This document shows positions 1 through 64,000 of a stretch of 64,000 nt of DNA, piece after piece; position 1 is the stretch's first letter; the number at the start of each line of letters is the position of its first letter. The notes beneath the pieces were generated by a model. It saw nothing but the letters and a program-made list of their open reading frames with translations, had not been told where the DNA came from and made no database searches. The DNA comes from Ostreococcus lucimarinus (taxonomy: Eukaryota). The DNA is taken from assembly GCA_000092065.1 (NCBI GenBank), contig CP000591.1; one strand, written 5' to 3'. Made by a program: the position numbers and the translations under genes.

Positions 1-486
1 GCTTATGCTCAGCGTCTTCTTCCTCCCCGCCCTGTGCGCGCGCGCGTCGTCCCCCTCGTCCCCGCTCTCTCGCGCGAACTCTCCTCCCGCGCTCCCTCGT
101 CCGAAACCAAAGCTAAAATTACTCTCTCTCCACGCCCGCTCCACCTCGCTCGAAAAGTGTCGATGGTGCCTATCCACCGCCGCGCGCAGCGCGTCCACGT
201 TGAACACCCCATCCTGCCCCGCCGCGCCCTGGCTCGTCGCCCGCGCGCGCTCGCGACCCAACCCCGCGTCCGTTCGTTCGCCCTTCACCGCGCCGCTTCT
301 TCGCTCGACGTCCGTCTCGCGCGTCGTCGTCGTCGTCGTCGTCGCCGCCGCGCGCGCCTTATCGCGTCGGCTCGCGTCGTCGCCGTCCCGGCCCCGTCCC
401 GCGTCGCGCATCCGCGCCGTCGCGACGCCCCGCGCGCGAAAACCGTCGCGTTTTCGCGCGTCGCGTCGTTCGCGTCGTCCTTCGTC

Positions 487-523
<37 letters not shown>

Positions 524-849
524 GTGCGAATGCGTGAATGAACGAATGAATCTCTTCGTCGCGTCGCCGTCTCGCGCGCACGCGGACTCGCGGCGCCGCG
601 TCGCGCCCCGCCGTCGCGCCCGTGCCTACGCGCCGCGTCCGCGACGACGCGCGCGTCGGCGTGTGCGGCCGCGGTGAATCGATTCGAATCGTAAAGATTC
701 GCGAAAACACGCGCGCGGCGTCACATCGCGACGCGCGCGCGCCGGCGAAGCCGCGCGTCGACTCGACGTCGGACCGCGCGCGCGCGACGTCGCGGGACGA
801 CGCGCGCGCGACGCGGCGGCGCCGAACGACGCGTCGGAAGATTTAAAAG

Positions 850-3702
850 ATGCGCGGAAACAGATGCGCGGCGACGGCGCGCGCGACGGACGATCTGGGC
901 GCGCGAACGGCGGCGGCGGTGTGCGATGACGATCCGTTCGCGTTCGGGGCGCGCGCGCGGGCGCTGTTCGAGGACATCGACGGGGAGACGCTGGCGGAGG
1001 ACGACGACGACGACGACGACGACGCGAGACGCGGCGACGCGCGAAGGATCGGTCGGGGGGTGAGCGTGTTCGAGAAGGTGCGACGGGAGAAGGCGGGGAC
1101 GACGATGACGGCGACGACGGCGACGACGGCGACGGCGACGGCGACGGCGGAGGAAGAGGAAGAGGACGCGTTCGACGAGCCGAGGGCGAAGGCGAAGGCG
1201 AACGCGAAGAAGCCGGCGAAGGCGAAGGCGGGACGCGAGAGAGCGAGGGAAAAGACCGCGCGGGACGGCGGTGATGACGACGTGATGGTCGTGGACGACG
1301 ACGTCGGGGAGTGCGCGAGGCCGGCGGAGGATTTGTTTGACGAAGTCGCGGCGACGGGCGATAAGCGCGCGAAACGCGAGGTGAAGACGCTGGCGCGGCC
1401 GAAGAAGCGCGTCGTGGAGGCGCCGGCGGCGGTGGTCGAGACGCATGCGGTGATGCCGGCGCCGTCGGCGCGCGCGAAGGCGTCGACGACGGGGCGAATC
1501 CGGGCGTCGACGTCCGCCGCGGCGTCGGCGCCGCCGCCCGCGAAGAAGAAGAAGGTGTCGCTCAAGGAGTTCGCCGGGGAAGAAGACGGCGACGAGGGAG
1601 GGTTCGACGACGGCGAAGGCGACGACGACCACGGTCTGGTGCCGCAATCGGGCGCGCAGTTGGCGGACATCGATGAGGCCAACTACGCGGTGTCGGGGTT
1701 GTCCACCGTGAGGGACGTCAAGGAGAAGATGCGGTGCGTCGGCGTCTTGGCCAATTTGATGGGTAATCAGCGCACGCGCAGGCTGTTGGCGTCGTACGGC
1801 ATACCGATGAAGATCATCAAGGCTGCGCAAGACGCCGCGATGGCGCCGCACGCGCCCAATGCGTTGAAGTTTGGCGCCGCGGCGCTGTTGTATCTCGCCG
1901 CGAGCGATTTGCGGGCGCCCGCGACGGACGCGATGCGCAGCGTCAAGTCGGCGAACGCGATTCGCGCTTTGCTCCGTCCAGCGAGTTCGAGCGATGACGC
2001 GCTGTACTTGAAAACCGCCAACACGGTTCGCTCGGCGTTGAAGGCGTTGAAGTTTTTGCCGAACGAGGCCAAGGACGCGCCGACGCTCGCGCTCCTCGTC
2101 GCGCATCAAACGCTCAAGGGTGAGCAGGACGCCGTGCTCGCCTCGGGATCGGGTCCGGGCGCGGGTGACGTTGAAAATAGCTTCCGAACGATTTTGGCGA
2201 ATCAAGGCGCGGTGCTCGCGACGTGTGAACTCGTCGCGCAAGCCACGACGACGTTGAGCAAATTCGGCGGCGCGTGTTTCGTCGCGTCGGCGTCGGCATC
2301 GACGAACGATAGCGTTGACGACGAGTCCACGATCGAGGAGTACGAACAGAGTGCCGCGCGCGTGATCGCGCGTCTGTTCCGCGCGTCGCGTGTGCTCGAG
2401 TGTGTGAGCTTTGAATCGCCAGCCGCGTGCGCGGTGATTTCGACCTCGGCGCTTGGCGGATCGAAGAGAGACGACACGAACGCCGATGTGCGCCCTCTCG
2501 ACTTGCTCGCCGTGTCCACGACGCGCCTGGCGCCGGAAGACGGTCTGAACTCGTCGCGTGGCGATGGGAGAGGGGTTGAATCCGCGACGACGACGGCGGC
2601 GATTGATATCCCGTCGCCTTCGCCCGTCAAATCACGCATCCCGGGTGGAATCACGATGACCCCGCCGAGCACGCCCGGCGCGGTGCGCGTCGCTGGAACA
2701 TCCTACGACGACAACGATGGTTTAACCCCGCTTTCGTCTCCTGTACCGATCGGGTTGATGCAAACAGCCGCGACGCGAGACAACGCGGCAGCGATTCAGT
2801 GGTTGGCGGATAACGTGCGCACCCCCGTGAAGGGTGGATCGCACAACGCGCGAACGGCGTGTCGAGCACTCGTGGAGGCGCTTCCGACGCTTGCGGCGGC
2901 GACGACGGCGTCGGTCGTAGGCGCGAAGAAAGGAGACGTCGTGCAAGGCATCGAGATTCGTTACAACGCCGCCATCGCCGTCGACCACCGCGTCGCCGTC
3001 GGCGCGTTGAAATCCGCGTTGTGCACGCTGACGAACGTGACGAACGAGAATAAGGAGGGTTGTGACGCCGTCGTTGGGGAAGATAGTCGTGGATTACTCG
3101 TCATCGCGAGTTTAATTCCCTGGTTGGCGTTATCGATTGAAGGATTCACGCTTCGCGACGCGAAGGAGCGCAAGCGCACCCGAACGCCGACGGATGATTC
3201 CGGATCGTCACTCTTGAATGCCGCGCTGGTGTTGCTCGTCAACATCGTCGAAGCAGATGCGACGACGGCAGATGTCCTGCGCAACGCAATGGTGCGCTTA
3301 CCGGGCGACTCGTCTCGAGGCGCGTCCTTCGTCGAAGCGCTCACGATGTTGTACCTGCAGTCGGGCGGCGCCGACGAAGACGAAGACGAGGGCGAAAAAG
3401 AGACGGCCGAGGAGGCGCAACATCTCACGGCGGACATGATTAAATCTTACTCGTCGAAAACCAACGGCGACGATTTGATCTTACAGGCGTACTGCGGATT
3501 GTTGCTCGCGTTTTTGATCGAAGACGACGCCGCGTTGCGCGCCGAAGTCACGTCGACGTTTCCCGAAAAGCCGCAAGGCACTTCGCGTCTCAAGCCGTTG
3601 GCCGACACCCTCGAGCGTTTCCACGCGTTTCACGAGAGTTTGAATAGCATCTCTGCCGCGTCCAGCGAGCGACTGGTAAAGGTGGTGACCTGGCTCCGAT
3701 GA
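850..3702 (+). CDS. WAPL-like protein (possible cohesin release factor) with a long acidic, low-complexity N-terminal region
   Basis: 950-aa ORF. The C-terminal segment DDLILQAYCGLLLAFLIEDD...LERFHAFHESLN follows the pattern of the WAPL C-terminus (ASYTALLLGCL...KKFLSFMNL). Alpha-solenoid-like repeats lie upstream. Similarity is judged from memory and not verified. Confidence 0.4.
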   Translation: MRGNRCAATARATDDLGARTAAAVCDDDPFAFGARARALFEDIDGETLAEDDDDDDDDARRGDARRIGRGVSVFEKVRREKAGTTMTATTATTATATATAEEEEEDAFDEPRAKAKANAKKPAKAKAGRERAREKTARDGGDDDVMVVDDDVGECARPAEDLFDEVAATGDKRAKREVKTLARPKKRVVEAPAAVVETHAVMPAPSARAKASTTGRIRASTSAAASAPPPAKKKKVSLKEFAGEEDGDEGGFDDGEGDDDHGLVPQSGAQLADIDEANYAVSGLSTVRDVKEKMRCVGVLANLMGNQRTRRLLASYGIPMKIIKAAQDAAMAPHAPNALKFGAAALLYLAASDLRAPATDAMRSVKSANAIRALLRPASSSDDALYLKTANTVRSALKALKFLPNEAKDAPTLALLVAHQTLKGEQDAVLASGSGPGAGDVENSFRTILANQGAVLATCELVAQATTTLSKFGGACFVASASASTNDSVDDESTIEEYEQSAARVIARLFRASRVLECVSFESPAACAVISTSALGGSKRDDTNADVRPLDLLAVSTTRLAPEDGLNSSRGDGRGVESATTTAAIDIPSPSPVKSRIPGGITMTPPSTPGAVRVAGTSYDDNDGLTPLSSPVPIGLMQTAATRDNAAAIQWLADNVRTPVKGGSHNARTACRALVEALPTLAAATTASVVGAKKGDVVQGIEIRYNAAIAVDHRVAVGALKSALCTLTNVTNENKEGCDAVVGEDSRGLLVIASLIPWLALSIEGFTLRDAKERKRTRTPTDDSGSSLLNAALVLLVNIVEADATTADVLRNAMVRLPGDSSRGASFVEALTMLYLQSGGADEDEDEGEKETAEEAQHLTADMIKSYSSKTNGDDLILQAYCGLLLAFLIEDDAALRAEVTSTFPEKPQGTSRLKPLADTLERFHAFHESLNSISAASSERLVKVVTWLR

Positions 3703-3866
3703 CGAGACGATTTCGACGCCGATCGCGTAGCCGTGTGCGTTTTCTTGTGATAAAAATGAAACATCGTCGCCTTCGAAGACGACGCGGAGTGGTGCGATGC
3801 AAGCAAGGCAGTGCTTTTTCTTGTGCGCAGCTCGTAAAAAAACTTTTGCTCGCCAAAAGAGAAGTC

Positions 3867-3982
3867 GTGACCCAGGCAGGAGTCGAACCCGCAACCTTCA
3901 GATAACTTCAACGGCGTCCTCGCGTTCGCGAGGAGACTCTCGAATCACTGGAGTCTGACGCACTACCATTGTGCTACCGAGC
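3867..3982 (-). tRNA. tRNA-Trp (anticodon CCA) with a roughly 44-nt intron between positions 37 and 38
   Basis: The reverse complement reads GGCTCGG-TA-GCAC-AATGGTA-GTGC-G-TCAGA-CTCCAG[intron]A-TCTGA-AGGTT-GCGGG-TTCGACT-CCTGC-CTGGGTC-A. This closely matches eukaryotic tRNA-Trp (GTCTGACTCCAGATCAGAAGGTTGCG). The intron sits at the canonical position. Confidence 0.7.
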
Positions 3983-4612
3983 CATACATATTAAAGACAC
4001 ATTTAAGTCCATATGATATGACTAAATGAGCGATAAACTCCAATTAATGCGCCCTCTCGCGGGGATCGCACATGTGTTACGGGCGCGTCGACGCGCGACG
4101 CGTCGCGCGCGAATTCGCGGTCCACGTTCGCGCGCGCCGCACACTCCGCACGGATCTCTCACCCCCACCACACCTCTCGAGCGCGTTCCGCCCTCGTACG
4201 GTCGATAAAACGCACGCAGTTTTATCGTTTCATCGTTTCATCGCAGTTCAGGTGCGGGATTCGCGCGCGCGCGCGAGAAGGACGACATCGGGCGACACCG
4301 CGGGATTCGCGCGAGGGGTCGGTCGCGTCGCGCGGTGGATGCGCGACGCGACGCGGCGCGACGCGACGCGAATCCTCGTCGCGGTCGCGCGCGCGCGGGT
4401 TCGGCGATACGTTTTCGTCGACGTCGAACGCGCGCGCGAGGACGCGCGCGAAACGATCGACGAGGCGCGCGCGCGTCGATCGAACGCGACGAGGATTCGA
4501 GGGCGAGATAAAGATGGGAGCGAAGGCGGGAGCGAAGGCGGGAGCGAGCGAGCGAACGACTGACGCGATCGATCGTCGCGCCTGATGTAGACTACGAACA
4601 CACAGAAGAAGA

Positions 4613-4819
4613 ATGCCCGGCACGCAATCGGTATACGTCTCGCTGTCCATCCTCGCCCTGACGGGACTCGTCGGGACCGGGGTCGCCATCGGCTCGGGCG
4701 TGTCCATGATGTCCATGGCCATGGTCGAGGAAGAGCAAAAGCAGCAAGCGGTCGTGGCTTCCGTGAAGGAGGCGTCGGCGCGCGTGCCGTCTCGCGGTTT
4801 CGCCGCGAGCGGTAACTAG
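4613..4819 (+). CDS. hypothetical small membrane protein with a glycine-zipper TM helix
   Basis: 68-aa ORF in a lower-GC patch. It has a hydrophobic GLVGTGVAIGSGVSMM segment of GxxxG/GxGxG type followed by a charged tail. It may continue by splicing (GTAACT follows the stop). Very tentative. Confidence 0.2.
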   Translation: MPGTQSVYVSLSILALTGLVGTGVAIGSGVSMMSMAMVEEEQKQQAVVASVKEASARVPSRGFAASGN

Positions 4820-5014
4820 ACGGCCCGCCGTCGGTAAACATGTACCTACCGCCTTCACTTCCGGACGTCTCAAATCCGCCGTTCGTCGTGTTCGATACAT
4901 TCTTCACCTCCATCGTGTACCCGTAAAAGTTACTCACTTTCCTGATCTGTAATAAAAAGAAGCGGATGATGAAATATTAATTACACAAGTTTGTTTCGCG
5001 GTTTATTTCACTGC

Positions 5015-6946
5015 TTACTTGATTTTCATGACGTCCACGCGCGTGCGCTTGGCGACGTCGTGCGGGTGCGATTCGCCGTCGTCTTGTCCATCCGTCGTCG
5101 GGTGCACGACGATTTTCGCCAAGCCGCCGCCGACGGCGCCGCGCGCCAATCGACCGGGGTTGACGCACACGACGCCGTCGATGTCTTCGGCGAATGTTTT
5201 CAAGTCACTCGGCATGATCAACACGTCCGGGGTTTGCTTAAACGTCAGATCCTCGCCGTAACGCGCGTCCAAGCACGCCGACGCGTCCGGCGGGTACAGC
5301 GGGTACGCGCAGCCTTGCGTCAAGACGTGCTTGGCGAGACGCGCGAGGCGGTCTTTGGGCACGAATCCCTTGGAGATTTCTTGTGCGCTCAGATGCTTCA
5401 ACACGTCGTGCGAGCACGCGGAAAACACGATGCCGTTGATGGTGAACGTCCCGGGATTCGAGGCGGAGAACGCGCGCTTGGCGCGCGCCGCGTCGGCGCT
5501 CACGTACGCGTCGAGCGACGCCGCGGGTTGCGGGAACACGGGATCGAGCGTCACGTCGCGGATGCTCGGGACGAAGATCACTTTCGTGCGGATCGTCTCG
5601 TCCTTGAAGAGCTTGTCTTCAATCTTATCCACCACAACCTTGGCCACTTCGTCGTACGTCAACCCCCCGCACTCGGCGCGCTTGACAAAGGCGTTTTCGG
5701 CGTCCACGAGCGGGCCACACAAAACCAACGCGTCGGGATTTTCTTCGCGCACGTAATCCAACATATCGTTCAATGGCTCGTACTTCAAATCGCTCGAGCA
5801 CGAGAACGGCCCGCTGGCGACGATGACTTTCGTCCCTCTCGCGAACGCCGGCGACGTCTTTTTCGAACGCGCGGGCGCTCGCGCGGAGACGGCGTCGATG
5901 GATTTCGCCACCAAGCAGTGCCCCGCGGGGTTGCGCCCGCACACCTTGACGACTTGTCCCGGGAACAAGCTGTACTCTTTCATGTCGCGAAGCTCCAAGC
6001 GCACGCGCGCGCCGAACGAACCCTCGGTCGAGCCCTCGATGGCGACGGTTTTCTCCGTCAACTTGGCGTCGCCGGCGTGCGCGCTCACCACGCGCCCGAC
6101 AAAGTGTCCATCTTCGTCGCCAGTCTTTGACCCCACGGCGGAGACGCGCACGACGTCGGACGCCGAAGTCGTCGTCTGCGTCGCCTCGGTCGCCTTGACG
6201 TCCTCGTCGTCGTCCGCGTCGCCCAAAACCTCGAACAAATTCTCCGCGTCTCGAATGCGCTCGTCGACGACGCGCACGCGGTCGGAGATCCTATCCCGCA
6301 TGTATCGAAATTTGTCCGCGCTCACGATTTGCGTCATCGACACTTCGCTCTCTTCCGCGTCGTCCCGTTTCACCACGTCGCTTCCCAAGTGCGCGTTCAT
6401 CACCGTCCCCGCGCCGCCGTCGCTCCGACTCGCCAAACTCCCCGCGCTCCCCGGCGTCGCCGCGCGTTTCGCGTACTCACTCGTCTGCTCCCCCCCCACC
6501 GCGTTCAGCGCCTCCGACCACTCCCTCTTACTCCGCATCGGCGTTTTATACGTCCCCGTCGACGTCGATTCGCGTCTATCGCCACCCTTCGCGCTCGCCG
6601 GCGTCGTCGGCGTCGTCGGCGTCCCGCCCCGTCGTCGTTTTCTTCCGAATTCGCTCGTTTTCTGCGCCGTTTTCGTCGCGCTCTGCGATTCGCGCTGTTG
6701 TTTCCACGTCATCGCGAATCGTTCGAACGTTTCGATGCGCTCGATCGCGACGCTCTGGCGGTCTCGCGCGTCGAGCGTGTTCGAGAGTTCTAAATCAAAC
6801 ATCACCCAGCAGTCGGCGAGATCTTTCGACGTGAACGACAGCGCGCGCGCGACCGACGCGAGCGCGTCGCGGGCGACGTCGCTCGGGACGTCGAAGCCGT
6901 GCTCTTCGAAGCGCTCGCGGATGTCGGGCGGGAGGGCGGTCGTCAT
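5015..6946 (-). CDS. POLA2: DNA polymerase alpha subunit B (POLA2/Pol12)
   Basis: N-terminal domain followed by a calcineurin-like phosphoesterase domain with IVASGPF, LVLCGPLVD, KVIFVPSIRDV and VLIMPSDL motifs. Start taken at MTTALPPDIRERFEEHGF (ATG at 6946). The ORF-track extension to 7552 overlaps UGM in another frame and is run-through. Confidence 0.85.
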   Translation of the reverse strand: MTTALPPDIRERFEEHGFDVPSDVARDALASVARALSFTSKDLADCWVMFDLELSNTLDARDRQSVAIERIETFERFAMTWKQQRESQSATKTAQKTSEFGRKRRRGGTPTTPTTPASAKGGDRRESTSTGTYKTPMRSKREWSEALNAVGGEQTSEYAKRAATPGSAGSLASRSDGGAGTVMNAHLGSDVVKRDDAEESEVSMTQIVSADKFRYMRDRISDRVRVVDERIRDAENLFEVLGDADDDEDVKATEATQTTTSASDVVRVSAVGSKTGDEDGHFVGRVVSAHAGDAKLTEKTVAIEGSTEGSFGARVRLELRDMKEYSLFPGQVVKVCGRNPAGHCLVAKSIDAVSARAPARSKKTSPAFARGTKVIVASGPFSCSSDLKYEPLNDMLDYVREENPDALVLCGPLVDAENAFVKRAECGGLTYDEVAKVVVDKIEDKLFKDETIRTKVIFVPSIRDVTLDPVFPQPAASLDAYVSADAARAKRAFSASNPGTFTINGIVFSACSHDVLKHLSAQEISKGFVPKDRLARLAKHVLTQGCAYPLYPPDASACLDARYGEDLTFKQTPDVLIMPSDLKTFAEDIDGVVCVNPGRLARGAVGGGLAKIVVHPTTDGQDDGESHPHDVAKRTRVDVMKIK

Positions 6947-7068
6947 GGCGCGCGACGGCGTGTGGCGATCGCGCGGCGAGGCGTTTGAAAATTTAAAATC
7001 CGAGCTGTCGGGGGTGTACGAACGCGCGACGACGCGACGCGACGCGAAGCGCGCGGAATCGCGATCGA

Positions 7069-8433
7069 TCACTTCGGGCCGTCGCCCTCGCCCAGGACGG
7101 TCTTTTGGCGCTTCGCGTCGCGCGCGTCGCCGACGCTGAAGACGTCGTCGAAGGTTTCGAGCGCGTTTAAAAACGCCTGGTCCATGTTGAAGTACTTGTA
7201 ACTCGCGAGGCGGCCGACGAAGACGACGCCGGGCTCTTTCGCCGCCATGTCGCGGTACTTTTCGTATAACTCGCGGTTGGCGGGGTTGGGAACGGGGTAA
7301 TACGGCTCGCCGTGATCGCACGAGTACTCTTTGAAGACGACGGTGCCCGCGTGCTCGCGCGCCTCGCGCGGCTGGTTGGGCTTGTGCTTGTACTCGACGA
7401 CGCGCGTGTGCTCGACTTCCGGACCGGGGTAGTTGAGCTGTAAGCACGGTTGGTAGAAGAATGGTTTCGTTTTGTCCTCGCCCTCGTGGTACTCTTCGAA
7501 GAAACGCAGACTTCGGTACTCGAGCTTGGGCAAACCTTGAGACGCGTACCACGCGTCGATGGGGCCGGTGAAGACGACGAACTTTCGCGCCTTGCTTCTC
7601 AACATGTCTTTGTGCTCAAAAAAGTCGGTGTTCAGGCGCACGGTGATGTTCGGATCGCCCATGATCATATTTTCGAAAATCCTCGTGTACCCGTGCTTCG
7701 GCAACGCTTGGTGCGGATCGCTAAAGTACCTATCGTCGACGTCTTCGCGCACGGGTATCCTCGCCAAGACGCTCGCGTCCAGCTCCTCGGGGTACTTATC
7801 CCACTGCTTCTTCGTGTAATGCTTAAATATCGCCTCGTACAGCTCCGCCCCCGCCCTCGTCAGCGCGCTCTCTTCTCCGTTCTTCGGATTCTCGTTCACC
7901 GACCGTCTGGCGTCCAACCATCTTCGCGCGTCCTCGTCCGTCTTCAAATCCGCCTCGGGAAACAGCGCGTTGATCGTGTCCCTGTTCGGCGGCACCCCCA
8001 CGATTCGGTACCGCCTCCCCCCGTGTTCGTACTCCCCGTCCTCGCGCTCGATCGCCGCCTTCACTCGGTGTTCGTACGGCGTCCACTCGCTGAATCGATT
8101 CACGTATTCCCACACCCGCGCGTGCTTCGTGTGAAACAAGTGCACGCCGTACTGCGACACCCTGAACCCCTTCGCGTTCACGAAGTCGTAGCAGTTCCCG
8201 CCGACGTGATCGCGCTTGTCCACGAGAAGCGTCTTCATCCCGAGCTCTCGCGACGCGCGGCTCGCGAAGACGCAGCCCGAGATGCCGGCGCCGACGACGA
8301 CGAGGTCGAACTCGCGGTCGCGAATCCGCGCGTCGCTCGCGACGCCGGCGAACCAGCTCGGATCGTGGTCGTTGCCGCGACGGACGGAGACGTCCACGCC
8401 CGCCCACTCGTCGGCGTCGGCGCGCGCGCGCAT
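7069..8433 (-). CDS. UGM: UDP-galactopyranose mutase
   Basis: FAD-binding DLVVVGAGISGCVFA motif. The segments YTKKQWDKYPEELDASVLARIPV and PYYPVPNPANRELYEKY are typical of eukaryotic UGM (Glf). Start taken at MRARADADEW (8433). The upstream 208 aa of the track ORF are repeat and run-through. Confidence 0.85.
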   Translation of the reverse strand: MRARADADEWAGVDVSVRRGNDHDPSWFAGVASDARIRDREFDLVVVGAGISGCVFASRASRELGMKTLLVDKRDHVGGNCYDFVNAKGFRVSQYGVHLFHTKHARVWEYVNRFSEWTPYEHRVKAAIEREDGEYEHGGRRYRIVGVPPNRDTINALFPEADLKTDEDARRWLDARRSVNENPKNGEESALTRAGAELYEAIFKHYTKKQWDKYPEELDASVLARIPVREDVDDRYFSDPHQALPKHGYTRIFENMIMGDPNITVRLNTDFFEHKDMLRSKARKFVVFTGPIDAWYASQGLPKLEYRSLRFFEEYHEGEDKTKPFFYQPCLQLNYPGPEVEHTRVVEYKHKPNQPREAREHAGTVVFKEYSCDHGEPYYPVPNPANRELYEKYRDMAAKEPGVVFVGRLASYKYFNMDQAFLNALETFDDVFSVGDARDAKRQKTVLGEGDGPK

Positions 8434-8648
8434 GGCGACGCGACGCGGCGCGGTGTGCGGCGGAGCGGTCGGACGTCGGCGAACGACGACCGGTCGGCGA
8501 CGACCGCGGCGTCGCGCGCGACGTCGAGCGACGGCGCGCGCGCGTCGGCGCGTCGTCGACGTCGCGTCGGCGCGCGCTCTCGCGCCGTCGCGCGTCGCGT
8601 CGGGACACCGCGACGGCGTGAAGAGTCGAATCGTCACTTCGGCGCGCC

Positions 8649-8661
8649 ATGGGCGCCGCGC

Positions 8662-8723
<62 letters not shown>

Positions 8724-9467
8724 CCGCGCGACGCCGCGCGCGCGTCGTCGTCGCCGCCGGACGACGACGCGCCGACGCTCGCGCGCGCGCGCGAGGACGA
8801 CGCGACGCTGCGAACGAGCGAACCGTTGTTGACGCCGCGCGTGGCGCGCGCGCTGCGAGCGCGCGTCGAGCCGAGGGCGGGCGCGGTGACGTGGACGCGC
8901 GCGTTCGATTCGCGCGCGTGCGGATTGGCGAGTCTTCGTCGCGTCGTCGAGCGGTGCGCGGGCGTCGGACGCGCGCTCGTGCTCGTGCAACCCGAGGCGG
9001 CGGACGAGGCCGAGGCCGAGGACGAGGACGAGGCGTACTACGTCGCGCACGTCTCACCGGGTTTCCAAGCGAAGCCTCGGCACGATTTCCACGGCGACGA
9101 CGCGTGCAAGACGTTTCGCGTCGACGGAAAACGCGGCGTCGTCGTCGACACGTCCGGGGTCTCCGTCGCGCCGCTGTATTGCGCGTACGGCTACTCCCGA
9201 CACGGCGACGTCGTCAACGGGTTCGGGATGTTCGGTAAGATCGGGCGCCACGCCTTATTCGTGGACGCCGCCCTGGAAAACGCGCACGCGGACTTCGGCG
9301 CGCGTCGCTTCTCCGTGCGTCGCGTCGAAGTCTGGGCGCTTGAGGCGCGCGCGCCCGGAATCGACGCCGGCGCTTCGCCGCGCGCGGCGACGCGCGATCG
9401 AGCGACGATGGCGCAGTTTACGTCATCCGCGATCGCCCGCGACGTCCTCGACGCCACGACCGGCTGA
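8649..9467 (+). CDS. hypothetical protein whose C-terminal approximately 96 aa are duplicated downstream at 11611-11904
   Basis: 272-aa ORF. The N-terminus is low-complexity (MGAAPSSPSS..., possible MGxxxS myristoylation motif). A globular-looking region (AYYVAHVSPGFQAKPRHDFHGDD...GFGMFGKIGRHALFVDAALENAHADFG) spans the repeat boundary at 9175. No family recognised. Confidence 0.4.
8651..8726. repeat. (GTCGTCGCC)n microsatellite, about 8 units, in the divergent UGM / 8649-gene promoter and 5-prime region
   Basis: Direct reading. It translates as SPSSPSS on the plus strand and TTATTATT on the minus strand inside two different ORF extensions. Confidence 0.6.
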
Positions 9468-10119
9468 CATCAAGACCGCGACGGAACGTCGAGGAAAGAT
9501 CTCGTCGACGCGCTGTTTCGCGAGTGCGGCGGACCAGAAGGTGTGGGAGGCGCTGACGGATACGCGCGGCGTACGAGGCGACGTTCGCGGCGATTGAGGA
9601 CGCGCGTCGCGCGAGATAGATGATAGATTGATACTAGATAGATCTGATGCAGCTCCTAGGCAGTCTCCTACGCGGTAGGAGACCTTGTTGTAACATACGA
9701 TGTACGACGGATCCAAAAAGTGCGAGCACGTCACCGTCGACGACCCGTCCTCGAGCGCGCGAGCGCGACGCGCCGTTTTCAGTGACAAAAAAGAATGGCA
9801 ACTTTGTTACCTCACCGGGATTCGAACCCGAGTCTGTTCGTGGAAGCGCGTGGCGTGTCCGTCAGTGTCGCGTTCACAATTTTTGGTGTCAACGTGTCCG
9901 TTCGCGTGTTCACGTGCGATGGGCGCGAAGATGCGTAGAATACGTACCTCTAGGGTGAAAGCCTAGCGTGATAACCATCTACACTATGAAGTACCGCTCG
10001 ACCCCGCAAGGGGCCGCAGCGATCGATCTCTCCGATGTTTCGGAGTTCACGGGATGTACTCATGTTTCAGCTCGTCCACACTTTCGTGTGGCTAGATAGA
10101 GATGTGTGCGGCTTGACAC
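9175..10119. repeat. Copy 1 of a 945-bp direct repeat (segment A)
   Basis: Identical at the ORF-translation level in three frames to 11612-12556, with a constant offset of 2437 bp. Starts TGTATTGCG and ends GCTTGACA(C). Contains an ENY2-like gene fragment, a hairpin and a tRNA-like fragment. Confidence 0.8.
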
Positions 10120-10359
10120 GACGACGAGGTCGAACTCGCGGTCGCGAATCCGCGCGTCGCTCGCGACGCGGCGTCGTCGCGCGTCGTCGCTCGCGGGTGC
10201 GCGCGCGGCGCCATCACCGCGCGCCGCGAAGTGACGACGCCCGCGCCGCTCAGGAAAAATTTATATATCGCCCCTTTAGAGAGTACCTACACACATGACG
10301 AGTCATGAACCAAGGATGCGGGGAGATCTCGCCGTCGGCGCCACTCGTCGCCGCATACG

Positions 10360-11376
10360 ATGACCGATTCAGTCGCGCACGCCTCACCGACGTGGAGAAC
10401 GTACTCATTAGACCCGTCGCTGCAACCGGACTGGATGAACGGCACGGCGGAGGTAGAGGCGGTCAAAACAGCGGAGGATGAACTCGAGCGCTCGTACAAG
10501 AACAAGCCATTCTTCAAGAACACAAGCTACGAGGCATTCGCCAGAAAACGAGGCGAGTATGATAAACCGACGCCCGACGGCCTCGAGGAGTTCAAGCGTC
10601 TCCTACGGGCGAGTTATCTTCGCACCGTAGAGCGCATCGATGAAGATACCCAAGTTCTGGAAGCCCAGCTACAAGACGAGAATATCTCTGAAACGCGACG
10701 GTCGGTTATCCCGCAGCACATCGAGGACACTCGTGCGAAATTAAAAGAGCAAGACAATTCATTGAACGCGCTGTGCGCCGATGTGGATGCGGTTATCGCA
10801 GATTTGAAAGGCTTGCCCGATAAAATTGCCGACATAAAAGAACACGCCTCTGAACAACTTCAGCAACACAAAAGAAAAAGAACCAGTATATCTTTGGAAC
10901 GCAACCTCGAGGAGCTGAGCGATGCGCTGCGCAGCTACGAGGCGAAAAAAGAACAGGAGAGGCTCACAATTACCGATTATCGTGGGAAATATGGGTCATG
11001 TCCATCCCAGTATGTTCGCCAGACCGCCTGGGCACGCAGACCTTCTGGTCGTGAAGAAATTAGCTTCATTGTTCATCCTGTGGGTGTCATTGGCTGCGAT
11101 GGCAGTAACCTGAGCGTTGATGGACGTGTTTCGATTGATGGTTATGGTGAGTTTAACGTACCAAAATGGCAGCCTGAATGGGGACCTGAGAAGCAAATGT
11201 GTGCGTGCGAATGCTTCCAAGAGTGGTACAAAGTCGACGCCCAAGACCTTCTTTACAGCGCGCTTCGTGGCGTAGAGGGCGCGCTAAAGGCGCTCAGTGG
11301 TTCGGGAGATGACACGTCTTCGCTTCGACGGCGCTTGGGCGATGCCAATTTGGACGAAGCAAGCACGGGGAGTTAA
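10360..11376 (+). CDS. hypothetical coiled-coil protein, a compositional outlier at about 50% GC
   Basis: 338-aa intact ATG-initiated ORF with codon usage unlike the neighbouring genes. It has a Lys/Glu-rich predicted coiled-coil middle and a Cys/Trp-containing C-terminal region. Lies inside segment B between the two repeat copies. No family recognised. Confidence 0.45.
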   Translation: MTDSVAHASPTWRTYSLDPSLQPDWMNGTAEVEAVKTAEDELERSYKNKPFFKNTSYEAFARKRGEYDKPTPDGLEEFKRLLRASYLRTVERIDEDTQVLEAQLQDENISETRRSVIPQHIEDTRAKLKEQDNSLNALCADVDAVIADLKGLPDKIADIKEHASEQLQQHKRKRTSISLERNLEELSDALRSYEAKKEQERLTITDYRGKYGSCPSQYVRQTAWARRPSGREEISFIVHPVGVIGCDGSNLSVDGRVSIDGYGEFNVPKWQPEWGPEKQMCACECFQEWYKVDAQDLLYSALRGVEGALKALSGSGDDTSSLRRRLGDANLDEASTGS

Positions 11377-11410
11377 TATATGTGGACGTATATTTTGTTG
11401 TCCACGAATG

Positions 11411-11447
<37 letters not shown>

Positions 11448-11611
11448 CGCCTCCAGTCTCGACACAGTATCACTGAGTTCACTGCGAAGTTCGTCGATTT
11501 GCTGATCTCTCGAGGCAACGGCGGCCTCTAAATCGGCGATTTGAGCGTCGTGCTCGACGATTCTTTCGTGCAGCTCCTGGTTTGACTTGACGAGCACAGG
11601 AATGATTTGAG

Positions 11612-12556
11612 TGTATTGCGCGTACGGCTACTCCCGACACGGCGACGTCGTCAACGGGTTCGGGATGTTCGGTAAGATCGGGCGCCACGCCTTATTCGTG
11701 GACGCCGCCCTGGAAAACGCGCACGCGGACTTCGGCGCGCGTCGCTTCTCCGTGCGTCGCGTCGAAGTCTGGGCGCTTGAGGCGCGCGCGCCCGGAATCG
11801 ACGCCGGCGCTTCGCCGCGCGCGGCGACGCGCGATCGAGCGACGATGGCGCAGTTTACGTCATCCGCGATCGCCCGCGACGTCCTCGACGCCACGACCGG
11901 CTGACATCAAGACCGCGACGGAACGTCGAGGAAAGATCTCGTCGACGCGCTGTTTCGCGAGTGCGGCGGACCAGAAGGTGTGGGAGGCGCTGACGGATAC
12001 GCGCGGCGTACGAGGCGACGTTCGCGGCGATTGAGGACGCGCGTCGCGCGAGATAGATGATAGATTGATACTAGATAGATCTGATGCAGCTCCTAGGCAG
12101 TCTCCTACGCGGTAGGAGACCTTGTTGTAACATACGATGTACGACGGATCCAAAAAGTGCGAGCACGTCACCGTCGACGACCCGTCCTCGAGCGCGCGAG
12201 CGCGACGCGCCGTTTTCAGTGACAAAAAAGAATGGCAACTTTGTTACCTCACCGGGATTCGAACCCGAGTCTGTTCGTGGAAGCGCGTGGCGTGTCCGTC
12301 AGTGTCGCGTTCACAATTTTTGGTGTCAACGTGTCCGTTCGCGTGTTCACGTGCGATGGGCGCGAAGATGCGTAGAATACGTACCTCTAGGGTGAAAGCC
12401 TAGCGTGATAACCATCTACACTATGAAGTACCGCTCGACCCCGCAAGGGGCCGCAGCGATCGATCTCTCCGATGTTTCGGAGTTCACGGGATGTACTCAT
12501 GTTTCAGCTCGTCCACACTTTCGTGTGGCTAGATAGAGATGTGTGCGGCTTGACAC
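11612..12556. repeat. Copy 2 of the 945-bp direct repeat (segment A-prime)
   Basis: Same sequence as 9175-10119. The duplicated ORFs 11611-11904, 11628-11894, 11777-12034, 11860-12225, 12084-12395 and 12137-12403 are identical to their copy-1 counterparts. Confidence 0.8.
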
Positions 12557-12700
12557 CGCACATCTGATGAATGACTGTGCGCTAAACTTTTTCACCCAGA
12601 AATCGCGTCGACGGACGCGCGAATGTTACGGTCGGGCGTGACGTGTTTTCGCACGCCGCGCGCCGCGCGTCGTCGCGTTCGTCGCATTCCGCACTTCGCG

Positions 12701-14101
12701 ATGCCGCCGCGAAAGCGCGCGCGCGAGGCTTCGGGCGACCCGGTCGAAACAGAGGAGGGTTCAGCGCGCGCTCGGGATTCGACCGAACCGCCGTCGACCA
12801 CCGCGCCGTCGGCGCCGTGCCCGTACCTGGACACGGTGAACCTCGCGAACCTGGATTTTGACTTTGAGAAGCGGTGCGCGGTGTCGCTGTCGCCCGTGCA
12901 CGTGTACGCGTGCTTGGTCTGCGGCAAGTACTTCGCGGGACGAGGAAAGAAGACGCACGCGTACGCGCACGCGCTGGAGTGCGGACATCACGTGTTCATG
13001 CGCCTGGCCGACGGCGCGGCGTGGTGCCTGCCGGATGGGTACGAGGTGGTGGACGAAGGGACGACGCTGTCGAGGATTCGAGACGTGCTCGCGCCGACGT
13101 ACGCGAAAAAGTACGTGGAGGAAGAGATCGAGGGCGCGCGACCGATGTGGCGGCGCGCGCTGGACGGCACGGAGTTTCTCGTCGGCGTCGTCGGATTGAA
13201 CGCGATTTGGAGCAAACGCGACGACGGCGTGAGCGCGGTGCTGCAATCGCTGAACAGAGTGGCGCCGCTGCGGCGCGCGCTGTTGCTCGACGACGCGAGG
13301 GAACGCGAGGACGTCTATCGCGCCTTGGCGGACATCACGAAGAAGATTTGGAACGCGCGAAATTTTAAAGGTCACTCGAGCCCGCACGAGTTCATGCAAG
13401 CGGTTCGAAATCGATCGAAAGACGCGTTCGGCGCGGAGACGGGGAACCACGACGCCGCGCAGTTCTTGCGTTGGTTGCTCAACGAATTGATTCGCGACGA
13501 AAAGAAACGCGGCGAAAAGCGATCCGTCATTCAGTCGTGTTTCCAGGGAGAAGTGGAAATCATCGACGATTCGTCCGCGTCGCGCGCGTCGCCGTTCCTC
13601 ATGCTCTCGATGGACCTCCCGAACGCGCCGCTGTTTCAAGACGTCATGGAGAAGAACATCATCCCGCAAGTCTCCCTCGAGCGCGCGCTGCTGAAGAAAT
13701 TCGACGGCGTCACCGCGGACCCCAAGACGCGGCGCAGGTTCAAGATCACCAAGCTCCCAAACTACTTGATCGTGAATTATTCGCGCTTCACCAAGAACAA
13801 CTTCTTCGTCGAAAAGAACCCGACCATCGTGACGTTTCCGACGCGGGGGCTGAACCTCGCCGATCACATCCCGGTGCCGAGAGGGGACGAAAATTCGGCG
13901 ACGTACGATTTGATCGCCAACATCGTGCACGACGGCGCGCCCGACGACGGGTCGTATCGCGCCATGGTGTACCACGCGCCGGATAAAAATTGGTACGAGA
14001 CGCAGGATTTGCGCGTCGCCGAGGTGTTGCCGCAACAAGTCAACCTCACGGAGACGTACGTGCAGATTTACGAGCGTCGAGACAAGCGACGAGACGCGTA
14101 G
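12701..14101 (+). CDS. USP39: U4/U6.U5 tri-snRNP-associated protein 2 (USP39/Sad1), an inactive UBP-type hydrolase
   Basis: ZnF-UBP region (CPYLDTVNLANLDFDFEKRCAVSLS...YACLVCGKYFAGRGKKTHAYAHALECGHHVFM) followed by a UCH-like domain (GLNAIWSKRDDGVSAVLQSLNRV ... YDLIANIVHDG). ATG taken at 12701 (MPPRKRARE). Confidence 0.8.
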   Translation: MPPRKRAREASGDPVETEEGSARARDSTEPPSTTAPSAPCPYLDTVNLANLDFDFEKRCAVSLSPVHVYACLVCGKYFAGRGKKTHAYAHALECGHHVFMRLADGAAWCLPDGYEVVDEGTTLSRIRDVLAPTYAKKYVEEEIEGARPMWRRALDGTEFLVGVVGLNAIWSKRDDGVSAVLQSLNRVAPLRRALLLDDAREREDVYRALADITKKIWNARNFKGHSSPHEFMQAVRNRSKDAFGAETGNHDAAQFLRWLLNELIRDEKKRGEKRSVIQSCFQGEVEIIDDSSASRASPFLMLSMDLPNAPLFQDVMEKNIIPQVSLERALLKKFDGVTADPKTRRRFKITKLPNYLIVNYSRFTKNNFFVEKNPTIVTFPTRGLNLADHIPVPRGDENSATYDLIANIVHDGAPDDGSYRAMVYHAPDKNWYETQDLRVAEVLPQQVNLTETYVQIYERRDKRRDA

Positions 14102-14202
14102 GACTCGAAAACCACATTTAGAATAATAATAGAAAACAAACGTCTCGCGATGACGAATACAACGAATACAAATACAATACACACGTCGCGCGTCGACGGA
14201 CG

Positions 14203-14216
14203 CTAATCGCCCTCGC

Positions 14217-14247
<31 letters not shown>

Positions 14248-14985
14248 CCACCCGAGCGCTTCCATCGCGTTCGCGAGCTCCGCCTCGAGCACGGGCGCGT
14301 CCGCCGCGCGCGCCGCCGCGCTGTTCTCCACCGTCGCGTGATCCACCGCGCTCCGCATCGAATACATCACCCGCCACTCCAACGCCCAAGCGTCCACGGG
14401 TCCGAACGACCGCGAGTCCTCGTGTCTCCCCGCGCTCTTCGCCGAATCCGTCTCCGCGTCCGCGTCCGCCGTCACCCACGCGTGATCCTTCGGCACCACG
14501 TACACGCTCGCGTTCGCCGCGTCCACGAGTTCGTCGCCCTCCGTCGCGCTCACGCGTCGTATCAGCGTTCGCGTCGCGTCGCTCGGGTGCGCGAACGCCA
14601 CCACGTCCCCGATCGCGGCGCTCCGAAACGGGTGCGCCAGCCTTCGCGCGAGCACGTACTCCGTCCCGGATCCTCCTCGCGCGCTCGACGGTCCCGGCGC
14701 GTCGCGCGCGCCGCCGCGCAGCGTCGGCGTCATCGCGTCGCCGCGAAACGCGAACACGCGCGTCATCGCGTCCTCGCCGATCGCGCGCACCGCCTCGGCG
14801 AGCGGCGCGCGCGGCGCGCGCGGCGCCGTCGTCGGGTCGTCGTCGTCGTCGTCGTCGTCGTCGACGTCGCGCGAGCGCGCGGTCGCGGCGACGGGGCGCG
14901 CGGCGGCGGACGACGCGGCGACGAGGGCGGGGACGAAGAGCGTCATGATTCGCTCCCAGTGGTACGACAGGCGGAGGGCGCCCAT
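14203..14985 (-). CDS. mitochondrial inner membrane protease (IMP1/IMP2, S26 signal peptidase I) homologue with a substituted catalytic dyad
   Basis: Collinear with IMP2: RGDAMTPTL versus GASMQPSL, GDVVAF...LIRRVSATEGDEL versus GDIVSL...IIKRVIALEGDIV, and HEDSRSFGPV versus SFDSNSFGPV. Ser is replaced by Ala in the first motif and Lys by Arg in the second, read directly from the DNA. Confidence 0.6.
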
Positions 14986-15115
14986 GACGGGCGTCGGCGC
15001 GTCGACGAGTGGCGCGGGCGCGGCGCGAGCGGGCTCGATCGGCGCGTACCGCTGTCTGTGAAACGTGGCTAATGATTCGCGACGATCTCGAACGTCGAGT
15101 CCTAAACGCTAGGTT

Positions 15116-16915
15116 TTAATTCGCGGTTTCGTCCGCCGTCGCGTCGATCGCGCGATCCTCGATGCGCTTTTCGCGGCGATTCCACTGGGCGCGGTCGCGC
15201 GCGGCGAGGAGCAAAGGTATCTCCGGCGGAACGGGCGCGTCGCGCCTGACGAAGCAATCGCCCATGAACTCTTTCTCTTGTTCGTCTTTGCACGACACGC
15301 GCTGGAGGAAATCGAGCGGTGATCGCGGCACGCCGGTTTCGTGGTGCTTCGAGCGAAACCGCGCGGCTTCGATGTAGGCGCCAAAGTCGCCGTGTTTGAC
15401 GCCGAGAAGATCGGCGTCGGAGGAGCATCCGCCCATTTTATCGGCTTTGGGGAACACGGTGGGGCCTTTGGCGAGCACCGCGCACAGGCCAACCTTGATG
15501 TCCGTGCTTTGCACTCGCAAGAGCTTGCGGAAGCCGGGAGACCACGTGCTCGGATGATCGTACCGCCAACTCGTGTACTCGTTGTACCTCGACTCATCGC
15601 TCGCGATCGCCTCGAGCTCGGCCGCGAGCGCCTCGAAGCTATCGTAGTCGCGCAAATCAATGTATGATTTCTTCGTCGGCATGAGCTCGGTGAACGAATC
15701 GTGACCAGTGTATATCGGAATCGAGCCGCGGGCGAGCGCCATCCACACCTTCTCCGTCATGTACCCTTGGCACATCGGTGCGTTCTCCACGGCGAAATAA
15801 AACATGTAGCGCGCCATCTTACTCTGATACTCCAGGTTTTCCACCCCGCGGCCGGGCAAGTTGCGCGGCAAGTGGTAGTTATTGAAGCAATTCCCCATGG
15901 AAAACGTCGGAAAGTGTTCGGCGAGACCGACGACGATGCCGGGTCGCGGAGGAAGGCAATCGATGGCGATCCAAGCCACCGCGGGAATCCTCTCCGAGTG
16001 AGGAATCGTGTACGCGGGGAAATCTTCCGCCATCGAATCCAGCGACGGGCCGAACGGCCACCAAATAGCCGACCGTTTCTGATCGAAATACCCGACGTAA
16101 TCGAACTCTCTGACGACTTTCGGGTTTTGCAAATCCTTCCCAAAAGTCGCCACGGCTTCGTGCGCCATGTACACGTCCACCTGACCCGGGTCTATCTTTG
16201 CAGGTTTCGCGTACGAACCGTCTTTCCCTTTATTCTTGCCGCGCCACAAGTACCCCGATTGACTAAACACTCTCACGTCGGCTCTCTTGTCGCCGTCGCA
16301 TCCGATGACGACCTTCTCCACGCACGCGCCGGGAGTGAACAACCTTCCGAACCCTTTCACGTAGGTCGAGTCCCAGGCATCCGCCGGCATGTCCACGCAC
16401 ATCGTGAACCCGGTCTCCGAGCGCGTCACCGCCGGCGCGTGCGCGTACGACGACACGTCGACGTCGGCGTCGTAGCCTCGAAACGCGTCCGGCAGATACG
16501 CGTGCCGAATCGGATCCAACGCCGCCGCCACCGCGAGCTGATCCACCTTCCCGTGCGCGTTCCTGTAGTACGCCTGCGCGATCATCGCCTTCCGAGTCGC
16601 CCTCGCGTCGCCGAGCTTCGCCGCGCTCGCGCCGAGACCGCCGTCTCGCGTCGCCGCCGCCGCCGCGCCGATCGCCGCGCACGCCGCCAGCGCGCCCGCC
16701 CCGACCCGCGCCCGCGTCCACCGTCCGCCGCGCCTCGCGTCGCCGGCGTCGCCGCCGCCGCCGTCGCCTCGCGCGCGCGTCGCGTTCGCCGTCGTCGTCG
16801 TCGCGCGCTCGACGTCGTCGAGGTGTTGACGCCATCCTTCGTCATCCGTCGCCGTCGCGCGCGCGCGCGTCAGCAGGGACGCGCGCTCGGCGCTCGCCGT
16901 CGACGCCGTCGGCAT
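15116..16915 (-). CDS. alpha-1,3/4-fucosyltransferase (glycosyltransferase family 10), type II membrane protein
   Basis: GT10 signature YMFYFAVENAPMCQGYMTEKVWMALARGSIPIYTG (compare YKFYLAFENS..DYVTEKLW). N-terminal hydrophobic anchor GAGALAACAAIGAAAAA. Confidence 0.75.
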   Translation of the reverse strand: MPTASTASAERASLLTRARATATDDEGWRQHLDDVERATTTTANATRARGDGGGGDAGDARRGGRWTRARVGAGALAACAAIGAAAAATRDGGLGASAAKLGDARATRKAMIAQAYYRNAHGKVDQLAVAAALDPIRHAYLPDAFRGYDADVDVSSYAHAPAVTRSETGFTMCVDMPADAWDSTYVKGFGRLFTPGACVEKVVIGCDGDKRADVRVFSQSGYLWRGKNKGKDGSYAKPAKIDPGQVDVYMAHEAVATFGKDLQNPKVVREFDYVGYFDQKRSAIWWPFGPSLDSMAEDFPAYTIPHSERIPAVAWIAIDCLPPRPGIVVGLAEHFPTFSMGNCFNNYHLPRNLPGRGVENLEYQSKMARYMFYFAVENAPMCQGYMTEKVWMALARGSIPIYTGHDSFTELMPTKKSYIDLRDYDSFEALAAELEAIASDESRYNEYTSWRYDHPSTWSPGFRKLLRVQSTDIKVGLCAVLAKGPTVFPKADKMGGCSSDADLLGVKHGDFGAYIEAARFRSKHHETGVPRSPLDFLQRVSCKDEQEKEFMGDCFVRRDAPVPPEIPLLLAARDRAQWNRREKRIEDRAIDATADETAN

Positions 16916-16962
16916 CGCGCGTCCGACGCGCGCGTCCGTCGCGACGCGCGACGCGTCGTCGT

Positions 16963-18441
16963 GTGTCGTTCGGTCGCGACGACCGACGAAGGGTGTTGAC
17001 GCGCCAAAGCTCTAAACCCTACATCGCCGCGCGCGGCGGCGCCTCGCGCATGCGCGCGCGCGCGCGCGGCGCCCTCGAGCGCGCCGAACCCTCCGCGCGC
17101 GTTTCCCGCGCCGCGCGACGGCGCTTCCCGCGCCCTCGCGCGCCGTCGCGCGCGACATCGCGCGCGAACGACCGATTTCGCGACGCGCGCGACGACGACG
17201 ACGACGACGACGCGCGCGCGCGACAGTTCCTCCGACTCGCGCGCGACGCGCGCGATGGATCGTGGGCGCTGCAGAGCGCGACGGTGACGCTGCGGCCGCG
17301 CGACGCGAGCGCGCGAGCGACGCGAGCGCTGCGGGTGTGCGCGCTGGTGCACTACGGCGAGGCGCGGTACTATCGCGGCGTGGCGAAGGACTTCGAGACG
17401 CGCGAGAACGACGCGACGCTGGTCGAGCTGATCACGTCGAGGAAGCACTTGGAAGCGAGCGACGAGCGAGGGCTGAAACTGTGGCGGTTGAGCGAGGCGC
17501 TGGCGCCGACGGCGGAGGCGCGAGCGCTGGCGAACGCGCACGGGTTGCGCGCGCAGCTGGACGCGCTGGACGCGAGGGCGCGAGGATGGTACGTCGCGGA
17601 CGTGACGCGAGAGGAGTTGATCGCGCTGCGACGAGAGGCGGGAGAGATGACGGCGAAGACGGCGGAAGAGACGACGCGAAACGCGAAGCGGAGCGCGGTG
17701 TCGATGGGAGGGAATCTGCCGCCGGCGCTCGAGGCGCTGGCGGTGACGGCGTTCGGAAGGGCGTCGGAGGGCGATCCCGCGAGGCTGTTCGCGCGGTTGA
17801 GCTGTTGGTTCGTGCCGTGTCCGGAGGCGCATTTGTTGCTGCTCGATTGGGTGTGGGCGGGCGGGCGTCCGTCCGAGGTCTTGGGCGCGATGGTGGACTG
17901 TTGCGCGTCGGGTGATTTAGAATCCGCGCGTCGCTTGGCGTTCGCGCAGATGATCGTGAGCGCGCAAGCCGAGGGGCCGGCGGGCGGCGGTTCGACCGAG
18001 CCCGTTTTGGTCGCCCGACGCAACGACGTCGCGATGGACGGGGTGAACAAGGCGTTCAAGGCGCCCGAAATCGACACCGTCAACCTGTTGTACGGCGGTT
18101 TGCACGTCCCGGGACTCGTGCGGTGCGCCCGCGAGCGTTTAGACATGGAAGTCGTCGACGTGGCGTGGCGAGACGCCTGGCGCGTGCAACCGCCGGAGAA
18201 CGCGTCGCCTCTCAGATACGCCATAGTGCCGCTCATTCTCGGCATCGACGGCACGGATTGGGCGCAAACGCTTCACGACGCCGTCGCGCTCGGCGCGAGC
18301 GCCGGTATTCTTTCCACGTTTCTCTACATCGTTCGTCACGGCGCGCTGTATTACGCCCTCGGCAAGTGGCTTCTCGAGTGGAATCGCCAACTCTTCGACG
18401 CCGACGTCGGTCCGTCGCCGGAGAATGTAAAATATCGTTAA
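16963..18441 (+). CDS. hypothetical protein, possible TraB/PrgY/GumN family
   Basis: 492-aa ORF with VCALVHYGEARYY and a C-terminal NLLYGGLHVPGL segment reminiscent of TraB-family motifs. The Arg-rich N-terminal roughly 100 aa may be a presequence or run-through. Weak. Confidence 0.3.
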   Translation: MSFGRDDRRRVLTRQSSKPYIAARGGASRMRARARGALERAEPSARVSRAARRRFPRPRAPSRATSRANDRFRDARDDDDDDDARARQFLRLARDARDGSWALQSATVTLRPRDASARATRALRVCALVHYGEARYYRGVAKDFETRENDATLVELITSRKHLEASDERGLKLWRLSEALAPTAEARALANAHGLRAQLDALDARARGWYVADVTREELIALRREAGEMTAKTAEETTRNAKRSAVSMGGNLPPALEALAVTAFGRASEGDPARLFARLSCWFVPCPEAHLLLLDWVWAGGRPSEVLGAMVDCCASGDLESARRLAFAQMIVSAQAEGPAGGGSTEPVLVARRNDVAMDGVNKAFKAPEIDTVNLLYGGLHVPGLVRCARERLDMEVVDVAWRDAWRVQPPENASPLRYAIVPLILGIDGTDWAQTLHDAVALGASAGILSTFLYIVRHGALYYALGKWLLEWNRQLFDADVGPSPENVKYR

Positions 18442-18491
18442 TCGCCTAGCCAACGACTTCGTCGTCCGTCGTCGCGCGTCGACGCCACACC

Positions 18492-18875
18492 ATGCCTCGC
18501 CCCACCCCCGCGCCGCCGCCGCCGCCGGCGGCGCGCGACGTCGACGTCGAGCGCGACGCGCTCACCGCGATGCGCAAAGACGGCACGCTCGACGCCCTGC
18601 GCGCGCGCGCGGTCGAGCGCGTTCGCGCGGACCCAGAGATGAAAACCTTCACGGAATTCGCGGCGCGCGCGTCGCAGACGCTGCGCGACCCGCGAGCGAG
18701 GCGCGCGTCGAGGAAAGATCTCGTCGACGCGCTGTTTCACGAGTGCGGCGGACAGATTTTGAAGCAGGCGGACCAGAAGGTGTGGGAGGCGCTGACGGAT
18801 ACGCGCGACGAACTCGGCCGCGCGGCGTACGAGGCGACGTTCGCGGCGATGGAGGACGCGCGTCGCGCGAGATAG
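18492..18875 (+). CDS. ENY2/Sus1-like small protein (SAGA/TREX-2 subunit)
   Basis: 127 aa. ...PEMKTFTEFAARAS...DLVDALFHECGGQILKQADQKVWEALTD follows the ENY2 pattern (LKAHCKEVIKEKG...[26 protein letters not shown]). Degenerate partial copies of its 3-prime end occur at about 9490-9650 and 11927-12087. Confidence 0.4.
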   Translation: MPRPTPAPPPPPAARDVDVERDALTAMRKDGTLDALRARAVERVRADPEMKTFTEFAARASQTLRDPRARRASRKDLVDALFHECGGQILKQADQKVWEALTDTRDELGRAAYEATFAAMEDARRAR

Positions 18876-19157
18876 ATACCGATAGATAATAGATTGATAA
18901 TACATAGATCTGATGTAGCTGATGCCGCCGCCGTCGCGTCGGACGGATCGCCTCGGTCGCCTTCGGTTCGCTTCTCGGCGGCGGCCGCCGACGCGGACGC
19001 CGCCGCGCGTCGCGGTCGTCATGCGCGCGGTTGTGCGGCGACGATTTATTTTACGCCGCGCGACGGGCGAGCGACGCCGGCGAATCGAGCGACGCTGAAT
19101 GCCCGTACGCTGGAATCGCGCGCGAACGCTGACGCGACGATTCGTCCGAGTGGGTGG

Positions 19158-20558
19158 TTAGGCGCGCGCGGCGGCGGCGGCGGCGATGCCGTCGCCCAAC
19201 GCCCAGCTCGCCTCGACGTCTCGACGCCGGTAACGAATCTTGTCGAGCGCGCGAATCGTCTCGTCGTCCGCGGCGCCGTGACCGACGGTGAGGAGGGCGT
19301 ACACGTAGACGAGGTCGAGGCAGAGGTAGTTGACGTCGACGGCGTCGCGCGCGGCGACGGGGAAGCGAGCCTCGAGCTCGGCGGCGGGCGTGGAGCACGC
19401 GCGAAGGGCGGCTCGCTTCACGTCGCGCGGTGTCATGGTCGCGATATCGGTCGGGCGCCTCGGCGGCGGCACCGCGCCGCCTTGAATCGCGCGTTCGACG
19501 ATGAAGGACATGACGAAGAGGGGCGTTTTGCGCGGCGTCGTCCAAGCGCCGGCGAACGAACACGGTGCTTTCGCGCAATTTCCCTCGAGCGCCTGCGTCG
19601 TGGCGAGCAGACACCGTGTAAAGTCGCTGCCGTCGCTGGATCCGATGGCGGCGTACGTCTCCCCAGGCTCGAGCCCGTAGCAATCTTTTTCGCACGAATC
19701 CGCGAACGCGTTCGGTAAGCACGGATGCGAACCGTCTTTATTCTTCCCCACGCTAAATATCTTCGGCCGTACGGCGACGATACCGTAGCCCTTAAACGAA
19801 TGCACGTATGTCCTATACGTCGTCGACGCCGCCTCGATGTCGCGCACGTACCCTTTCGGCGCGTCCTTCGCCGCGCCCCCGCCCACCGCGTACGCGATTT
19901 GCGTACTCCCGCCGCCTAAATCTACCACCGTCACAGTCTTCTCCGGCGCCCCGCCGAGATTCCCTAGCAAATAATTTACACTCACCCACGCGTGCGCGCC
20001 CTCGTCTTCGCCGTCCATGATGCTCACGAACGACGCCGACGACGGATGAAATCCCGCGTTCGCGATTTTTCGTCGCACCGCCTCCACGATGGCGTCCGCC
20101 GCCTCCCGCCCTTCGGGCATCAGTCTCAATCCCGCCGTCGCGCGCACACTAAACGGTGTTTCTCGTCTCGCGCTCTCCGGCACGACTCCTTTCGCCACGT
20201 CGATCAGCGCCTCGATCGACGTCGCCGCCGCCTCGGCGTCGCCGCCGTAGCTCTTCAGTCCCGGTTCGATCGAGCGAAACGTCTCGTCTCGCAGCGCCTC
20301 GCCGCCGCTCGCGAACGCCGATCGAGAGAACGTGAACACGTGCACGCGCGTGCCCGTGGAGCCGGCGTCGATGACGACGGCGTAGCGTGTTTTCGCCGCG
20401 CGCGTGCTCTCAAAGCCGGTGACATCGGCGAGCGCGCTGAGCGCGACGAGCGCGACGACGAGGACGGTGAAGGCGACGACGAGGGCGAGCTGGCGGAACG
20501 TTCTCGCGCGCGCGTACTCCTGGGTCTGGGGGTACGATTGCGCGCGGGGAAGAGGCAT
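19158..20558 (-). CDS. apyrase / nucleoside triphosphate diphosphohydrolase (GDA1/CD39 family)
   Basis: Apyrase conserved regions IDAGSTGTRVHVF, ATAGLRL, DGEDEGAHAWVSVNY and VVDLGGGSTQ. N-terminal membrane anchor. Confidence 0.85.
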   Translation of the reverse strand: MPLPRAQSYPQTQEYARARTFRQLALVVAFTVLVVALVALSALADVTGFESTRAAKTRYAVVIDAGSTGTRVHVFTFSRSAFASGGEALRDETFRSIEPGLKSYGGDAEAAATSIEALIDVAKGVVPESARRETPFSVRATAGLRLMPEGREAADAIVEAVRRKIANAGFHPSSASFVSIMDGEDEGAHAWVSVNYLLGNLGGAPEKTVTVVDLGGGSTQIAYAVGGGAAKDAPKGYVRDIEAASTTYRTYVHSFKGYGIVAVRPKIFSVGKNKDGSHPCLPNAFADSCEKDCYGLEPGETYAAIGSSDGSDFTRCLLATTQALEGNCAKAPCSFAGAWTTPRKTPLFVMSFIVERAIQGGAVPPPRRPTDIATMTPRDVKRAALRACSTPAAELEARFPVAARDAVDVNYLCLDLVYVYALLTVGHGAADDETIRALDKIRYRRRDVEASWALGDGIAAAAAARA

Positions 20559-20690
20559 CGCGACGCGATGTAACCGCGCTCGACGCAGGCGAGCGGGACG
20601 CGCGAGCGGGACGCGAGAACGCCGCGGATCGATCGGCGTGTCGCGCGAAGGACGACCAGTAGTACACGTATTTTACATTGACGATGTCCG

Positions 20691-22307
20691 TTACGTGGGA
20701 CAACGAGCCGCGAGCGGCGCGCGGGCGAGGCCGAGGACGAGGGCGACGGCGCCGGCGATGAGTGCGAGCGCCGCGAAAAAGCCACTCGGGGAGTCAAAGG
20801 ATGGGTACGTGGAGCCGAGCACGCCGCTGAAATAGTTGCCGAAGAAGTATGAGCCGAACCATAAACCGATTATGGCGCTGAGTAAACCATCCGGAGCGAT
20901 TTTGGAAATGTAAGAAAGCGCCACGGGGAAGGTGAAGAGCTCGCCGGCCGTGAGGAAAATCTGATTGAGGACGATCCAAAACACGCTCACGCGAGTCGGC
21001 GAGGCGTGCGAGTCGATCGGTAAAGCACCGAACATCAGCACCGCGAATGATGAAGACAGAAGCGCACACCCGATGGCAATTTTCGACATCTGGTGCGGCT
21101 CCGCACCGCGTCGCGCTTGCCAATCCCAAAGCGCCGTCACCGCCGGCGTCAGCGAGAGGACGAGCAACGGATTCAACGCTGCGACGAACTCGGTCGGCAT
21201 CCCGTGTAAATCGACGTGCTCGTCCGAGAACAACATCAGGGTGCTTCCTGATTGTTCATAAACCATGCTAAATCCGATCCCAGCCACGCAAACGATGGCG
21301 ACGGCGAACATGGCGTTCGAGTTTTCGCGTATCAATCGCGCCATGTCGTTGAGACTCTTGCGTGATTCGCCGTTTGAACGCCCGTTTTCTTCTTCAAAAT
21401 CTTGTTCGTTCGATCCCATCCGACGCAGCGGGCTTCTGGACTCCTCGTCATTGTCGTTCGCCGACGCTGGAATCATGGCGTCCACGACGTGCCTGCGGTT
21501 CAAGGCGTAAATTGCCAACGCGCACCACATTCCCACGGCGGCGCTCGCGAACGCGGCGCCGTAACCAAAGTACACGCGCACCGTCCCAGCGATCAAGGGC
21601 GAAAAGAACGCCCCAACATTGATACAACAATAAAAAATACTGAATCCCGCGTCGCGTTTCGGATCATCCTTGGCGTACAACGCGCTCAACTGCGTGCTAA
21701 TCGAAGGCTTAAACGCCCCGTTTCCGACGCACACCAACGCCAACCCGATCAAAAACGCCCACTCGCTCGCCATGGCGCCGTACCCTAACGCCATCACCAC
21801 CGCCCCCACCACTGCGCTTCGATGCGCCCCCAAAACCGCGTCGGCGACGATCCCACCGAACACTGGCGTCAGGTACGCCAAACACGCGAACGCGCCGTAC
21901 GTCTTCGCGCTCGTCGCCTCCGCCGCTCGCGTCCTCTCCATCATCCCCACCGCATCGCTCGCGTTCACCGCCATCGCGAAATCATAATTCGAGAACGTTT
22001 TCCCCACCGTTCGCAGTCCCAACACGCGCTCGACGTCGAACGTCGGATCGCGCAATACCTTCGTCACGTACAGCGCCAACAGCGCGCGCGCGGCGTAGTA
22101 CCCGAACCGCTCCCACATCTCCGTCGCGCCCAGGACGACGAGTCCGAGCGGGTGCGCGCCGCGCATGATCGTCGCGCGCGCGCGAGCTCCCGCGTCCCGC
22201 GCGCGCGGCTCCAGCAGCGGTCGCGCGTCGTTTTCGTCGTCCGAGGGCGCGCTCGAGGTGCCTTCGCCGCGTCGATCGCGCGTCGTCGCGTCGTCGCGCG
22301 ACGCCAT
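20691..22307 (-). CDS. proton-dependent oligopeptide transporter (POT/PTR2/NPF family)
   Basis: EMWERFGYYAARALLALYVT, PTR2 signature 1 GGIVADAVLGAHRS and signature 2 FSIFYCCINVGAF, with multiple TM segments. Confidence 0.8.
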   Translation of the reverse strand: MASRDDATTRDRRGEGTSSAPSDDENDARPLLEPRARDAGARARATIMRGAHPLGLVVLGATEMWERFGYYAARALLALYVTKVLRDPTFDVERVLGLRTVGKTFSNYDFAMAVNASDAVGMMERTRAAEATSAKTYGAFACLAYLTPVFGGIVADAVLGAHRSAVVGAVVMALGYGAMASEWAFLIGLALVCVGNGAFKPSISTQLSALYAKDDPKRDAGFSIFYCCINVGAFFSPLIAGTVRVYFGYGAAFASAAVGMWCALAIYALNRRHVVDAMIPASANDNDEESRSPLRRMGSNEQDFEEENGRSNGESRKSLNDMARLIRENSNAMFAVAIVCVAGIGFSMVYEQSGSTLMLFSDEHVDLHGMPTEFVAALNPLLVLSLTPAVTALWDWQARRGAEPHQMSKIAIGCALLSSSFAVLMFGALPIDSHASPTRVSVFWIVLNQIFLTAGELFTFPVALSYISKIAPDGLLSAIIGLWFGSYFFGNYFSGVLGSTYPSFDSPSGFFAALALIAGAVALVLGLARAPLAARCPT

Positions 22308-22467
22308 CGCGCGCGCGCGTCGGCGACGACGATTCGCGCGCGCGCGGTCGTCGCTCGACGACGCGGCGTCGCGGCGCGGTGTGGCGACGGCGCCCTCACC
22401 GACGACGGTTTGAAATCCGAGTCGTCACTCCTCGAAGCGACGCCGACGTCGCGAGCGCGCGCGCGCG

Positions 22468-23568
22468 ATGGCGTCGAGCGCGGTCGCGGCGCGGTGTGGA
22501 ACGCTCGCGGCGCCGACGCGCGGCGCGCGGGACGGCGCGCGCGCGCGAAAGACTCGCGCGAGGGCGATGAAGATGACGTTGATGCCGCTGGCGCCGGGCG
22601 ATCGCGCGACGCCGCGACGCGCGAGGGCGTCGTCGTCGTCCGCGGGGGGCGCGGAAAGTGAGAACGCGACGACGACGTCGTCGAGCGGGCGAGAGACGCG
22701 CGCGAACGGTGGCTTGGCGGCGGTGACGGCGGACGTCGAGCGTCGCGTCAACGAGGCGCTCATCGGCGTCGCGGTGACGGTGATCGATAATCTTTACGGT
22801 GGACGCTCGTACGCGCGATTTCACGCGCTGGAGACGGTGGCGAGAGTGCCGTATTTTAGCTTTATGTCCGTGCTTCACCTGTACGAGACGTTCGGGTGGT
22901 GGCGAAAGGCGGATTATCTCAAGGTGCACTTTGCGGAGACGATGAACGAGTATCATCACTTGCTCATCATGGAATCTCTGGGCGGGGCGGAGCTTTGGAA
23001 GGATCGGTTCGTGGCGCAACACATCGCGGTGGCGTATTACTGGATTTGCGTCGCGCAGTACTTGGTGTCGCCGAGATGGGCGTACAACTTGCTCGAGCAG
23101 GTGGAATCGCACGCGTACGCGACGTACGACGGATTTTTAAACGCCAACGAGGAGGTGCTGAAGGCGACGCCGCCGCCGAGCGTGGCGGTGCAGTACTACA
23201 CCAAGGGTGATTTGTACTTGTTTGACGAATTTCAAACCGTCGATCGGGGCGAGAGACGACCGAAGATTGACAATCTGTACGACGTCTTCGTCAACGTACG
23301 AAACGACGAAGCCGAACACATGAAGACGATGGAATTTTGCCAGCGTCCTGGCAACGGCTTACGCTCGCCGTCGAGCAAGGAGGCGATGGTATTGCTCAGT
23401 AAAGACGCTTGCGAGGTGGACGAGGACTTCCAAGTCGATGAAGATTGTGAGAAGGCGTCCATCGCGGCGAGCGCCGAGGACGAGCGCGTGTGCGAAGGCT
23501 TGGTCGACTGCGTCGTCAACTTTGGCACGGGCGCGATGAGTTACGAGCCCGAGGTCGATCGCGAGTGA
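22468..23568 (+). CDS. PTOX: plastid terminal oxidase (PTOX/IMMUTANS), alternative-oxidase family di-iron protein
   Basis: ARFHALETVARVPYFSFMSVLHLYETFGWW, HFAETMNEYHHLLIMESLGG, DLYLFDEFQT and NDEAEHMKTMEFCQ iron-binding motifs. N-terminal Ser/Arg-rich presequence. Confidence 0.85.
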   Translation: MASSAVAARCGTLAAPTRGARDGARARKTRARAMKMTLMPLAPGDRATPRRARASSSSAGGAESENATTTSSSGRETRANGGLAAVTADVERRVNEALIGVAVTVIDNLYGGRSYARFHALETVARVPYFSFMSVLHLYETFGWWRKADYLKVHFAETMNEYHHLLIMESLGGAELWKDRFVAQHIAVAYYWICVAQYLVSPRWAYNLLEQVESHAYATYDGFLNANEEVLKATPPPSVAVQYYTKGDLYLFDEFQTVDRGERRPKIDNLYDVFVNVRNDEAEHMKTMEFCQRPGNGLRSPSSKEAMVLLSKDACEVDEDFQVDEDCEKASIAASAEDERVCEGLVDCVVNFGTGAMSYEPEVDRE

Positions 23569-23698
23569 TTTCAATCCGGTCGTCGATTTTACCGTCGCGC
23601 GCGCGACGACGCCGACACACTACCCATAGTACAACAATTACGAGCGACGAATTTCTAGATTTTAACGACGCGCGTCGCCGCGTTTCACACCCGTCGCG

Positions 23699-24337
23699 TC
23701 ACTCCGCGCGAACGACGCGCGACACCACCATCTCAAACGTGTCCTCGACCACCGCGCGCTTAATCTCTTCCCTCACCGCGGACTCTCCCACCACCTCGCA
23801 CTCCTCGTCGACGTCCGTCGTCGACGTCGCTCGCCACCCCTCCGGCGCGTCCTCGCTCGTCGCCTCCGCGACGATCTCAAACTCCACCCGTCCCTCCCTC
23901 GCCGTCGCCAGTCGCGCCTTCCGCGCGCCTTCGTCCGCGACGAACACAAACTTCGTCGCCGTCGCCGCCAGCGCGTCTCTCGCGTCCCTCTTCCGCGCCG
24001 CGCTCGGCGTCTCGCCGCCGCGCGCGTCCACCCGCGCGTCGAACCGGTACGCGTCGAACGCCGCGTTCGCGCGTCGAAACACGACGCCGACGGACGCGCA
24101 CCGTCCTCGCGCGACGTCTCGTCGCAGGCTCGCGAATATTTCGTCGCAGTACGCGCCGACGTCGGCGCGATGGCGCTTTCCGACGGTGGCGAGCTTGACG
24201 CCGAAGAGGTCGGACTTGGCGCTTGAAGCGTCGTCGTAGACGCCGTACCGCGCGACGGCGTGCTGCGCGAGGGCGTTGATGAACTCGAGGAGGACGTCCG
24301 CGATCGCGATCGCGGCGTCGTCGCTCGAGTCGGGCAT
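23699..24337 (-). CDS. HORMA-domain protein, REV7/MAD2L2-like
   Basis: 212 aa. ADVLLEFINALAQHAVARYGVYD...GVKLATVGKRH...VGAYCDEIF...ASVGVVF parallels REV7 ([23 protein letters not shown]...YNVPVQMSCHPELNQYI...KVVVVIL). The length matches REV7. Confidence 0.4.
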   Translation of the reverse strand: MPDSSDDAAIAIADVLLEFINALAQHAVARYGVYDDASSAKSDLFGVKLATVGKRHRADVGAYCDEIFASLRRDVARGRCASVGVVFRRANAAFDAYRFDARVDARGGETPSAARKRDARDALAATATKFVFVADEGARKARLATAREGRVEFEIVAEATSEDAPEGWRATSTTDVDEECEVVGESAVREEIKRAVVEDTFEMVVSRVVRAE

Positions 24338-24422
24338 GCGCGGCGACGTGCGGCGGATGATGATGATGTACAGCGTTACAGCGCGGCTCGACGACGAACG
24401 AAGACGACGACGCGGCGCGGAA

Positions 24423-25259
24423 TCACACGACCTCGGCGTCGAGTAAACGCCACTCGTTCGCCACGCGCGGACTGGAATGGTCGATGGGAGGTAAAACCAT
24501 CGGCGCCGCGACCTCGCGCGCCTTATCCGCGCCGAAGAGCTTCTCCGCGAGCGCCAACGCGAACTCGAGCGCGGTGCCCGGACCGCGCGAGGTGACGACG
24601 TCGCCGTCGACGACGACGCGACCGTTCGCGCTCGCGTCCGAGGGTAAATCCTTCACGAACGCGGGATGCGCGGTGCACGCCAAACCGTCGAGCATGCCGC
24701 GCGGCGCCAACACGACGCCCGGCGACGCGCACATCGCCGCGACGAGCGCGCCCGGCGTCTCCATCTGCCTCGTCAGCGCGCGCGTCAACCGTTCAGATTT
24801 CGCCAGATTCGCCGCGCCGGGCATCCCTCCCGGCAGCGCGATCAGATCCCACGCCCTCGTCTCCACGCGCGCGAGATCTCGCAGGCGCGCGTCCGGGACG
24901 ATTCGCACCCCTCTCGAGCACTCCACCGCGTCGTCGCGTCTCGCGGCGTCGTCGTCGTCGTCTCGCCGCGTCTCGTCGTCGTCCCCAGGTTCGATCGACG
25001 CCACCGTCACGTCCGCGCCCGCGCGTCGCAGGACGTCGACGATGATCACCGTCTCCATCTCCTCGCTGCCGCGCGCGATCGGCACCAGCACCGTCGGCGC
25101 CGTCGCGCGTTGGCGCGCGTTCGATTGCGATTGCGTTCGCGATTGCGTTCGCGATTGCGTTCGCGTTCGCGTTCGCGCGCGCATCGCGCGTCGCGCGCGC
25201 GTCGGTCGTCCCGTCGGTCGTCCCGCCGATCGTCCCGCGCCGAGCGCGCGCGCGCGCAT
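24423..25259 (-). CDS. DJ-1/PfpI (ThiJ) family protein with an N-terminal targeting extension
   Basis: VLVPIARGSEEMETVIIVDVLRRAG, IALPGGMPGA and the nucleophile-elbow AAMCASPGVVL (compare AAICAGP in DJ-1). Confidence 0.75.
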   Translation of the reverse strand: MRARALGAGRSAGRPTGRPTRARRAMRARTRTRTQSRTQSRTQSQSNARQRATAPTVLVPIARGSEEMETVIIVDVLRRAGADVTVASIEPGDDDETRRDDDDDAARRDDAVECSRGVRIVPDARLRDLARVETRAWDLIALPGGMPGAANLAKSERLTRALTRQMETPGALVAAMCASPGVVLAPRGMLDGLACTAHPAFVKDLPSDASANGRVVVDGDVVTSRGPGTALEFALALAEKLFGADKAREVAAPMVLPPIDHSSPRVANEWRLLDAEVV

Positions 25260-25308
25260 GGCCGCCGCGGTGCGCCGTCGTCGGCGGCGGCGTCGCGTCG
25301 GCGTCGCG

Positions 25309-25554
25309 GACGCGAGTCCCCTCCGATCGACGAGTGCTGACCCACGAACACGTATTTAAGCCACAAAACGCCACTGTAATCGAACCGCGCGACGCGAGTC
25401 CCCTCCGATCGACGAGTGCTGACCCATAAACACGTATTTAAGCCACAAAACGCCCGCGTAATCGAACCGCGCGACGCGAGTCCCCTCCGATCGACGAGTG
25501 CTGACCCACGAACACGTATTTAAGTCACAAAACGCCCGTGTAATCGAACCGCGC
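25309..25554. repeat. Tandem repeat of 3 x 82 bp, each unit containing a TATTTAAG motif
   Basis: Direct reading. The unit is GACGCGAGTCCCCTCCGATCGACGAGTGCTGACCCACGAACACGTATTTAAGCCACAAAACGCC...ATCGAACCGCGC, with a few substitutions between copies. It lies between the DJ-1 start (25259) and exon 1 of the VDAC-like gene (25796). Confidence 0.8.
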
Positions 25555-25795
25555 GACGCCGACCCCACCCGCGCGCGCGACGCGGCGCGCCATTCGACGC
25601 CGCTCGAGGTGCGCGACGCGACGCGACGCGACGGCGCGACGCGCGAAACCCGACGAACGATGGCGACGATCGACGCGACGGCTCGCGGCGCGGGCGCGCG
25701 CGACGACGGCGCGACGCGACGGCGAACGATGACTGACGCGAGGCGATCACGCCGTTTGCGCAGAGACGGAAATCGCGCACGCGCGCGCGAACGAC

Positions 25796-27253
25796 ATGGC
25801 GAAGTACTACGGCGACATCGCGAAATCGGCGAAGGGTGCGTGGGAGATCGACGACGACGGCGGGGGGGGGGAGACGCGAGGGCGCGAGGATGGATTGAGG
25901 GAGGATCGGGGGGACGCGCGCGAGGGCGACGACGCGCGCGGGGCGAGGACGACGAAGGACTGACGATGCGATCGATCGCGCGCGCGCAGACTTGCTCACG
26001 GGCGGGTTCAATTATGACACGAAGGTTTCCGTCGATACTAAGTCGGCCGGGACGGTGCGTGAGGCGCGGAAGCGCGAGGCGAGGCGACGGCGGAGAGACG
26101 CGAGGCGAGCGGCGGACGACGGACGACGACGGCGCGAGGGGGTCCGCGCGCGCGGTCGAGCGCTCGAGCGCGGCGCGCGGGAGGGCGGTCGATGGGGATA
26201 TATTTTGCGTCGTCGAGCGGCGCGCGCGCGCGAGGTTCGCGGGACTGACTTTCGGAATGGGTGCGTTTTTCGACGTCGCAGGGCGTGTCCGCCTCCGTCG
26301 TTCAAAAGGGCGAGGCGGTGAGCGGCGACTTGAAGGTGAACGCGAACGTTGTCGATCAAGTGATCGACATCGAGTTGAACCAAGATGCCAAGGCGAAGGT
26401 GACTGCGTCTTTCCCGTCTCTCATCCCCAACGGAAAGCTTTCCGTCGGCGGTACGGTGCAAGATCTCGAAACCGTCAAGGTTTCCGCTTCGGTGCTCGCC
26501 GGTCCCCTCGGCGTCAAGGCTGACGTCGCCAACTACGCGGCGCCGAAGGCCGATGCGAGCTTGTGCTATGCCATCGGTGGTGGCTTCGCGGTCGGCGCCA
26601 TGGCGACGATCAAGAGCTCCTCCGCGTTGGCGTACACGGTCGCGGCGCAATCCAAGCAAGGCGACGTCACGTACGCGTTGACGGCGGCGGATCAATTCAA
26701 GACGTTCAAGGCCAGCGTGGTGACCGCGTTGGACAGCAAGCAAACCCTTGGTGCCGAAGTGGTTTACAAGAAGGCGGCGACGGCGACGATCGGCTACTCC
26801 AAGAAGATGGATGGCCACTCTTTCAAAGCCGTCGTCGCCAACCCGGTGAGCGCCGAGTTCAACCCGACGCTCTCCGTGCACGCGAGCCTCGGGAGCTTGA
26901 TCCCGAAGACGACCGCCACGATCAGCTGCCAAGTGGACAAAACGGTACGTACGACGACATTTTCTTCTCGGAGTCGGAATCGACGATGCTCTCGACGACG
27001 CGACCCTTCTTCACGGCGCCTATTGTCAAACAATCGCCGTTCCGCCCGTGTTCGGATGGTTGCCGCGGGTTGCCAACATCAACAATGCTCGAAGATGGTG
27101 CCCGCGCTTCTCCGTGCGCGGTGCGCCATAAATAGTATTAATATTTCGCGTCACAAATTCTCGATCGTGTCACTGACCGCGCGCGACGGTTTCTCCCTTT
27201 CGAAACAACAGATGAAGTACAAGTACGGCTTCCAGTTCGCGACCAAGCTTTGA
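25796..27253 (+). CDS. eukaryotic porin (VDAC-like beta-barrel), 4 exons
   Basis: Exon 1 at about 25796-25835 (MAKYYGDIAKSAKG, donor GTGCGT). Microexon 2 at 25990-26054 (DLLTGGFNYDTKVSVDTKSAGT, matching the VDAC DLLTKGY..D.K...TKS motif; donor GTGCGT). Exon 3 at 26282 to about 26946 (donor GTACGT). Exon 4 at about 27212-27253 (MKYKYGFQFATKL). Phases are consistent (1,0,0). The alternating hydrophobic C-terminus is typical of beta-barrels. Confidence 0.55.
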
Positions 27254-27505
27254 TCGAGACGGCTCGGACAGCTTCCGTTAGAACACTAGCACGCCGACCC
27301 CGTTCGCCGAATCGCTCGTCATTTCTTCCTCGAGCGAGGTGGTGACTTTTAAAGTATACAATACAATATCACGACGGAACGAGCGCCGCGTCCCGAGCGG
27401 CGCTCGCCTCCCGAGCCGTCCGCGTCGCGCGTCGACGTTCCTCTAACACTAATCCACCATATTCACCGACGATCGTCGATCGTCACACACCGTCGCGCAC
27501 CCACG

Positions 27506-30169
27506 ATGGCGGTGCCGCCGGGAACGGGAAATCGACAGTTTGTCGATGACGCGCAGGTGCGTAAACGGACCGCACGCGCGCGCGTCGCGCGTTACGTGTC
27601 GCGCAAGCGTCGCGAATTCGTCACGCGATCGTCGAGACGCGATGAATCGTGCGCGCGGAACGCACCGTGTGGAAGCGCGAAGAAGGGGTTGAACGACCCG
27701 AATTCGCGTCTCGCGGGCGTGGTCGCGGGATGCGCGCTCGATGCGCGCGCGCGCGCCGTCTGAACGACGCGAAAGACGCGATGAAGACGCGTTCGCGCTC
27801 GACGAGCGCGAGAGCCAGAGGACTGACGCGACGCCGCGACGTTTTCCAACCCGTAGATCGCGGAGGAGCAGCGCGAGCTCGACACCAAGCTGCGATCGAC
27901 GAATACGCGGGATAAACTCGATGCGCTGAAGAGGCTGATCGCGCTCATGGCGACGGGACGAGACGTGAGCGTGTTTTTTCCCTCCGTCGTGGTGAACATC
28001 GTGAGCGAATCGTTCGAGGTGAAGGTGTTGGTGTACATGTTCTTGGTGCGAACGGCGGATCAGAAGCCCGAGGAGGCGCTTTTATCGATCAATTCGTTTC
28101 AGAAGGATCTGGCGCACCCGAACCCGAGAGTGCGGGCGTTAGCGCTTCGAGTGATGTCAAGCATTCGCATCCAGGTCATCGTGCCGGTGGTTATATTGGC
28201 GGCGCGAAAGTGCGCGGTTGATCCGAGTCCGTACGTGCGCAAATCGGCGGCGCATGCGATCCCAAAAATTTACAGAATGGATAACACGCGAAAGGAAGAG
28301 CTCATCGAAATCATCGAAACGATGTTGCGCGACAGTACGCCCTTTGTGTTGTCGTCCGCGGTGGCGGCGTTCACCGAGGTGTGCCCGGACAGGATCGATT
28401 TGTTGCATCGACACTACCGCAAGATTTGCCGCATGTTGGTAGACATGGACGAGTGGGGACAGATTTTGTTGAGCGAGCTCCTGCTCAGGTACGCGCGATC
28501 GCAGTTTTTGGCCCCCGACGCGCACACGCGCGAGCTCGGCGGCGTTTCGGGTAAAGGGGAAAAGAAGCTCGAACTCGCGCTTCCTTCGACAAACGAAGCC
28601 TCTTACCACGAATCCAACAACGCCGGGATCCAGTCGATCGTGGCGAGTGGCGCGGCGTTCTATTCCGATTCCGATGAGGAGGAGGAAGACTCCGACGATG
28701 ACAGCGACGATAGCGACGGAGGCAAGGCGAAGAAGGCGGGCAAGTCGAGCGGCGGCGCCACGGCTGAGTCTCGCGGTCCAGGTTGGATGGACGAAGACCA
28801 TCGTCTTTTGTTGCGTTGCACGCGTCCGTTACTGCAGTCTCAAAACGCTGGCGTCGTTATGGCTGTTGCGGCGCTGCACTTTTACCTGAGCCCAGCTGCG
28901 GACTTGCCCAAGGTTGTTCGAGCGTTGGTTTTCACAGCGCACGGCAGGCCCGAGGTGCGACATGTCGTCATCAAGAACATTTGTACCATGGTCACCACGC
29001 AGCCGATATTGTTCCAGTCGCACTTCAATGCGTTCTTCGTCACTCCACGAGATCCGTTGCAAGTCCGCGCTCTGAAACTCGAAATCTTGACGCACATCGT
29101 CACGAGCGAAAACGCGCCCACGCTGTTGAGAGAGCTTCAAGCTTACTTGCGCTCATCAAACCACGATTTTGTGGCGCTGACGATTCGAGCCATCGGAAGG
29201 TGCGCGGCCATAATGCCGCAAATCGCATCAGTGTGCATCCGCTCTTTGCTCGAACTTTCGCTTCATCCTTCGCCAAAGGTTGCGTCTGAAGCAGTCGTCG
29301 TCATTCGCGCCTTGGTGCAACAAAATCCGAAGGAGCACATCGTCGTGGTGATGCGCTTGATGCGTCGATTGGACTCATTGATCGCCCCCGAAGCGCGCTC
29401 AGCGGTGATTTGGCTCGCGGGTGGTGAGATCTTTGATGGCGACGCGGAGAACATCAAGGCGTCTGATAAGGAACTCCGTGAAAAGTTCTTTGAACTCGCA
29501 GTGCAAATGATGCGTCGCGTCGTCAAGAGCTTCCCAGATGAACACGAGATGACGAAGCAGCAAATCGTGAACACATCGTGCAAGATGTACATCCAAGATC
29601 CCATCCGCATCGCGCCAATGCTCAAAGTCGTATTTGCGCTCGCTGCTGCGGATCCTTCGGTGGACATGCGCGATCGAATTCGCGTCTTCCGCGCCCTCTT
29701 CCCCGTGGACGGGAAGCCGAGCGCGGTCAAGCACTTCGGAGACGCCGTCGTGCTGTGCGCCAAACCTGAGCCCAAACTCCCGTCACCCGCGATGCAAACG
29801 TGCGAGCACGCGCTCGGTTCTCTGTCGCATTTCATGGATCACATGGCGCCAGGGTACACGCCGCTCGCGAAGCATCCGACGGTGCAACCGCCGACGAATG
29901 TTCGCGAGCAATACTTCGCCGGGGGATCGGGCAGAGAAGGCTCCTCAGCCATTGCGGTGCACAACGGCAAATCCAACGGCCTCGGTGCGAGTGGATTCTA
30001 CAGCTCTAGCGATGACAGCGATGATAGCGACAGTGATTCGAGTAGTTACACGGGGAGCGACGATTCAGACGATAGCTCGGATGACTCTGGTGATTCCTCA
30101 GACGACGACGAAGACGAAGACGAAGACGACGAATCGGACGATTCCTCGTCGTCGAACGACTCGGATTAG
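27506..30169 (+). CDS. AP3B: AP-3 adaptor complex subunit beta, 2 exons
   Basis: Exon 1 at 27506-27556 (MAVPPGTGNRQFVDDAQ, donor GTGCGT). The intron runs to the AG at 27856. Exon 2 at 27857-30169 begins ...ELDTKLRSTNTRDKLDALKRLIALMATGRDVSVFFPSVV, which aligns with human AP3B1 [39 protein letters not shown] and runs through RALALRVMSSIR...EVCPDRIDLLHRHYRKICRMLVDMDEWGQ. The Ser/Asp-rich acidic C-terminus is typical of AP-3 beta. Confidence 0.8.
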
Positions 30170-30263
30170 CTACCAATGACGAAACAATGTAAAACAAATC
30201 GCGTGTCTATATTAAAGCTATTATTAAGCCGCTCGGTGAATGAATGAATGAATGAATGACGCG

Positions 30264-31094
30264 TCACACGTCGAAACCGTTTTCGCGCGCGCGTTTGAGA
30301 AACTCGAGTTGTTCGTCGGACCCCTCCTCGAGCGCTTGAAACATGAAGATTGATTTATCCCCGATATCGTCCTTGATCGGCTGCGAATACTTGCGCAACG
30401 CAAGAACGACTAGAAGTGCGAGCACGACGTTCGCCTCCACCCCGCACACGTCTGCGCTCGCGCCGAAAAGATGACTCAAACACATCGCCGGCACGGCGAA
30501 GAATAAAAGCGCCGCCTCCGGCTTACCGTAACACATCCCCTCCTTAAACGCCAGCCCTGTCAACGCGGCGAACATCGGACCGACGAGCAAAACGCTCATC
30601 GGATGTTCCCAGACGTACACCGGCAGCGGCTCCTGCGCGCTCATCGCGATCGCCGCGCTTCCCAAAAACCCCACCGACCAGAGCGCGCGCATCGCCGCGC
30701 GAATCTCGCCGACGTACATGTGCACCATCAGCAGCGCCCCCCCCAGCCCCAATCCGCCCAAGAAGTACGCTTTTTCCGCGTCCACGTAATCCCCGGCGTG
30801 ACACAACCCCGCGGTGAGCGCGGCGCCGAGCGACATCGCGCTCAACGACCCTCGATACGCGAACACCTCCGCGCGGTCCGCGGCGTCCACCGTCCAGTCT
30901 GCGTAGGCGCCGCGGTACACGCGCGGATCCACCGACTGTTCCGCCGCGAACCGCGGTCCCGCGCGAAGCGGTTTCAGAATATCGAACCTCGCGCGCGTTC
31001 GCACCGTCGCGCGCGCCCTCGCGCGCCCTCGTCGGCCCGTCGTCGGCGCCGAACGCGTCGCGATGACGTCCTCGATGCCTCGCGCGCCGACCAT
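30264..31094 (-). CDS. hypothetical integral membrane protein, possibly organelle-targeted
   Basis: 276 aa with an Arg-rich presequence and at least 4 hydrophobic, Gly-rich helices (LGGLGLGGALLMV, VLLVGPMFAALTGLAF, VVLALLVVLAL). No family recognised. Confidence 0.35.
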   Translation of the reverse strand: MVGARGIEDVIATRSAPTTGRRGRARARATVRTRARFDILKPLRAGPRFAAEQSVDPRVYRGAYADWTVDAADRAEVFAYRGSLSAMSLGAALTAGLCHAGDYVDAEKAYFLGGLGLGGALLMVHMYVGEIRAAMRALWSVGFLGSAAIAMSAQEPLPVYVWEHPMSVLLVGPMFAALTGLAFKEGMCYGKPEAALLFFAVPAMCLSHLFGASADVCGVEANVVLALLVVLALRKYSQPIKDDIGDKSIFMFQALEEGSDEQLEFLKRARENGFDV

Positions 31095-31330
31095 GTTTCC
31101 TCCCCTCGCGCTTCGCTCGCGCCGCCTCGGCGCCGCGCGTCCGCGCGTCCGCGCGTCCGCGCGTCTCTCCGCCTACCGCGCGCGCCTCGTCGCGATCGAG
31201 CGCCGCGACGCGTCGCGACGCGACGATTTGTGCCGCCGCGGTGCGCCGACGATCGGCGATCGGCCGCGGCGGCGCGCGACGATCGCGCGCACACCGCGAC
31301 GCACCGCGAGACGGACGCGAGGCGCGCGCG

Positions 31331-32146
31331 ATGGGTAAATGGATGGACGATGACGCGCCCGGTGGGCCGCAGGGCGCGCGCTCGTACGCCCCGTACGCGG
31401 GCGCGCAGGCGAACGATGCGTGTCGGAATTGCGGCCAGCTCGGACACTACGCGAGAAACTGCGCGCAGAACGCCGGACTGAACGGCGGCCGCGGCGCCGA
31501 TCGATGCAATCGATGCGGACAGATCGGACACTGGGCGAGCGAGTGCTCGCTGCCGTACTCGGGCGGCGCGGGCGCGGGAGGGTTCCGAGGGGCGGTCGGC
31601 GGCGGCGGCGCGCGGCCGGGCGATCGGTGCTCTAGGTGCGGAGGACTCGGACACTACGCGCGCGCGTGCCCGTCGCCGGCCATGGCGGCGTTCGCGGGAG
31701 GTGCGGGAGGCGCGCCGAAGACGTGCCATAACTGTGGACGCGTGGGACACATCGCGCGGGACTGCCGACAAGGCGGCGGCGCGCGAGGGTACGATAACGC
31801 CAGAGCGCCGAAGCAACGCAAGGGTGCGGGTCCGGACGATGTGTGTAATCGCTGCGGCGAAAAGGGACACTGGGCGAGCTCGTGCTCGCAACCGGACACG
31901 CGAACGGAGGCCGAGCGCACGAGACAAGCCAAGCCGGACGATAAGTGCCACCGATGCGGCGAGCTCGGGCACTTCGCCAAGGATTGCTCGTTGCCCCCGG
32001 ACAACACGTGCAGAATTTGCAAGCAAGAGGGACACTTCGCCAGAGAGTGCCCGAACAAGGACACCGCGGCGGCAGCGAACATGGATGCGGACCTTGATAA
32101 CTACATGAAGGAGGGCGCGGAGAAGAAGGAAAGCGGCGAGGCGTAA
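31331..32146 (+). CDS. CCHC zinc-knuckle protein (CNBP-like), 7 knuckles
   Basis: Seven CX2CX4HX4C repeats (CRNCGQLGHYARNC, CNRCGQIGHWASEC, CSRCGGLGHYARAC, CHNCGRVGHIARDC, CNRCGEKGHWASSC, CHRCGELGHFAKDC, CRICKQEGHFAREC). ATG at 31331 (MGKWMDD). Confidence 0.75.
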   Translation: MGKWMDDDAPGGPQGARSYAPYAGAQANDACRNCGQLGHYARNCAQNAGLNGGRGADRCNRCGQIGHWASECSLPYSGGAGAGGFRGAVGGGGARPGDRCSRCGGLGHYARACPSPAMAAFAGGAGGAPKTCHNCGRVGHIARDCRQGGGARGYDNARAPKQRKGAGPDDVCNRCGEKGHWASSCSQPDTRTEAERTRQAKPDDKCHRCGELGHFAKDCSLPPDNTCRICKQEGHFARECPNKDTAAAANMDADLDNYMKEGAEKKESGEA

Positions 32147-32395
32147 TATATCGAACGCGCGCTCCTCGCGACGCTTCTTCAATAAATCCGACGCCGCGGT
32201 CGTTCGCCGCGCCGTCTCCATCACCACGAACCAGACGACGATGAAACGACACGATTACGCGTCGAACTCATCGTCTCGTCCCGGCGCGTGTGTTTCACCA
32301 TCACATACCACGTAGTGTTGTCTTTGTAATGGCCTTCTAAAAATCAATCTCACAAACCCGTCTCGGAGCGCGCCACGACTCGCCTCTCCTGAATC

Positions 32396-34138
32396 ATGTC
32401 GAAAAAGTTCTTGAACGCCCCCGACGACGTCGTGAGCGAAATGCTCGACGGCGTGTGCCTCGCCACGCCCTCGATCGCGCGCATCGCCGATCAGAACGTG
32501 CTCGTGCACGTTCGCGAGGGCGAGGACAAGGTGGTTGTGATTTCAGGCGGCGGAAGCGGCCACGAACCAGCCATGGCGGGGTATCTCGGTCGAGGCATGC
32601 TCGACGCCGCGGTGTGTGGGAACGTCTACGCCAGCCCGAGCGTGGAGGCGGTGCTGAGCGCGATTCGCGCGACGACGACCGACGCGGGGGCGGCGCTCGT
32701 GGTGATGAACTACACCGGGGACAGATTAAACTTTGGATTGGCCGCCGAACGCGCGAAACTCGAAGGTTTCGACGTGGAGATGGTGATCGTGAATGACGAT
32801 TGCGCGCTGGCGAGCGATCGAGTCGGGATCGCCGGCAGGCGCGGGCTTGCGGGGACGCTCTTCGCGCATAAAGTCGCCGGCGCGGCGGCGGACGCCGGTA
32901 AGTCTCTGAAGGAAGTGTGCGCGGAAGCGAGGGCGTGCGTCGAGGCCACGGGGACGATGGGGGTAGCGTTACAAGCGTGCACGCTTCCGGGATCGTCTGG
33001 CGTCGCGAGAGAGATTGCGGAAGGGACGATGGAGCTCGGACTCGGGATTCACGGCGAACCGGGAGCGCACACGGCTAAGACGACGAGCGCCGATGAAGTC
33101 GTAGAGACGCTCATGACGAGTATTTTCGCGCAGAATGAAAAGATTGGGAAACTGAGCGAAGGTTCAAACGTAGCGCTCATGGTGAACTCGCTCGGGGCGA
33201 CACCGTTGATGGAGTTGTACGTCGCCGCCCGCGCCGCGTTCTCGTGGCTTGCGGGCGTGAAGAAAATAAACGTCACGCACGCATACGTCGGCACGTTCAT
33301 GAGTGCGATCGATATGAACGGTTTTAGCGTCACCGTATGTGCGCTCGATGATGACACTAGAGTGCAGCGCCTCGAGGCGCCGTGTTCATGCTCCGCGTGG
33401 CCGAAGACGGCAAAACTCACTCCTGCGAAGCTCTTGTCGGTGTCAGCGCCGGCTTCCGATAGAAACGAAACCATCGCGAGCGGGCCACCGACGACTCCCG
33501 AGGGTGTCATGGCGTTGAAAGCTATCAAGCGCGTCGCAAAGGATCTCATCGCAGTGGAGGATACTCTCACAAAGTACGACACCGCGGTCGGCGACGGCGA
33601 TTGCGGCACCACGATTCGCAAGGGCGCTGAGGCTTTAATGAAAGCTGCGGATACTTACCCGATTGACGATGTCTCGGCGCTTATGCGTGCTATCGGGGAC
33701 ACAATCCGTCAGAACATGGGCGGTACGAGCGGCGTATTGTACGATATCTTTTTCACCGCCGCGGCGGATAAACTCGCAAAGGTTGCCAAGGGCAAAGCGC
33801 CGAGCGTCGACATCGTCCTTCTTGCGTTCTCAACGGGCGTGCAGGCGATGTGCCAGTACGGTGGCGCTCGCGCTGGTGATCGCACGATGCTAGACGCGCT
33901 CGTTCCTGCGTTAACAATGGCGACGACGACGTATATGTCGAAAAAGTCTGTCATCGAAGTTGCGTCCGAAGCCGCAAAGGCGGCTGCGAACGGCGCCGAA
34001 GACACAAAGAGCATGAAGGCAAACGCCGGACGTTCAAGCTATGTCAACCAAGACGTGTTGAAGGAAACACCTGACCCCGGTGCAGTCGCGGCGGCGACGT
34101 GGATTAACGCAATCTTTGCTGCAGTGTCTGAAAGTTGA
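32396..34138 (+). CDS. DAK: dihydroxyacetone kinase / triokinase (Dak1 + Dak2 domains)
   Basis: KKFLNAPDDVVSEMLDG...KVVVISGGGSGHEPAMAGYLGRGMLDAAVCGNVYASPS (DhaK motif), followed by a C-terminal DhaL-like domain. Confidence 0.85.
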   Translation: MSKKFLNAPDDVVSEMLDGVCLATPSIARIADQNVLVHVREGEDKVVVISGGGSGHEPAMAGYLGRGMLDAAVCGNVYASPSVEAVLSAIRATTTDAGAALVVMNYTGDRLNFGLAAERAKLEGFDVEMVIVNDDCALASDRVGIAGRRGLAGTLFAHKVAGAAADAGKSLKEVCAEARACVEATGTMGVALQACTLPGSSGVAREIAEGTMELGLGIHGEPGAHTAKTTSADEVVETLMTSIFAQNEKIGKLSEGSNVALMVNSLGATPLMELYVAARAAFSWLAGVKKINVTHAYVGTFMSAIDMNGFSVTVCALDDDTRVQRLEAPCSCSAWPKTAKLTPAKLLSVSAPASDRNETIASGPPTTPEGVMALKAIKRVAKDLIAVEDTLTKYDTAVGDGDCGTTIRKGAEALMKAADTYPIDDVSALMRAIGDTIRQNMGGTSGVLYDIFFTAAADKLAKVAKGKAPSVDIVLLAFSTGVQAMCQYGGARAGDRTMLDALVPALTMATTTYMSKKSVIEVASEAAKAAANGAEDTKSMKANAGRSSYVNQDVLKETPDPGAVAAATWINAIFAAVSES

Positions 34139-34167
34139 TTTAATGCTACGTAATGCTATTTCTAAAG

Positions 34168-37100
34168 TCACTCTGGAGGTCGCGGCGCGCGGCGAAATTC
34201 TCGCGGAACCTTCGTCGTGCCGTACCTAGGAGCTGTGAACGTTGGTCGCTCATTGAGCGCTGCAATGTTTGAACTCACGACTACTTCGCTTGCCTCGTTA
34301 TTTGCGCTTTCTATCGACCGTTGACGTCGGAAGTTTTCTCCACCGTACCAACGATCGGAAGCCGCCTCTCGTTTAGCGAGTCGATCGGCATGGAGCGCAC
34401 TTCTCGCCCTGCGCTGTCGTTCGAGTCTTTCCGTCGGTGGTGGTGGCGGCGGATGACGCACAATCTTCGGAGTCGCCTGATCCGGGACCCTCTTAAATCC
34501 TGTGGTGCCTTTCACCATCGTCATACGACCTCCGATGGGTGGGGCCGGCCCCTTGCTCGGATCGGAATCGCGTTCGATTTCTACTCTACCGCCTCGCGTT
34601 GACTTTGCCTGGCGGTGCGAGTTTCCTGAATGTTCCCTTTCCTTCATTTTACGCCAGAACTCGTTCAATCGAAGCTTGGATATCGTCTCATCCTTCTGGC
34701 GTTGCCTCTCGACAGAGCTGTGAATGATTGCACTCACGTTGTGCAGCGTCTCGCGCGAGGGGGCCGCGCCACGTACATCTCGCACATCGCTACTTTCGTC
34801 GTAAAGCGTGATTGCCGTGAGAGCTGAATCGTCCGACAATAGCGCTCGCATATCACTTATGCCGCGCTCGGCCGCCGCGCGAACGCCGGCGTTGTCGTCG
34901 GTGTTTACGATTTTCAAGAGCACGGCGATAAGCTTGTCGGTGTCTTTTTGTAGCCCTTGTACTTTGATATCGCCGTATAGACGCCGATACATCGTCTTTG
35001 ACATCAACGCTCCCCCGGGCATTTTGCGCTTTGCCGCGTCCACGAACCTCTCGAATGCAGCATCCGTGTACGACCCCGTTACGGGTACCTCAAAGTCATA
35101 AAAATTGCCCTCGGTTCCCCATACGAAGAGAGTAATCAAATCCACCAAGGCGTGTATCGAGAGTTCACGCGTCTCAGCTTCATCGTCGATCAGCATACCG
35201 TACAACGCATCGTGCACAAACTGCGCCGCCGACATAGAAATGAAAGCTTTGTAAGATTTTTTTGATACCTCGCCTTCGTCAGATTTTGTATTCATCACTC
35301 GGTAAACTGCGCTCATCTCCAGTTTAATCGATTGATGAAGAAGCTCGATGGCGTGAATTTTCTCTCGTTCTTTACCGGGCTCCATACTAACGATCAAGTG
35401 AGAGAGAGCGCTCAAAAACTCAGATCTGCACGCATCTGCGTTCGTCAGCGCGTAAAGGATTTCAGAGACAAACGTCTCCTTGGACGATCCAGCGTGCGCT
35501 TCCATACATTCAAAGAGAACTTTCAATCCATCGACGGCAAACACGCTCGGTCCCGCGTCACCAACTCGAACTAAAGTCGCGAGAGTCCGAATGGAATAGA
35601 ATGATATCTGCTTGTCCGTGCTTAGTGAGGCGTCGAGCAGCGTCTTCATGAAATCATGCGCGAGCTCAAGTCTTTCTTCATCCGCCTCGTTTTGCAACCT
35701 CCCGACGGCGGCATAATAACCCAGAGAACTGAACCAATTCAATTCAGGTCTATTCTTCGCTTTGACTTCTTGACGTAGCCAGCTACGCGCGACGTAAGTC
35801 ACGCGCTCAGCCTTGTCTAGTCTGCGGACCTCATCCGTGTCCGGATCCCTCACGTGCGTAATGGCTTGAGTGAGCTTTTTCGCAATCGGTCTCGGTGGAA
35901 TCTCGAACGCATCGTCAATTATTTGACGAAACATTCTCGCAGATACGACGTAATCTTCGCCATACATATCCAAATCAATGTCATGAGCTTTAAACAAGAG
36001 CGTCGACATGAGGTTTGCGAAGTCAAAAGACTGAATGCACTCCATCGATACCGTCGCCACGGTCGCTTGAAACGTTTTACTCTCCCCACCCTTGATGCAG
36101 TCTTTAACCGTGGAGACAATCGATTTGACCGCCTCCCATGTCGACGCTGGACTATCATCGTCGCACCAAAGTGCGATCTCTACCGTTCCCTGGACATACG
36201 CATGTATCACGCTTCTGATGAATCCTTCGCCGGCTACTTGGAGAAATTCTTGGTCTGGATCATCGATGATACAATGCATGATGATACCGAGCTCCTCAAA
36301 AGCGTCACTAGCTGTATCCCACGCGTCTCCAACGTCTTCATTCTCGCCGTCTTTCGTCTGCGAGGCCCTTGGCATGTTCGTCTTCTTCACCAAGGGAGAG
36401 AGCAATTGAGTGCGTTGCTCTGTGCTGAGAAGGTTATAAAACGCCACGAGCGCGACGACGCGATCTCTTCTATTCTCTGCCTCAACTTGTTCTTTGATAA
36501 ACTCCGGCGTCATGATCTTCTCAACCTTTTCCACTTGCTCTGGATCGCTCAATTTTTCAAGCTCTGAGCGAATGCACTTGTGATCTCCAAGACTATGATT
36601 GAAGACACGCACCATCACCATCGCGATCAACGTCATGATGATGCCAATCACAACTCCCGGGCGCGTCCAGTTTGAACCACCCGTGTGTGGAACTAAGCCA
36701 TGAGACATCCAAGGTGGATTATTGAAAATTCTCGAGAAATAGGTGACGACGGCGAACATAAACGCGCCACCGAAAGCACCAGCTCTCGATTCATTCCGCT
36801 TTTGCCCGAACCCGCGCAAAGACTGAATATTCATGTGCGCCACGAGTAAAACGAGGCAGACTACTACTGGCATGATATTTCGCAACGAGTTCAGACTTTC
36901 GAGTCGCGCCACGGAATCAAGTGCAGGGACGCCATGACCCGGAAGTTCACCTTCCATGTACGCCGCGATCGTAGCCAAGGAGACCTTCAAAAAGATGCTT
37001 AACATCTCAAAAATTGGGACGGGGCGTAAGTTGGGTTCAAGCGTCTCCGATACCACAGCCATCTTCATCGATACTGCAATCGCGCCGAGGCCAACGAAGA

Positions 37101-39006
37101 GTGAAATCATCAAGTTATCGCCGAAACTCGCGCTGGGGTCCTTCGACACGTGAATCCAAGGCGTCGGTGTGAACGACGTCGTCACCATGAGAAAGCCGAG
37201 CGAAGCAAAAACCATCGGAACGAGAGCGACTCGCAGGATTAACACGCGAAGTACGAACCCGACAGCTTTCACACGGTCTCTAAAGTCGCCCACGCGTTTC
37301 GAGTATGTCCTGCGCCTCAACGCGTACTCCGCCATGAGCTCCATTCTCTCAGCAGCTTCGCGAGGTATCAAGCGCAAATTGAGCGGCGAAGTCGTCTCCA
37401 AGCGCACGGTTCGGAGTATAGCTTCATCGCTACCGTTCTCCCACGCGACGTCGGGAACAACTTTGAAACGCTGTTTTTCGCGATCGCGCACTGGAGTGAA
37501 ATCATCTCGCATCGCAACTGGTTGAAGAAGAACACGTCGCATCGTCTTGCTCATCATCGCGTGCACTTTGGCCAACTTGTTCACTTGCACAGTCTCTTCG
37601 TCGACTTGCGCACCGCCACCTGATTCGGCGTCTGGGTCGTCCGAGTATTGCGTTAATGTTTTATCGCCGCCAAGCTCTACGTACTCCGCGAATGCCCACA
37701 TGCATTGATCAAAATGGTCTCGGACACGTCCACAAAACTTGACGACTACAGGGCAAATGACAACGCCGAACAAAAGCACGACGAACCAGTTCGTGAGCTC
37801 CGTCTTGGCACCACGCTCCGTCATATCCGGGCCGAATAAACCAGGGTAGAAGAACACGTCCGCTATCGCATCGCGATACATTTCGTTTGAATGACTCGAG
37901 CGGCGCCATGCAAACGCCGTAAATGCAAAGAACTCGATGTACAGCTGGAATCGAAGAAGATTGTGGCTCCAATACTCCTTGTCCAAGACCTTGGCCAACT
38001 TGTAACGAAACATTAGTGCAAACGTAGCGCTCCTTAGTCGCACGGTGTACTTCACCCACGCCATAAGTTTCGATGCGGTCGCGACAAGTTGCTCGCCAAC
38101 CATACTTCGACGCCGCTCGGCGCGCTCCGTTGCGTACAAATTCTTCTGAAACTGTTCCTCAGCTTCGTTCCACAGTCCCGCCTCTTTGGCCGCTCGTTCT
38201 CGCGCCGACTTTTTCTTGTCGACGAGTATATTTTTCAAATCTCGATCTAAATCAATCTTCGTGACGTACGTGATGTGCTCGCTCTTAATCTCCTGCGTCA
38301 ATTCATCCAGCTCTCGCTTGTACTCGTCATCCAACTCTGCGTCGGCTTCACCGCTCCCAATCATCTTATAAGACGCCCCGACGTCTAAAATAACGTTTCT
38401 CTTATCCTCGAAATCGGAAGATTCAAGATTTCGACCGAACGAGTACGCACAAAACGCGGCGAACGCGATGAACGCCGCCGCCACAGCGGTATTCGTCGAC
38501 GTCTCGCAAGTCCACGAAACCTCCACCTCGAGCGTCTGACTCGCGTAACAACCGTTCGTATCCACCAATGCTGCAGAATACTTCCCCTCGACGTCCGGTC
38601 GCAGCGTCGCCCGCGCGCTTCCATCGACGTCAAACGTCGCGTTCGCGAACGACGTCGCGTTCGTCAGCGCGCTCGTCGCCGGCCACGACATCAGCACCCA
38701 CCGCCGCGTCGCATCACTCGCGCTCTCGAACACGTAATCATCAAAGCATCGTTTCTTAGTCGCGTCCAGCGTCGTGGCGTCGTAGGGATCGCCACCGCGA
38801 CCGGCGATTTCGAGCGTCGTCGCCTTGGCGCCGTCGTCCGCGCGCGCCGTCACCGCCGCCATCGACGCGCTCGACACCGAGCACTGCGGCAGCGCGTCCA
38901 CCGCGCGCGCGAGCGCGAGCGCACCGATCACCGCGAGCGTCAACGCTCGCGCGGCGCCGTTCGCGCGCGCGCGCGTTCGCCGCGCGCCTCGTCGTCCCCG
39001 CGGCAT
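34168..39006 (-). CDS. large multipass membrane protein of unknown family, about 1,613 aa
   Basis: Start taken at MPRGRRG... with a signal peptide (ARALTLAVIGALALARAVDA). A cysteine-containing extracellular N-region is followed by roughly 10-11 hydrophobic helices and then about 800 aa of alpha-solenoid-like cytoplasmic sequence. GC is lower, about 50%. The first 303 aa of the track ORF overlap the LIG4 5-prime region and are run-through. Confidence 0.5.
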   Translation of the reverse strand: MPRGRRGARRTRARANGAARALTLAVIGALALARAVDALPQCSVSSASMAAVTARADDGAKATTLEIAGRGGDPYDATTLDATKKRCFDDYVFESASDATRRWVLMSWPATSALTNATSFANATFDVDGSARATLRPDVEGKYSAALVDTNGCYASQTLEVEVSWTCETSTNTAVAAAFIAFAAFCAYSFGRNLESSDFEDKRNVILDVGASYKMIGSGEADAELDDEYKRELDELTQEIKSEHITYVTKIDLDRDLKNILVDKKKSARERAAKEAGLWNEAEEQFQKNLYATERAERRRSMVGEQLVATASKLMAWVKYTVRLRSATFALMFRYKLAKVLDKEYWSHNLLRFQLYIEFFAFTAFAWRRSSHSNEMYRDAIADVFFYPGLFGPDMTERGAKTELTNWFVVLLFGVVICPVVVKFCGRVRDHFDQCMWAFAEYVELGGDKTLTQYSDDPDAESGGGAQVDEETVQVNKLAKVHAMMSKTMRRVLLQPVAMRDDFTPVRDREKQRFKVVPDVAWENGSDEAILRTVRLETTSPLNLRLIPREAAERMELMAEYALRRRTYSKRVGDFRDRVKAVGFVLRVLILRVALVPMVFASLGFLMVTTSFTPTPWIHVSKDPSASFGDNLMISLFVGLGAIAVSMKMAVVSETLEPNLRPVPIFEMLSIFLKVSLATIAAYMEGELPGHGVPALDSVARLESLNSLRNIMPVVVCLVLLVAHMNIQSLRGFGQKRNESRAGAFGGAFMFAVVTYFSRIFNNPPWMSHGLVPHTGGSNWTRPGVVIGIIMTLIAMVMVRVFNHSLGDHKCIRSELEKLSDPEQVEKVEKIMTPEFIKEQVEAENRRDRVVALVAFYNLLSTEQRTQLLSPLVKKTNMPRASQTKDGENEDVGDAWDTASDAFEELGIIMHCIIDDPDQEFLQVAGEGFIRSVIHAYVQGTVEIALWCDDDSPASTWEAVKSIVSTVKDCIKGGESKTFQATVATVSMECIQSFDFANLMSTLLFKAHDIDLDMYGEDYVVSARMFRQIIDDAFEIPPRPIAKKLTQAITHVRDPDTDEVRRLDKAERVTYVARSWLRQEVKAKNRPELNWFSSLGYYAAVGRLQNEADEERLELAHDFMKTLLDASLSTDKQISFYSIRTLATLVRVGDAGPSVFAVDGLKVLFECMEAHAGSSKETFVSEILYALTNADACRSEFLSALSHLIVSMEPGKEREKIHAIELLHQSIKLEMSAVYRVMNTKSDEGEVSKKSYKAFISMSAAQFVHDALYGMLIDDEAETRELSIHALVDLITLFVWGTEGNFYDFEVPVTGSYTDAAFERFVDAAKRKMPGGALMSKTMYRRLYGDIKVQGLQKDTDKLIAVLLKIVNTDDNAGVRAAAERGISDMRALLSDDSALTAITLYDESSDVRDVRGAAPSRETLHNVSAIIHSSVERQRQKDETISKLRLNEFWRKMKEREHSGNSHRQAKSTRGGRVEIERDSDPSKGPAPPIGGRMTMVKGTTGFKRVPDQATPKIVRHPPPPPPTERLERQRRARSALHADRLAKREAASDRWYGGENFRRQRSIESANNEASEVVVSSNIAALNERPTFTAPRYGTTKVPREFRRAPRPPE

Positions 39007-39319
39007 GGATTCGCTCGCCTCGGACGCGCGCGCGCGCGCCCGCGCGCTCGCGCGCCCGCGCGCGCCGCCCGCGCGCGCGGCGCCGAGCGATGACATCGCG
39101 CTACGCCTCGCGCATGCTCGCGAGACGACGGATCGCGGGCGACGCCGTGCGTCGCGGTTTACCGTCGCGCTGCAAACGGTCGATGACTCCGTCAGAACGC
39201 GACGACGACGAAGACGACGACGAAGACGACGAAGACGCGCGCGCGCGCGCGACGGAGGCGCGGCGAAACGCGCGTCGGCGTCGCGACGACTGCGCGGCGC
39301 GAACGCGCGCGTGACGGCG

Positions 39320-42304
39320 ATGGACGACGTTGCGAATGATTCCGGGCACCGTCTCGGAACGCGCGACGGCGGCGACGACGACGACGACGACGCGGAAGAG
39401 GACGGCGCGCGGTTGACGAGCGAACCTTCGACGTCGGGCGCGTCGCTGAGATACGCCACCGCGCGCGACGTGCCGTTTCGAAAGCTGTGCGGCGCGTTCG
39501 AGGCGTTGCAGAACGAACGCGGTCGGTCCAAGGCGACGAGCGCGCGGCGGTATCGAGTGCTCGATACACTGCACGATCGATGTCTCGTGAGCGCGCGCGA
39601 TGGAACCCGCGTCGACGCGTTCGACGCGTATCGGTTGATACTGCCGGCGTTGGACAAGGAACGAGGGGCGTATTTCTTGAAACACGACGCGTTGGCCAAG
39701 GTGGTGGTGTCGGCGTTCGACATGTCTCGAGCGAGCGAGGACGCGAAAAAGTTGGAGGATTGGAAACGAAAGGGTGGCGGTAACTTTCCGCAAGTTGTTC
39801 GAGACGTTTTGGCGGGTGGACATCTCGCGGATCGTGAGAAAGATGAAGACGCGCGCACGTTGACCATCGGAGACGTGAACGAGGCGTTGGACGCATTGGC
39901 GGCGTGCGATAACAAGGATCAGCGCGCGTCGACGCTGCGGGCGCTGTTTTCAAAGATGGATGCGACGCAAGTGAAATGGACGTGCGCAATCATATTAAAG
40001 GAAACAAAAATTTCAATGGGAGAGAAGGCGATATTGCGTCATTATCACTCCGAAGCGAATGACTTGTGGGATTGGACTAGCGATTTGCGAAGAGTTTGTG
40101 AAGACTTACCGCGGCGAGACTTCCGGATGAAGCGCGAGGACATCGATGTGGGCGTAGGTTTAATTAATCCTCAGATGGCGAGAAGGCAAAACAGCATCGA
40201 TGCCGTGTACCGCGCGTTGAAAGGTACGCAGTTTGTCATCGAAACCAAATTCGACGGCGAGCGCATTCAAATTCACAAAGACGGCGACATCATCAACTAC
40301 TGGACGAGAAACATGAACGATTTTGGCCCTCGTGGCTACGATGTGATGAATGCTCTCTTTCGTCATTTGCCAAAGCGATGCATTCTCGACGGCGAACTCA
40401 TGGTTTGGAACAAGCTTCGCGATCAGTCGTACCCGTTCGGCGCGTTGAAGAATCTCATCAAGGCTGCAAATATGCGCAAGGCCAAGGATGAATTGTTTCC
40501 ACTCAAGGCACACCTCGAAAACCGTGATGGTGGTGATAGCGACGGTGAGGAGGATCTCATGAGCTCCAAGTATGCGTGGTACGCCGAGAACGTAAAGAAA
40601 CTCACGTATGGAGACTTGGAATTGGTCTACGTTCCGTTTGATATATTGTATGCCGTCGATCGAAGTGTGAAGACTCATAAGCTGAGAGAGCGGCATGAAC
40701 TTTTGAAAGAGCATGTGCGTGAAGTATCAGTCATGTGTGGGAATATTCGTGCTAGAATTCTTCTCGCGACGCCCGATTGCGCGTTCTCACGTGTAGGCTC
40801 AACGAAGGAGGATATCGAGCGCGCGCTGTTAGAAGCGATGGATAACGGAGAGGAGGGATTGGTAATCAAAGATCTCGACGGTCCATGGATACCAGGTGAT
40901 CGTAGCAATAACTGGATGAAAATCAAACCAGACTACTTATCGAGTGAAGATTTGGACGTCGTTCTCATCGGCGGCTATTACGGCGCCGGTGAGTTGCGCG
41001 GGGGCAAAATTTCGCAGTTCCTCTGTGGCATTGTGGAGGCAACGAACGATCCGATTAGCACCGCTTCAGATGGAGTCAAAATCATGAGCTTTTGCAAGGT
41101 AGGTACTGGTATCAGCGCCATGCAGCTCGACGATTTGAGAAGTCGGCTAGGCGACTTCATGCACAGAGAAAAGCCTCAAGACATGAACTACAACGTCACG
41201 GATGCTTACAACGAAAAGCCGGACGTTTGGATCTGGCCTCCTCAGCGATCATTGGTTGTGACGGTGAAAGGTGACATTCGTGCGATTCGCACGACAACTT
41301 TCGCAACTGGTTACAGCCTGCGTTTCCCCCGCGTCACCGGTATTCGATATGACAAAAAATGGTCCGACATCTTGACACTCTGCGATCTCTTAAAGACGAT
41401 TGAAGAGGAAGTACCGACATTGAAAGTGAATATCGACGATACACGAGGCGGTACGAATGCCCGAAAGCGTTCGCGCACGACGGGACCCGCGACGCTACTA
41501 CCTGCACATCTCATGCCGGTTGACGTTTCGGGCGTCGTGCAGGAATCTGAAATCTTCAAAAACATGCAAGTGCACATCGCGAACTGTGAAAGTCGAGAAC
41601 AAAAGCAGGAGCTGTTCAAAGCTGTCATCGCACGTAGTGGTACTACGAGTGAGTTGTGGCACAAGCATGTGACGCACAGCGTTGCGTTGAACCGCGACGG
41701 CTCAAAGTTCAGGACGGCGAGTCGGGAAGGCGATGTGTACACGATTGCCTGGCTCCAAGAGTGCATTCACGAAGGACGTGTGGTACCGCCGAAACCTCGA
41801 CATCGCTTACATCTCTCAGCGACGACGTGGTATGGTACGGATGCCATGGATCGATACGGAGATGATCATTTCTCGGACTGCAATTTGGCCGACGTACACG
41901 CGCTCGTGCATCAAGTTGGCGATCAAACTAAGCGTTGGAAAACTGCCGAAGTTCCAGCATTGGTGGAGCTCGATCGCGAGTATCCATCGGTGTGTGCTGA
42001 TGTGAAACTTTTGACGTTTAGGGGTTGTGTGTTCGAGATTGACGATTCTCTCGGCAAAGATGCGCGTGTTGATGAGCAGAGTAGTATGTTTCCAAGTGTG
42101 CTGGCGGGCGAACGTCGAAACGTCGAACAGATTCTTCGGATTTATGGTGGAAAGCTCGCACCTGAAGGCAGAATGGGGACACATATTGTGCGCATGTACG
42201 ATGACTCCGTTGTCTTTGAAGATATGGATGATGGAAGAAAGCAAGTTTCGCTCTCTTGGGTGAAACGTTGCATCGACCGGTCGACAACGGCTGATGTAGT
42301 CTAA
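39320..42304 (+). CDS. LIG4: DNA ligase IV (ATP-dependent, NHEJ) with tandem C-terminal BRCT domains
   Basis: Adenylation motif ETKFDGERIQIHKDG, OB-fold region, and two BRCT-like modules (IFKNMQVHIANCESREQKQELFKAVIARSGT and LRIYGGKLAPEGRMGTHIV). ATG at 39320 (MDDVANDS). Confidence 0.85.
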   Translation: MDDVANDSGHRLGTRDGGDDDDDDAEEDGARLTSEPSTSGASLRYATARDVPFRKLCGAFEALQNERGRSKATSARRYRVLDTLHDRCLVSARDGTRVDAFDAYRLILPALDKERGAYFLKHDALAKVVVSAFDMSRASEDAKKLEDWKRKGGGNFPQVVRDVLAGGHLADREKDEDARTLTIGDVNEALDALAACDNKDQRASTLRALFSKMDATQVKWTCAIILKETKISMGEKAILRHYHSEANDLWDWTSDLRRVCEDLPRRDFRMKREDIDVGVGLINPQMARRQNSIDAVYRALKGTQFVIETKFDGERIQIHKDGDIINYWTRNMNDFGPRGYDVMNALFRHLPKRCILDGELMVWNKLRDQSYPFGALKNLIKAANMRKAKDELFPLKAHLENRDGGDSDGEEDLMSSKYAWYAENVKKLTYGDLELVYVPFDILYAVDRSVKTHKLRERHELLKEHVREVSVMCGNIRARILLATPDCAFSRVGSTKEDIERALLEAMDNGEEGLVIKDLDGPWIPGDRSNNWMKIKPDYLSSEDLDVVLIGGYYGAGELRGGKISQFLCGIVEATNDPISTASDGVKIMSFCKVGTGISAMQLDDLRSRLGDFMHREKPQDMNYNVTDAYNEKPDVWIWPPQRSLVVTVKGDIRAIRTTTFATGYSLRFPRVTGIRYDKKWSDILTLCDLLKTIEEEVPTLKVNIDDTRGGTNARKRSRTTGPATLLPAHLMPVDVSGVVQESEIFKNMQVHIANCESREQKQELFKAVIARSGTTSELWHKHVTHSVALNRDGSKFRTASREGDVYTIAWLQECIHEGRVVPPKPRHRLHLSATTWYGTDAMDRYGDDHFSDCNLADVHALVHQVGDQTKRWKTAEVPALVELDREYPSVCADVKLLTFRGCVFEIDDSLGKDARVDEQSSMFPSVLAGERRNVEQILRIYGGKLAPEGRMGTHIVRMYDDSVVFEDMDDGRKQVSLSWVKRCIDRSTTADVV

Positions 42305-42350
42305 ATTTAGCGGCTGGTGTTCGCGTCCCCTGAATGATTGACGCGATACG

Positions 42351-43688
42351 ATGCGCACGTCACAGGACTTGGCTCTTTTAGAACCATTTGTTCCGAAGGC
42401 GGCGAAATGGCTCTCGTCGCACGCAGCTGATGGATGTCTCTCCATTTCACGCCGCCGCGGGAGAGCCGCCTTGCTCTTTGTGGATATGAATGACTTTGTA
42501 AAAGTTAGTAATGGTGCGGTTCGCGAGCACGCATTGGCTGCCGCATCTTTCAACCACATTCGCCCGTCTATATACGGTAAACGGCGCAACCTCGAGGCCT
42601 CCGCTCGATGTGCAGCGTGCTTACGAGACGTGCTCGCTGAATACTTTTCTATACTCGCAGACATCGTGAGCGCGTACGACGGCGAGGTGTTGGCATTCAT
42701 AGGGGACGCCATGCTTGCTGCGTGGTTCGTACGCGGCGACATGGATGACGATGAAGAGATGCGGTGCGCCACAAAACGGGCTCGGCTCTGCGCGCAGGGC
42801 ATTCTCACGAATGTTCACGGGCGTGCCTTGAAAGAAATTGTCACCATCACGCTGAAAGCGATGATCTCTGCAGGCCCAGTCGTCGCCATTCCCACCAAGT
42901 TTCCCAATCATGCACGCGGTGTGGTGGTAATCGGTGACGCGTTTGATGACTTAAGAGCGATGAAGGGATTAATGCAATCGGGGAAGGTCGTTTTCAATGC
43001 GTTAAGTTGCGCACTCCTCGCATCGGGTGGAAACAGAGACACGGCGAGCGCAACGACATCGATTTTCACGACACTGCCACGCGCGCGTGTCAAGGAATTC
43101 ATCCCGTCGCACGTTTTCAACGCATTTGCAGATGGTTTGATCGGGTTCGACGATAAAACACCTTCCTTGAGCGAGGTGTGTACCGTCGCCTTTGTGCGAT
43201 TCAATCCCAAAGGAGACGACTGTGTAGTCGAATGCATCGGCGTCGTGCATCGCGTGGTTTCGCAATATCAGGGCGTTGTTTTGCAAAGTATCGTAGATGA
43301 CAACGGGCCTTCGTGCTTGTGCGCGTTCGGCGTTCCCGGAACCCCCAAGCGCGGCGCGACGACGAGAGGATTGCGATTCGCGCGAGATCTCTTGAAAACA
43401 CTAGACGGTGCGCTGACGCACGCGCGGTGTGGGTTGTCCACAGGCGTCGTGAACATAGGTGCCGCGTGTGAGGTGAACTCTAAGTCGCATTCCGAGTTCT
43501 CGCTCGTCGGTGTCCCAGTGATACTGGCCGCCCGACTAGCTGATGCGGTGAAACCTGGCGTCGCGGCGATGGATGAAGAGACGCGTGTTTGGGCGGCTTC
43601 AGCGCTCAACAATAATGCGCGTACGTCTCGCATTGAATTATGTTTAAAAGGTTTCCCGCGAGCGATGACAACGTTTATCATAGAGTAG
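42351..43688 (+). CDS. class III nucleotidyl cyclase with two tandem cyclase-homology domains (soluble adenylyl cyclase-like core)
   Basis: CHD1: AALLFVDMNDFVKVS...DGEVLAFIGDAMLAAW, with both metal-binding Asp positions present. CHD2: CTVAFVRFNPKG...GLSTGVVNIGAACEVNSKSHSEFSLVGVPVILAARLADAVKPG, lacking the Asp pair as in sAC C2. About 55% GC. Confidence 0.65.
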   Translation: MRTSQDLALLEPFVPKAAKWLSSHAADGCLSISRRRGRAALLFVDMNDFVKVSNGAVREHALAAASFNHIRPSIYGKRRNLEASARCAACLRDVLAEYFSILADIVSAYDGEVLAFIGDAMLAAWFVRGDMDDDEEMRCATKRARLCAQGILTNVHGRALKEIVTITLKAMISAGPVVAIPTKFPNHARGVVVIGDAFDDLRAMKGLMQSGKVVFNALSCALLASGGNRDTASATTSIFTTLPRARVKEFIPSHVFNAFADGLIGFDDKTPSLSEVCTVAFVRFNPKGDDCVVECIGVVHRVVSQYQGVVLQSIVDDNGPSCLCAFGVPGTPKRGATTRGLRFARDLLKTLDGALTHARCGLSTGVVNIGAACEVNSKSHSEFSLVGVPVILAARLADAVKPGVAAMDEETRVWAASALNNNARTSRIELCLKGFPRAMTTFIIE

Positions 43689-43708
43689 CTGCAACTAACT
43701 GATTCTTT

Positions 43709-45987
43709 CTATTCAATATCACCAAGTCCTGTCCTAGTTCTGTCGTCTTCGTCTCTTGATTGTGCGGCGCACCGCGTGTCGGCGAGCGCCTTGGGTAATT
43801 TGTAAGCCCACTCACACGAGCATGTTATTGGATCTTTCAATACCTCTGTCACGACGCCTCGAGTGGCGAGACGAGATTGCTCTCCCTCCGCGATGCCGCA
43901 GTGCCGCTCCACAACTCGCGGCTCGTACTCTTTTCCATCCTTTCCCCCGCCGCTGCGAGGTCGACCTTGCTTGTCGTACGCTTCGTTGAAGCAGAAGTAC
44001 TGGTCGTGGTTGAGCGCGTTGTTGATCGCCGTATCAAATGCCTCGTCCTTTTGTTTATCATCGAAACCGCAAAATGAGCCTTCATCGAGTTGGTCGATCA
44101 TGATGACGCCGTGATCGTTATACGATTCCAGCGCCTCGACGGCGTCACTCGCTGAGAAACCGCGCTCGATGACGACATCAGCCATGTTTTTGTCGTCTTT
44201 CGCGCCAATTTTAACGTGAATGACATCTTCTCGAACGTTCCCTTTAAGTCGCATGTCTTCGAGGAACCCTGCTTCGCGAAAATCAACGCCCAAGTCATGC
44301 AAGCCTTCGAGGTTGTAGATGTGATCCATCGGGCACGCGTACGGCAAATGCGCCGTCTCGGCGCCGAGCGCGCGACATCCGGCGAGCGTGTTCCATATTT
44401 TATCGCAGTAACATCGCGCGGGTGGTAGCACAAAGATTCGTCCGAGCGCTTTCGCCAGGGCGAAGCCGTTTCGAATCGTCGTTCTTCGCAATCTGTCCTC
44501 TTCAAAGTGTCGCGTGATGGCGGTTAAATACGCATCGTTTTCCATGCCGATGGCCCGAGAACCATTGAACTTCATCTGCGACCCTTTGGTGGAGATGGTC
44601 AAGTACTTCTTTGGCTTCCAATAATCTGTGTCATCGTCTGCATACCATAAACCATGCTGTCGCAGTCTTTGACGCTTGCCGTACGCGTACCGCGCAGAAT
44701 CGCCGTATTGGTACGTCGTGTGCACCGCGTACGGCTCACCGTCCTCGGGGTGGTACAAGTGGTGCTCTTGCACGAAGAAAGTATGACCGTTGGAGAATTG
44801 CGCGATGGGCAAAACGCCCATGCGAATCGTGCTGTTTGCTGCGAAGACGATCGAGCGATACCCCGGTAATCCGCGCTTGTCATCGGGAACCGCCACCGCG
44901 GGCGCGAGCGCGGGAGATCCTTCGCGCACGAGCAAATTCAGCGCCGGCTGGTCGCGCATCCACGCGATCTCGCTCGTCGCTACTTTTTGCTTCCACTTTT
45001 CCACGAACGCCTTCGCCGGCTCCGTGGGCCGAATGTGCACGATGCCCGTGTTAAAGTTGACGTTGCGACAGTTGGCGTTGTCGGCGCGATCGTTCACGGT
45101 GTCGATGCAATCGCTCGATATCAGCACGTCCGCGTATGCGTAAGTGCCGTTGTTGAATAGCTCGCGCGGATCGCGCATCCAAACCACGTCCGCGTCGCTC
45201 AGAATCGGCGCTATCCCAAGCTCGAGCAAATCTTGAATAAACTTCGTCTTCACCGTGCCCATCTTTTTAAACGTCTTGCTCTTTTGCGTGATGAACTCTT
45301 GATCCCTATTATCCAACACTGACCGCCCCGTGAGCAGCATGGATGGTATCCCAGCCTTAACACATAGTGTGTGCATCTCTTCGTCTAAAGCGCCGACGAA
45401 TATCGGCTCTAAACTCAACTTTTTCGCCGCCGCCGCCCAATTGAAGACGAAATCCTGCACGCTCGCCGTGCCAAACGTCACGAACATCTCCCCCCCAGCC
45501 TTAGCGCCGACCCGCCGCAACTCCTCCGGCACGTGTTCCATCTTCTTTCCAAGCTCCATTTTCGCCGCATCATCGAGCGCATCCGCGGAAACGTCCTTCC
45601 ACGCCTGTCGCATCCACTTCGGCTCGTCGTCGTCGATCGCCAGCCCCGCGAACGTCGTCGCCGGCGGTTCCAACAGCGCGAAATCCATCCCCCGATCCCT
45701 CGGCCTCGATCCCGTCGACGCCGCGTCATCGCGTCGGTTCAATTCCACCCGTCCTTTTTCTCCCTCGTCCGTCGTCGTCGTCGTCGTCGTCGCCGACGCG
45801 AACCGATTTCTCCGCGTCGCCGACGCGTTCGCGTTCGCGTTCGCGTTCGCGTTCGCCGCCGCGTTCGCGTTCGCGTCCGCGTCCACCGCCGCCTCCACGG
45901 CCGCGTCGCTCCGCGCGCGCGCCGTCGCGTCGTACATCGACGCCGACGCGTCGTCGCCCGCCCTCCGCGCCGTCGCGTCGTCGATCG

Positions 45988-46021
<34 letters not shown>

Positions 46022-46177
46022 CGCCATCGCGCGCGCGTTCGCCTCGCGCGCCGTCGTCGCGGCGTCCGCGATCGCGCCGTCGCGCGCGCCGCCGCGCGCG
46101 CCCTCGCGCATCACCATCGCGCACGCCGCGACGACGGCGACGCACGCGAGGCGGCGCGCGAGGCGGCCGCGACGCAT
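43709..46177 (-). CDS. nucleotide-diphospho-sugar transferase, GT77-like type II membrane glycosyltransferase
   Basis: Start taken at MRRGRLARRLACVAVVAAC (signal anchor). Ala/Asn/Thr-rich stem. Nucleotid_trans-like catalytic region with LSDADVVWMRDP (DxD) and a Cys-rich C-terminal domain. The track ORF upstream of about 46177 is Arg-rich run-through. Confidence 0.5.
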
Positions 46178-46603
46178 CGCGTCGCCTCGCGTCCCGCACT
46201 GACGCGCGCGGCACCGACGCGCCTCGCGTCGACGAGCGAGCGAGCGATGGACGCGGTGCGCGACGCGACGCGACGCGACGCGAGACGCGAGACGCGCGCG
46301 CGAGGCGACGCGACGCGCGCGACGAGAGAGGGCGACGCGCGCGCGAGGCGATGATGATTCGACGCCAACCGACGACGATCGGATCGGCGCGAGAACGGAC
46401 GCGCGAAGACGCGCGGCGCGAGGACGGACGCGCGCGACGACGCGACCGTGGACGCGCGAACGATCGACGCGCGCGGACGCGACGCGCGGCGACGGAGAAG
46501 AGGAAACGAAGACGATGAGACGATTGGAGCGATTGTTTGACTGACGGCGACGACGGCGCGGCGACGACGATTCGAATAGGCGATCGAAAAATGGTGCGCC
46601 GAG

Positions 46604-47338
46604 ATGGGCACGACGCCCGAAAAGGTGGTGACGATGTACTTGGATGAAAAGTTTAAGTCGGCGACGGTCGAGGGGGAACTTTTGGCCAAGTGTGAAAACT
46701 TGAAGACGCTGTCGTGCGCGTCGTGCGGGTTGACGACGCTCGCGGGGTTCCCGGCGCTGGCGAATTTGAAGGATTTGAGTTTGAACGATAATCGCATCGC
46801 GGATGGGTTGGAAGCCTTGGTGGGGTGCAAGGCGCTCTCGTCGTTGTCGCTGGCGAATAATAAGCTGGCGAACGTGGACGATTTGAAAGCCGTGGCGGAG
46901 GAGTTGACGCTGTCGGTGCTCGAGTTGGAGGCGAATCCGTTGACGGAGAACGAAGACTATCACGAAAAGGTCATGACCATGATGCCCACGCTTAACGTGT
47001 TGGACGGAAGGGACGAGTTCGGGAATGAGATCGAAGACGACGACGAAGACGACGACGAAGACGAAGACGACGAAGACGACGAAGACGAAGACGAAGACGA
47101 CGATGAAGACGACGAAGACGCAGACGAAGACGAAGACGAAGACGAGTCCGAGGAAGAGGAAGAGGAAGAGGAAGAGGAGATGGGCTTAGCCGATCTCTAC
47201 GGCGACAAGCCGCTCGAAGACGACGACGACGACGACGACGCTTTCGTCGAAGACGAAGATCCCGAGAGCGAAGACATCGACGAAGAGGAGTCGGACGACG
47301 ACGAAGACGAAGCGGCGGCGAAAAAGCCCAAAATATAA
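46604..47338 (+). CDS. ANP32: acidic leucine-rich nuclear phosphoprotein 32 (ANP32) family protein
   Basis: LRR plus LRRcap (LSLNDNRIADGLEALVGCKALSSLSLANNKLANVDDL...NPLTENEDYHEKVMTMMPTLNVLDG) followed by a long poly-Asp/Glu tail and a basic KKPKI end. Confidence 0.75.
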   Translation: MGTTPEKVVTMYLDEKFKSATVEGELLAKCENLKTLSCASCGLTTLAGFPALANLKDLSLNDNRIADGLEALVGCKALSSLSLANNKLANVDDLKAVAEELTLSVLELEANPLTENEDYHEKVMTMMPTLNVLDGRDEFGNEIEDDDEDDDEDEDDEDDEDEDEDDDEDDEDADEDEDEDESEEEEEEEEEEMGLADLYGDKPLEDDDDDDDAFVEDEDPESEDIDEEESDDDEDEAAAKKPKI

Positions 47339-47973
47339 CCGCGCGTCGCGACGCCGCGCGCGTCGAGATCTCGCCATCGCCGAAGGACCACGACGCGTAG
47401 TTTTGTTTGTTTAATTTACCACGCACGACTAGCAAATCACGCGCGTCCCCCGTTCGATCGAACTCGAAGATAAAGTTTGACTTTAGTGTTACAAGCATTC
47501 TTTCGTCCATCGTCTCGCGTTCGTCGCAAACCTCCCGAAGCGACGATCGCTCGCGCCGTTCCTACACCATGTTATCGCCGTCTCTCGTGGTGCCGTACGA
47601 CGTCCCACGCAGCAAGCTCTGCGTCTCGCTCGCGCCGCTCGCCCGTAACCGCCTCGTCACCGCGTAGCTCGCCATCGCCGCGATCGCCACGCCGATCCCC
47701 GCGATCAGCGCCACGGGCGCCGTGATCGTGTACGTCCCCACCGCGATCGTGTACGACCCGAGCGACCCGAGCGTTTCGCCGATCGCCGTGCCCGCCGCGC
47801 CGAGCGACGCCGTCGCGCCCGCCGACGCCGACGCCCCCGCCGCGCCGCCCGTCAGCGTCATCGTCTCCGCCACCGCCGCCGTCGTGAGCAGGCCGCCCAT
47901 GAGCGATTTCGCGCGCGCGCGCGATTTCGCGCGTCGCGAGATCGCGCCGTCGTCGCGCGCGCGCCGGCGCGCG

Positions 47974-48221
47974 CGCGATCGAATCGGCGCGATCGCGCGC
48001 GCGCGATCGATCGATCGCGCGACGCTCGACGCGACCCTCGACGCGAGGTTCGCGATCGACGCGCGATCGACGCCGCGAGGTTCGACCGACGCGCGCGCGA
48101 TCGAATCGGCGCGATCGCGCGCGCGCGATCGATCGATCGCGCGACGCTCGACGCGACCCTCGACGCGAGGTTCGCGATCGACGCGCGATCGACGCCGCGA
48201 GGTTCGACCGACGCGCGCGCG
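47974..48221. repeat. Tandem duplication of 2 x about 124 bp in a CG-rich low-complexity spacer
   Basis: GCGCGATCGAATCGGCGCGATCGCGCGCGCGCGATCGATCGATCGCGCGACGCTCGACGCGACCCTCGACGCGAGGTTCGCGATCGACGCGCGATCGACGCCGCGAGGTTCGACCGACGCGC occurs twice in succession. Confidence 0.6.
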
Positions 48222-48313
48222 ATCGATCGATCGCCGTCGCGATCGCGCGGCGACGCGTCGGCGCGACCGTCGCGCGAGACGACGACGCGCGCGGCGTCGA
48301 CGCGACGCGCGCG

Positions 48314-48382
48314 ATGGCGACGATCGCGCGGCGGGTCGCGCGCGCGGCGTGGACGCGCGGCGCGCGGTTCGCGACGGCGACG

Positions 48383-48418
<36 letters not shown>

Positions 48419-49396
48419 GCGCGCGCGATCGCGACGACGGCGGAGGCGGCGCGCGGGACGACGGCGCGGTGGACGCTCGATCGAGGCGCGCGGTGGAGGA
48501 CGCTCGCGAGCGATGCGTCGACGCGGGCGGCGACGGTCGGGGGCGGAGAGGGCGGGACGAGGGCGCGCGAGGCGGACGCGACGGCGGACGGGCGGGACGA
48601 CGACGACGACGCGCGCGCGAGGGTCGACGCGGGGGTCATGCGCGTGCGCTGGACGATCGCGGAGGGACAGGGGCGGGGGGAGGACGCGGTGGTGCCGGTG
48701 TACTCGTTCGACGGCGAAGCGCGAGGATCGGTGGAGCTTCCGGGGCGGATATTTGATCAGCCGTTGCGCGTGGACGTCGCGCACCGCGTGGTGCGGTGGC
48801 AACGCGCCAAGGCGAGGAAGGGTTTGCACAAGACGAAGTCGCGCGGGGAGGTCGCGGGGTCGACGCGGAAGGTGAGACCGCAAAAAGGGTCGGGGCGCGC
48901 GCGCGTGGGGAACCTGAAGGCGCCGCAGATGCGAGGCGGGGGGACGGCGCACGGACCGGTGGTGCGGTCGCACGCGCACGCGCTGCCGAAAAAAGTGCGG
49001 CGAATGGGGCTCAAGGTGGCGCTCAGCGCCAAGGCGGCGGAGGGGAAGCTCATCGTTGTCGATTCATTCGCTGGGATGGAGCCGAAAACGCGCGCGATGA
49101 AGGCGACGCTCGAGCGGTTGACGGGCGACCTCGGCTTGGCCGCCGGCGGCGAGTTTCACTCGACGCTCATCATCGACGGCGAATTCGAGGAAATGGCGGA
49201 GAGCGTCGTGGACGCCGAGGACCAGTTCGGGCCGAGCGAGCTCGTGCGCATGAGCGCTCGAAATTTGCCGCACGTGGAGGTGCTGCCGCAAATCGGCGCC
49301 AACGTGTATAGCATTTTGCGTCGCCGGACGCTCATCGTCACCAAAAGCGGGCTCGAGCAGCTCATCGCGCGATTAGACGCGCCGATCAAGCGATGA
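48314..49396 (+). CDS. RPL4: organellar ribosomal protein uL4 with an N-terminal presequence
   Basis: uL4 core KGSGRARVGNLKAPQMRGGGTAHGPVVRS. N-terminal MATIARRVARAAWTRGARFATATA resembles a targeting peptide. Confidence 0.8.
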
Positions 49397-49459
49397 ATAG
49401 AGATGAATAGAGTTGTGTTGTGTTAATACGAGCGAACGACGTGATTAGCAAGAGTACGC

Positions 49460-50497
49460 CTACCAAGTCAAAATCATATCCTTCGTGTAGCCGAGCTCCT
49501 CGAGCGCCGGGAGCACGGCGAACTTCAACATCGGCGGTGGGCCGCAAATCAAAATTTGCGTGCGCTTCCCCGGCGGTGGCATCGTCTTTTCGATCATTTC
49601 TTTGGTGATGAAACCGCAGAAGTGCGACCAGCCGGCTTTGGGCGGGCGGTCGAGCGTGTAGTCGGCGCTAAACTTGTCGGCGCCGTATTTAGCGACGTCG
49701 GATTCAATCTCCTCGCGACACAAAATATCCGCCTCGGTTTGGTTCGCGAACAACAAATTCATCTTCACCTTGTCTCCGTTATCTAAAATAGCGCGCGAGA
49801 TTTGCAACATGGGCGTGATTCCGCTGCCGCCCGCGATCATGCCGACGCGCGAGCACTTGCGTTTTTCAAACCCGCCGCCCTGCGAACGCAACCGCCTGAT
49901 CGCGAAGACCCCACCGCCTTCGTACGTTTTCATCCCTTTCGGCCCATCGAAGTCGCACGAGTCACCGACGCGCAACCCATCGAGGTGTTGGCTCACCTTC
50001 CCCCCGAGCGGAAACTTTTCGCACGGCTTGTACGCCTTAATCACAAACGTCACCGAACCCTCTTGATCGTCCGTGCTCACCGGCGTGTACGGTCGCTCGT
50101 GCCGCTCGCCGCTCTTCGCGTCCACGTACGACAACCCGACGTGCTGTCCCACGGGCAAGCCCAAGACGTGCGACGGCGTCGGCAGCGCGAACGTCAGCCG
50201 CGCCGCGTCCGGCGAAATCTGTTCTCTTCGCGCCAACTTCAGCGCGACGCGCGACGTCCCGAGCGTCTTCGGCGACGCCGCCGTCCGCGCCTTCGCTCGA
50301 CGACGCGCGCTCCCCTCGCGCGTCGCGCGCAGCGCGAGATCGAGGACGACCAAGAGCGCGGCGACCGCGATCCCGAGCACGGTGACCGCGTTGACGAACT
50401 CGGGCGTGCCGAACTCTGGGAGCGTCAGCGCGCCCGTCTTCGCGTCGAACAGCGTCTTGGGCAGCGCGAACAGCTCGCGCGGCGCGGGCGCGGGCAT
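49460..50497 (-). CDS. CBR: NADH-cytochrome b5 reductase
   Basis: FAD/NAD motifs RPYTPVS, GKVSQHL, MIAGGSGITPMLQ, LLFANQTEADIL and CGPPPM. N-terminal TM anchor. Confidence 0.85.
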   Translation of the reverse strand: MPAPAPRELFALPKTLFDAKTGALTLPEFGTPEFVNAVTVLGIAVAALLVVLDLALRATREGSARRRAKARTAASPKTLGTSRVALKLARREQISPDAARLTFALPTPSHVLGLPVGQHVGLSYVDAKSGERHERPYTPVSTDDQEGSVTFVIKAYKPCEKFPLGGKVSQHLDGLRVGDSCDFDGPKGMKTYEGGGVFAIRRLRSQGGGFEKRKCSRVGMIAGGSGITPMLQISRAILDNGDKVKMNLLFANQTEADILCREEIESDVAKYGADKFSADYTLDRPPKAGWSHFCGFITKEMIEKTMPPPGKRTQILICGPPPMLKFAVLPALEELGYTKDMILTW

Positions 50498-50691
50498 CGC
50501 GCGCGCAGCGCGACGAGCGTCGGCGCGTGACGCGACGGACGCGGACGCGATCGGCGCGACGCGATCGATCGATCGACGCGACGTCGAACCTCGGCCCGTA
50601 ACAAAAAAAACGCGCGCGCGGACGGGTGAGGGGGAGATGTTTATCGTGGTTTGCGTGTATCATGGGCGTTTGATACGCTTGAATATGTGAT

Positions 50692-50765
50692 GTTGGGTTG
50701 GTATAGTTGGTTATTACGTCCGCCTCACACGCGGAAGGTCAGGAGTTCGAACCTCCTACCCAATA
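50692..50765 (+). tRNA. tRNA-Val (anticodon CAC)
   Basis: GTTGGGT-TG-GTAT-AGTTGGTTA-TTAC-G-TCCGC-CTCACAC-GCGGA-AGGTC-AGGAG-TTCGAAC-CTCCT-ACCCAAT-A folds as a cloverleaf, with one mismatch in the D-stem and G1-U72. Confidence 0.75.
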
Positions 50766-50770
50766 CGCGC

Positions 50771-50778
50771 TTTTTTTG
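50771..50778 (+). terminator. RNA polymerase III oligo-T terminator downstream of tRNA-Val
   Basis: A TTTTTTT run begins 6 nt after the discriminator base. Confidence 0.4.
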
Positions 50779-50918
50779 TTTTGAGAGTGGAAATACTTCT
50801 TTTCCACGCATAATACGTATTTCGTCGACCGTTCACGACTCGTCAGCCTCGAGGGACGCCACACGCGGACGCGCGACGACCGACGCGCGCGCGCCGCGCG
50901 CCGCGTCGCGGACGCGCG

Positions 50919-51695
50919 ATGCTCGCGGGCGCGCCCCGCGCGCGTCCGCGCGACGTCGGCGCGCGTCGACGACGCCCCGCGTCGCGCGGAAGCGTCGCGG
51001 CGCGGACGCGCGCCGCCGCCGCCTCGCGCGAGTGCAGGCACTACGTCAACCTGAAGAACGGCATCGAGGCGCTGCCGACGCTGCGCGACGACCTGGGCGT
51101 GCGCTCGTACGAGTTCGTTCGCATACAGAGCTCGCTGCTCGAGAACGGGGACTGCGAGAAGATGATCTTGGAGCTCGACGCGTCGCTGCTGCTCAACCTG
51201 GCGCTCGGGCGGTCGTGCTTCGTGTGGGACTTTGGATCGCGCGACGTCGTCAAGGGGCGAGGCAATCCGCGCGCGCTGTGGTACGGGGCGGAGTTCATTC
51301 GATACGCGCTGCGGAAGGAGTGGTTTCCCGAGGGCGTGGGGGACGCCGCGCGACGCGAAAACGTGCCGGTGGTGCGCGGGAAGCAAGTCGAGCGCGAGTG
51401 GGCGACGAAATTGACCATGTTCGGTCGCTCGGCGAAGCGCAAGATTCGGTATTACAGACAATTCATTCCGGACGACGTGCGCGACGTGCGATTGATCGGG
51501 GTGTACAGACCGACGACGCACGACGACGACGCCGAATACTATCGCGAGGTGCTGTTGCGACACGAGTTCGGTGACGGAGGGGACGTTCCGGACGTCGTGC
51601 GCGACGAGCGCGAGACGATCGAGGCGATCAAGAGGTTGTCGTACAATATATTTTTTGCCGGCGTGGAGGAGCCGGCGTGGTTGAACCAAAAGTAA
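50919..51695 (+). CDS. hypothetical protein
   Basis: 258-aa ORF with a globular-looking region (CRHYVNLKNGIEALPTLRDDLGVRSYEFVRIQSSLLENGDCEKMILELD...) that is not Arg-run artefact. No family recognised. The first roughly 35 aa are Arg-rich. Confidence 0.35.
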   Translation: MLAGAPRARPRDVGARRRRPASRGSVAARTRAAAASRECRHYVNLKNGIEALPTLRDDLGVRSYEFVRIQSSLLENGDCEKMILELDASLLLNLALGRSCFVWDFGSRDVVKGRGNPRALWYGAEFIRYALRKEWFPEGVGDAARRENVPVVRGKQVEREWATKLTMFGRSAKRKIRYYRQFIPDDVRDVRLIGVYRPTTHDDDAEYYREVLLRHEFGDGGDVPDVVRDERETIEAIKRLSYNIFFAGVEEPAWLNQK

Positions 51696-51742
51696 TAGTA
51701 GTCTACGCATGTCAACACAATCACAGAAACGCTCGCTCACCG

Positions 51743-53545
51743 CTAACGCTTTTTGCTGAAATAATTCGTAATTTCGTTCTTACGCTTCACGCCGCCACCG
51801 GTGGACTTGTCTAACAAGCCCATGGACGCTCGAATCTCGCGCTGAATCGCCTCCGGGAGCTCGGCCAACACGTTTTTGTCGATTTGATCAGCCTTGATCG
51901 GACTCGCCGCGGGCGTCGCCGACACCGACGCCGGCGCCTTGGCTGCTTTCGTCGCGTTCTTAAACATCTCCACGACGTCGCCGCTGTCTTTTTCGAGCGA
52001 CACGAAATTTGACGCCGACACGGACATCCCGGTGATCGACCAACGCTCGCGACCACTGGCCCATTTCGAGAGCAACGTGAGCGCGTCTTGCGCCATTTCG
52101 TCCGCGCCAGGTCGCAAAGGACACCGTCGCGAGCAATGCCCACTGCTCGTCTCGCGCTCATCCGGGCTCGAAAGACCTAAAGTCAACAGCTTTGGCACGC
52201 GATTCCACTCTTCTTCGTCCGCCTCGCACCGATCGTTCAACTCGGCGGTGAGTTCGGCGAGCCAGTGCTTGGCGCTCGCGATGGAGCGAATCGCCAACGC
52301 CCCTCGAAACGTCTTCCCGGTGCCGATGCTTTTCGGCATCTCGCGCGCTTTGACAGGGTCATCATCTAAACCTAAAGACACTTTGCGCACCCACTGCGCT
52401 TTTTCTTCCCCACAAACTTCCTCGAGCTTGCGCAGCGGCGTCCTCGCGAGTTCGCCGATGGTTTTCACGTTTAAACCATCCGCGAGCTCGCGTCCAAACT
52501 TGGCACCTAAACCGCGAATGCGGTCGATGGGTAATTCATCTAAAAGCGTCGACGTGTGGTCGGGACAGAGTACCGTTTGCGACGCCGGCTTGTTCATCCC
52601 ACTCGTCAGCTTGGCGAGCATTTTGTTCAACGCGATGCCCGCGCTCAACGTGTACCCGAGCTCGTCCACGCACGCCTTGCGAAGATTGAAACAAATGTAC
52701 GCCCCCGCGGCGAGAAGTTTCTCTTCCTCTCGCCATTCGCTCTCGTCTCTATTCCACCACGCCACGGACGCCTCATCAGGAGGTCGCGGTCGAAAATTTC
52801 GCATCGGATCTTCTTCTTCCTTCGCCGCCGCCTCGACCGTCGCGTCCCCCGCCGCCGCCGCCTCGACCGACGCGTCCCCCGCCGCCGCGTTCTCGATGGT
52901 CTCCTCCACCGCGCCCGCGCCCAGCACCGGTCCATCCGCGCTGCCCGCCCGCAGCGCCTTCTTACTCACGTATCCTTTCCCGCTCACCGCGCTCGCGCCC
53001 GCCGCGTGACTCGTCCTCGCCTTTTCCAAAATCGTCGCCCACGCCGTCTCCTCCAAAACCTTCTTCGCGCTCTCCGTCAGATCCAAGTACGCCTCGTCGA
53101 TGCTCGCCCGCTCGATCGTCCCTCCGCGCGCCAGCACCGCCGCCACCTCGCGTCCCGCCTCCCTGTACAGCGTCAAATCCGCCTTCGACCGCCGCGTCGG
53201 CACCTGCACCACCGCGCACGCCGGCGCCAGCGCCCTCGCCTCGCGTCCTCGCATGTTCCGCTTCACCCCTCTCGCGCGCGCCTCGTACGACACCGCGATC
53301 AACGAGTGATTTTCGAACCCATCGCGAAGCTCTCGATCGTCGTCCGGCGCCAGCGCGCGCACGCCGCCGCGCTCGAACGGATTATACTGCACCACCACCA
53401 GCGGGACATCCTCCGCCGACGCGCGCCCGTCGCGGCGCCCCGCCGCGGTCTTCGCGCGCAGATCGCGGCGCTCGACCTGGCAGTAAAACGCGTCGAGGTC
53501 CAGGTGCGCGACGACGCGGTGCGTCGCGATCGCGCGCGTCGTCAT
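51743..53545 (-). CDS. POLH: DNA polymerase eta (Y-family translesion polymerase)
   Basis: VAHLDLDAFYCQVE (compare ALVDMDCFFVQVE), SIDEAYLDLT catalytic motif, and little-finger region. Confidence 0.8.
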   Translation of the reverse strand: MTTRAIATHRVVAHLDLDAFYCQVERRDLRAKTAAGRRDGRASAEDVPLVVVQYNPFERGGVRALAPDDDRELRDGFENHSLIAVSYEARARGVKRNMRGREARALAPACAVVQVPTRRSKADLTLYREAGREVAAVLARGGTIERASIDEAYLDLTESAKKVLEETAWATILEKARTSHAAGASAVSGKGYVSKKALRAGSADGPVLGAGAVEETIENAAAGDASVEAAAAGDATVEAAAKEEEDPMRNFRPRPPDEASVAWWNRDESEWREEEKLLAAGAYICFNLRKACVDELGYTLSAGIALNKMLAKLTSGMNKPASQTVLCPDHTSTLLDELPIDRIRGLGAKFGRELADGLNVKTIGELARTPLRKLEEVCGEEKAQWVRKVSLGLDDDPVKAREMPKSIGTGKTFRGALAIRSIASAKHWLAELTAELNDRCEADEEEWNRVPKLLTLGLSSPDERETSSGHCSRRCPLRPGADEMAQDALTLLSKWASGRERWSITGMSVSASNFVSLEKDSGDVVEMFKNATKAAKAPASVSATPAASPIKADQIDKNVLAELPEAIQREIRASMGLLDKSTGGGVKRKNEITNYFSKKR

Positions 53546-53587
53546 TCCGCGACGACGGACGCGCGCGCGACGGTTGCGATGTCGACG

Positions 53588-54904
53588 ACGTCGCGCGCGA
53601 TCGCGACGCCGCGGATCGACGCGCGCGCGCGCCGAGCGAGGACGACGCGATCGACGCGCGCGCGCGCGTCGACCGAGGACGACGGTCCGGCGACGTCGCG
53701 ACGCGCGGCGACGCTGAGGAATGAGGGCGCGTACGCGGTGCTCGAAAAAGTCGCGGCGCTCGAGCGACGAAGCGACGCGAAGGGCGCGAAGCGAGTGCTG
53801 CGATTGGAGATCGGACAGCCGGGATTCGCGACGCCGGCGCGCGTGTGCGACGCGGCGGTGCGAGCGATCGAGGGAGGGGAGACGAAGTACGCGGCGCCGA
53901 GCGGCGCGCCGAGGCTGCGCGAAGCCGTCGCGGAGTATCTCGTGAGAACGCGAGGCGTGGCGTACGAGGCGGAAAACGTGGTCGTGGGACCGGGCGCGAA
54001 GCCGGGGCTGTTTTTGCCGACGCTCGCGTGTTGCGATCCGGGAGATGAGGTGGTGTATCCGGATCCCGGATTTCCGACGTACGCGGCGATGTGCGCGGCG
54101 GCGGGCGCGACGCCGAGACCGGTGCCTCTGCGGAGCGATGGCGCGAGTTTCGACATGGCGGCGCTGGAGGCGAGCGTGAACGAGAAGACGAAGATGATCG
54201 TGATCAATTCTCCGGGGAATCCGACCGGTGGGGTGATGCCGAGAGAGGACGTGGCGGCGGTCGCGCGGCTGGCGAAAAAGTTCAACTGTTGGGTGATGAG
54301 CGATGAAATATATTCGCGATTGATTTACGACGACGAGGAGGAGGGGGGGGAGAACGACGAGAAGATATTCAGCATCTGTGCCTTGGATGGGATGAAGGAG
54401 CGCACGATTTTAGTCGACGGCTTCAGCAAGACCTATTGCATGACCGGGTGGCGTCTCGGCTGGGTGGCGTGCCCGAAACATCTCGCCGAGAAGATCAAAC
54501 TTCTCACCGTACACAGCGTTGGCTGCGTCGCTGCGTTCACGCAAATCGCCGGCGTCGAGGCGCTCACGGGCCCTCAAGACTCGGTGAAGGCGATGCGAGA
54601 CGAATATCGCGTCCGACGCGACTTCGTCGTCGACGCCCTCAACGACATCCCCGGCATCTCCTGTCCCGTGCCCAAGGGCGCTTTTTACGCCTTCCCGTCT
54701 TTTGACTTCCCCGACGTCACCGCCCAAGAGCTCGCGGATTACCTCTTAGAGGACGCCCGCGTCGCGCTCTTGCCCGGCACCGACTTCGGCGCCGCGGGCG
54801 AGCGTCACTTGCGACTCTCCTACGTCGGCGAGCTCTCCGATCTCCGCGAAGCCATGGCGCGGATCAAGACGTCTCTGGCCAAGCGCTTTCCCGACTTCGT
54901 TTAA
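53588..54904 (+). CDS. class I/II pyridoxal-phosphate aminotransferase (aspartate/aromatic family)
   Basis: ATG at 53588 (MSTTSRAIATP, presequence-like). LRLEIGQPGF, NSPGNPTGG, and the PLP-lysine motif FSKTYCMTGWRLGW. It is head-to-head with POLH, 42 bp apart. Confidence 0.8.
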   Translation, partial: TSRAIATPRIDARARRARTTRSTRARASTEDDGPATSRRAATLRNEGAYAVLEKVAALERRSDAKGAKRVLRLEIGQPGFATPARVCDAAVRAIEGGETKYAAPSGAPRLREAVAEYLVRTRGVAYEAENVVVGPGAKPGLFLPTLACCDPGDEVVYPDPGFPTYAAMCAAAGATPRPVPLRSDGASFDMAALEASVNEKTKMIVINSPGNPTGGVMPREDVAAVARLAKKFNCWVMSDEIYSRLIYDDEEEGGENDEKIFSICALDGMKERTILVDGFSKTYCMTGWRLGWVACPKHLAEKIKLLTVHSVGCVAAFTQIAGVEALTGPQDSVKAMRDEYRVRRDFVVDALNDIPGISCPVPKGAFYAFPSFDFPDVTAQELADYLLEDARVALLPGTDFGAAGERHLRLSYVGELSDLREAMARIKTSLAKRFPDFV

Positions 54905-55237
54905 ACGCCTCGAATCGCCGCGCGCCGGCGTCCGCGAATTTCGCCGCGGCGAACGCGATTTAATAACGAAATCCCGTCTCGTATTGCGCATCTCACGACA
55001 TCTCCAACACCCCCGGCGAGCGCGACACACGCGCGCGCGCGACCTGACACCGCGCGTCGACCGCGCGACGCGCGGCGCCGACGAAAAGCGCACGCTTCGT
55101 CGCACACCGCGCACGCGCACGCGACCGCACGGCGACCCTCAGCGACGCGCGCGCGGAAGATCGAGCGCGGATCGAGCCAACAACACCCGCGCGCGCGCGA
55201 CGCGTGCGGTAGAGCGCTCGAGGCGACGCGAGCGCTC

Positions 55238-58200
55238 GTGAGGACGAAAAGAGGCGACATGGGGCACGCTTCGAACGATGCGAGCGGTCGCGGTCGACGA
55301 GGGATGACGTCGGGGACGGCGCTGCGAGCGTTGATGGCGGCGAGCGCGGCGACGTTGGCGCGCGCGAGCGCGACGACTTCGACGTGCGATTATTACATGA
55401 CGCCCGAGGGTGAGGGAACGACGATCGGGCAAACCGACGCGGGTACTATCATGAATCCGTTCGGGAGCTTGGAGGAGGCGCAGTTGGCGCTGAAACCGGG
55501 GCAGACGCTGTGCGTGTTGAGCGGGACGTACGAGCTCGACACGTTCATCGGGGCGGAGATCTTGGCGCGAGGTAATGCCGACGCGCCGATTACCATTCGC
55601 GGCTACCGCACGAGCGATGGTGCGGATTTGCCAAAGTTCCGGTTTAGCGGTGGTGTTGCGTTGGATTTTAGAGGTGCCGAGTACGTCACCGTAGAAGACA
55701 TTGAAGTCGACGGCGGCGCCTCGGAGGCGACTACGGAGGATGTCGTCAAAGCGTGGTGGAATGGTGAAAAGCTCGCGCACGTGGGTAGGACTTGCTTTAG
55801 AATTGGTCAAAAGTCGCGACACGTGAGCATCAAGCGAAACGCGTGCCACGACGTCAGTGAGGTGGCGGTAAACGTCGTCGACGCGTTATATTCATCAATC
55901 AAGCTCAACGTGTTTTATCGCATCGGTTGGTTTGGTGTCGGCGATATCGCTGCGGTGAAACGCACATACACCGCCGCGGTGGACGAAGACGAAGAAGATG
56001 ACTATCGGCTGGATGTACAAGGCAACGCGATCTGGGGCGTCGAATCGCACTTGTATGAGCGAACGGAGAATGCTTCGTACTCCAAATTTGTGAAGACTTT
56101 CGGCGTCGCTTTGGACGCTGTGGCGGATGAAGATCTACGAATGCGATTTTCCGAGAACGTCATCGCGTTCAACGCTAACGTTGGGATGAAGATCGCGCGT
56201 TCGCCGTACGTTGTCGTGAGCAAGAACACGTTCTACTCCGATCCCACCGCCGGCGCGTCTTTACTCACTGACTCAGCCATGACTTCGAAGTTAATTTTGA
56301 AGGATAACATCTTCTCCACGAGTCAAAGTGCTGACTTCGCGCTCGATGTGGGCGCATCATATGGTACCGATATCGATCCTGATTTCTTCCGCAACAACAT
56401 TGTCGCCGGAGGCGGTGCGGTTCTCGATGGCAACCTCACCGTCACGCGTATCTCGTCGCAACTCTTCGCGGATGCCGCGCACGGCAACTTTACCCTTCTT
56501 CCGGCGGCCGAAGAAAGTATCAACGCCACTACGGTACCAGGAGTGGATGCGGCGGTTTTGAAGGTTCTCGCTCGCGTGATGAAGGATTTCAATGCCGGTA
56601 CGATGGCGAGAAGCGAGTGGGTGGCGAATCACAAGACGCTCACCCAGTTGATCATCAAAACGGCGCCGTCGATGTACACAAAAATCACGTCCACGCGAAA
56701 AGGTCCGGAAGACGCATCGGTGCAGTTCACTGATCCCGTCACGAATGAGTTTTTCACGTTGAAACTCAATCCTGCGTACGCGCGCGATCTTTTCGAGCGC
56801 GGTGCGTCTCCGTTGGACGGCTCCGAGGATGAGAACGCGTATCCGTTGGATGGCCCCGACGATGAGAACGCGTATCCGATCTCTGTGGGTGCACTCGGTC
56901 AAGGTTACCCGGCGAATAACACTGGTTACCCGTCGAATAGCACTGGTTACCCGTCGAGTAGCACTGGATACCCGTCGGATAGCACTGGTTCTGGTTACCC
57001 GTCGAATAGCACTGGATACCCGGCAAGCGGATACCCGGCGAATAGCACTGGATATCCGGCAAAGGGATACCCGGCGAACAGCAACGGATATCCGGCAAAG
57101 GGATACCCGGCGAACAGCACTGGATATCCGGCAAAGGGATACCCGGCGAACAGCAACGGATATCCGGCAAAGGGATACCCGGCGAACAGCACCGGATATC
57201 CGGCAAAGGGATACCCGGCGAACAGCAACGGATATCCGGCAAAGGGATACCCGGCGAACAGCACCGGATATCCGGCAAAGGGATACCCGGCGAACAGCAA
57301 CGGATATCCGGCAAAGGGATACCCGGCGAACAGCAACGGATATCCGGCCAACAGCGATGGGTATCCAGCGACGCGGACGCCAGCCATGCCGGAAAGCATC
57401 GCCGAACAGATAGAAGACGCCGTCGCGGACGCCGTCCAGCAAATTCAAAGTGTCACGGCGAACGCGACTGAGGAGATTGTACAGGCTGAGGCAGAAGCGG
57501 TGACTAACGTGACCGAGACGGCGGGAGACGAAGAAGGATCCGACGTGGATGAGTTGTTGGCGGACGCCACAAATGACGTTTCGCCACCGCCGCCACCGCC
57601 GCCGCCGCCGAGACGCAAGCCGCCGCCGCCGCCGCCGCCGTACCCGGGCACGGTCCAACCGCCGTCGCCACCGCTTCCGCCGGCACCTCCTCATGTGGAT
57701 AGCGAAGCTGGCCTCGTGAATGGTCGCATCGTCATTCCCGTAAGGGACACGCTCAGAGATTTCCTTCTGGAGAGAAATGAAGTAGTGAACGCGTCCTCGA
57801 TGAGCTTGGACCATCCGGATGAAGATGTATCCGAAATCGAAGATCTTGAGCCGGAGTGCTACAATCCTCCGCGCGGATGTCCGGCCATATTCCATTTGAG
57901 CAACTACAGAGCTCAAGCGGTGTCAAAAGTGTCTGATGACTCGTCCACGTCGTACTCGAGCGACCGAGCGGCGTTCGCGGCGTATCGTGGCGAGCGTTTC
58001 GCTACTGAACAGTCACGAGGTTCGGTGCAGGAGTTCGATGCACAGCGGCCGGTGGAAGATAGTCCGTACGGACCGAACATTGATAGAGCCTTCTTTGCCG
58101 CACTTGGGATGCAAAAGGAGTCCGCATTCAAACCGAATGAGATCATCGCCCCGATGGCTGTCCTCATGGTCATCGCCGCCGCGGTTGTCGCGAGCGAGAG

Positions 58201-59038
58201 ATTGACAAAGCGAGGTCCAATCGAGGAACGCGCTTCGTTGTTAGCGTCGACTTCTGACGTGGCCGAGCGTGAGGCGAGCAAGTTGCGAGCGATGAAGACG
58301 AGAAGGAATGCGATGGTCGCGTCGGCTCTTGCGGGTGTGTTCTTCGTCGCCACCGCCACTTCGTCGACGCCCGGAGCGGCGGCTGTGATGCGCGCAAAGA
58401 AGGAGGTGGCGCAGCTAGGCTCTAAGCTAGCGGACTGTGCCGGTAAGTTCTACGTTGTGAACTTACCTTTCTCTTCGTGCGCCGTCAAGGGAAGCGAAAT
58501 TCCTGTCGGTGCTCGGCCATTCCCTCTCGAAGACTTCATCAAATTTGAGGCTTTCGTCGTCGCGAGGCTCGGTTGGGGTGGATTCTGGTCTATGAAATCA
58601 TCGGGCTATGAAATCCGTTCCGCCGCTCGTGCGCACGTCATCGAGGAGCGTCGCGTGAAGAACGAAGAAAATGTCACCAACGGCTTGATGGATTATCATC
58701 GTCAGTGCTTGCGAACAAAGACGTGGTGCCTTGAAGAGGGGAGCGAAAACGCGTGCTGCAGGGACATGCCGGTGACGGCTGTTGAACAAGAAGAAGATGA
58801 CCTGGAGTTCAACACGTACGACTCGATCCTTCGCAATTTGTGCGGATGCGCGTTGATGATGGATAAGACACCGACGGGATGCGGACAAATCGACGCTCTT
58901 GGACGAGATTTGTACTGCGATAGAATGCGCGCGATGGGGATGGGCGACGATCTCCCCGCATGCTGCGATGCTCCGAACCCGTTCCGCGTGCAGGAATGCC
59001 TATGCAAAGGAGACGAGAATCACATGGCGTACACATAA
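55238..59038 (+). CDS. secreted/cell-surface protein with an N-terminal parallel beta-helix region, GYP tandem repeats, a polyproline segment, TM helix or helices, and a Cys-rich C-terminus
   Basis: Signal peptide. Beta-helix-like repeats (NAIWGV, SENVIAFNANVGMKI, LKDNIFSTSQSADFALDVG, FRNNIVAGGGAVLDGN). About 13 units of GYPAKGYPANS(T/N). PPPPPPPPPRRKPPPPPPPYP. Hydrophobic IIAPMAVLMVIAAAVVA and AMVASALAGVFFVATA. Terminal CC...C.C...C..CC...C.C. Confidence 0.55.
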   Translation: MRTKRGDMGHASNDASGRGRRGMTSGTALRALMAASAATLARASATTSTCDYYMTPEGEGTTIGQTDAGTIMNPFGSLEEAQLALKPGQTLCVLSGTYELDTFIGAEILARGNADAPITIRGYRTSDGADLPKFRFSGGVALDFRGAEYVTVEDIEVDGGASEATTEDVVKAWWNGEKLAHVGRTCFRIGQKSRHVSIKRNACHDVSEVAVNVVDALYSSIKLNVFYRIGWFGVGDIAAVKRTYTAAVDEDEEDDYRLDVQGNAIWGVESHLYERTENASYSKFVKTFGVALDAVADEDLRMRFSENVIAFNANVGMKIARSPYVVVSKNTFYSDPTAGASLLTDSAMTSKLILKDNIFSTSQSADFALDVGASYGTDIDPDFFRNNIVAGGGAVLDGNLTVTRISSQLFADAAHGNFTLLPAAEESINATTVPGVDAAVLKVLARVMKDFNAGTMARSEWVANHKTLTQLIIKTAPSMYTKITSTRKGPEDASVQFTDPVTNEFFTLKLNPAYARDLFERGASPLDGSEDENAYPLDGPDDENAYPISVGALGQGYPANNTGYPSNSTGYPSSSTGYPSDSTGSGYPSNSTGYPASGYPANSTGYPAKGYPANSNGYPAKGYPANSTGYPAKGYPANSNGYPAKGYPANSTGYPAKGYPANSNGYPAKGYPANSTGYPAKGYPANSNGYPAKGYPANSNGYPANSDGYPATRTPAMPESIAEQIEDAVADAVQQIQSVTANATEEIVQAEAEAVTNVTETAGDEEGSDVDELLADATNDVSPPPPPPPPPRRKPPPPPPPYPGTVQPPSPPLPPAPPHVDSEAGLVNGRIVIPVRDTLRDFLLERNEVVNASSMSLDHPDEDVSEIEDLEPECYNPPRGCPAIFHLSNYRAQAVSKVSDDSSTSYSSDRAAFAAYRGERFATEQSRGSVQEFDAQRPVEDSPYGPNIDRAFFAALGMQKESAFKPNEIIAPMAVLMVIAAAVVASERLTKRGPIEERASLLASTSDVAEREASKLRAMKTRRNAMVASALAGVFFVATATSSTPGAAAVMRAKKEVAQLGSKLADCAGKFYVVNLPFSSCAVKGSEIPVGARPFPLEDFIKFEAFVVARLGWGGFWSMKSSGYEIRSAARAHVIEERRVKNEENVTNGLMDYHRQCLRTKTWCLEEGSENACCRDMPVTAVEQEEDDLEFNTYDSILRNLCGCALMMDKTPTGCGQIDALGRDLYCDRMRAMGMGDDLPACCDAPNPFRVQECLCKGDENHMAYT
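56900..57365 (+). repeat. 36-bp coding minisatellite of about 13 units (GGATACCCGGCGAACAGCAACGGATATCCGGCAAAG)
   Basis: Direct reading. Units alternate AGCACC and AGCAAC and encode the GYPANS(T/N)GYPAK repeat. Confidence 0.8.
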
Positions 59039-59197
59039 ACTTGATGAATAGAACTAAACCTTACAATATGAAATAGCAAGATTAAGTAAATGAACAAAAG
59101 ATCGCGGGCGTTGTGAAGAAGACGTCGGCGCTTCTCAGCGCTCGTTCGCTCACCGTCGCCGCGACGCAGTGGTGATATCGTCCTAGATCGCATCATG

Positions 59198-60223
59198 TCA
59201 TTCCATCCCCGTCACTCCGCCTTCCGTGATCTGGAATTCAGCTTCGTCTTCTTTCAGAGTCGGACCTTGAAGCACTTTGAGCACGCGCGCCTCGGCTCTG
59301 CCCTTTCTTACCATCAGACGAATCGTAGACGCATGGGCCAAAACGTGCCCCCCGATCGCCTTCTTTGGTTCAACTCCCGCGAAAGCCATGCCCCCCGGGT
59401 CAGATTGGACTTGATTAGTGAGCACGACGGCGACGTTGAATTCTTCGGCAATTTTTCGCAAGCGAGAGAGGAACTGATTGAGTGTCTGCTGTCGTTCGCT
59501 CAACTCTCCTCTCGCGACGTAATCCACTCGAAAAATCGCCATGATGCTGTCGACGACGAGTAACTTGAAAGGTTCTTCAGCCATTTTCGCGCCAATAGCG
59601 ATGAGAGCATGCATCATTTGATCGACGGTATCCACGCGAGCGACCATGACGTTCGATAAAACGGCGTCAGCGTCCAGTCCAAAGCGGTTCGCGATTTGAA
59701 CGAGGCGGTCTCCGCGGAAGGTGTTTTCGGTATCGATCCACGCCACCTTGGCGCATCCACCGCCCATTTCCACCGGCATTTGCGTCGTAACGGCAATAGT
59801 GTGACATAGCTGGGTCTTGCCGCATCGCCACTCGCCGTAAATCTCCGTGATCGCTCGACTTTCAAATCCGCCGCCCAAGATCGCGTCCACCGCGGCGGCT
59901 CCAGATGTAATATGCACCACATCCTTGCGTCGCTCCGCATCCTCCGCCGCCGTGACAAATCCCCCAGCTTCGCTCTCCGGTAACAGTTTGACCGCACCTT
60001 CCAAAACCTTATCCGCTTTAGCGTCAGAGAAGCCTTTGACCGCGATGATCGCCTTTCGCGGAAACATCAACAACTGTCTCACCGTGACGAATCCCGCGTC
60101 TCTCAACTTTTTTATATCCGTCGCCGACACCCCGCTCTGCTGCAGCGCATCGATGGACACGATGTTCGACTGTTCCTCCGCAAACGTCACCCCGGCGTCT
60201 TCTTCCACGTCAACCCTACGCAA
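59198..60223 (-). CDS. DMC1: meiotic recombinase DMC1 (RecA/RAD51 family)
   Basis: N-terminal HhH domain. Walker A GEWRCGKTQLCHT. IDTENTFRGDRL, DSIMAIFRVDY, ERQQTLNQFLSRLRKIAEEF and GGHVLAHAS match DMC1 better than RAD51. Confidence 0.8.
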   Translation of the reverse strand: MRRVDVEEDAGVTFAEEQSNIVSIDALQQSGVSATDIKKLRDAGFVTVRQLLMFPRKAIIAVKGFSDAKADKVLEGAVKLLPESEAGGFVTAAEDAERRKDVVHITSGAAAVDAILGGGFESRAITEIYGEWRCGKTQLCHTIAVTTQMPVEMGGGCAKVAWIDTENTFRGDRLVQIANRFGLDADAVLSNVMVARVDTVDQMMHALIAIGAKMAEEPFKLLVVDSIMAIFRVDYVARGELSERQQTLNQFLSRLRKIAEEFNVAVVLTNQVQSDPGGMAFAGVEPKKAIGGHVLAHASTIRLMVRKGRAEARVLKVLQGPTLKEDEAEFQITEGGVTGME

Positions 60224-60701
60224 TCGAGCGTCGTTCGTCTTCGTCAGTCGCGCGCGCCGATTCGATCGCGTCGATTCGTCTCTCGGAGTCTCGGAACCTC
60301 ATAAACGTCGTTTCTCCCCTCATCCGCGCTCTCCGTCTCCGCGAATCGTCGCGCGCGAGCGAGACATTCCTCCGCGCACGCACATCGTCTCCTCCGCCGC
60401 CGCCGCGGCGCTCTTCTTTCGTCGCGCCGCCGTCGTCGACATGTTCGCGTCGCGCGCGGTGTCTCGGAAGAGGTGCCGAGTTTCGCGTCGGTCGTCGCGT
60501 CGCGCGCGCGCGTCGCGCGCGCGCGCCGGCGCGCCGTCGGGCGATCGGGCGGTGCGCTCGCGTCGCGTTCGCTCGCGTGCGAGCTCGCGAGGTCGTCGTC
60601 GCGCGCGAGGTCGCGCGTCGAAAAGTGAGGCGCGCGGCGACGGGCGCGCGGCGTTCCATTCGTCGTCGTCGTCGTATCAAAGCAATGCAATCGCTAATTC
60701 T

Positions 60702-61520
60702 CTACGCGTGTTTCGCGAGCGCGCGCGTGATCAAACCGATAAACTCGTCGTCTTCGATGAGCTCCGACATCGCCGCGCGCACGGCTGCGGGATTGAGCGC
60801 GGAAGACGTCGTCGGCGGCGCGGATTTCGCGACGGATTTCGTCCTCGGCGCCGAGGCGGACGTTCCCGTAATCTTACGCGGCGGTTGTAACACCCGCGTC
60901 GGCGCCACCGATTCGCTCCCTCTCGCCCCGTTCCCGATGGACACCGATCCCATCAACTGCGCCATTAAATCTCCGCCCGTCGGCGCGCTCGTCGCCTTCG
61001 TCGTCGTCGCGCTCGCGAACAATCGCGCCCCCGCCTCCGTCGTCGTCCGCGTCTCGCTCCCCACCTCGTTTCCCTCTCCCCGCGCCCGCGCCTCCGCCAG
61101 CACGCCCTCCAGCACCGCGCTCATCGCTTCGCACTCCTCCGCGTCGTGAAACCATATCCCGTTCACCTCTCGTCCGACGCGATACATCAAATACGGCGGC
61201 GACCGCTCCAGCTCGAATCCCGCGCCGCCGACGCGCTGTCGCAGATTCTCCGTCCCGCACCGATTCAGCACCACGAACGCGTCTCGCGGTTCCGTCGCGC
61301 GTCGCACGACGAACAGCGCCCCCTCCACGTTCTTCCGCGCCCACTGTCGCGCGTCCGCGTCGAATCCGTACAGCACCGCGTGTTTCGAGTGCGCGACGAT
61401 GCGCTCGATCGCGTCGTCCTCCTTGCGCAGCACGCGCAGGTTCATCGCGCTCGTCGCGTCCGTGCGCGCGAGCGCCGCGGGAGCGTCGTCGAGCTTCGGT
61501 TTCACCGTGCGCGGCGGCAT
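60702..61520 (-). CDS. DCP1: mRNA-decapping enzyme subunit 1 (DCP1), EVH1-like domain
   Basis: Start at MPPRTVKPK. NLRVLRKEDDAIERIVAHSKHAVLYGFD...WARKNVEGALFVVRR...FVVLNRCGTENL...GIWFHDAEECE fits the DCP1 EVH1 pattern. C-terminal DEFIGLITRAL trimerisation-like end. The track ORF upstream is run-through. Confidence 0.6.
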   Translation of the reverse strand: MPPRTVKPKLDDAPAALARTDATSAMNLRVLRKEDDAIERIVAHSKHAVLYGFDADARQWARKNVEGALFVVRRATEPRDAFVVLNRCGTENLRQRVGGAGFELERSPPYLMYRVGREVNGIWFHDAEECEAMSAVLEGVLAEARARGEGNEVGSETRTTTEAGARLFASATTTKATSAPTGGDLMAQLMGSVSIGNGARGSESVAPTRVLQPPRKITGTSASAPRTKSVAKSAPPTTSSALNPAAVRAAMSELIEDDEFIGLITRALAKHA

Positions 61521-61598
61521 GGCGGCGAAGCGTCGGACGCGCGTCGGCGTCTGACGCGCGTCGCGAAGGGGCGAATCGAAGCGAACGCGACCGCAGAG

Positions 61599-62708
61599 AT
61601 GCGCGCGCGGAGCGCGGTGCGCGCGGCGACGCGAGCGATCGAGCGCGCGATGACGACGCAAAGCGCGACGACGACGACGGCGCGGAGCGCGACGACGACG
61701 GCGACGACGACGCTGTGCGTGGTGACGCACGAAAAGTTGTTGAATTCGCGACCCCTGACGGAACGATTGCGGGCGGAAACGCCGCGCGCGTTCGACGTCG
61801 TCGTCGTGTCGAACGAGGAAGAGATCGACAAAATGAGGCGCGAGCGCGCGGACGGGGACCTGGCGATGCTGTGGTGGTTCGCGACGAAGGAGGTGACGAC
61901 GGCGTTCGCGAGTCGACGAGACGTGGCGGAACGCGTCAAGTGGATGCACAGCGGGAGCGCGGGAGTGGATCATTTGATGGCGATTCCGAGCGTGCGCGAA
62001 CATGCGAGCACGCTGACGAACGGACGAGGGGCTTTCTCGGCGAGTCTAGGCGAGTGGGGGGTGTTCGCGTGCATGCACTTCGCGAAGCGGGTGGACGCGA
62101 TGCGGGCGGCGCAGCGAAGGAAAGAGTGGATACGGATGACGGTGGGGTTGATCGAGGGGAAGAAACTGGTCATCGTCGGATACGGGGACATCGGGCAACA
62201 CGTCGCGCGAAGGGCCAAGGCGATGGGGATGAAGGTGTGCGCGGTGCGGAGAACGCCGGAGAAGACGGATCCAAACGACGACTACGTCGAAAACGTCGTG
62301 GGGTTCCACGCGTTGAAGGAGACGTGCGCCAAGGCTGATTACGTACTCGTCGCGCTGCCATCGACGGAGGAGACGGATAAGATGATCAACGCCGACGTAT
62401 TGAGCGCGATGAAGGACACGGCGGTGCTCATAAACGTCGGTCGAGGATCGACGGTGGACGAGGACGCGCTCGTCGACGCGTTACGGAACAAGAAAATCGC
62501 CGGCGCGGCGTTGGACGTGTTCGCGGTGGAACCGCTTCCGAGCGACCACCCGTTCTACACCATGGAAAACGTGCTCATGAGTTTTCATTGCGCAGACTTG
62601 ACGTCGGATTACCACGACTTGGCGCTCGACTGCTTCATCAAGCACGCCGAGCAATACGCGACGAACGCCCCGTTCACGAACGTCGTCGACAAGCGGCTCG
62701 GATACTAG
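61599..62708 (+). CDS. D-isomer-specific 2-hydroxyacid dehydrogenase family protein (NAD-binding)
   Basis: KLVIVGYGDIGQHVARRAKAMGMKV (GxGxxG), INVGRGSTVDEDALVDAL, and catalytic region ...ALDVFAVEPLP...HPF. Confidence 0.8.
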   Translation: MRARSAVRAATRAIERAMTTQSATTTTARSATTTATTTLCVVTHEKLLNSRPLTERLRAETPRAFDVVVVSNEEEIDKMRRERADGDLAMLWWFATKEVTTAFASRRDVAERVKWMHSGSAGVDHLMAIPSVREHASTLTNGRGAFSASLGEWGVFACMHFAKRVDAMRAAQRRKEWIRMTVGLIEGKKLVIVGYGDIGQHVARRAKAMGMKVCAVRRTPEKTDPNDDYVENVVGFHALKETCAKADYVLVALPSTEETDKMINADVLSAMKDTAVLINVGRGSTVDEDALVDALRNKKIAGAALDVFAVEPLPSDHPFYTMENVLMSFHCADLTSDYHDLALDCFIKHAEQYATNAPFTNVVDKRLGY

Positions 62709-62778
62709 CGCGTCCCATCGCCGCCTCGCGCGCGCGCGAACCGACGATCGCCTCCTAATACTTTGTTTTCGTATTACA

Positions 62779-63279
62779 TCAAAACTTGCTCTTGTCGACG
62801 CATCGCACGTCCTCCGCCCCCACCTCGTACTTTTCGCAAATCAACGCCGCCAACTGCTCCGAGTAATCCCCTTGCAAGTCCAGCTCATCCCTCCCCGTCG
62901 CCCCCTTCGTCACCGAGCACCCGCACGCGAACTTTTTCCCGAACGCCTTGCTCGCCTCCTTCAGGTCGACGTCGAACCGCTCCAGCCCGACGACGTTGGT
63001 GATCATCTTTTTCCTGTTCCGGCTCAACCGCGTCACGACCACCTCGCGCGCCTTGGACTTGGATTTCTTCTTCGACGTCGTTTTTCGCGTCGCGTCGTCG
63101 TCGTTCTCGCCGTCGTCGTCGTCGCGCGTCGCCGCCGCCGCCGCCGTCGTCGTCGTCGTCGCCGTCGCGTCGTCGTCGAGCGCGACCCGCTCGAGCGCGC
63201 GCGCGGCGACGCGCGCGCAGCCGACGACGTCGCAGTACTCGAGCGGGCACGCGCACGACGCGCAGTACTCGACCTCCAT
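62779..63279 (-). CDS. DENR: density-regulated protein DENR (SUI1-domain translation reinitiation factor)
   Basis: MEVEYCASCACPLEYC zinc motif (compare VLYCGVCSLPTEYCEY), a basic linker, and the SUI1 domain VGLERFDVDLKEASKAFGKKFACGCSVTKGATGRDELDLQGDYSEQ. Confidence 0.7.
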   Translation of the reverse strand: MEVEYCASCACPLEYCDVVGCARVAARALERVALDDDATATTTTTAAAAATRDDDDGENDDDATRKTTSKKKSKSKAREVVVTRLSRNRKKMITNVVGLERFDVDLKEASKAFGKKFACGCSVTKGATGRDELDLQGDYSEQLAALICEKYEVGAEDVRCVDKSKF

Positions 63280-63379
63280 CGCGTCGCGGCGCGGCTTCGG
63301 GTCGCGCGTCGACGGCGGCGCGATCGATGCGCGCGTCGTCGAGTGGCGACGGCCGCACACGCGCGCGCGGCGACGCGCG

Positions 63380-63946
63380 ATGCCGCGCGCGCGCGACGCG
63401 ACGCGCGAGGACGGCGCGCGCGGTGACGTCGCGGACGCGGACGCGGACGCGGACGCGGCGCGACGACGACGCGCGACGGACGACGACGGCGCGACGACGA
63501 CGAGGAGAACGACGACGACGGCGCGGACGACCTCGAGCGACGTCGCGGACGCCCTGGACGCGTGCCTGACGATCGAGGCGACGGCGCGCGACGACGGGCG
63601 GGACGAGGGCGTCGTCGCGGGACGCGCGATGGGCGCGCGCGAGGGGCGGGAGATGGGATTTCGCAAGGGGTTCGAGCTCGCGGAGGAGGTGGGGTACTAC
63701 GCCGGGTGCGCGGCGGTGTGGCGGACGTGCGCGACGCGAGACGGCGACGCGCGCGGAGGGCGAGTCGAGCGCTTGATCGAGAGCTTCGAGCGCGAGCTCG
63801 AGGAGAGCGCGATCGGGAATCCGCTGGACGAGGGGATATTGGAACGCGTCGAGCGGTTGCGAGGACGATTTAAGACGCTCGCGGCGTTGCTCGGACGTCG
63901 AGGGGAGCACGCGCGCGCGGATGCATCGCTCGGGATTAGTTTTTAG
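63380..63946 (+). CDS. LTO1/ORAOV1-like protein (Yae1_N deca-GxxxG motif)
   Basis: GRAMGAREGREMGFRKGFELAEEVGYYAG matches the Yae1_N repeated GxxxG pattern. Start at MPRARDATRE. Head-to-head with DENR. Confidence 0.45.
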   Translation: MPRARDATREDGARGDVADADADADAARRRRATDDDGATTTRRTTTTARTTSSDVADALDACLTIEATARDDGRDEGVVAGRAMGAREGREMGFRKGFELAEEVGYYAGCAAVWRTCATRDGDARGGRVERLIESFERELEESAIGNPLDEGILERVERLRGRFKTLAALLGRRGEHARADASLGISF

Positions 63947-64000
63947 TCGTGGTCGGGCGGAACGCGCGGTCGGTTGTAGTGCGCACGCGATGCGTGGTGA

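Follow-up and report, generated by a model that had tools for sequence, protein, structure and literature searches.

Anatomy and probable origin of a direct duplication around a composite filler beside a tRNA-Glu gene of Ostreococcus lucimarinus

In the window analysed here, a stretch of 64,000 nt of Ostreococcus lucimarinus DNA (contig CP000591.1 of assembly GCA_000092065.1), a 945-nt segment (A) recurs as an identical second copy (A') beyond 1492 nt of intervening DNA (B). How did the second copy arise, and from where was the DNA between the two copies taken?

Anatomy of the duplicated segment and its filler

Identity extension places A at 9175-10119 and A' at 11612-12556 (945 nt, 0 mismatches, direct orientation, offset 2437), exactly the limits and constant offset given for this fully identical pair in the initial annotation, and all four outer sides of the two copies are flanked by mutually unrelated sequence. 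A perfect match of 945 nt cannot be due to chance. The features of the locus, with window coordinates and strand, are as follows.

8294-8345, plus strand: X, a 52-nt source segment, copied to 10118-10169, within the 5' part of the coding sequence of the UDP-galactopyranose mutase (UGM) gene, which is on the minus strand
8649-9467, plus strand: TLDc-domain gene (272 aa), with the boundary between the upstream flank P and A at codon 176 and the last 97 codons inside A
9175-10119, plus strand: A, the first copy, made up of the 3' end of TLDc, a patch of decayed gene tail, a tRNA-Glu gene and intergenic DNA
9807-9993, minus strand: tRNA-Glu (anticodon UUC)
10118-10169, plus strand: X', an exact 52-nt copy of X, the source lying 1.8 kb upstream on the same strand
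10170-10216, plus strand: jl, a 47-nt filler of 81% GC
10217-10253, plus strand: rc37, which in reverse complement matches the 37 nt lying just beyond full-length B on its right in three metagenome contigs (L001, L003 and L006)
10254-11611, plus strand: B core, a 1358-nt copy of a low-GC cassette (52% GC)
10360-11376, plus strand: ORF338, intact, with a long coiled coil followed by a C-terminal region in which His, Cys and Trp residues are conserved
11436-11615, minus strand: truncated 3' tail (60 codons) of a gene convergent to ORF338, located by tblastn of ORF102 of L001
11612-12556, plus strand: A', the second copy, with a TLDc ORF that is truncated (11611-11904) and, on the minus strand, tRNA-Glu once more (12244-12430)
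12557-12675, plus strand: start of the downstream flank Y, upstream of a USP39-like gene (12623-14101)

Segment A is host DNA in origin, comprising the conserved tail of the TLDc gene and tRNA-Glu. The TLDc product matches Pfam TLD at residues 56-231 with E 5.8e-4, short of the gathering cut-off, and its homologues at 41-45% identity, the annotated O. tauri TLDc protein among them, align unbroken over the boundary between P and A (aligned from residue 6 to 221 of residues 50-272). The junction of P with A is therefore native, and the initial annotation was right that A begins within the gene at 8649-9467 and that A' carries a truncated copy of it. The tRNA-Glu gene (Rfam RF00005, 41.5 bits versus a gathering score of 29) carries an insert of approximately 113 nt in the variable-loop region, but its O. 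tauri orthologue is uninterrupted; ARAGORN reported no tRNA in A, where Rfam did find the interrupted one. The neighbouring genes encode UGM (approximately 7069-8400, minus strand; Pfam GLF, 6.4e-68) and the USP39-like protein (Pfam zf-UBP and UCH); look-ups of the exact TLDc and USP39 products of the window found no record. The net outcome of the rearrangement is a second tRNA-Glu gene, an extra copy of ORF338 and a dead TLDc fragment, the host genes being undisrupted.

The contrast of about 50% GC in B with about 70% in its flanks, drawn in the initial annotation, holds roughly: B (10120-11611) has 54% GC overall and 52% in its core, but its first 134 nt have 72-81%, and the flanks range from 75% in P (8649-9174) through 60% in A to 64% in Y, the window mean being 62%.

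Filler B is a mosaic of four pieces: the 52-nt UGM copy (X'), the 47-nt jl, the 37-nt rc37 and the 1358-nt cassette. X and X' can also be aligned over 57 nt at 98% with one gap. Beyond the window, jl is present in L003-L006, L032, L033 and L037; it occurs solely beside X' and rc37, and no template for it was found in the window or in any fetched locus. Full-length copies extend further to the right and have, before the ORF, 79 nt that the core lacks (at 10309/10310); from 10310 to 11615 the window is identical to positions 9951-11256 of L001 (100% over 1306 nt aligned), where the cassette has a left context of 9.8 kb at 48% GC that includes a DDE_Tnp_4 gene. Templates are thus located for 1447 of the 1492 nt of B (8294-8345 in cis, the L001 cassette copy and the cassette flank), which bears out the earlier proposal that A was duplicated with templated DNA at the junction. 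The initial annotation had passed over tRNA-Glu in A, the derivation of X' from 8294-8345 and the composite nature of B.

Three junctions display microhomology, read from the sequence, and two others have no template to compare. X' and the end of A share 2 nt (AC), the last 6 nt of rc37 (GCTCAG) equal the 6 nt preceding the left end of B in L001, and the first 4 nt of A' (TGTA) also continue the sequence of full-length B.

Ancestral allele and population variation

Two related metagenome contigs (L012, of 70 kb, and L013) align to window positions 1-10119 and 11612-16186 with A in single copy between P and Y, i.e. the order P-A-Y without B-A' that the initial annotation had proposed to look for in relatives. 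Gene order is conserved with O. tauri chromosome 11 (polA-B, UGM, TLDc, ..., tRNA-Glu, USP39), which holds a different insertion in the same interval. Together with composition and the 81% protein identity of ORF338 to O. tauri, this order points to an Ostreococcus nuclear chromosome as the origin of the window. Because both contigs and the O. tauri gene order have P-A-Y without B-A', the duplication is derived.

All seven junctions of the structure recur in 3-9 independent metagenome contigs (A with X' in seven, B with A' in nine, A with Y in eight), which rules out a private assembly error for every one of them. The junction of full-length B with the 37-nt sequence is present in L001, L003 and L006. 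P-A-X'-B is linked in L004 and L005 and B-A'-Y in L031, L033 and L034, and the single scaffold L033 reads A-X'-B-A'-Y-USP39. A different arrangement is found in L003 and L006, which share the junctions of A with X', X' with jl and jl with rc37, and then continue into the cassette in the opposite orientation. Further population breakpoints lie in Y at 12657-12667 (L001 and L002) and approximately 12675 (L035), within about 120 bp of the right end of A. Altogether, the relatives exhibit empty-site, insertion-bearing and possibly multi-copy array forms and three other rearranged forms, the comparison contigs all being metagenomic and mostly short-read assemblies that are unable to phase across the 945-bp repeat. 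These multiple forms, together with the different O. tauri insertion in the same interval, agree with the earlier designation of the locus as a structural-variant hotspot.

The initial annotation had also left a choice between a very recent event and an assembly artefact, which proves to be a false one, since the junctions are present in several independent assemblies and A varies by no more than about 1% among close relatives that have the cassette or a near-identical empty site. B copies joined to A' differ by about 1% or more between samples and form mosaic alleles. Given that A diverges so little among close relatives while the A'-linked B copies differ at least as much and are mosaic, zero differences between A and A' are unremarkable for a variant that has been segregating for a while.

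Origin of the duplication and its alternatives

Two or more steps of template switching at microhomologies (MMBIR/FoSTeS-like) probably produced the structure, with homologous recombination and gene conversion acting later. The initial annotation had offered an MMBIR/FoSTeS-type reading, and the 2-, 4- and 6-nt junction microhomologies fit it. We infer the replication-based mechanism, the order of its steps and the role of the tRNA gene from junction anatomy. From the ancestral order UGM - TLDc - tRNA-Glu - USP39 (P-A-Y), a 2437-bp unit would have been added in the present haplotype, leaving A twice in direct orientation around a composite filler. The filler would have been made as a broken or stalled replication fork, the break lying close to the tRNA gene as a plausible fork barrier, was repaired by template switching: after A, synthesis would have passed to the UGM gene (52 nt), then through the 47 nt of jl, then to 37 nt of the far flank of the cassette in reverse, then forward through 1358 nt of the cassette from its near end, and finally back to the first base of A. 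Later, the direct repeats and the multi-copy cassette may have supported homologous recombination and gene conversion, yielding copy-number variants and mosaic B alleles. Because three junctions are common to the arrangement in L003 and L006, a single event with multiple switches does not suffice, and the steps must number at least two. Several considerations weigh against this reading: microhomology of 2-6 nt would suit alternative end joining too, the 47-nt jl lacks a template in the sequences searched, and the 26-37-nt piece was already filler from an earlier event, which makes the switch count of the final event uncertain.

Of the rival explanations, the one that survives best, though unlikely, is integration of the Campbell type, in which a circle containing A and the filler entered chromosomal A by a single crossover, or else unequal crossing-over from an existing array. 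A single crossover with such a circle gives exactly the A-filler-A anatomy, the two A copies match exactly in each array-type contig, and four contigs (L004, L032, L033 and L037) read B-A-X'-B, as expected of circles or arrays of at least two units; such paths also arise, however, when an assembler rounds a loop twice, and the circles are only putative. Moreover, the first joining of A to the filler is left unexplained, and the microhomology junctions still need a source. That the unit is integrated, as opposed to a free 2.4-kb circle beside an empty locus, is taken from the assembly of the window itself.

Somewhat less probable still is fragment capture at a staggered break, in which nicks 945 bp apart were filled in and a linear mosaic was end-joined, leaving a very long target-site duplication. 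The duplication does flank the insert exactly, and alternative end joining could leave short microhomologies such as the 2 and 4 nt at the outer junctions, but a free mosaic of four parts, including a UGM piece whose source is 1.8 kb distant and the cassette flank in inverted form, would be needed, and the presence of three internal junctions in the L003/L006 arrangement suggests descent from a chromosomal intermediate.

A further alternative turns on the cassette itself. ORF338 has 49 homologues, forming a family known solely from Ostreococcus (O. tauri at 81%) and marine metagenome sequences, with no Pfam match and nothing significant among PDB sequences; its AlphaFold model, confident for the coiled coil alone, has high pLDDT at residues 30-204. 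Its GC3 is 0.56, versus 0.82-0.88 in the neighbouring genes. The convergent gene has 102 codons in full-length B and 973 codons in a contig of a sister lineage (L022, ORF 5489-8410, with Pfam matches), and the right end of the cassette is a breakpoint inside this longer gene. The O. tauri copy of ORF338 lies 2.6 kb from a telomere, and telomere-like motifs occur near several other copies.

Several identities were considered for the cassette and rejected. A subtelomeric family sits poorly with the many copies that are 8 kb or more away from the nearest contig end, and promoter telo-boxes may account for the motifs. As for a viral origin of B, a pattern-plus-tblastn scan of IMG/VR, which detects close relatives only, gave no relative of ORF338. 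The end sequences do not fit Helitron, hAT or circle-junction readings. A DNA transposon with terminal inverted repeats was discarded on the lack of flanking inverted repeats at 13 of the 14 cassette loci tested, the lack of a target-site duplication at the one exception (L015) and the lack of a transposase domain, and an element integrated at a tRNA attachment site on the ARAGORN and Rfam results for A and the lack of an integrase in B.

It is very unlikely that the cassette moved itself, e.g. by alternative or aberrant transposition, processes known to give tandem direct duplications and composite insertions. The gene neighbourhood of ORF338 differs in every lineage sampled, three unrelated left contexts join B within 0-6 nt of the same base, in the L015 lineage the cassette unit is bracketed by a 45-48-nt inverted repeat, and in the window lineage the same 37-nt sequence is inverted at the opposite end. 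Against this, searches of Pfam and PDB sequences detected neither a transposase nor a recombinase domain in ORF338 or in the partner gene, no flanking direct duplications were found at the other cassette loci, and the cassette boundaries vary between lineages and, on the right, fall inside a gene. A related proposal, to which we give little weight, is that the ORF338 cassette is an unrecognised mobile gene cassette of Mamiellales that spreads repeatedly from the low-GC outlier compartment to ordinary chromosomes in a copy-and-paste manner, without transposase-type ends. Such a route would leave behind long duplications of host DNA and inverted stretches of the cassette's flank (rc37 and the L015 repeat), and would explain the lineage-specific neighbourhoods and the near-identical joining base in unrelated contexts.

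An assembly artefact, whether a single A with its repeat loop walked or an empty locus combined with a separate episome or second locus, has slightly less to recommend it again. The copies are perfectly identical, 945 bp is beyond short-read phasing, and L012 carries the empty site on 70 kb. The contigs that share the junctions of A with X', rc37 with B and B with A' come from several projects, however, and with 3-9 of them for these junctions the filler is truly joined to both ends of A in nature; the order on scaffold L033 also speaks against the artefact.

Last, a small non-autonomous LTR retroelement with A and A' as its repeats and B as its internal region can be dismissed, despite identical direct repeats, a TG at the start of A, a CA at 10117-10118 and CCGC at both 9171-9174 and 12556-12559, because A is the conserved C-terminus of a host TLDc gene contiguous with P plus a tRNA-Glu syntenic in O. 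tauri, B occurs elsewhere without A in such an arrangement, CCGC is a common word in GC-rich DNA, and neither a primer-binding site nor a polypurine tract was found beside A or A' (A is followed by UGM-derived GACGACGAGG..., and A' is preceded by ...AGGAATGATTTGAG).

Significance and comparison with known systems

The present structure is a genuine structural variant, though a fairly ordinary one, at a site prone to rearrangement. Its value lies in being a natural, cleanly dissected duplication with a filler from multiple templates in a haploid eukaryote whose genome is very compact, and ocean metagenomes yield its empty allele, its donor copy and several of its sister rearrangements. Low-GC DNA of the outlier type has been copied into a normal chromosome with no gene broken, and a tRNA-Glu gene has been doubled; O. 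tauri, the best-studied member of the genus, has just 48 tRNA genes. The TLDc-tRNA-USP39 interval is a recurrent rearrangement site across the genus. Short-read assemblies around the cassette are mosaic, which calls for caution in the population genomics of picophytoplankton.

The closest likeness in anatomy is to the FoSTeS/MMBIR complex duplications of human genomic disorders, yeast and cancer, with which this locus shares a direct duplication, inserts from a cis site and a distant locus, one of them inverted, 2-6 nt of microhomology, several templates in series and the loss of no gene. It differs in having at least two separate steps, one 47-nt piece without a template and a dependence on replication that we infer; and unlike the de novo events in pedigrees and tumours, the present variant segregates in wild populations of a haploid picoalga. 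Polymerase-theta-mediated end joining, the other option in the initial annotation, shares the microhomology and the 52-nt patch templated from the same chromosome near the break. Its templated inserts are usually tens of nucleotides from the immediate flanks, however, and it is, alone, a poor fit for the 1358-nt (1.36-kb) copy from another locus.

Alternative transposition of maize Ac/Ds likewise places a direct duplication of host DNA around an inserted mobile sequence and inverts element-adjacent DNA, but the cassette in the window lineage has no transposase, terminal inverted repeats or target-site duplications. In composition (52% GC, GC3 0.56) the cassette is similar to the big and small low-GC outlier chromosomes of Mamiellales (Ostreococcus), and its 100%-identical copy is in a 48%-GC region beside a DDE_Tnp_4 gene; the likeness is one of composition and context, whereas the insertion described here stands in a normal 62%-GC region syntenic with O. 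tauri chromosome 11.

The duplication and its host locus

Segment A (9175-10119) and its copy A' (11612-12556) match over 945 nt with zero mismatches when the alignment is extended at a fixed 2437-nt offset, and the sequences directly adjoining all four ends are unrelated; the repeat is genuine, and the structure of two perfect copies around a filler (B, 10120-11611) is as the initial annotation described it. The GC contrast of 50% versus 70% stated there is right in direction but only approximate in its figures: B has 54% GC overall (52% in its 1358-nt core, 72-81% in its first 134 nt), versus 60% in A, 75% in the upstream flank (P), 64% in the downstream flank (Y) and 62% in the window. Elsewhere, low-GC stretches (32000-44000 and 56000-60000, GC 0.52-0.57 versus a window mean of 0.62) could represent additional inserted or outlier-type DNA. 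One telomere-type heptamer is found at 42017, and tandem repeats at 56921-57423 (36-nt unit, ~14 copies), 25309-25559 (82-nt unit, 3 copies, 94-97% identity) and 47964-48207 (122-nt unit, 2 copies, 99% identity).

Genes at the locus
about 7069-8400, minus strand: UDP-galactopyranose mutase (UGM)
8649-9467: TLDc-domain protein
9807-9993 and again 12244-12430, minus strand: tRNA-Glu (UUC), Rfam 41.5 bits
11611-11904: ORF, dead TLDc fragment in A'
12623-14101: USP39-like zf-UBP/UCH protein
ORF around A-B-A': signal-peptidase-like protein

Chromosome 11 of O. tauri, like the window, has genes for the DNA polymerase alpha B subunit, UGM, TLDc, tRNA-Glu and USP39; from this gene order and an 81% identical O. 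tauri homologue of the filler gene ORF338, the window is concluded to be Ostreococcus nuclear chromosome. A takes in the TLDc gene's final 97 codons, and homologues (41-45% identity, including an O. tauri protein carrying the TLDc annotation) run unbroken across the P-A boundary at codon 176 (residue 6 to 221 of ORF residues 50-272). The left edge of A is evidently native and the TLDc copy in A' a dead fragment, in agreement with the initial placement of the start of A within gene 8649-9467. A 9-nt repeat, GCCGTCGTC (~8 units, 8650-8735), codes for the N-terminal (SSP)n stretch of the TLDc-domain protein and has an inverted, 87-90% complementary counterpart at 1089-1149; GAC/GTC-rich runs resembling it are numerous across the window.

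A decayed patch (9487-9654), lying just after the TLDc stop codon and before the tRNA gene, copies ORF 18492-18875 at its 3' end together with the DNA beyond it, matching 18706-18920 in blocks at 92-98% identity with two deletions (20 and 17 nt). It is found in every copy of A, empty-site contigs included, and represents earlier templated copying at the locus of the duplication. The tRNA-Glu gene, detected by Rfam but missed by ARAGORN on A, has a ~113-nt insert (116 nt in L012, a 70-kb metagenome contig) in its variable-loop region, starting GTACGT and ending ACAG; the syntenic O. tauri orthologue (10217-10289 of locus L040, from CAID01000011.2) is uninterrupted at 73 nt. Two double (compensatory) changes relative to O. 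tauri keep the acceptor stem paired, suggesting a gene that remains functional despite its interruption and an insert that is taken out.

The initial annotation proposed a search for relatives with P-A-Y but without B-A', and these exist. L012 aligns to window 1-10119 (96.6%) and 11612-16186 (99.1%) with one A between P and Y, and L013, a relative ~95% identical, likewise has a single A. Together with O. tauri synteny, these empty sites indicate that P-A-Y is ancestral and the additional 2437 bp derived.

The filler and its cassette

Components of the filler
10118-10169, same strand: X', exact copy of 8294-8345 (UGM coding region, 1.8 kb upstream)
10170-10216: jl, 47-nt GC-rich piece
10217-10253: rc37, reverse complement of the 37 nt after the right end of the full-length cassette (contigs L001, L003, L006)
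10254-11611: cassette core (ORF338 with upstream sequence; final 60 codons of a convergent gene)
10360-11376: ORF338

Microhomologies at the B junctions are 2, 6 and 4 nt: X' shares AC with the end of A, GCTCAG preceding the cassette in L001 is also the last 6 nt of rc37, and the cassette sequence runs on into A' through TGTA. No source of jl was found in the window or the compared loci, where it occurs only between X' and rc37. B does occur elsewhere: window 10310-11615 is 100% identical to metagenomic contig L001, which has the full-length cassette (a further 79 nt before ORF338; partner ORF of 102 codons) next to 9.8 kb of 48%-GC DNA with SMP_LBD, MCM, XPG and DDE_Tnp_4 genes. The GC3 of ORF338 is 0.56 versus 0.82-0.88 in neighbouring genes.

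The partner gene convergent to ORF338 reaches 973 codons in L022 (5489-8410, minus strand), a contig of a sister lineage, and the 102-codon ORF of the window lineage is a 3' fragment of a gene matching it, which indicates that the right end of "full-length" B is itself an older breakpoint. The 973-codon product has a C-terminal coiled coil and matches Peptidase_S74 (endosialidase chaperone) at 26.5 bits over the whole protein (cut-off 22), no single stretch passing alone. ORF338 homologues are often near telomere-type repeats (L007, 1-3661; L017, 1289-1570; L008, ~8221; upstream of the ORF in L019, L022, L028 and L032), the O. tauri copy being separated by 2.6 kb from the terminal (CCCTAAA)11 of the chromosome 9 contig, and TAGGGTTTAG motifs lie 50-200 nt upstream of the start codon in several other lineages; such motifs may be subtelomeric relics or promoter telo-boxes.

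Junctions and arrangements in other contigs

Other contigs matching a 50-nt probe over each junction (at most 2 mismatches)
P-A: 6
A-X': 7
X'-jl: 7
jl-rc37: 7
rc37-B: 3
B-A': 9
A-Y: 8

The order P-A-X'-B is read in L004 and L005, B-A'-Y-USP39 in L031 and L034, and A-X'-B-A'-Y-USP39 in the single scaffold L033. With the junctions in independent contigs, these linkages establish that junctions of the filler with either end of A truly occur in nature. The presence of both copies on one molecule rests on the window assembly, and short-read contigs also fit an empty locus plus a 2.4-kb circle. The order B-A-X'-B (L004, L032, L033, L037) indicates arrays of at least two units, circles or assembler loops.

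In L003 and L006, A, X', jl and rc37 follow one another as in the window, and the cassette comes next in the reverse (native) orientation. In L001 and L002 the 37-nt cassette flank meets inverted Y-A-P at an 11-nt GC-rich word found 10 times in the window; L030 has a third left context attached to B-A-Y, and L035 departs from Y at ~12675 into unrelated sequence.

The two A copies are identical in every array-type contig, and in other close relatives a TGT indel and a handful of substitutions set A apart from these (less than ~1% in total). The B copies attached to A' are ~1% or more apart between samples, the differences falling in blocks suggestive of gene conversion by other family members. 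Judged by these divergences, perfect A/A' identity does not date the event as very recent, and the choice initially offered between a very recent event and an assembly artefact is not borne out, the junctions being present in 3-9 other contigs.

Mechanism of the duplication

The anatomy of A-B-A' has the signature of microhomology-mediated template switching (MMBIR/FoSTeS-like), as judged from the direct duplication, the serial templated pieces, the short microhomologies at switch points and the retention of all host sequence. One templated piece is from nearby on the same chromosome and two are from one distant locus in opposite orientations; with 8294-8345 and the L001 cassette and flank as templates, the initial reading of a duplicated A and a junction filled with templated DNA holds. 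Such switching, as a collapsed fork or one-ended break was repaired, would have produced both the A duplication and the serial filler pieces. The three junctions common to L003/L006 and the window require at least two steps, tentatively from L001-type to L003-type to window-type arrangements.

The cassette could instead be self-mobile: the neighbourhood of ORF338 is different in each lineage sampled, three contexts reach the cassette within 0-6 nt of one base, and in L015 (a lineage 95% identical to window B) a near-perfect 45-48-nt inverted repeat (122-169 and 1632-1679) surrounds the ORF338 unit. That unit has no obvious target-site duplication, and no transposase, target-site duplication or common ends were found for the cassette. 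Campbell-type integration of a circle, or unequal crossing-over, accounts for the change in copy number but leaves the origin of the junctions unexplained, and capture of a linear fragment at a staggered break requires a ready-made four-part mosaic. A is made of host sequence (TLDc 3' end, tRNA-Glu), which refutes an LTR reading of A/A'.

The locus is a structural-variant hotspot, as first proposed: on the empty-site sequence a span of ~1.07 kb takes in four population breakpoints, and three of these, on the side upstream of the tRNA gene, lie within 120 bp. In O. tauri the TLDc-tRNA interval (L040, 7544-9798) is occupied by another insertion, 2.2 kb long, whose two ORFs (569 and 178 aa) match GIY-YIG and SWIM zinc-finger domains weakly, below threshold. 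A tRNA gene can act as a replication fork barrier, and such an action of tRNA-Glu is a plausible cause of the breakpoint cluster.

The cassette family, with its outlier-type composition, shifting location and function without assignment, is the part most deserving follow-up. Complex duplications with templated junction insertions are the closest known kind to A-B-A', which is a new natural, well-documented example in a picoalga.

Follow-up and report, generated by a model that had tools for sequence, protein, structure and literature searches.

Filler DNA, or templated insertion, is known from plant end-joining junctions, from polymerase-theta-mediated end joining and from FoSTeS/MMBIR template switching. 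Here we describe a stretch of 64,000 nucleotides from Ostreococcus lucimarinus (contig CP000591.1 of assembly GCA_000092065.1; hereafter the window) in which a degenerate copy of the 3′ end of a small gene lies beside another gene that has been inverted in this lineage. Like filler DNA, the fragment is a short stretch derived from a nearby template on the same chromosome, occupies a structural breakpoint interval, and is an error-prone copy with jumps at short direct repeats; a second templated piece, 57 bp from the UDP-galactopyranose mutase (UGM) gene, sits at another junction of the locus. Unlike typical examples, the fragment at 168–215 bp stands at the long end for end-joining filler and shows no convincing junction microhomology, and its link to the inversion rests on comparative gene order.

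Other gene-derived fragments provide further points of reference. Unprocessed pseudogene fragments are likewise partial duplicates made at the DNA level, with frameshifting deletions and no coding capacity, but the fragment described here covers only the last 44% of the coding sequence of its source and carries few substitutions relative to its deletions. Capture by transposons such as Pack-MULEs, Helitrons and CACTA elements also moves a piece of a host gene beside another gene, and a mobile cassette does lie nearby; the fragment, however, shows neither terminal inverted repeats nor a target-site duplication nor Helitron-type ends, and it predates the cassette, being present in cassette-free alleles. 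Processed pseudogenes share its 3′ bias and 5′ truncation, whereas the fragment lacks both a poly(A) tract and a target-site duplication.

The source gene, at 18492–18875 on the plus strand, is one uninterrupted open reading frame of 127 codons for a helical protein of 127 residues. A preliminary description of the window had proposed that a degenerate copy of the 3′ end of this gene, comprising roughly 60 codons, lies at 9480–9650. Pairwise alignment of this region with the gene at 18.5 kb confirms the match, with MAFFT alignment, self-BLAST and gapped local alignment in agreement, and shifts its limits by a few bases: positions 9487–9654 (plus strand) match 18706–18920 (plus strand), a source segment that spans codons 72–127 with the stop and extends about 45 bp into the 3′ flank. 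The fragment thus represents, in degenerate form, the last 56 codons, the stop and approximately 35 bp of the flank. Gapped local alignment pairs 168 bases with five mismatches (97% identity), two of them among 135 coding positions and three among 33 positions of the flank. In self-BLAST the similarity appears as blocks of 52 bp (96% identity, E = 2e-16), 41 bp (100%, E = 3e-14) and 81 bp (91%, E = 3e-24), and no trace of the 5′ two-thirds of the small gene is found beside the fragment.

Two internal deletions at short direct repeats had been recognized previously, and both are present: 20 bp (GGCGGACAGATTTTGAAGCA), flanked in the source by two GGCGGAC repeats, and 17 bp (CGCGCGACGAACTCGGC), flanked by two CGCGCG repeats. 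A third deletion, of 10 bp, lies in the 3′ flank between GATAGAT repeats, such that all three sit between direct repeats of 6–7 bp; the deletion-junction string of the fragment is GAGTGCGGCGGACCAGAAGG. In the gapped local alignment the three blocks fall in three different reading frames, and the fragment therefore cannot encode the source peptide. A twin at 11924–12091 (plus strand) is identical to the first copy, in keeping with the earlier claim that both copies of a local repeat contain the fragment. It follows a truncated, 97-codon copy of the tail of a TLDc-domain gene (open reading frame 11611–11904) within the second copy of that 945-bp repeat.

The direction of copying is apparent from orthologues of the small protein. 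Homologues at E ≤ 0.001 were limited to nine metagenome-derived protein clusters; the orthologues from metagenomes are 51–57% identical to the window protein and conserved in their C-terminal half. They keep the GGQILKQ and DELGRA motifs, precisely the residues removed by the 20-bp and 17-bp deletions, both of which break the frame. Since the orthologues retain what the fragment has lost, the gene is the source and the fragment the derived copy. At position 9520 the fragment reads CGC (Arg), as do five of the six orthologues, where the present gene reads CAC (His), which means that the source gene acquired a substitution of its own after it was copied. Moreover, the fragment is 97% identical to the O. 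lucimarinus gene versus about 73% to the orthologue in contig L035, which places its origin, as that of the inversion, within the O. lucimarinus lineage. The fragment is almost certainly a derived, non-coding DNA copy that is older than the 945-bp repeat containing it.

The name ENY2-like, under which the source gene was initially introduced, finds no support in Pfam, in a profile search of PDB sequences, in Foldseek or in hhalign. None of seven orthologues matches Pfam EnY2 (PF10163) at E ≤ 10, and the profile search of PDB sequences recovered neither ENY2 nor Sus1. Foldseek with a modest AlphaFold model of the protein (pLDDT 70) gave no match below E = 1 and no ENY2 or Sus1, and hhalign against human ENY2 returned a probability of 0.4%. 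Kinship with COMPASS Shg1/BOD1 was also considered and set aside: the weak Pfam matches of three of the seven orthologues (best E = 0.04) are not significant, and hhalign against human BOD1 gave a probability of 2%, leaving the relationship unsupported.

Downstream of the small gene, the 46 bp that follow its stop codon are the only intergenic part common to every haplotype compared. Past approximately 18921–18985 the haplotypes diverge by indels, and window positions 18921–19120 are highly variable: L007 is without 18922–19119 (junction L007:1098/1099), and L001–L003 carry about 1 kb of extra sequence beyond the flank (10492–11525), including a 282-residue open reading frame on the minus strand.

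Both copies of the fragment reside in a repeat of 945 bp, here termed R, whose copies at 9175–10119 and 11612–12556 (both plus strand) are 100% identical over their entire length by self-BLAST. Copy 1 is native and comprises codons 176–272 of the TLDc gene, the fragment, a tRNA-Glu gene and spacer. Copy 2 is polymorphic. Among long contigs from wild populations, retrieved from public assemblies by means of the small protein, L001, L002, L003 and L006 hold R once and insert-free, with window position 10119 joined directly to 12557, and all four already carry the fragment, with a single mismatch in L003. The fragment therefore predates the duplication of R and was duplicated along with the native sequence around it. 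Duplicated alleles occur in the independent metagenome contigs L005, L011, L012 and L014; L005, L011 and L014 span both duplication junctions and L012 spans the first. The duplicated arrangement of the reference is thus genuine, and R, with two contiguous native copies and a single-copy allele in the population, is a tandem or segmental duplication.

These observations revise the preliminary description, in which the segment corresponding to R was regarded as a mosaic of captured pieces assembled in at least three rounds. R is one contiguous native stretch, found in single copy in the four haplotypes named above, and the 'gene-8649 tail', counted as one of the captures, is the TLDc gene's own 3′ end in place, re-copied by the duplication. 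What survives of the three rounds is a pair of templated pieces of different age plus one duplication-with-insertion. The older piece, the small-gene tail, is found in every O. lucimarinus-type haplotype examined; the other, which is polymorphic, lies at 10118–10173 (plus strand) at the junction of R copy 1 with the insert and is a 57-bp copy, 98% identical, of approximately codons 29–47 of UGM (8294–8350).

The gene immediately upstream of the fragment is the TLDc-domain gene ('gene-8649') at 8649–9467 on the plus strand. Its window protein matches Pfam TLDc with E = 6e-4, below the Pfam cut-off, and its orthologues do so with E down to 3e-11. Protein searches for distant TLDc orthologues, the first of them dominated by low-complexity words, recovered just two near-identical proteins, and the orthologues compared here were taken from metagenome loci anchored on UGM. 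Gene order was compared through a metagenome scan anchored on the protein of the adjacent UGM gene (7069–8433, minus strand; GLF domain, E = 7e-68), which yielded loci from several Ostreococcus lineages. In four lineages whose UGM is 78–80% identical (L020–L025, L026–L028, L029–L033 and L034–L035), TLDc and UGM lie on the same strand, with the TLDc stop codon approximately 120–150 bp ahead of the UGM start codon. In O. lucimarinus (the window, L001–L006 and L018), TLDc is divergent from UGM. The orientations of USP and tRNA-Glu relative to UGM are unchanged in L020, L025 and L035, and those of FucT, the gene at 16963 and the small gene are unchanged where covered (L020 and/or L035), so that among the genes compared TLDc alone has flipped. 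A neighbour-joining tree of UGM nests O. lucimarinus among the tandem-type lineages, which makes the inversion the derived state.

The TLDc proteins of all clades align to their last residues, up to the stop codon, and the distal breakpoint of the inversion must therefore lie between that stop (9466) and the tRNA gene (9807), an interval of 340 bp (9467–9806). Intergenic DNA did not align between clades, and the breakpoint is fixed to this interval. The fragment starts 20 bp past the conserved stop and takes up half of the interval. Its position within the distal breakpoint interval of a lineage-specific single-gene inversion is a new observation. Neither the inversion without the fragment nor the fragment without the inversion was found in any lineage compared. 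In the other clades, a search for fragment-like copies returned the orthologous small gene of L035 and one further match, a GC-rich 52-bp segment of 80% identity on the opposite strand in the coding end of TLDc in L029–L033, which we treat as compositional.

Two features of the TLDc boundary are recorded here. The first block of the fragment shares its reading frame with the TGA stop codon of TLDc (window 9464–9534, …DATTG*HQDRDGTSRKDLVDALFRECGG…), and readthrough would add part of the small protein; because the position of the stop is conserved in other clades, this is probably a one-in-three coincidence. In L019 (1–650), which belongs to a lineage with a UGM of 83% identity, UGM is preceded not by TLDc but by a tandem array of 33-residue Cys-, His- and Trp-rich repeats (…GHLECLQYAHEHGCPWDE.TC…), another rearrangement of this boundary.

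We consider it moderately probable, at roughly 60%, that the fragment is templated filler laid down at the distal junction during the inversion of TLDc. Briefly, in the course of repairing a break, a DNA end would have been extended by about 215 bp on a template of the same chromosome and orientation that lies 6.8 kb distant in the unduplicated allele; candidate routes are synthesis-dependent repair, polymerase-theta end joining and MMBIR-type template switching. The three deletions could have arisen by slippage during error-prone synthesis or soon after. Three deletions against five substitutions are many for so young a copy, which suggests slippage over slow decay. At a much later stage the CCE9901 lineage would have acquired the twin, when the 945 bp of native sequence were duplicated in tandem, with a mobile cassette and the 57-bp UGM filler at the junction.

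The features expected of filler include a structural breakpoint, a nearby template on the same chromosome and microhomology at the junctions of the inserted piece. The fragment falls within 340 bp bounded by the conserved TLDc stop and a tRNA-Glu gene that has not inverted, and its template at 18706–18920 has the same orientation. There is also a local precedent, in that the junction of R with the insert holds a templated piece as well, 57 bp from 1.8 kb away, which indicates that repair of this kind has operated repeatedly at the locus. At the fragment ends, whose ancestral flanks do not align between clades, we found no convincing microhomology; a 9-bp inverted match (9445–9453 with 9487–9495) does not stand out from several other matches in these GC-rich surroundings. 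A paper on rearrangement in Ostreococcus reports 4 nt of microhomology at one fusion site, and templated insertions are not mentioned in that account. The co-location of fragment and breakpoint is circumstantial. Most likely the fragment is an ordinary repair scar left by a known kind of event, and not a working piece of a gene.

The same spacer is a hotspot of structural variation with at least five alleles, so that an independent insertion there would not be improbable and the independent arrival of the fragment stays a viable rival. Under such an account, which we consider possible though rather unlikely, an ectopic duplication unrelated to the inversion delivered either a partial copy or a whole copy that was later trimmed from its 5′ side, and the fragment is a decaying unprocessed pseudogene. 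The spacer between TLDc, the tRNA gene and USP has gained insertions repeatedly, the insertions in the tRNA gene are polymorphic too, and a pseudogene decaying in a compact genome would be expected to lose sequence between short repeats. Against this, the fragment begins a mere 20 bp after the stop of precisely the gene that was inverted, inside an interval of 340 bp, and fragment and inversion are both lineage-specific and both present in every O. lucimarinus-type haplotype examined. Decay from a whole copy, moreover, has left nothing of the 5′ two-thirds of the small gene, and a divergence of 2 in 135 coding positions is very low for a copy that lost most of its length.

A further possibility concerns function, and because it is compatible with an origin as filler it would add only a role to that origin. 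The tail, with its 46-bp 3′ module, may have been kept by selection as a working 3′ UTR or terminator of the inverted TLDc gene, shielding the downstream tRNA and USP genes; we regard this as doubtful. At most 20 bp of native flank remain past the TLDc stop, the fragment is sense-oriented directly downstream of that stop, and it reaches about the end of the 46-bp flank common to all haplotypes, though minus 10 bp. The ending of its homology near the limit of this shared flank lends some support to a selected function, although the argument as a whole is a weak one. In O. lucimarinus, polyadenylation is signalled mainly by UGUAA (PMC6413133). The first TGTAA past the TLDc stop is at 9689–9693 (plus strand; twin at 12126), 35 bp beyond the fragment, and likely serves as the TLDc poly(A) signal. 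With so little native flank and the first UGUAA so placed, most of the TLDc 3′ UTR probably consists of the sense-oriented fragment. The signal itself probably does not come from the fragment, in which the UGUAG of the source has become UGCAG and which does not include the canonical UGUAA; this speaks against a selected transplant.

Conservation does not distinguish a selected transplant from an inert scar. Of the seven haplotype contigs compared, six carry the fragment unchanged and L003 has one mismatch, and the 261 bp at 9440–9700 are identical in L001, L002, L004, L005 and L006, again with one mismatch in L003. The haplotypes, however, are 99–100% identical nearly everywhere except at indel-rich spots, and with neighbouring sequence equally invariant we rejected haplotype conservation as a sign of function. 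RNA folding of the putative 3′ UTR (9467–9725) is ordinary overall (z = −0.86). This region does contain a perfect 9-bp hairpin at 9663–9683 (twin at 12100–12120; GTCTCCTAC-GCG-GTAGGAGAC), situated past the fragment but ahead of the TGTAA at 9689 and preceded by the palindrome CCTAGG. A more specific version of the proposal, that one MMBIR-like event both flipped TLDc and pasted in the tail from 6.8 kb away, and that this tail was then kept as a 3′ UTR, appears to us improbable.

Retroposition, in which reverse-transcribed cDNA of the small gene's mRNA was inserted as a 5′-truncated retrocopy, is highly improbable, although the fragment does contain only the 3′ end of the gene and terminates within the 3′ flank, near a candidate UGUAG signal. 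No A-rich or poly(A) tract was found at its 3′ end, where the sequence after 9654 is CCTAGGCAGTCTCC and runs on as CCTAGGCAGTC, and the homology stops 3 nt past the putative signal, ahead of the expected cleavage site. A search around 9487–9654 yielded no terminal inverted repeats and no target-site duplication, the only flanking direct repeats being chance short GC-rich words. The absence of terminal inverted repeats, target-site duplication and poly(A) argues against transposon capture and retroposition alike.

A chance or low-complexity similarity, or a twin created by misassembly, can be dismissed as next to impossible: the genome is rich in GC and in CG repeats, and the window contains many spurious GC-rich matches, but the 41-mer of the middle block (GGCGGACC...CGCGCG) occurs exactly at three places in the window versus zero expected (100 shuffles), self-BLAST E values reach 3e-24, and the duplication junctions are spanned by L005, L011 and L014 (the first also by L012). 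Nor is the match confined to the GATA/TAGA motifs of the 3′ flank. It is strongest in the coding part, and the eight occurrences of GATAGAT in the 64-kb window are confined to the two copies of the fragment and the source gene, so that GATAGAT is no widespread motif within the window.

In itself the fragment is a small non-coding scar of modest interest. Its value lies in providing a dated and well-delimited example of rearrangement in a minimal eukaryotic genome that has hardly any intergenic DNA to spare, in which the inversion of a single gene is marked by a templated copy from nearby and a later duplication-with-insertion at the same spot was also accompanied by a templated piece. The analysis corrects the picture of the locus in three respects: the repeat is no mosaic of serial captures, the TLDc tail is native and the name ENY2-like is not warranted for the source gene. 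Should the tail be needed for the formation of the TLDc 3′ end, repair filler would be able to rescue the function of a gene after its inversion; and were a single event with a retained tail the correct account, the locus would hold a natural 3′-UTR transplant in one of the most compact eukaryotic genomes. In the same conditional sense, the spacer adjacent to the tRNA gene would have been rearranged repeatedly by one mechanism, as its structural alleles, at least five in number, and the second filler from UGM might suggest.

The insert between the copies of R contains a dispersed cassette at 10253–11611 (plus strand), with a left end of GGAAAAATTTATATATCGCCCCTTT, a 338-residue open reading frame and a truncated, convergent 102-residue coiled-coil open reading frame. 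The 338-residue product is identical to XP_001420301.1 of O. lucimarinus CCE9901; no Pfam domain was found in the cassette, and a viral origin was rejected when IMG/VR yielded no relative. The left end is fixed beside at least four different flanks, namely the R locus, an SMP_LBD/MCM context, a RAI1 context and a 177-bp sequence. Further copies occur in L004 (1457–2911), L008 (5815–7400), L010 (3775–5344), L013 and L015, of which those in L004, L010 and L013 are inverted relative to the window; some of the short cassette-bearing contigs may be assembly chimeras, L008 and L015 being candidates. In L004 the 25-mer of the left end is present at both ends of the cassette in inverted orientation, with a 9-bp direct repeat, GCCACGCTC, outside, an arrangement that looks like terminal inverted repeats with a target-site duplication.

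The tRNA-Glu(UUC) gene that forms the far limit of the breakpoint interval (9807–9993, minus strand; twin at 12244–12430) is itself interrupted at position 44/45 by an insertion of about 114 nt. The gene escapes ARAGORN but scores 41.5 bits with Rfam. Such insertions vary in number and position among O. lucimarinus haplotypes: the window and L006 have the one of about 114 nt at 44/45, and L001 (3640–3960) has two, one immediately 5′ to the anticodon within its stem-loop, the other in the acceptor stem, on its 3′ strand. The gene is free of insertions in L003 (3735–3975) and in other clades (L020:4891–4963 and L035:8517–8589). Every insertion begins with GTACGT or GTGAGT and ends with CAG, ends that resemble the boundaries of spliceosomal introns, here inside a tRNA gene. 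Adjoining the 3′ end of the tRNA-Glu gene, L018 (754–4133) carries an insertion of 3.4 kb at window position 9798/9807, with an open reading frame of 700–930 residues that has Ala/Glu-rich repeats, a Cys-rich C-terminus and a weak GIY-YIG-like motif (Pfam E = 0.21, below threshold).

Elsewhere in the window, a second intron-containing tRNA gene lies at 3868–3983 on the minus strand. Three tandem repeats of 82 bp, 94–97% identical and apparently variable in copy number among haplotypes, occupy 25305–25559, and a tandem array with a period of about 36 bp extends over 56922–57348. Between 35000 and 45000, GC content falls to 0.49–0.55 over approximately 10 kb, compared with about 0.62 for the whole window.

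Follow-up and report, generated by a model that had tools for sequence, protein, structure and literature searches.

A 52-nt copy of a UGM gene inside a 2,437-bp mosaic insertion in Ostreococcus, and its probable origin by serial template switching

In a 64-kb stretch of Ostreococcus lucimarinus DNA (the window), a direct repeat, A, encloses a gene, B, and the first copy of A is followed by a short piece that also occurs inside a UDP-galactopyranose mutase (UGM) gene upstream. The locus raises the question of how a scrap of coding sequence came to stand at this position, and whether the whole arrangement around it was made in one event. An earlier note on this DNA had described the piece as a 50-bp copy of UGM at 10120–10169, identical to 8296–8345 and lying at the junction of A and B. 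It had taken the copy as a templated insertion left by error-prone repair, and thus as support for a repair origin of A-B-A' as a whole. An exact-match search of the window returned the 50-mer exactly two times, at 8296–8345 and at 10120–10169, with 0 mismatches. The copy is therefore as exact as the earlier note had claimed, and its identity runs 2 nt further to the left, so that 8294–8345 and 10118–10169 agree at 52 of 52 nt. No match to the 50-mer was found in 100 dinucleotide-preserving shuffles. When all exact repeats of at least 24 nt in the 64 kb were collected, this piece (the patch) was the longest dispersed, non-tandem repeat besides A; everything longer was A itself or a tandem array. 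The part derived uniquely from UGM is 42 nt (10120–10161). The AC at 10118–10119 is common to the patch and A, and CGCGACGC at 10162–10169 is common to the patch and a further gene, Z. The DNA around the patch is rich in CG-type low-complexity repeats.

The template lies in a minus-strand ORF whose translation contains MRARADADEW...ASDARIRDREFDLVVVGAGISG. This ORF was assigned to UDP-galactopyranose mutase because its orthologue in the environmental contig L013 carries the Pfam domains GLF and NAD_binding_8. The patch source is found where the ORF reads ...FAGVASDARIRDREFDLVVVGAGISG... / ...VASDARIRDREFDLVVVGAGISG..., 1,824 bp behind the end of A at 10119. The stretch 8294–8345 was present in every UGM allele seen, and UGM is taken as the donor because every such allele, including those on contigs with an empty insertion site, carries the sequence. 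A 34-nt core of the patch was found in 8 JGI metagenome contigs, of which 7 represent the UGM gene and 1 the same junction of A and patch. Since the core is restricted to UGM and junction contexts in these metagenomes, the patch is not multicopy. With this distribution and two copies in 64 kb, a generic or dispersed repeat was rejected. It was also asked whether the patch and the GC-rich stretch with it could be the 5′ end of a second UGM gene. This was rejected as well, because the UGM frame has no start codon there and a stop lies upstream; an ATG is present, but it is out of frame with UGM. The patch is a genuine templated insertion, the inserted bases being identical to pre-existing UGM sequence: there is a pre-existing identical source, microhomology at both ends, and an allele without the insertion.

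That allele, with a single A and no patch, was found in 5 environmental contigs. Homologues of gene X, which overlaps the left end of A, led to three of them (L014, L015 and L013, the last from a 70-kb contig), and a DNA scan to the other two (L019 and L023). L013–L015 align to window 1–10119 and again from 11612 onward. In the following, a slash marks a join or the corresponding position in an unjoined locus. The empty site reads ...GGCTTGACAC/CGCACATCTGATG, with the end of A running directly into CGCACATCTG; in the window, the second copy of A ends with ...GGCTTGACAC at 12556 and likewise continues with CGCACATCTG. Because the empty alleles hold a single A and no patch, the window carries an insertion, and its length against these alleles is 2,437 bp. 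The insertion site is located ~130 bp upstream of a tRNA gene, at an imperfect hairpin. The break falls on the boundary between the hairpin loop and the 3′ arm, and the right arm CCGCACATC is present only in the empty allele and at the second copy of A (12556–12564). The hairpin is only modestly stable (dG −12.1 kcal/mol; z = −1.96 versus shuffles). The local gene order is UGM (minus strand), X, tRNA-Glu (minus strand), insertion and USP39-like gene. The 3′ end of X lies inside repeat A, which further contains a decayed patch belonging to a gene 9 kb downstream, the tRNA-Glu gene and, of the hairpin, the left arm with the loop, so that a second tRNA-Glu copy stands at 12244–12430. The tRNA-Glu gene was missed by ARAGORN and found by the Rfam tRNA model. 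The flanks of the locus consist of housekeeping genes (DNA polymerase alpha subunit B, USP39, tRNA). The features are collected in Table 1.

Table 1. Positions of the features at the insertion, numbered along the window.
Feature	Position	Strand	Remarks
UDP-galactopyranose mutase (UGM) gene, supplier of the patch template	7069..8433	-	ORF translation and Pfam domains of the orthologue
Patch template in UGM	8294..8345	-	codes for (V)ASDARIRDREFDLVVV, just before the GxGxxG motif
Gene X, 272-aa ORF, weak TLDc-like match	8649..9467	+	3′ part, from 9175, lies in repeat A
Repeat A, copy 1	9175..10119	+	945 bp, 100% identical to 11612–12556
tRNA-Glu(UUC) gene, ~115-nt insertion in the variable region	9807..9993	-	Rfam tRNA, 41.5 bits, E = 2.4e-7
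Breakpoint site: hairpin left arm GATGTGTGCGG and loop CTTGACA	10101..10119	+	
Patch (copy of UGM)	10118..10169	+	exact match to 8294–8345
Inverted 5′ end of gene Z	10162..10253	-	~44 nt of 5′UTR, ATG, ~17 codons (MAPRAHPRATTRDDAAS)
Ectopic copy of the B locus	10248..11615	+	10248–10253 (GCTCAG) overlaps Z; 11612–11615 (TGTA) overlaps X
B ORF, 338 aa, complete	10360..11376	+	conserved Ostreococcus protein
S74-gene remnant, 54 codons (C-terminal coiled coil) of a Peptidase_S74 tail-fibre-like gene	11433..11597	-	truncated at the join with A copy 2
Repeat A, copy 2	11612..12556	+	leads into the intact hairpin arm and the region upstream of the USP39-like gene
USP39-like gene (zf-UBP and UCH), right flank of the insertion	12623..14101	+	

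The patch does not stand at the junction of A and B, where it had been placed before. It is separated from B by 84 nt (10170–10253), which are the inverted 5′UTR and first ~17 codons of Z, and the junction is one of A, UGM and Z in this order. The rest of gene Z is absent from the window, and a search for the source of 10170–10253 inside the window gave only low-complexity matches of at most 15 nt. The gene was recognized in the environmental contig L028, in which positions 1340–1410 match window 10221–10151 in reverse and then continue as a 146-aa ORF (MAPRAHPRATTRDDAASRAPRAPPKRRR...). The region upstream of Z is contiguous in another contig, L021, where a 145-nt segment (D) is followed by TGATGT, 1–3 copies of a ~31-nt repeat, the 5′UTR and the ATG. 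A metagenome scan with the 28-mer 10226–10253 gave 0 hits, and L021, the only JGI contig with this region, has a SNP in the last bases. The alignment of window, UGM and Z at the switch point, where 10162–10169 equals 8338–8345, showed that both native UGM and native Z contain CGCGACGC. This overlap sits in a wider stretch in which UGM and Z match at 17 of 19 positions.

Microhomology was found at each of the four joins of the window: 2 nt (AC, the last two bases of A) between A and UGM, 8 nt (CGCGACGC) between UGM and Z, 6 nt (GCTCAG) between Z and B, and 4 nt (TGTA) between the remnant of an S74 gene and X. Microhomology at both ends of the patch had been expected in the earlier note, with GAC on the A side; both sides do have it, but the A side shares AC, not GAC, and the other side shares 8 nt. 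For comparison, 200,000 random joins drawn from the window had a mean microhomology of 0.76 nt, and the probabilities of obtaining at least 2, 8, 6 and 4 nt by such joins were 0.19, 0.00076, 0.0044 and 0.029, respectively.

The two later joins were read against the native loci. The left flank of native B, in contigs L030 and L031, is ...CCGAGCTCAGG/AAAAATTTATAT (also given as ...CCGAGCTCAGG/AAAAATTT). At the same join Z reads ...GCCGCTCAG/AGGTG and the window ...GCCGCTCAGG/AAAAATTT. These two contigs, 12.9 and 13.4 kb in length, carry XPG, PsbP, MCM and an SMP-domain gene beside native B. At the last join, the native S74 gene (L008 and L010) continues ...GAGTGTA/CGATACAG, while X reads ...CCGCTGTA/TTGCGCG and the window ...GAGTGTA/TTGCGCG. 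The ectopic B copy is 97–99.9% identical to the environmental B loci and is without a 71-bp stretch that is found in other B alleles. For the B ORF, 49 homologues were found, including one from O. tauri at 81% identity and many marine-metagenome proteins at up to 99%. Its product is predicted (AlphaFold2 model) to form long helices in a coiled coil, followed by a small C-terminal domain that contains Cys and was poorly predicted, and no relatives were found in Pfam, PHROG or PDB. From these searches and the model, a coiled coil with a low-confidence C-terminal domain, a recombinase or nuclease role of B was rejected. Scans of IMG/VR with B, D and Z returned no relatives, and a viral origin of the three was rejected on this ground. 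The full-length S74 gene in L008 has a Peptidase_S74 domain (23.3 bits; cut-off 22) and a C-terminal coiled coil, and shows weak matches to phage tail-fibre families; the family is large and multicopy, with 270 hits. The neighbourhood of B differs in each Ostreococcus lineage examined. Contigs L012 and L025–L027 represent the B locus of a sister clade and paralogues of the S74 gene, and were of no help for the native flanks.

The distribution of the joins among environmental haplotypes was compared. The 54-codon ORF of the S74-gene remnant served as an exact-match handle; it was found in 85 blocks of the public collection, and 10 places were fetched. Junctions were counted over 39 loci in total, with the carriers of the join between A and patch listed per contig. 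This join was present in 10 environmental contigs (L010, L021, L030, L032 twice, L033, L034 and L036–L039), so other strains do carry the filler. The join of patch and Z was found in 9 loci, the join of Z and the left end of B as in the window in 3 (L029, L034 and L038), and the join of the remnant and X at 9175 as in the window in 6 (L011, L032, L034, L035, L037 and L038). L032 spans X-A-patch-Z-B-remnant-A with 99.8% identity to the window, L035 has remnant-A-USP39 as in the window, and L011 matches window 10248–11738 at 99.6%. Contigs assembled from metagenomes can be mis-phased wherever they cross repeats longer than k; we therefore rely on the single junctions and regard the long-range phasing as provisional. 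An extra junction in L037 (A 9261 to Z −7) turned out to be a scaffold gap of ten Ns and was discarded as a join.

In nearly all junction loci, patch and Z piece show 100% identity, the exceptions being L038 with one SNP and L021 with two. After Z the haplotypes diverge, and B is inverted, absent, or linked to its own locus. In five contigs (L010, L029, L033, L036 and L039) the upstream region of Z continues, the S74 remnant is longer and B is opposite to A; segment D, a 33-nt piece and X from 9148, not 9175, then follow. At least 3 versions of the join that connects the S74 remnant with the upstream region of Z occur among the haplotypes, one of which includes a 29-nt fold-back patch from the 5′ end of the tRNA-Glu gene (GTGTAGATGG and CACTATGAAGTACCGCTCGAC). 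In L030 and L031 the arrangement is continuous with the chromosomal neighbours of B (SMP, MCM and XPG), which links A, UGM and Z to the B locus. L021 has no B, and its Z upstream region adjoins the 3′ end of USP39, inverted. In L028, B and the S74 remnant are joined to Z at −7, with an S74 breakpoint 2–6 nt from that of the window. The A-UGM-Z join is thus common to all rearranged forms, and the joins on the B side are not. The other forms cannot derive from the window form because their Z piece is longer, although the reverse is possible. These results suggest that the A-UGM-Z join was probably formed a single time and then passed on to a family of later rearrangements. Haplotypes with other third and fourth joins have the first two in common with the window form, which argues for at least two events; the window form is more likely a later derivative than the product of one A-B-A' event. 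The patch is thus no proof that one repair event made the whole of A-B-A', since haplotypes with an inverted B, with no B, or with B still attached to its own locus all have the A-UGM-Z join in common. For the order of events, several scenarios fit, among them a primary event at locus 1, one at the B locus, and an inversion with flanking deletions.

Taken together, the insertion, which combines pieces of at least four loci, was probably built by serial microhomology-mediated template switching (MMBIR/FoSTeS type) in replication-coupled repair. The hairpin beside the tRNA gene would have been the site of stalling or breakage; a break inside the hairpin loop suits opening by a nuclease as well as fork stalling. 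A nascent end copying locus 1 would have reached the hairpin at 10119 and re-annealed through AC to UGM, 1,824 bp behind. After ~42–52 nt of UGM had been copied, a second switch through CGCGACGC would have led to the antisense 5′ end of the presumably unlinked gene Z. From Z (−44) the strand would have moved through GCTCAG into the 1,358-bp copy of the B locus, and it would have returned through TGTA to X at 9175. This is 945 bp behind the point of departure, so that A would have been duplicated directly. The path read from the window is A to 10119, UGM 8296–8345, Z antisense from +51 to −44, B with the S74 remnant, and X at 9175. The net product of 2,437 bp consists of the UGM patch, the 5′ end of Z, B, the S74 remnant and a second A with its tRNA-Glu gene. 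The window form in particular may have arisen when a pre-existing rearranged haplotype was copied through the 945-bp homology of A and two further switches followed, or else by inversion and flanking deletions. All segments of the insertion run head-to-tail along one strand, and the path returns to a point behind the one that it left, a layout that gives a duplication, as would be expected of template switching. It speaks against this reading that B is 1–3% diverged from the other sampled B alleles whereas the copies of A are identical, so that gene conversion must be invoked.

Two of the marks of the MMBIR/FoSTeS type are at least two template switches in one structure, each at microhomology, and copy-number gain next to the breakpoints. 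The window has four such joins, and A (945 bp) and B are each present in one additional copy. Four switches at 2–8 nt, a return behind the origin, and a mixture of short and kilobase tracts make up the anatomy of MMBIR/FoSTeS, and the further 29-nt and 33-nt patches in related haplotypes are typical of iterative template switching (PMC8421209, PMC12426944). A patch of 42–52 nt with its template 1.8 kb away, chained to tracts of 945 and 1,358 nt, is closer to replicative template switching than to a classical Pol-theta filler. The reading of the patch as a repair signature stands in part: it is a unique copy of nearby coding sequence and all 4 joins have microhomology, but a Pol-theta filler fits less well. 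We infer that synthesis rather than ligation made the joins, and the role of the hairpin and the order of events given here are likewise proposals. The same junctions would result if several breaks had been followed by joining of the fragments through MMEJ. An RNA-mediated (retro) origin was rejected as unlikely, since the pieces include promoter and intergenic DNA and are of mixed strand polarity.

Several other explanations were weighed against template switching. A break at the hairpin may have been joined to a broken end of Z, with Pol theta copying the UGM filler before sealing. Such end joining (TMEJ) would give a templated filler with microhomology at both sides, fillers patched together from several origins occur in plants and animals (PMC12426944), and POLQ exists in green algae such as Chlamydomonas (PMC8495919). 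Its fillers, however, are generally shorter than 25 nt and come from the flanks of the break (PMC12426944), while the patch takes 42–52 nt from 1.8 kb away and is chained to tracts of 84, 945 and 1,358 nt with a net duplication; we regard this explanation as unlikely. The patch could also be the remnant of a larger tandem duplication, in which 8294–10119 was duplicated and a later breakpoint at 8345 replaced the rest by Z. The patch is indeed in direct orientation upstream of an A copy, and the passage from the end of A to 8294 looks like the junction of a 1,826-bp tandem duplication. Two independent events with breakpoints only 52 nt apart would be required, the supposed second copy is nowhere longer than 52 nt among the 39 loci, and with 8 nt of overlap the second join suits a switch that followed at once, all of which makes a tandem remnant quite improbable. 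Insertion of a mobile element that left a long target-site duplication, or integration at a specific site near a tRNA gene, would account for the position ~130 bp from such a gene, for the direct-repeat flanks and for the varying neighbourhood of B among the Ostreococcus lineages examined. But no terminal inverted repeats were found at the ends of the insertion, B is a coiled coil lacking a recombinase or nuclease signature, and the insertion is a mosaic of host gene fragments whose ends differ among haplotypes. Moreover, a duplication of 945 bp is neither an att site nor a target-site duplication, and IMG/VR holds no relatives, so that an element of this kind appears very improbable. The surroundings of CG-type low-complexity and the suspicious identity of the two A copies might finally suggest an artefact, a chance match, a generic GC-rich repeat or a misassembly. 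This is hardly credible, given that no shuffle produced a match, that the core in JGI contigs occurs only in UGM and the junction, and that all four junctions recur in independent assemblies made by different assemblers.

A different kind of explanation concerns the way in which the insertion entered the chromosome. A chimeric circle of 2.4 kb may have integrated in the Campbell manner by homology with the chromosomal A (or a circle may have popped out and been re-amplified), which we consider doubtful. In that case the duplication of A would not be a product of replication, and the microhomology joins would have been formed earlier, together with the circle itself. The 100% identity of the two A copies agrees with a circle, and so do three environmental contigs: L034 is a MEGAHIT loop of one 2,435-bp unit that starts exactly at 9175 and has a terminal overlap of 141 nt, L032 passes through the unit 1.4 times, the repeated parts being identical, and both L032 and L038 have the remnant-A-patch adjacency, which is absent from the single-unit structure of the window and would need a circle or an array of at least 2 units. 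The linkage of the first two joins to the native locus of B in L030 and L031 would also be expected if either homologous locus was targeted. On the other hand, the collapse of a 945-bp repeat in a de Bruijn graph gives the same cyclic walks; the head-to-tail adjacency of units in L032, L034 and L038 would result from arrays, from small circles made by recombination between the two A copies, or from such walks alike. No replication origin or maintenance function could be identified in the 2.4-kb unit. A circle also leaves the origin of the joins themselves unexplained, and is in this respect complementary to template switching. With little confidence, we also suggest that the 2.4-kb unit is more than a one-off insertion and that wild Ostreococcus carries it as a chimeric amplicon, in tandem arrays, in small circles or in both forms. 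Such a unit could recombine into the X-USP39 locus or the MCM-SMP-B locus and diversify by microhomology inversions and deletions, a course of events that we likewise rate as rather unlikely. If true, an amplicon would explain why many isoforms share one founding junction.

Many junction footprints of template switching have been described from human disease, cancer and laboratory models. To our knowledge, they have rarely been documented in natural populations of marine microbial eukaryotes, and our literature search found no paper combining Ostreococcus with templated insertions or microhomology. The locus is a natural and unusually well resolved example of a known process, not a new mechanism. 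With MMBIR/FoSTeS as described for human PLP1 and MECP2 duplications, yeast MMBIR and the MMB-TIs of cancer (PMC8421209), it shares the serial switches at 2–8 nt, the mixture of short and long tracts, the return that gives a duplication, and the use of nearby as well as unlinked templates. It differs in being a natural polymorphism of a haploid marine picoalga and not part of a disease or tumour genome, and in that the founding join was reused in several derived haplotypes. Patches in yeast MMBIR come from within ~100 bp, whereas the first patch here was templated 1.8 kb away. Pol-theta fillers (C. elegans, Drosophila, mouse class-switch joints and Arabidopsis T-DNA; PMC12426944) have in common with the patch an insert identical to nearby sequence and priming by minimal homology, but they are typically shorter than 25 nt and taken from the immediate flanks; here 42–52 nt come from 1.8 kb, with kilobase tracts and a 945-bp duplication. 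Integrated eccDNA or other circles and tandem amplicons share with this locus the direct duplication that flanks the rest of the unit and the head-to-tail assemblies of unit length; here the latter may be a graph cycle caused by the 945-bp repeat, and circles or amplicons are candidates.

Mosaic DNA has been described before in this genus. The hypervariable chromosome 19 of O. tauri is a strain-specific mosaic of duplications, 2.5-kb tandem units and pieces translocated from standard chromosomes (Blanc-Mathieu et al. 2017, PMC5498103), and the authors compared its pattern to chromothripsis; on the standard chromosomes of O. tauri, 3 insertions and 10 deletions were validated (PMC5498103). That description is of an outlier chromosome at the level of blocks, without junction anatomy (PMC5498103), whereas the present locus has joins at base level and housekeeping genes as flanks. 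The mutational process behind mosaic, strain-specific DNA of Ostreococcus can be studied base by base at this locus, since it offers an empty allele, a founding chimeric join and at least 4 derived structures, all from public ocean metagenomes. It also gives markers that can be tested by PCR, namely the size of the amplicon from X to USP39 and outward-facing primers in the unit. Since the insertion adds a second tRNA-Glu gene and a further copy of the conserved gene B, dosage effects are possible.

Just 3′ of the gene X stop codon, repeat A contains a decayed copy of sequence from a gene lying 9 kb downstream, covering the C-terminal end of its coding region and its 3′ flank. The copy departs from this source by deletions of 20, 17, 7 and 3 nt; direct repeats (GGCGGAC and CGCGCG) flank the larger two. 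Because the empty alleles, which have a single A and no insertion, also carry this copy of the downstream gene end, the ectopic patch at the insertion locus is an older one.

The surroundings of gene B, the conserved gene found here as an ectopic copy between the two A repeats, were compared among Ostreococcus loci (L001, L002-L007, L012, L030-L031), and its neighbours differed in every lineage examined. In O. tauri (L001, end of chromosome 9), B lies 2.6 kb from the chromosome end; it is flanked by SPRY and IP5 2-kinase in L012 and adjoined by SMP and MCM in L030/L031. The B locus seems prone to relocation. Upstream of B, 71 bp present in L008-L010, L028, L030 and L031 were missing from the window-type copies (window, L011, L029, L034).

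Behind B comes the 3′ end of a gene for a protein with a Peptidase_S74 domain (tail-fibre chaperone) and a coiled coil. Its family is large and multicopy, with 270 hits in Ostreococcus-like contigs and several on a single contig. One family copy was surrounded by small unknown ORFs and located near a Prim-Pol/DUF5906 gene, which suggests that this region is virus-derived.

Two alleles of tRNA-Glu(UUC) were observed, with insertions unrelated in sequence and differently placed. The window allele, like most others, carries a 115-120-nt insertion (GTACGT...ACAG) in the variable region. The variable region of the L035 allele has no insertion, and a 116-nt insertion (GTGAGT...CACAG) is located at its anticodon stem/loop boundary. 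Both types of insertion have GT..AG-like ends, and both alleles were missed by ARAGORN. In related haplotypes, which are other rearranged forms of the locus, another junction holds a 29-nt fold-back filler, in which 8-10 nt from the sense strand of tRNA-Glu precede 21 nt from its antisense strand.

Coordinates of the features described (L handles are compared loci, environmental Ostreococcus contigs among them)
Feature	Location	Strand
Decayed gene-end copy	window 9487-9654 (and 11924-12091) vs source 18706-18920	
71-bp indel, B upstream region	window 10310-10317 vs L010 297-367	
Peptidase_S74 family members	L008 1210-2319; L025 8001-9128 and 16954-17128; L027	
tRNA-Glu(UUC), window allele	window 9807-9993 and 12244-12430	(-)
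tRNA-Glu(UUC), L035 allele	L035 441-625	
29-nt fold-back filler	L030 10243-10273; L033 1363-1393	reverse complement (both)
Tandem array, ~82-nt unit	window 25309-25524	
Tandem array, ~122-nt unit	window 47968-48226	
Tandem array, 36-nt unit (GGATATCCGGCAAAGGGATACCCGGCGAACAGCAAC)	window 57044-57348	

Elsewhere, the window contains three tandem arrays, and its G+C content falls to 49-55% at 35000-45000, markedly below the remainder (about 60-72%).

Follow-up and report, generated by a model that had tools for sequence, protein, structure and literature searches.

An intact low-GC gene within a repair-type insertion on a standard chromosome of Ostreococcus lucimarinus

We analyzed a stretch of 64,000 nt from contig CP000591.1 of Ostreococcus lucimarinus (assembly GCA_000092065.1), which is referred to as the window throughout. 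The features at the locus of interest are collected in Table 1. The initial annotation of the window had described an intact, ATG-started ORF of 338 codons as an orphan with about 50% GC and a composition unlike that of its neighbors. The ORF was found exactly where and as described, and the gene is real and intact. The label orphan does not apply: the protein is the 'predicted protein' XP_001420301.1/ABO98594.1 of O. lucimarinus CCE9901, annotated as a single copy in the reference genome (UniRef100 n=1), with 49 homologous clusters at 90% identity. Its GC content was measured as 52.6% (GC1/2/3 of 0.59/0.43/0.56), compared with a window mean of 62%. The comparison of codon-position GC confirmed the deviant composition, as GC3 is 0.77-0.92 in most coding-like ORFs of the window. 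GC3 values of 0.60-0.63 occur in a few genes located at 34-44 kb and at 59 kb, and among the coding-like ORFs of at least 200 aa the lowest value is that of the 338-aa ORF.

Table 1. Positions in the window of the ORF, its convergent partner and the features of the surrounding insertion
Feature	Position	Strand	Remarks
Donor of 52-nt templated patch	8294..8345	.	within UDP-galactopyranose mutase coding region
Target-site copy 1 (A)	9175..10119	.	3' end of 272-aa gene 8649-9467 + tRNA-Glu
tRNA-Glu(UUC) in A	9807-9993	-	116-nt non-canonical intron
Filler, left junction	10118..10253	.	three pieces
Upstream region of donor unit	10254..10359	+	begins GGAAAAATTTATATATCG; has TATA-like motif
338-aa ORF	10360..11376	+	N-terminal helical hairpin; C-terminal His/Cys/Trp-rich region; = XP_001420301.1
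Hairpin	11381..11406	.	GTGGAC-N12-GTCCAC core, in 57-nt spacer between convergent stop codons
3' stump of Peptidase_S74 fibre-like gene	11433..11615	-	last 70 codons + stop; cut at junction
Target-site copy 2 (A')	11612..12556	.	100% = A; runs on into ancestral USP39 upstream region
Duplicated tRNA-Glu in A'	12244-12430

The coiled-coil core and the Cys/Trp-containing C-terminus that had been noted from the sequence were both recovered. The AF2 model of the full-length protein shows only a helical hairpin, spanning residues ~72-204 (pLDDT above 90), and no variation was seen at H239, C246, W270, W274, C281 and C283 among 22-37 homologues; a model of the C-terminal part alone (pLDDT 51) is unreliable. 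The helical core is under purifying selection (omega 0.14-0.24, compared with ~1 in the linker, residues 201-235). The initial annotation had recognized no family, and none was found in curated collections of families and structures. Searches with the 338-aa protein gave no match in Pfam (best E=0.11) or PHROGs, only weak LmuB coiled-coil matches in PADLOC (5e-5; no ATPase heads), only coiled coils and nothing below E 0.019 in a PDB profile search, and no E-value below 1.2 with Foldseek against the PDB. By prediction, the protein has an antiparallel coiled coil and a C-terminal domain rich in beta structure, and the invariant H239, C246, C281 and C283 may be zinc-binding residues.

The gene downstream of the ORF, in convergent orientation, could be identified from a low-GC contig (L038), in which a full-length fibre-like gene (973 aa) lies tail-to-tail with a member of the ORF's family. 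The 973-aa protein scores 26.5 bits for Peptidase_S74 against a cutoff of 22, with heptad and Asn/Ser-rich repeats upstream of the domain and a C-terminal coiled coil behind it. It resembles Peptidase_S74 tail-fibre/endosialidase-type proteins, in which the S74 domain (an intramolecular chaperone) is likewise followed by a coiled coil. The '102-aa ORF' of this region aligns with the C-terminus of the L038 protein (E=1e-39), and the stump in the window is 77% identical to the last 70 residues of that protein. The S74 assignment applies to the full-length homologue, as the stump itself excludes the domain; Pfam and PDB searches with the 102-aa fragment alone returned coiled-coil matches only and no S74. 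Unlike S74 tail-fibre proteins, the stump has neither the S74 domain nor a start codon, and it is therefore a non-functional remnant. The 338-aa ORF has no S74 similarity. The 57-nt spacer between the two genes is 100% identical among copies that differ by ~16% in the CDS, and the fibre-gene stumps of different copies are nested (117, 70, 26 and ~22 aa). In L031/L036, tblastx also gave downstream matches to the fibre gene, of which tblastn upheld the last 26 residues only. On weak grounds, the 338-aa protein may tentatively be given a structural or adaptor function connected with its fibre-like partner.

The ORF had been placed in an inserted segment generated by repair, and both parts of this description agree with the data. 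The direct repeats A and A' are 100% identical and bracket positions 10120-11611. The inserted segment of 2,437 bp consists of a donor fragment of ~1.36 kb, 136 nt of filler and the target duplication of 945 bp. The donor fragment carries the promoter region and the CDS, followed by the hairpin spacer and the fibre-like gene's final 70 codons; in its upstream region, 71 nt are lost at ~10311/10312 relative to the copies in L001/L003/L006/L008-10. Among the three filler pieces, 10118-10169 is a copy of a sequence 1.8 kb upstream (8294-8345), 10170-10217 is GC-rich DNA, and 10218-10253 repeats, in inverted orientation, the 36 nt beside the fibre stump of L001/L003/L006. The insertion junctions show microhomologies of 2 nt and 4 nt. 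Among the short metagenome contigs compared, no single inversion or template switch leads from L001 or from L003/L006 to the window arrangement. The 36 nt stand in reversed orientation across the unit, and the far flanks are not the same. The ends of L008-L010 overlap the window at 9148-9202 by 55 nt, probably as k-mer overlaps of the assembly graph.

Three related genomes (L024, L025 and L026), which are 88-98% identical to the window over 20 kb, have the order 950aa-PolA2-GLF-A-USP39-S26-GT10, with A present once and with neither ORF nor stump. The same gene order together with an empty site in three genomes identifies the 2,437-bp segment as a derived, polymorphic insertion. Both window junctions were reproduced by independent metagenome contigs from several samples (L004, L005 and L007), and L004 has the tandem arrangement A-X-A-X. 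Between the L001 copy and the window, the core shows 0/1306 differences, compared with 5 substitutions and 2 indels over 1313 nt of flanking sequence. Three contexts have an identical CDS. Judged from these comparisons, the insertion is recent, in agreement with the recent relocation proposed in the initial annotation. The same gene at a syntenic site in relatives, a finding that would have favored an ordinary resident gene, was looked for with a negative result.

The locus closely resembles the outcome of laboratory transformation. Random integration of free linear DNA in O. tauri (PEG lines) produced a direct target duplication of 518 bp and fillers of 55-83 bp, and the inserts in transformants were truncated or rearranged, in tandem or inverted copies (PMC8002553). 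The window shares the insert between direct target duplications (518 bp there, 945 bp here), the short stretches of junction filler, foreign or untraced in origin (55-83 bp in the transformants, 136 nt in the window), and the truncated or rearranged inserts with tandem or inverted multi-copies (compare L004). Unlike in the transformants, the event in the window is natural and had a natural donor, a piece of the filler is demonstrably templated from nearby upstream DNA, and the insert carries what looks like an expressed host-type gene and not a vector. Several junctions with 2-4-nt microhomology, a short insertion templated nearby and a flanking duplication are also seen in FoSTeS/MMBIR; in contrast to these, the main inserted piece came from an unlinked or extrachromosomal donor, and the mechanism is read from the junctions only. 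The data show the steps of arrival in CCE9901, namely recent capture of a fragment, filler, microhomology and direct target duplication. In detail, a break in the GLF-USP39 intergenic region, ~126 nt upstream of the tRNA-Glu gene, took up the donor fragment. Its integration, by end-joining or by repair of the template-switching type, added the filler with its 52-nt upstream copy and used the two microhomologies.

The homologues of the ORF form a small and narrow family of Mamiellales type. Flanking sequences of its copies fell into at least nine upstream and at least nine downstream clusters, and hence at least nine unrelated contexts. No synteny was found among the copies of O. tauri (ostta09, subtelomeric), L012, L022, L023, L027/28 and L001/L003. 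Since most metagenomic contexts have no assigned species, some of them could be orthologous positions in undescribed species and not transpositions. All 17 of 17 copies are intact and the gene is intronless in every copy, with a GC content of 0.50-0.55 (0.60 in L022) and a GC3 of 0.54-0.59 where measured. L001 was considered as a conserved home locus and rejected, its 668-aa SMP_LBD gene not being homologous to the 680-aa neighbor in L012.

Similarity between species was higher than for host genes. The ORF is 81% identical at the amino acid level between O. lucimarinus and O. tauri, with pS 0.28 and dS 0.35. The FAF1/UBX gene next to the O. tauri copy served as dS control (one gene at the DNA level, in addition to protein-level controls), with L029 taken as the lucimarinus type by inference. 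None of its non-tauri homologues exceeded 65% identity; for the lucimarinus-type one, pS was 0.72 and dS ~2.5. Outside the lucimarinus clade, the identity of USP39 reaches 69% at most, and the proteome average identity is 73.8% (PMC5371798). The dS of the ORF far below that of host genes is in line with the foreign or relocated origin proposed initially. The copies look much too similar between species for vertical inheritance, and by the same sequence comparisons the family appears to coalesce far more recently than the host species. Empty sites, different neighbors in each lineage and a dS of 0.35 versus ~2.5 are also not those of a vertically inherited core gene. A weakly expressed resident gene of ordinary vertical descent would account for the single annotated copy in the reference and for purifying selection in the helical core, but not for empty-site alleles in three related genomes, lack of synteny in any other lineage and an anomalously low dS. 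We find this explanation scarcely credible, and the same applies to an artefact of the reference assembly, which is contradicted by the junctions reproduced in independent metagenome contigs.

A source compartment of low GC content, as had been suggested, is supported by the neighbors of several copies. The identical copy in L001 adjoins low-GC genes (MCM/SMP_LBD/XPG/DDE_Tnp_4), the copy in L039/L040 lies beside GDP-mannose dehydratase and nucleotide-sugar transporters (GC 0.47-0.51) that are typical of the small outlier chromosome (SOC), and others are in SOC-like or virus-like low-GC contexts. Such neighbors, together with documented translocations between outlier and standard chromosomes (PMC8557840, PMC5498103, PMC13390643), would also be expected from intragenomic traffic only, with a host gene of the low-GC outlier compartments (big outlier/mating-type or small outlier chromosome) copied to the window and no foreign or viral DNA involved. 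We consider this explanation unlikely, as it accounts neither for dS values of 0.13-0.35 in lineages with saturated host genes nor for a distant homologue beside packaging-ATPase-like and primase-helicase genes (see below). The locus does have features in common with the hypervariability/chromoplexy of the small outlier chromosome and with outlier-autosome translocations (PMC5498103, PMC13390643, PMC8557840): low-GC DNA, presence or absence depending on the strain, duplications, translocations, and microhomology at fusions (4 nt in the SOC fusion; PMC13390643), besides the sugar-metabolism/transporter genes around some family members. It differs from them in that the insertion is only 2.4 kb long and located on a standard chromosome of 593 kb, and in the low dS across species, which is not reported there.

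The extent of the copied unit varies with context (-186/+390, -38/+124, -46/+65, and -13 to inside the CDS). Its left end (GGAAAAATTT...) is identical in four different flanks, which purely random breakage does not predict. We compared the unit with known types of mobile DNA. Cut-and-paste transposons have terminal inverted repeats, target-site duplications of fixed length and constant ends; here, no terminal inverted repeat was found at the unit ends, the extents are variable, and the 945-bp duplication with filler is unlike a transposase target-site duplication. Helitrons have 5'-TC ... CTRR-3' ends with a subterminal 3' hairpin and insert between A and T, whereas the unit starts with GGAAAAATTT, has variable 3' ends, and carries its hairpin right after the stop codon and not at an element end. 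Processed retrogenes end in a 3' poly(A) tract and are flanked by short target-site duplications; no A-run was present at any 3' boundary (window ...GAGTGTA/TTGCGCG; L027 ...GTCGATTT/TTAATTC, with the slash at the boundary). An autonomous element, in which the ORF would be a recombinase or nuclease of a new kind, with a C-terminal His/Cys domain, and the 3' hairpin its recombination site, would fit the many contexts with an intact CDS each time, the common left end, the perfectly conserved hairpin spacer and the invariant H/C residues. It is nevertheless improbable, given that the copied extents are nested and different per context, that terminal inverted repeats and a target duplication of fixed size are absent, that filler and microhomology in the window are typical of repair and not of transposition, and that Pfam, PHROGs, PDB and fold searches gave no similarity to a transposase, integrase or nuclease. 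The 338-aa protein appears not to encode its own mobility.

The inference of foreign DNA in the initial annotation gains support from distant homologues on a virus-like contig. One of them (P0042, 46% identity) is located on L020, an 18-kb, gene-dense contig of uniformly 49% GC, incomplete at both contig ends. L020 encodes a terminase-like P-loop ATPase (PHROG terminase 3e-9, weak HerA), an S74/tail-fibre fragment, a DNA methylase, DUF285, and Prim-Pol with DUF5906. The family gene is the sole content that L020 shares with L021. No capsid gene was recognized by sequence on L020 or on L038, and the two contigs could stem from an outlier chromosome of the host. Polinton-like viruses and virophages have a double jelly-roll major capsid protein, a penton protein, an FtsK/HerA-type ATPase and, in some cases, a replication module. 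L020 resembles them in its terminase-like packaging ATPase, Prim-Pol with D5-type helicase, DNA methylase and S74 fibre fragment, but no capsid, protease, integrase or polymerase B was recognized together with the family homologue, the Ostreococcus-type copies stand alone or with the fibre-like gene only, and none came from the viral contig collection. The partial and non-autonomous nature of the insert in the window is shared with fragments of endogenous viral elements. Overall, the low-GC mobile DNA that carries the ORF is probably virus-like.

A large dsDNA virus of picoalgae, which had been named as a possible donor, gained no support. An endogenised prasinovirus fragment would be compatible with the low GC content and with the S74 tail-fibre-like domains that are common in viruses. 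Short prasinovirus-derived segments have been reported in Ostreococcus genomes (PMC5498103, PMC13390643), and the amino acid identity between the O. lucimarinus copy and that of O. tauri, 81%, matches the mean value given for their viruses (PMC5371798). However, a scan of 2.9 million IMG/VR contigs with the two most conserved family motifs gave no confirmed relative (0 matches), the GC content of the gene (52%, GC3 0.56) exceeds the 37-45% GC of prasinoviruses (PMC5371798), and no NCLDV/prasinovirus core gene was present in any flank examined. We regard this origin as very improbable.

Taken together, we consider it rather likely that the ORF is a nomadic passenger gene of a small, Mamiellales-restricted family on low-GC mobile DNA, recently captured by repair and spreading horizontally. 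Its donor would be a locus or element with the gene tail-to-tail to a full-length fibre-like gene in DNA of ~50% GC, an arrangement deduced from L038 and from the nested fibre-gene stumps of other copies. The family would have been re-seeded repeatedly into standard chromosomes across Ostreococcus species boundaries, most likely with a virus-like or other extrachromosomal vector as carrier; dS, absent synteny, constant composition and the virus-like contig L020 all point to such horizontal re-seeding. More speculatively, and as a tentative possibility, the gene and its S74 fibre-like partner could be parts of an undescribed small virus-like element of Mamiellales that crosses species and seeds chromosomes, with the protein as a host-interaction factor. 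If so, fragments of the element would repeatedly end up in subtelomeres and in standard and outlier chromosomes, and the intact coiled-coil/His-Cys protein, maintained by selection, would be, for example, a superinfection or virus-susceptibility factor rather than junk.

As the smallest free-living eukaryote, Ostreococcus serves as a model of the ways in which the genomes of marine phytoplankton deal with viruses. Its genome plasticity has so far been placed mainly on the two outlier chromosomes. The window locus provides a natural, base-resolved signature of free-DNA capture on a standard chromosome, as in laboratory transformants, and the insertion is polymorphic, with a presence or absence that can be followed through ocean metagenomes. 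The later coalescence of the copies than of their host species implies an unrecognized route of gene flow between picoalgal species, possibly by a small virus-like element of a kind undescribed for picoalgae. The gene and its S74 fibre partner offer a concrete means of finding the vector.

The ORF is intact, starts with ATG and encodes 338 aa, as the initial annotation had it. Its composition is indeed deviant, with a measured GC content of 52.6% rather than about 50% (GC1/2/3 = 0.59/0.43/0.56), in a window of 62% GC. No other ATG-to-stop ORF of 200 aa or more in the window whose codon-position pattern looks coding has a GC3 as low; values are 0.77-0.92 for most genes and fall to 0.60-0.63 in a few, located at 34-44 kb and 59 kb. 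The ORF turned out not to be an orphan. Its product is identical to an annotated, though uncharacterised, 'predicted protein' of Ostreococcus lucimarinus CCE9901 (XP_001420301.1/ABO98594.1, 593,542-bp record), and it matched 49 homologous clusters in a search of 5.8 billion proteins (only 17 matches in an exhaustive profile search of 1.8 billion representatives). These form two branches, an Ostreococcus-type branch (65-99% identity, O. tauri included) and a distant one (41-48%). Since its UniRef100 cluster has one member, the ORF is the single annotated copy in CCE9901, and no paralogue was found within the 64-kb window.

Features of the insert and its surroundings (window coordinates)
Feature	Position	Strand	Length	Remark
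A, direct repeat copy 1	9175-10119		945 bp	Perfect repeat of A'
A', direct repeat copy 2	11612-12556		945 bp	Perfect repeat of A
Filler P	10118-10253			Between A and A'
Unit upstream region	10254-10359			Between A and A'
ORF	10360-11376	+	338 aa	Between A and A'
Spacer with hairpin	11377-11432		57 nt	Separates convergent stop codons
Open frame truncated at junction		-		Between spacer and A'
tRNA-Glu(UUC), two identical copies	9807-9993 and 12244-12430	-		Rfam 41.5 bits
Further tRNA with non-canonical intron	3868-3983	-	116 nt	Rfam 52.7 bits, missed by ARAGORN
Similarity to tRNA-Glu area	18706-18920			75%
Large-gene block	34168-44000 and 59198-60067			GC3 0.60-0.63, below rest of window; large ORFs of 1899 aa (-), 1099 aa and 445 aa (+); local GC drops to 0.49-0.55

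The ORF lies in a stretch, X, between the two copies of a target duplication, A and A'. A takes in a tRNA-Glu(UUC) gene, thereby duplicated, together with the 3'-terminal part of a 272-aa gene; the tRNA gene has a 116-nt non-canonical intron in the variable-loop region and was missed by ARAGORN. At the left junction, 2 nt (AC) are common to A and a 52-nt patch, itself an exact copy of 8294-8345 within the UDP-galactopyranose mutase (GLF) CDS. At the right junction, 4 nt (TGTA) are common to the inserted unit and the start of A. Close by, the product of the 272-aa gene begins with an (SPS)n run encoded by perfect 9-bp tandem repeats, (CGCCGTCGT)n, at 8650-8735; the strand opposite carries the upstream extension of the GLF reading frame.

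Using the neighbouring USP39-type gene, we found three long contigs (L024-L026, 86-342 kb) with the same gene order and 88-98% identity to the window across 20 kb. All three have a single A, directly continuous with the USP39 upstream region (...GGCTTGACAC|CGCACATCTG...) as A' is in the window, and neither the ORF nor the minus-strand fragment was present at the site in any of them. Segment X + A' (2,437 bp) is thus a derived and polymorphic feature. An assembly artefact is excluded, because both window junctions were recovered in metagenome contigs from several samples (L004, L005, L007). Positions 1-4145 of L004 correspond to window 8762-12556 followed by 10118-10466 again (A-X-A-X), which may represent a tandem array of the 2,437-bp unit in some strains, or an assembly loop. 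Along the 20 kb, the identity of the empty-site contigs to window 229-22000 is a mosaic: L024, for instance, has 98% in the left part, 89% at 12.8-17 kb and 94.5% beyond, and L025 has 91%, 89% and 97% over the corresponding stretches. The pattern points to recombination among divergent haplotypes of the O. lucimarinus clade, with a contribution of long-read errors (the gene calls split GLF into fragments).

The exact 338-aa protein occurs in metagenome contigs from 45 collection blocks and in several arrangements (23 contigs read). In L001/L002 the gene lies downstream of low-GC MCM (GC3 0.41), SMP_LBD (0.45), XPG and DDE_Tnp_4 genes, in L003 downstream of GC-rich RAI1-type genes, and in L008-L010 downstream of a third type of flank. 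The shared unit begins at the identical base (GGAAAAATTTATATATCG) in all of these, and the window copy lacks 71 nt of the unit upstream region. On the other side, L001/L003/L006 have a longer minus-strand frame than the window, devoid of Met (a prokaryotic gene caller reports '102 aa' from GTG). It is the C-terminal end of a 973-aa protein, found at full length in contig L038 (70% identity, E = 1e-39), with fibre-like repeats and a Peptidase_S74 intramolecular-chaperone domain (above the Pfam threshold). The stumps of this fibre-like gene are nested across copies (117 aa in L001/L003/L006, 70 aa in the window type, 26 aa in L030/31/35/36 and about 22 aa in L027/28), and the 338-aa CDS is intact in 17/17 copies examined. 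Nested stumps and the full-length gene in L038 together identify the window unit as a partial copy of a tail-to-tail locus of the two genes.

The spacer between them exceeds the CDS in conservation, with 100% identity across copies that match at only ~84% in the CDS (window, L038, L027, L028, L031, L035). It includes a hairpin (core GTGGAC-N12-GTCCAC) and could serve as a bidirectional terminator or in some other function. The same 36 nt that adjoin the fibre stump in L001/L003/L006 (L001 11383-11420, L003 5343-5480) recur in inverted orientation in the window (10218-10253), next to the unit's upstream end. A 12-nt string (CCGCGCGCCGCG, window 12656-12667) is common to filler P and the USP39 upstream region, where L001 departs from the window.

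Synonymous divergence (Nei-Gojobori) is zero among the window, L001 and L003 copies. From the window copy, dS is 0.05-0.14 to five other contexts, 0.27 to L023, 0.34-0.35 to O. tauri and 0.78 to L022. Between window and L001 (O. lucimarinus population), a 1,306-nt core is identical and the adjacent 1,313 nt contain 5 substitutions and 2 indels; such a difference-free core has a probability of ~0.001-0.007. Host genes have diverged much further. O. tauri and O. lucimarinus orthologues have on average 73.8% amino acid identity (PMC5371798). The FAF1/UBX gene next to the O. tauri copy has no non-tauri homologue above 65% identity among 5.8 billion proteins, and its lucimarinus-type orthologue gives pS 0.72 and dS ~2.5; no USP39 homologue above 69% was found outside the lucimarinus clade. 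The ORF product has an omega of ~0.4 and yet is 81% identical to the O. tauri copy, so that the common ancestor of the gene must be much younger than that of the host genomes.

Flank clustering of 47 loci gave at least nine unrelated upstream and at least nine unrelated downstream contexts. The gene is flanked by 680-aa and 266-aa genes (P0009, 88% identical), adjoins Rad51 (P0036) or tRNA methyltransferase and ORC4 (P0018), or lies between SPRY and inositol-pentakisphosphate kinase genes (P0003/P0005); the upstream neighbours of L001 and L012 show no relationship. Between lineages, DNA homology covers only the CDS and 13-124 nt, with different extents each time. The O. tauri copy has a single gene between itself and a (CCCTAAA)n telomere and lies 2.6 kb away from the end (CAID01000009.2; positions 1-450 comprise the telomere repeat and then ~350 nt of degenerate telomere-like repeats). 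Its final ~20 codons are replaced relative to every other copy, which suggests a breakpoint inside the CDS 3' end.

The gene has 0.50-0.55 GC in nearly every context (L022, at 0.60, is the sole exception upward), and GC3 is 0.54-0.59 where measured. Matching flanks are found in L038 (0.52), L039/L040 (0.47-0.51, with GDP-mannose dehydratase and nucleotide-sugar transporters), L044 and the upstream side of L001; other flanks have 0.60-0.66 GC, making the gene a low-GC island there. The distant branch follows this pattern as well: L020 and L021 have ~1.1 kb around the gene in common and nothing else. L020, an 18-kb, gene-dense metagenome contig of uniformly 49% GC, encodes (1-16435) a P-loop protein matching a PHROG terminase large subunit (3e-9), an S74/tail-fibre fragment, a BNR/sortilin-like protein, a DNA methylase, DUF285, HHH_8 and Prim-Pol plus DUF5906. 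With terminase-like, fibre, methylase and Prim-Pol genes, its content is virus-like. IMG/VR does not contain it; it may represent a small virus-like element, so far undescribed, from a Bathycoccus-type host.

The window combines a direct target duplication, a short templated patch, further filler, microhomologies and a truncated insert, of which there is also a putative tandem variant. These features match those of free linear DNA integrating in O. tauri, where a 518-bp direct duplication, fillers of 55-83 bp (one of viral origin), and rearranged inserts with tandem and inverted copies were reported (PMC8002553). Outlier-chromosome rearrangements and a 4-nt microhomology at fusion points are known from O. 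mediterraneus (PMC13390643), and translocations between the low-GC mating-type region and autosomes have also been reported (PMC8557840). From these observations we conclude that a low-GC donor fragment was captured where the DNA had broken upstream of the tRNA-Glu gene, either through end joining or through template switching. Nested extents, repair-type junctions and missing terminal repeats speak against a transposon moving with its own ends. Capture does not account for the left end being identical in four flanks, nor for the 36 nt that P shares in inverted form with the L001/L003/L006 flanks. Empty sites, junctions and low-GC contexts show the initial annotation to be essentially right about a recent, repair-mediated arrival from low-GC or foreign DNA; as for the virus that it offered as one possible source, nothing points specifically to prasinoviruses.

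The proposed coiled-coil core is seen in the AlphaFold2 model (22-sequence alignment) as a long hairpin of antiparallel helices, predicted with confidence (residues ~72-204, pLDDT above 90). The C-terminal part was poorly modelled and its domain not modellable. The Cys/Trp-containing C-terminus singled out earlier is the best-conserved non-helical region of the family. H239, C246, W270, W274, C281 and C283 are invariant down to 43% identity, and this conservation pattern suggests a metal site. Overall omega is 0.3-0.4; the helical core is lower (0.14-0.24), and linker residues 201-235 reach ~1. Pfam gave no match (best E = 0.11), and PHROGs, PADLOC (only weak matches to the SMC-like coiled coil of LmuB), a PDB profile search and Foldseek were equally uninformative, leaving no homology-based functional assignment. 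On present evidence, the product combines a coiled coil with a conserved His/Cys beta-rich domain, its helical core under purifying selection and its linker evolving fast. The partner in the most complete context is the fibre-like S74 protein, to which a structural or adaptor role of the product may tentatively be tied; a role in host-virus interaction is conceivable.

We conclude that the locus is a presence/absence polymorphism created by a captured fragment of a nomadic, horizontally spreading gene family, a finding that reaches past one odd gene.
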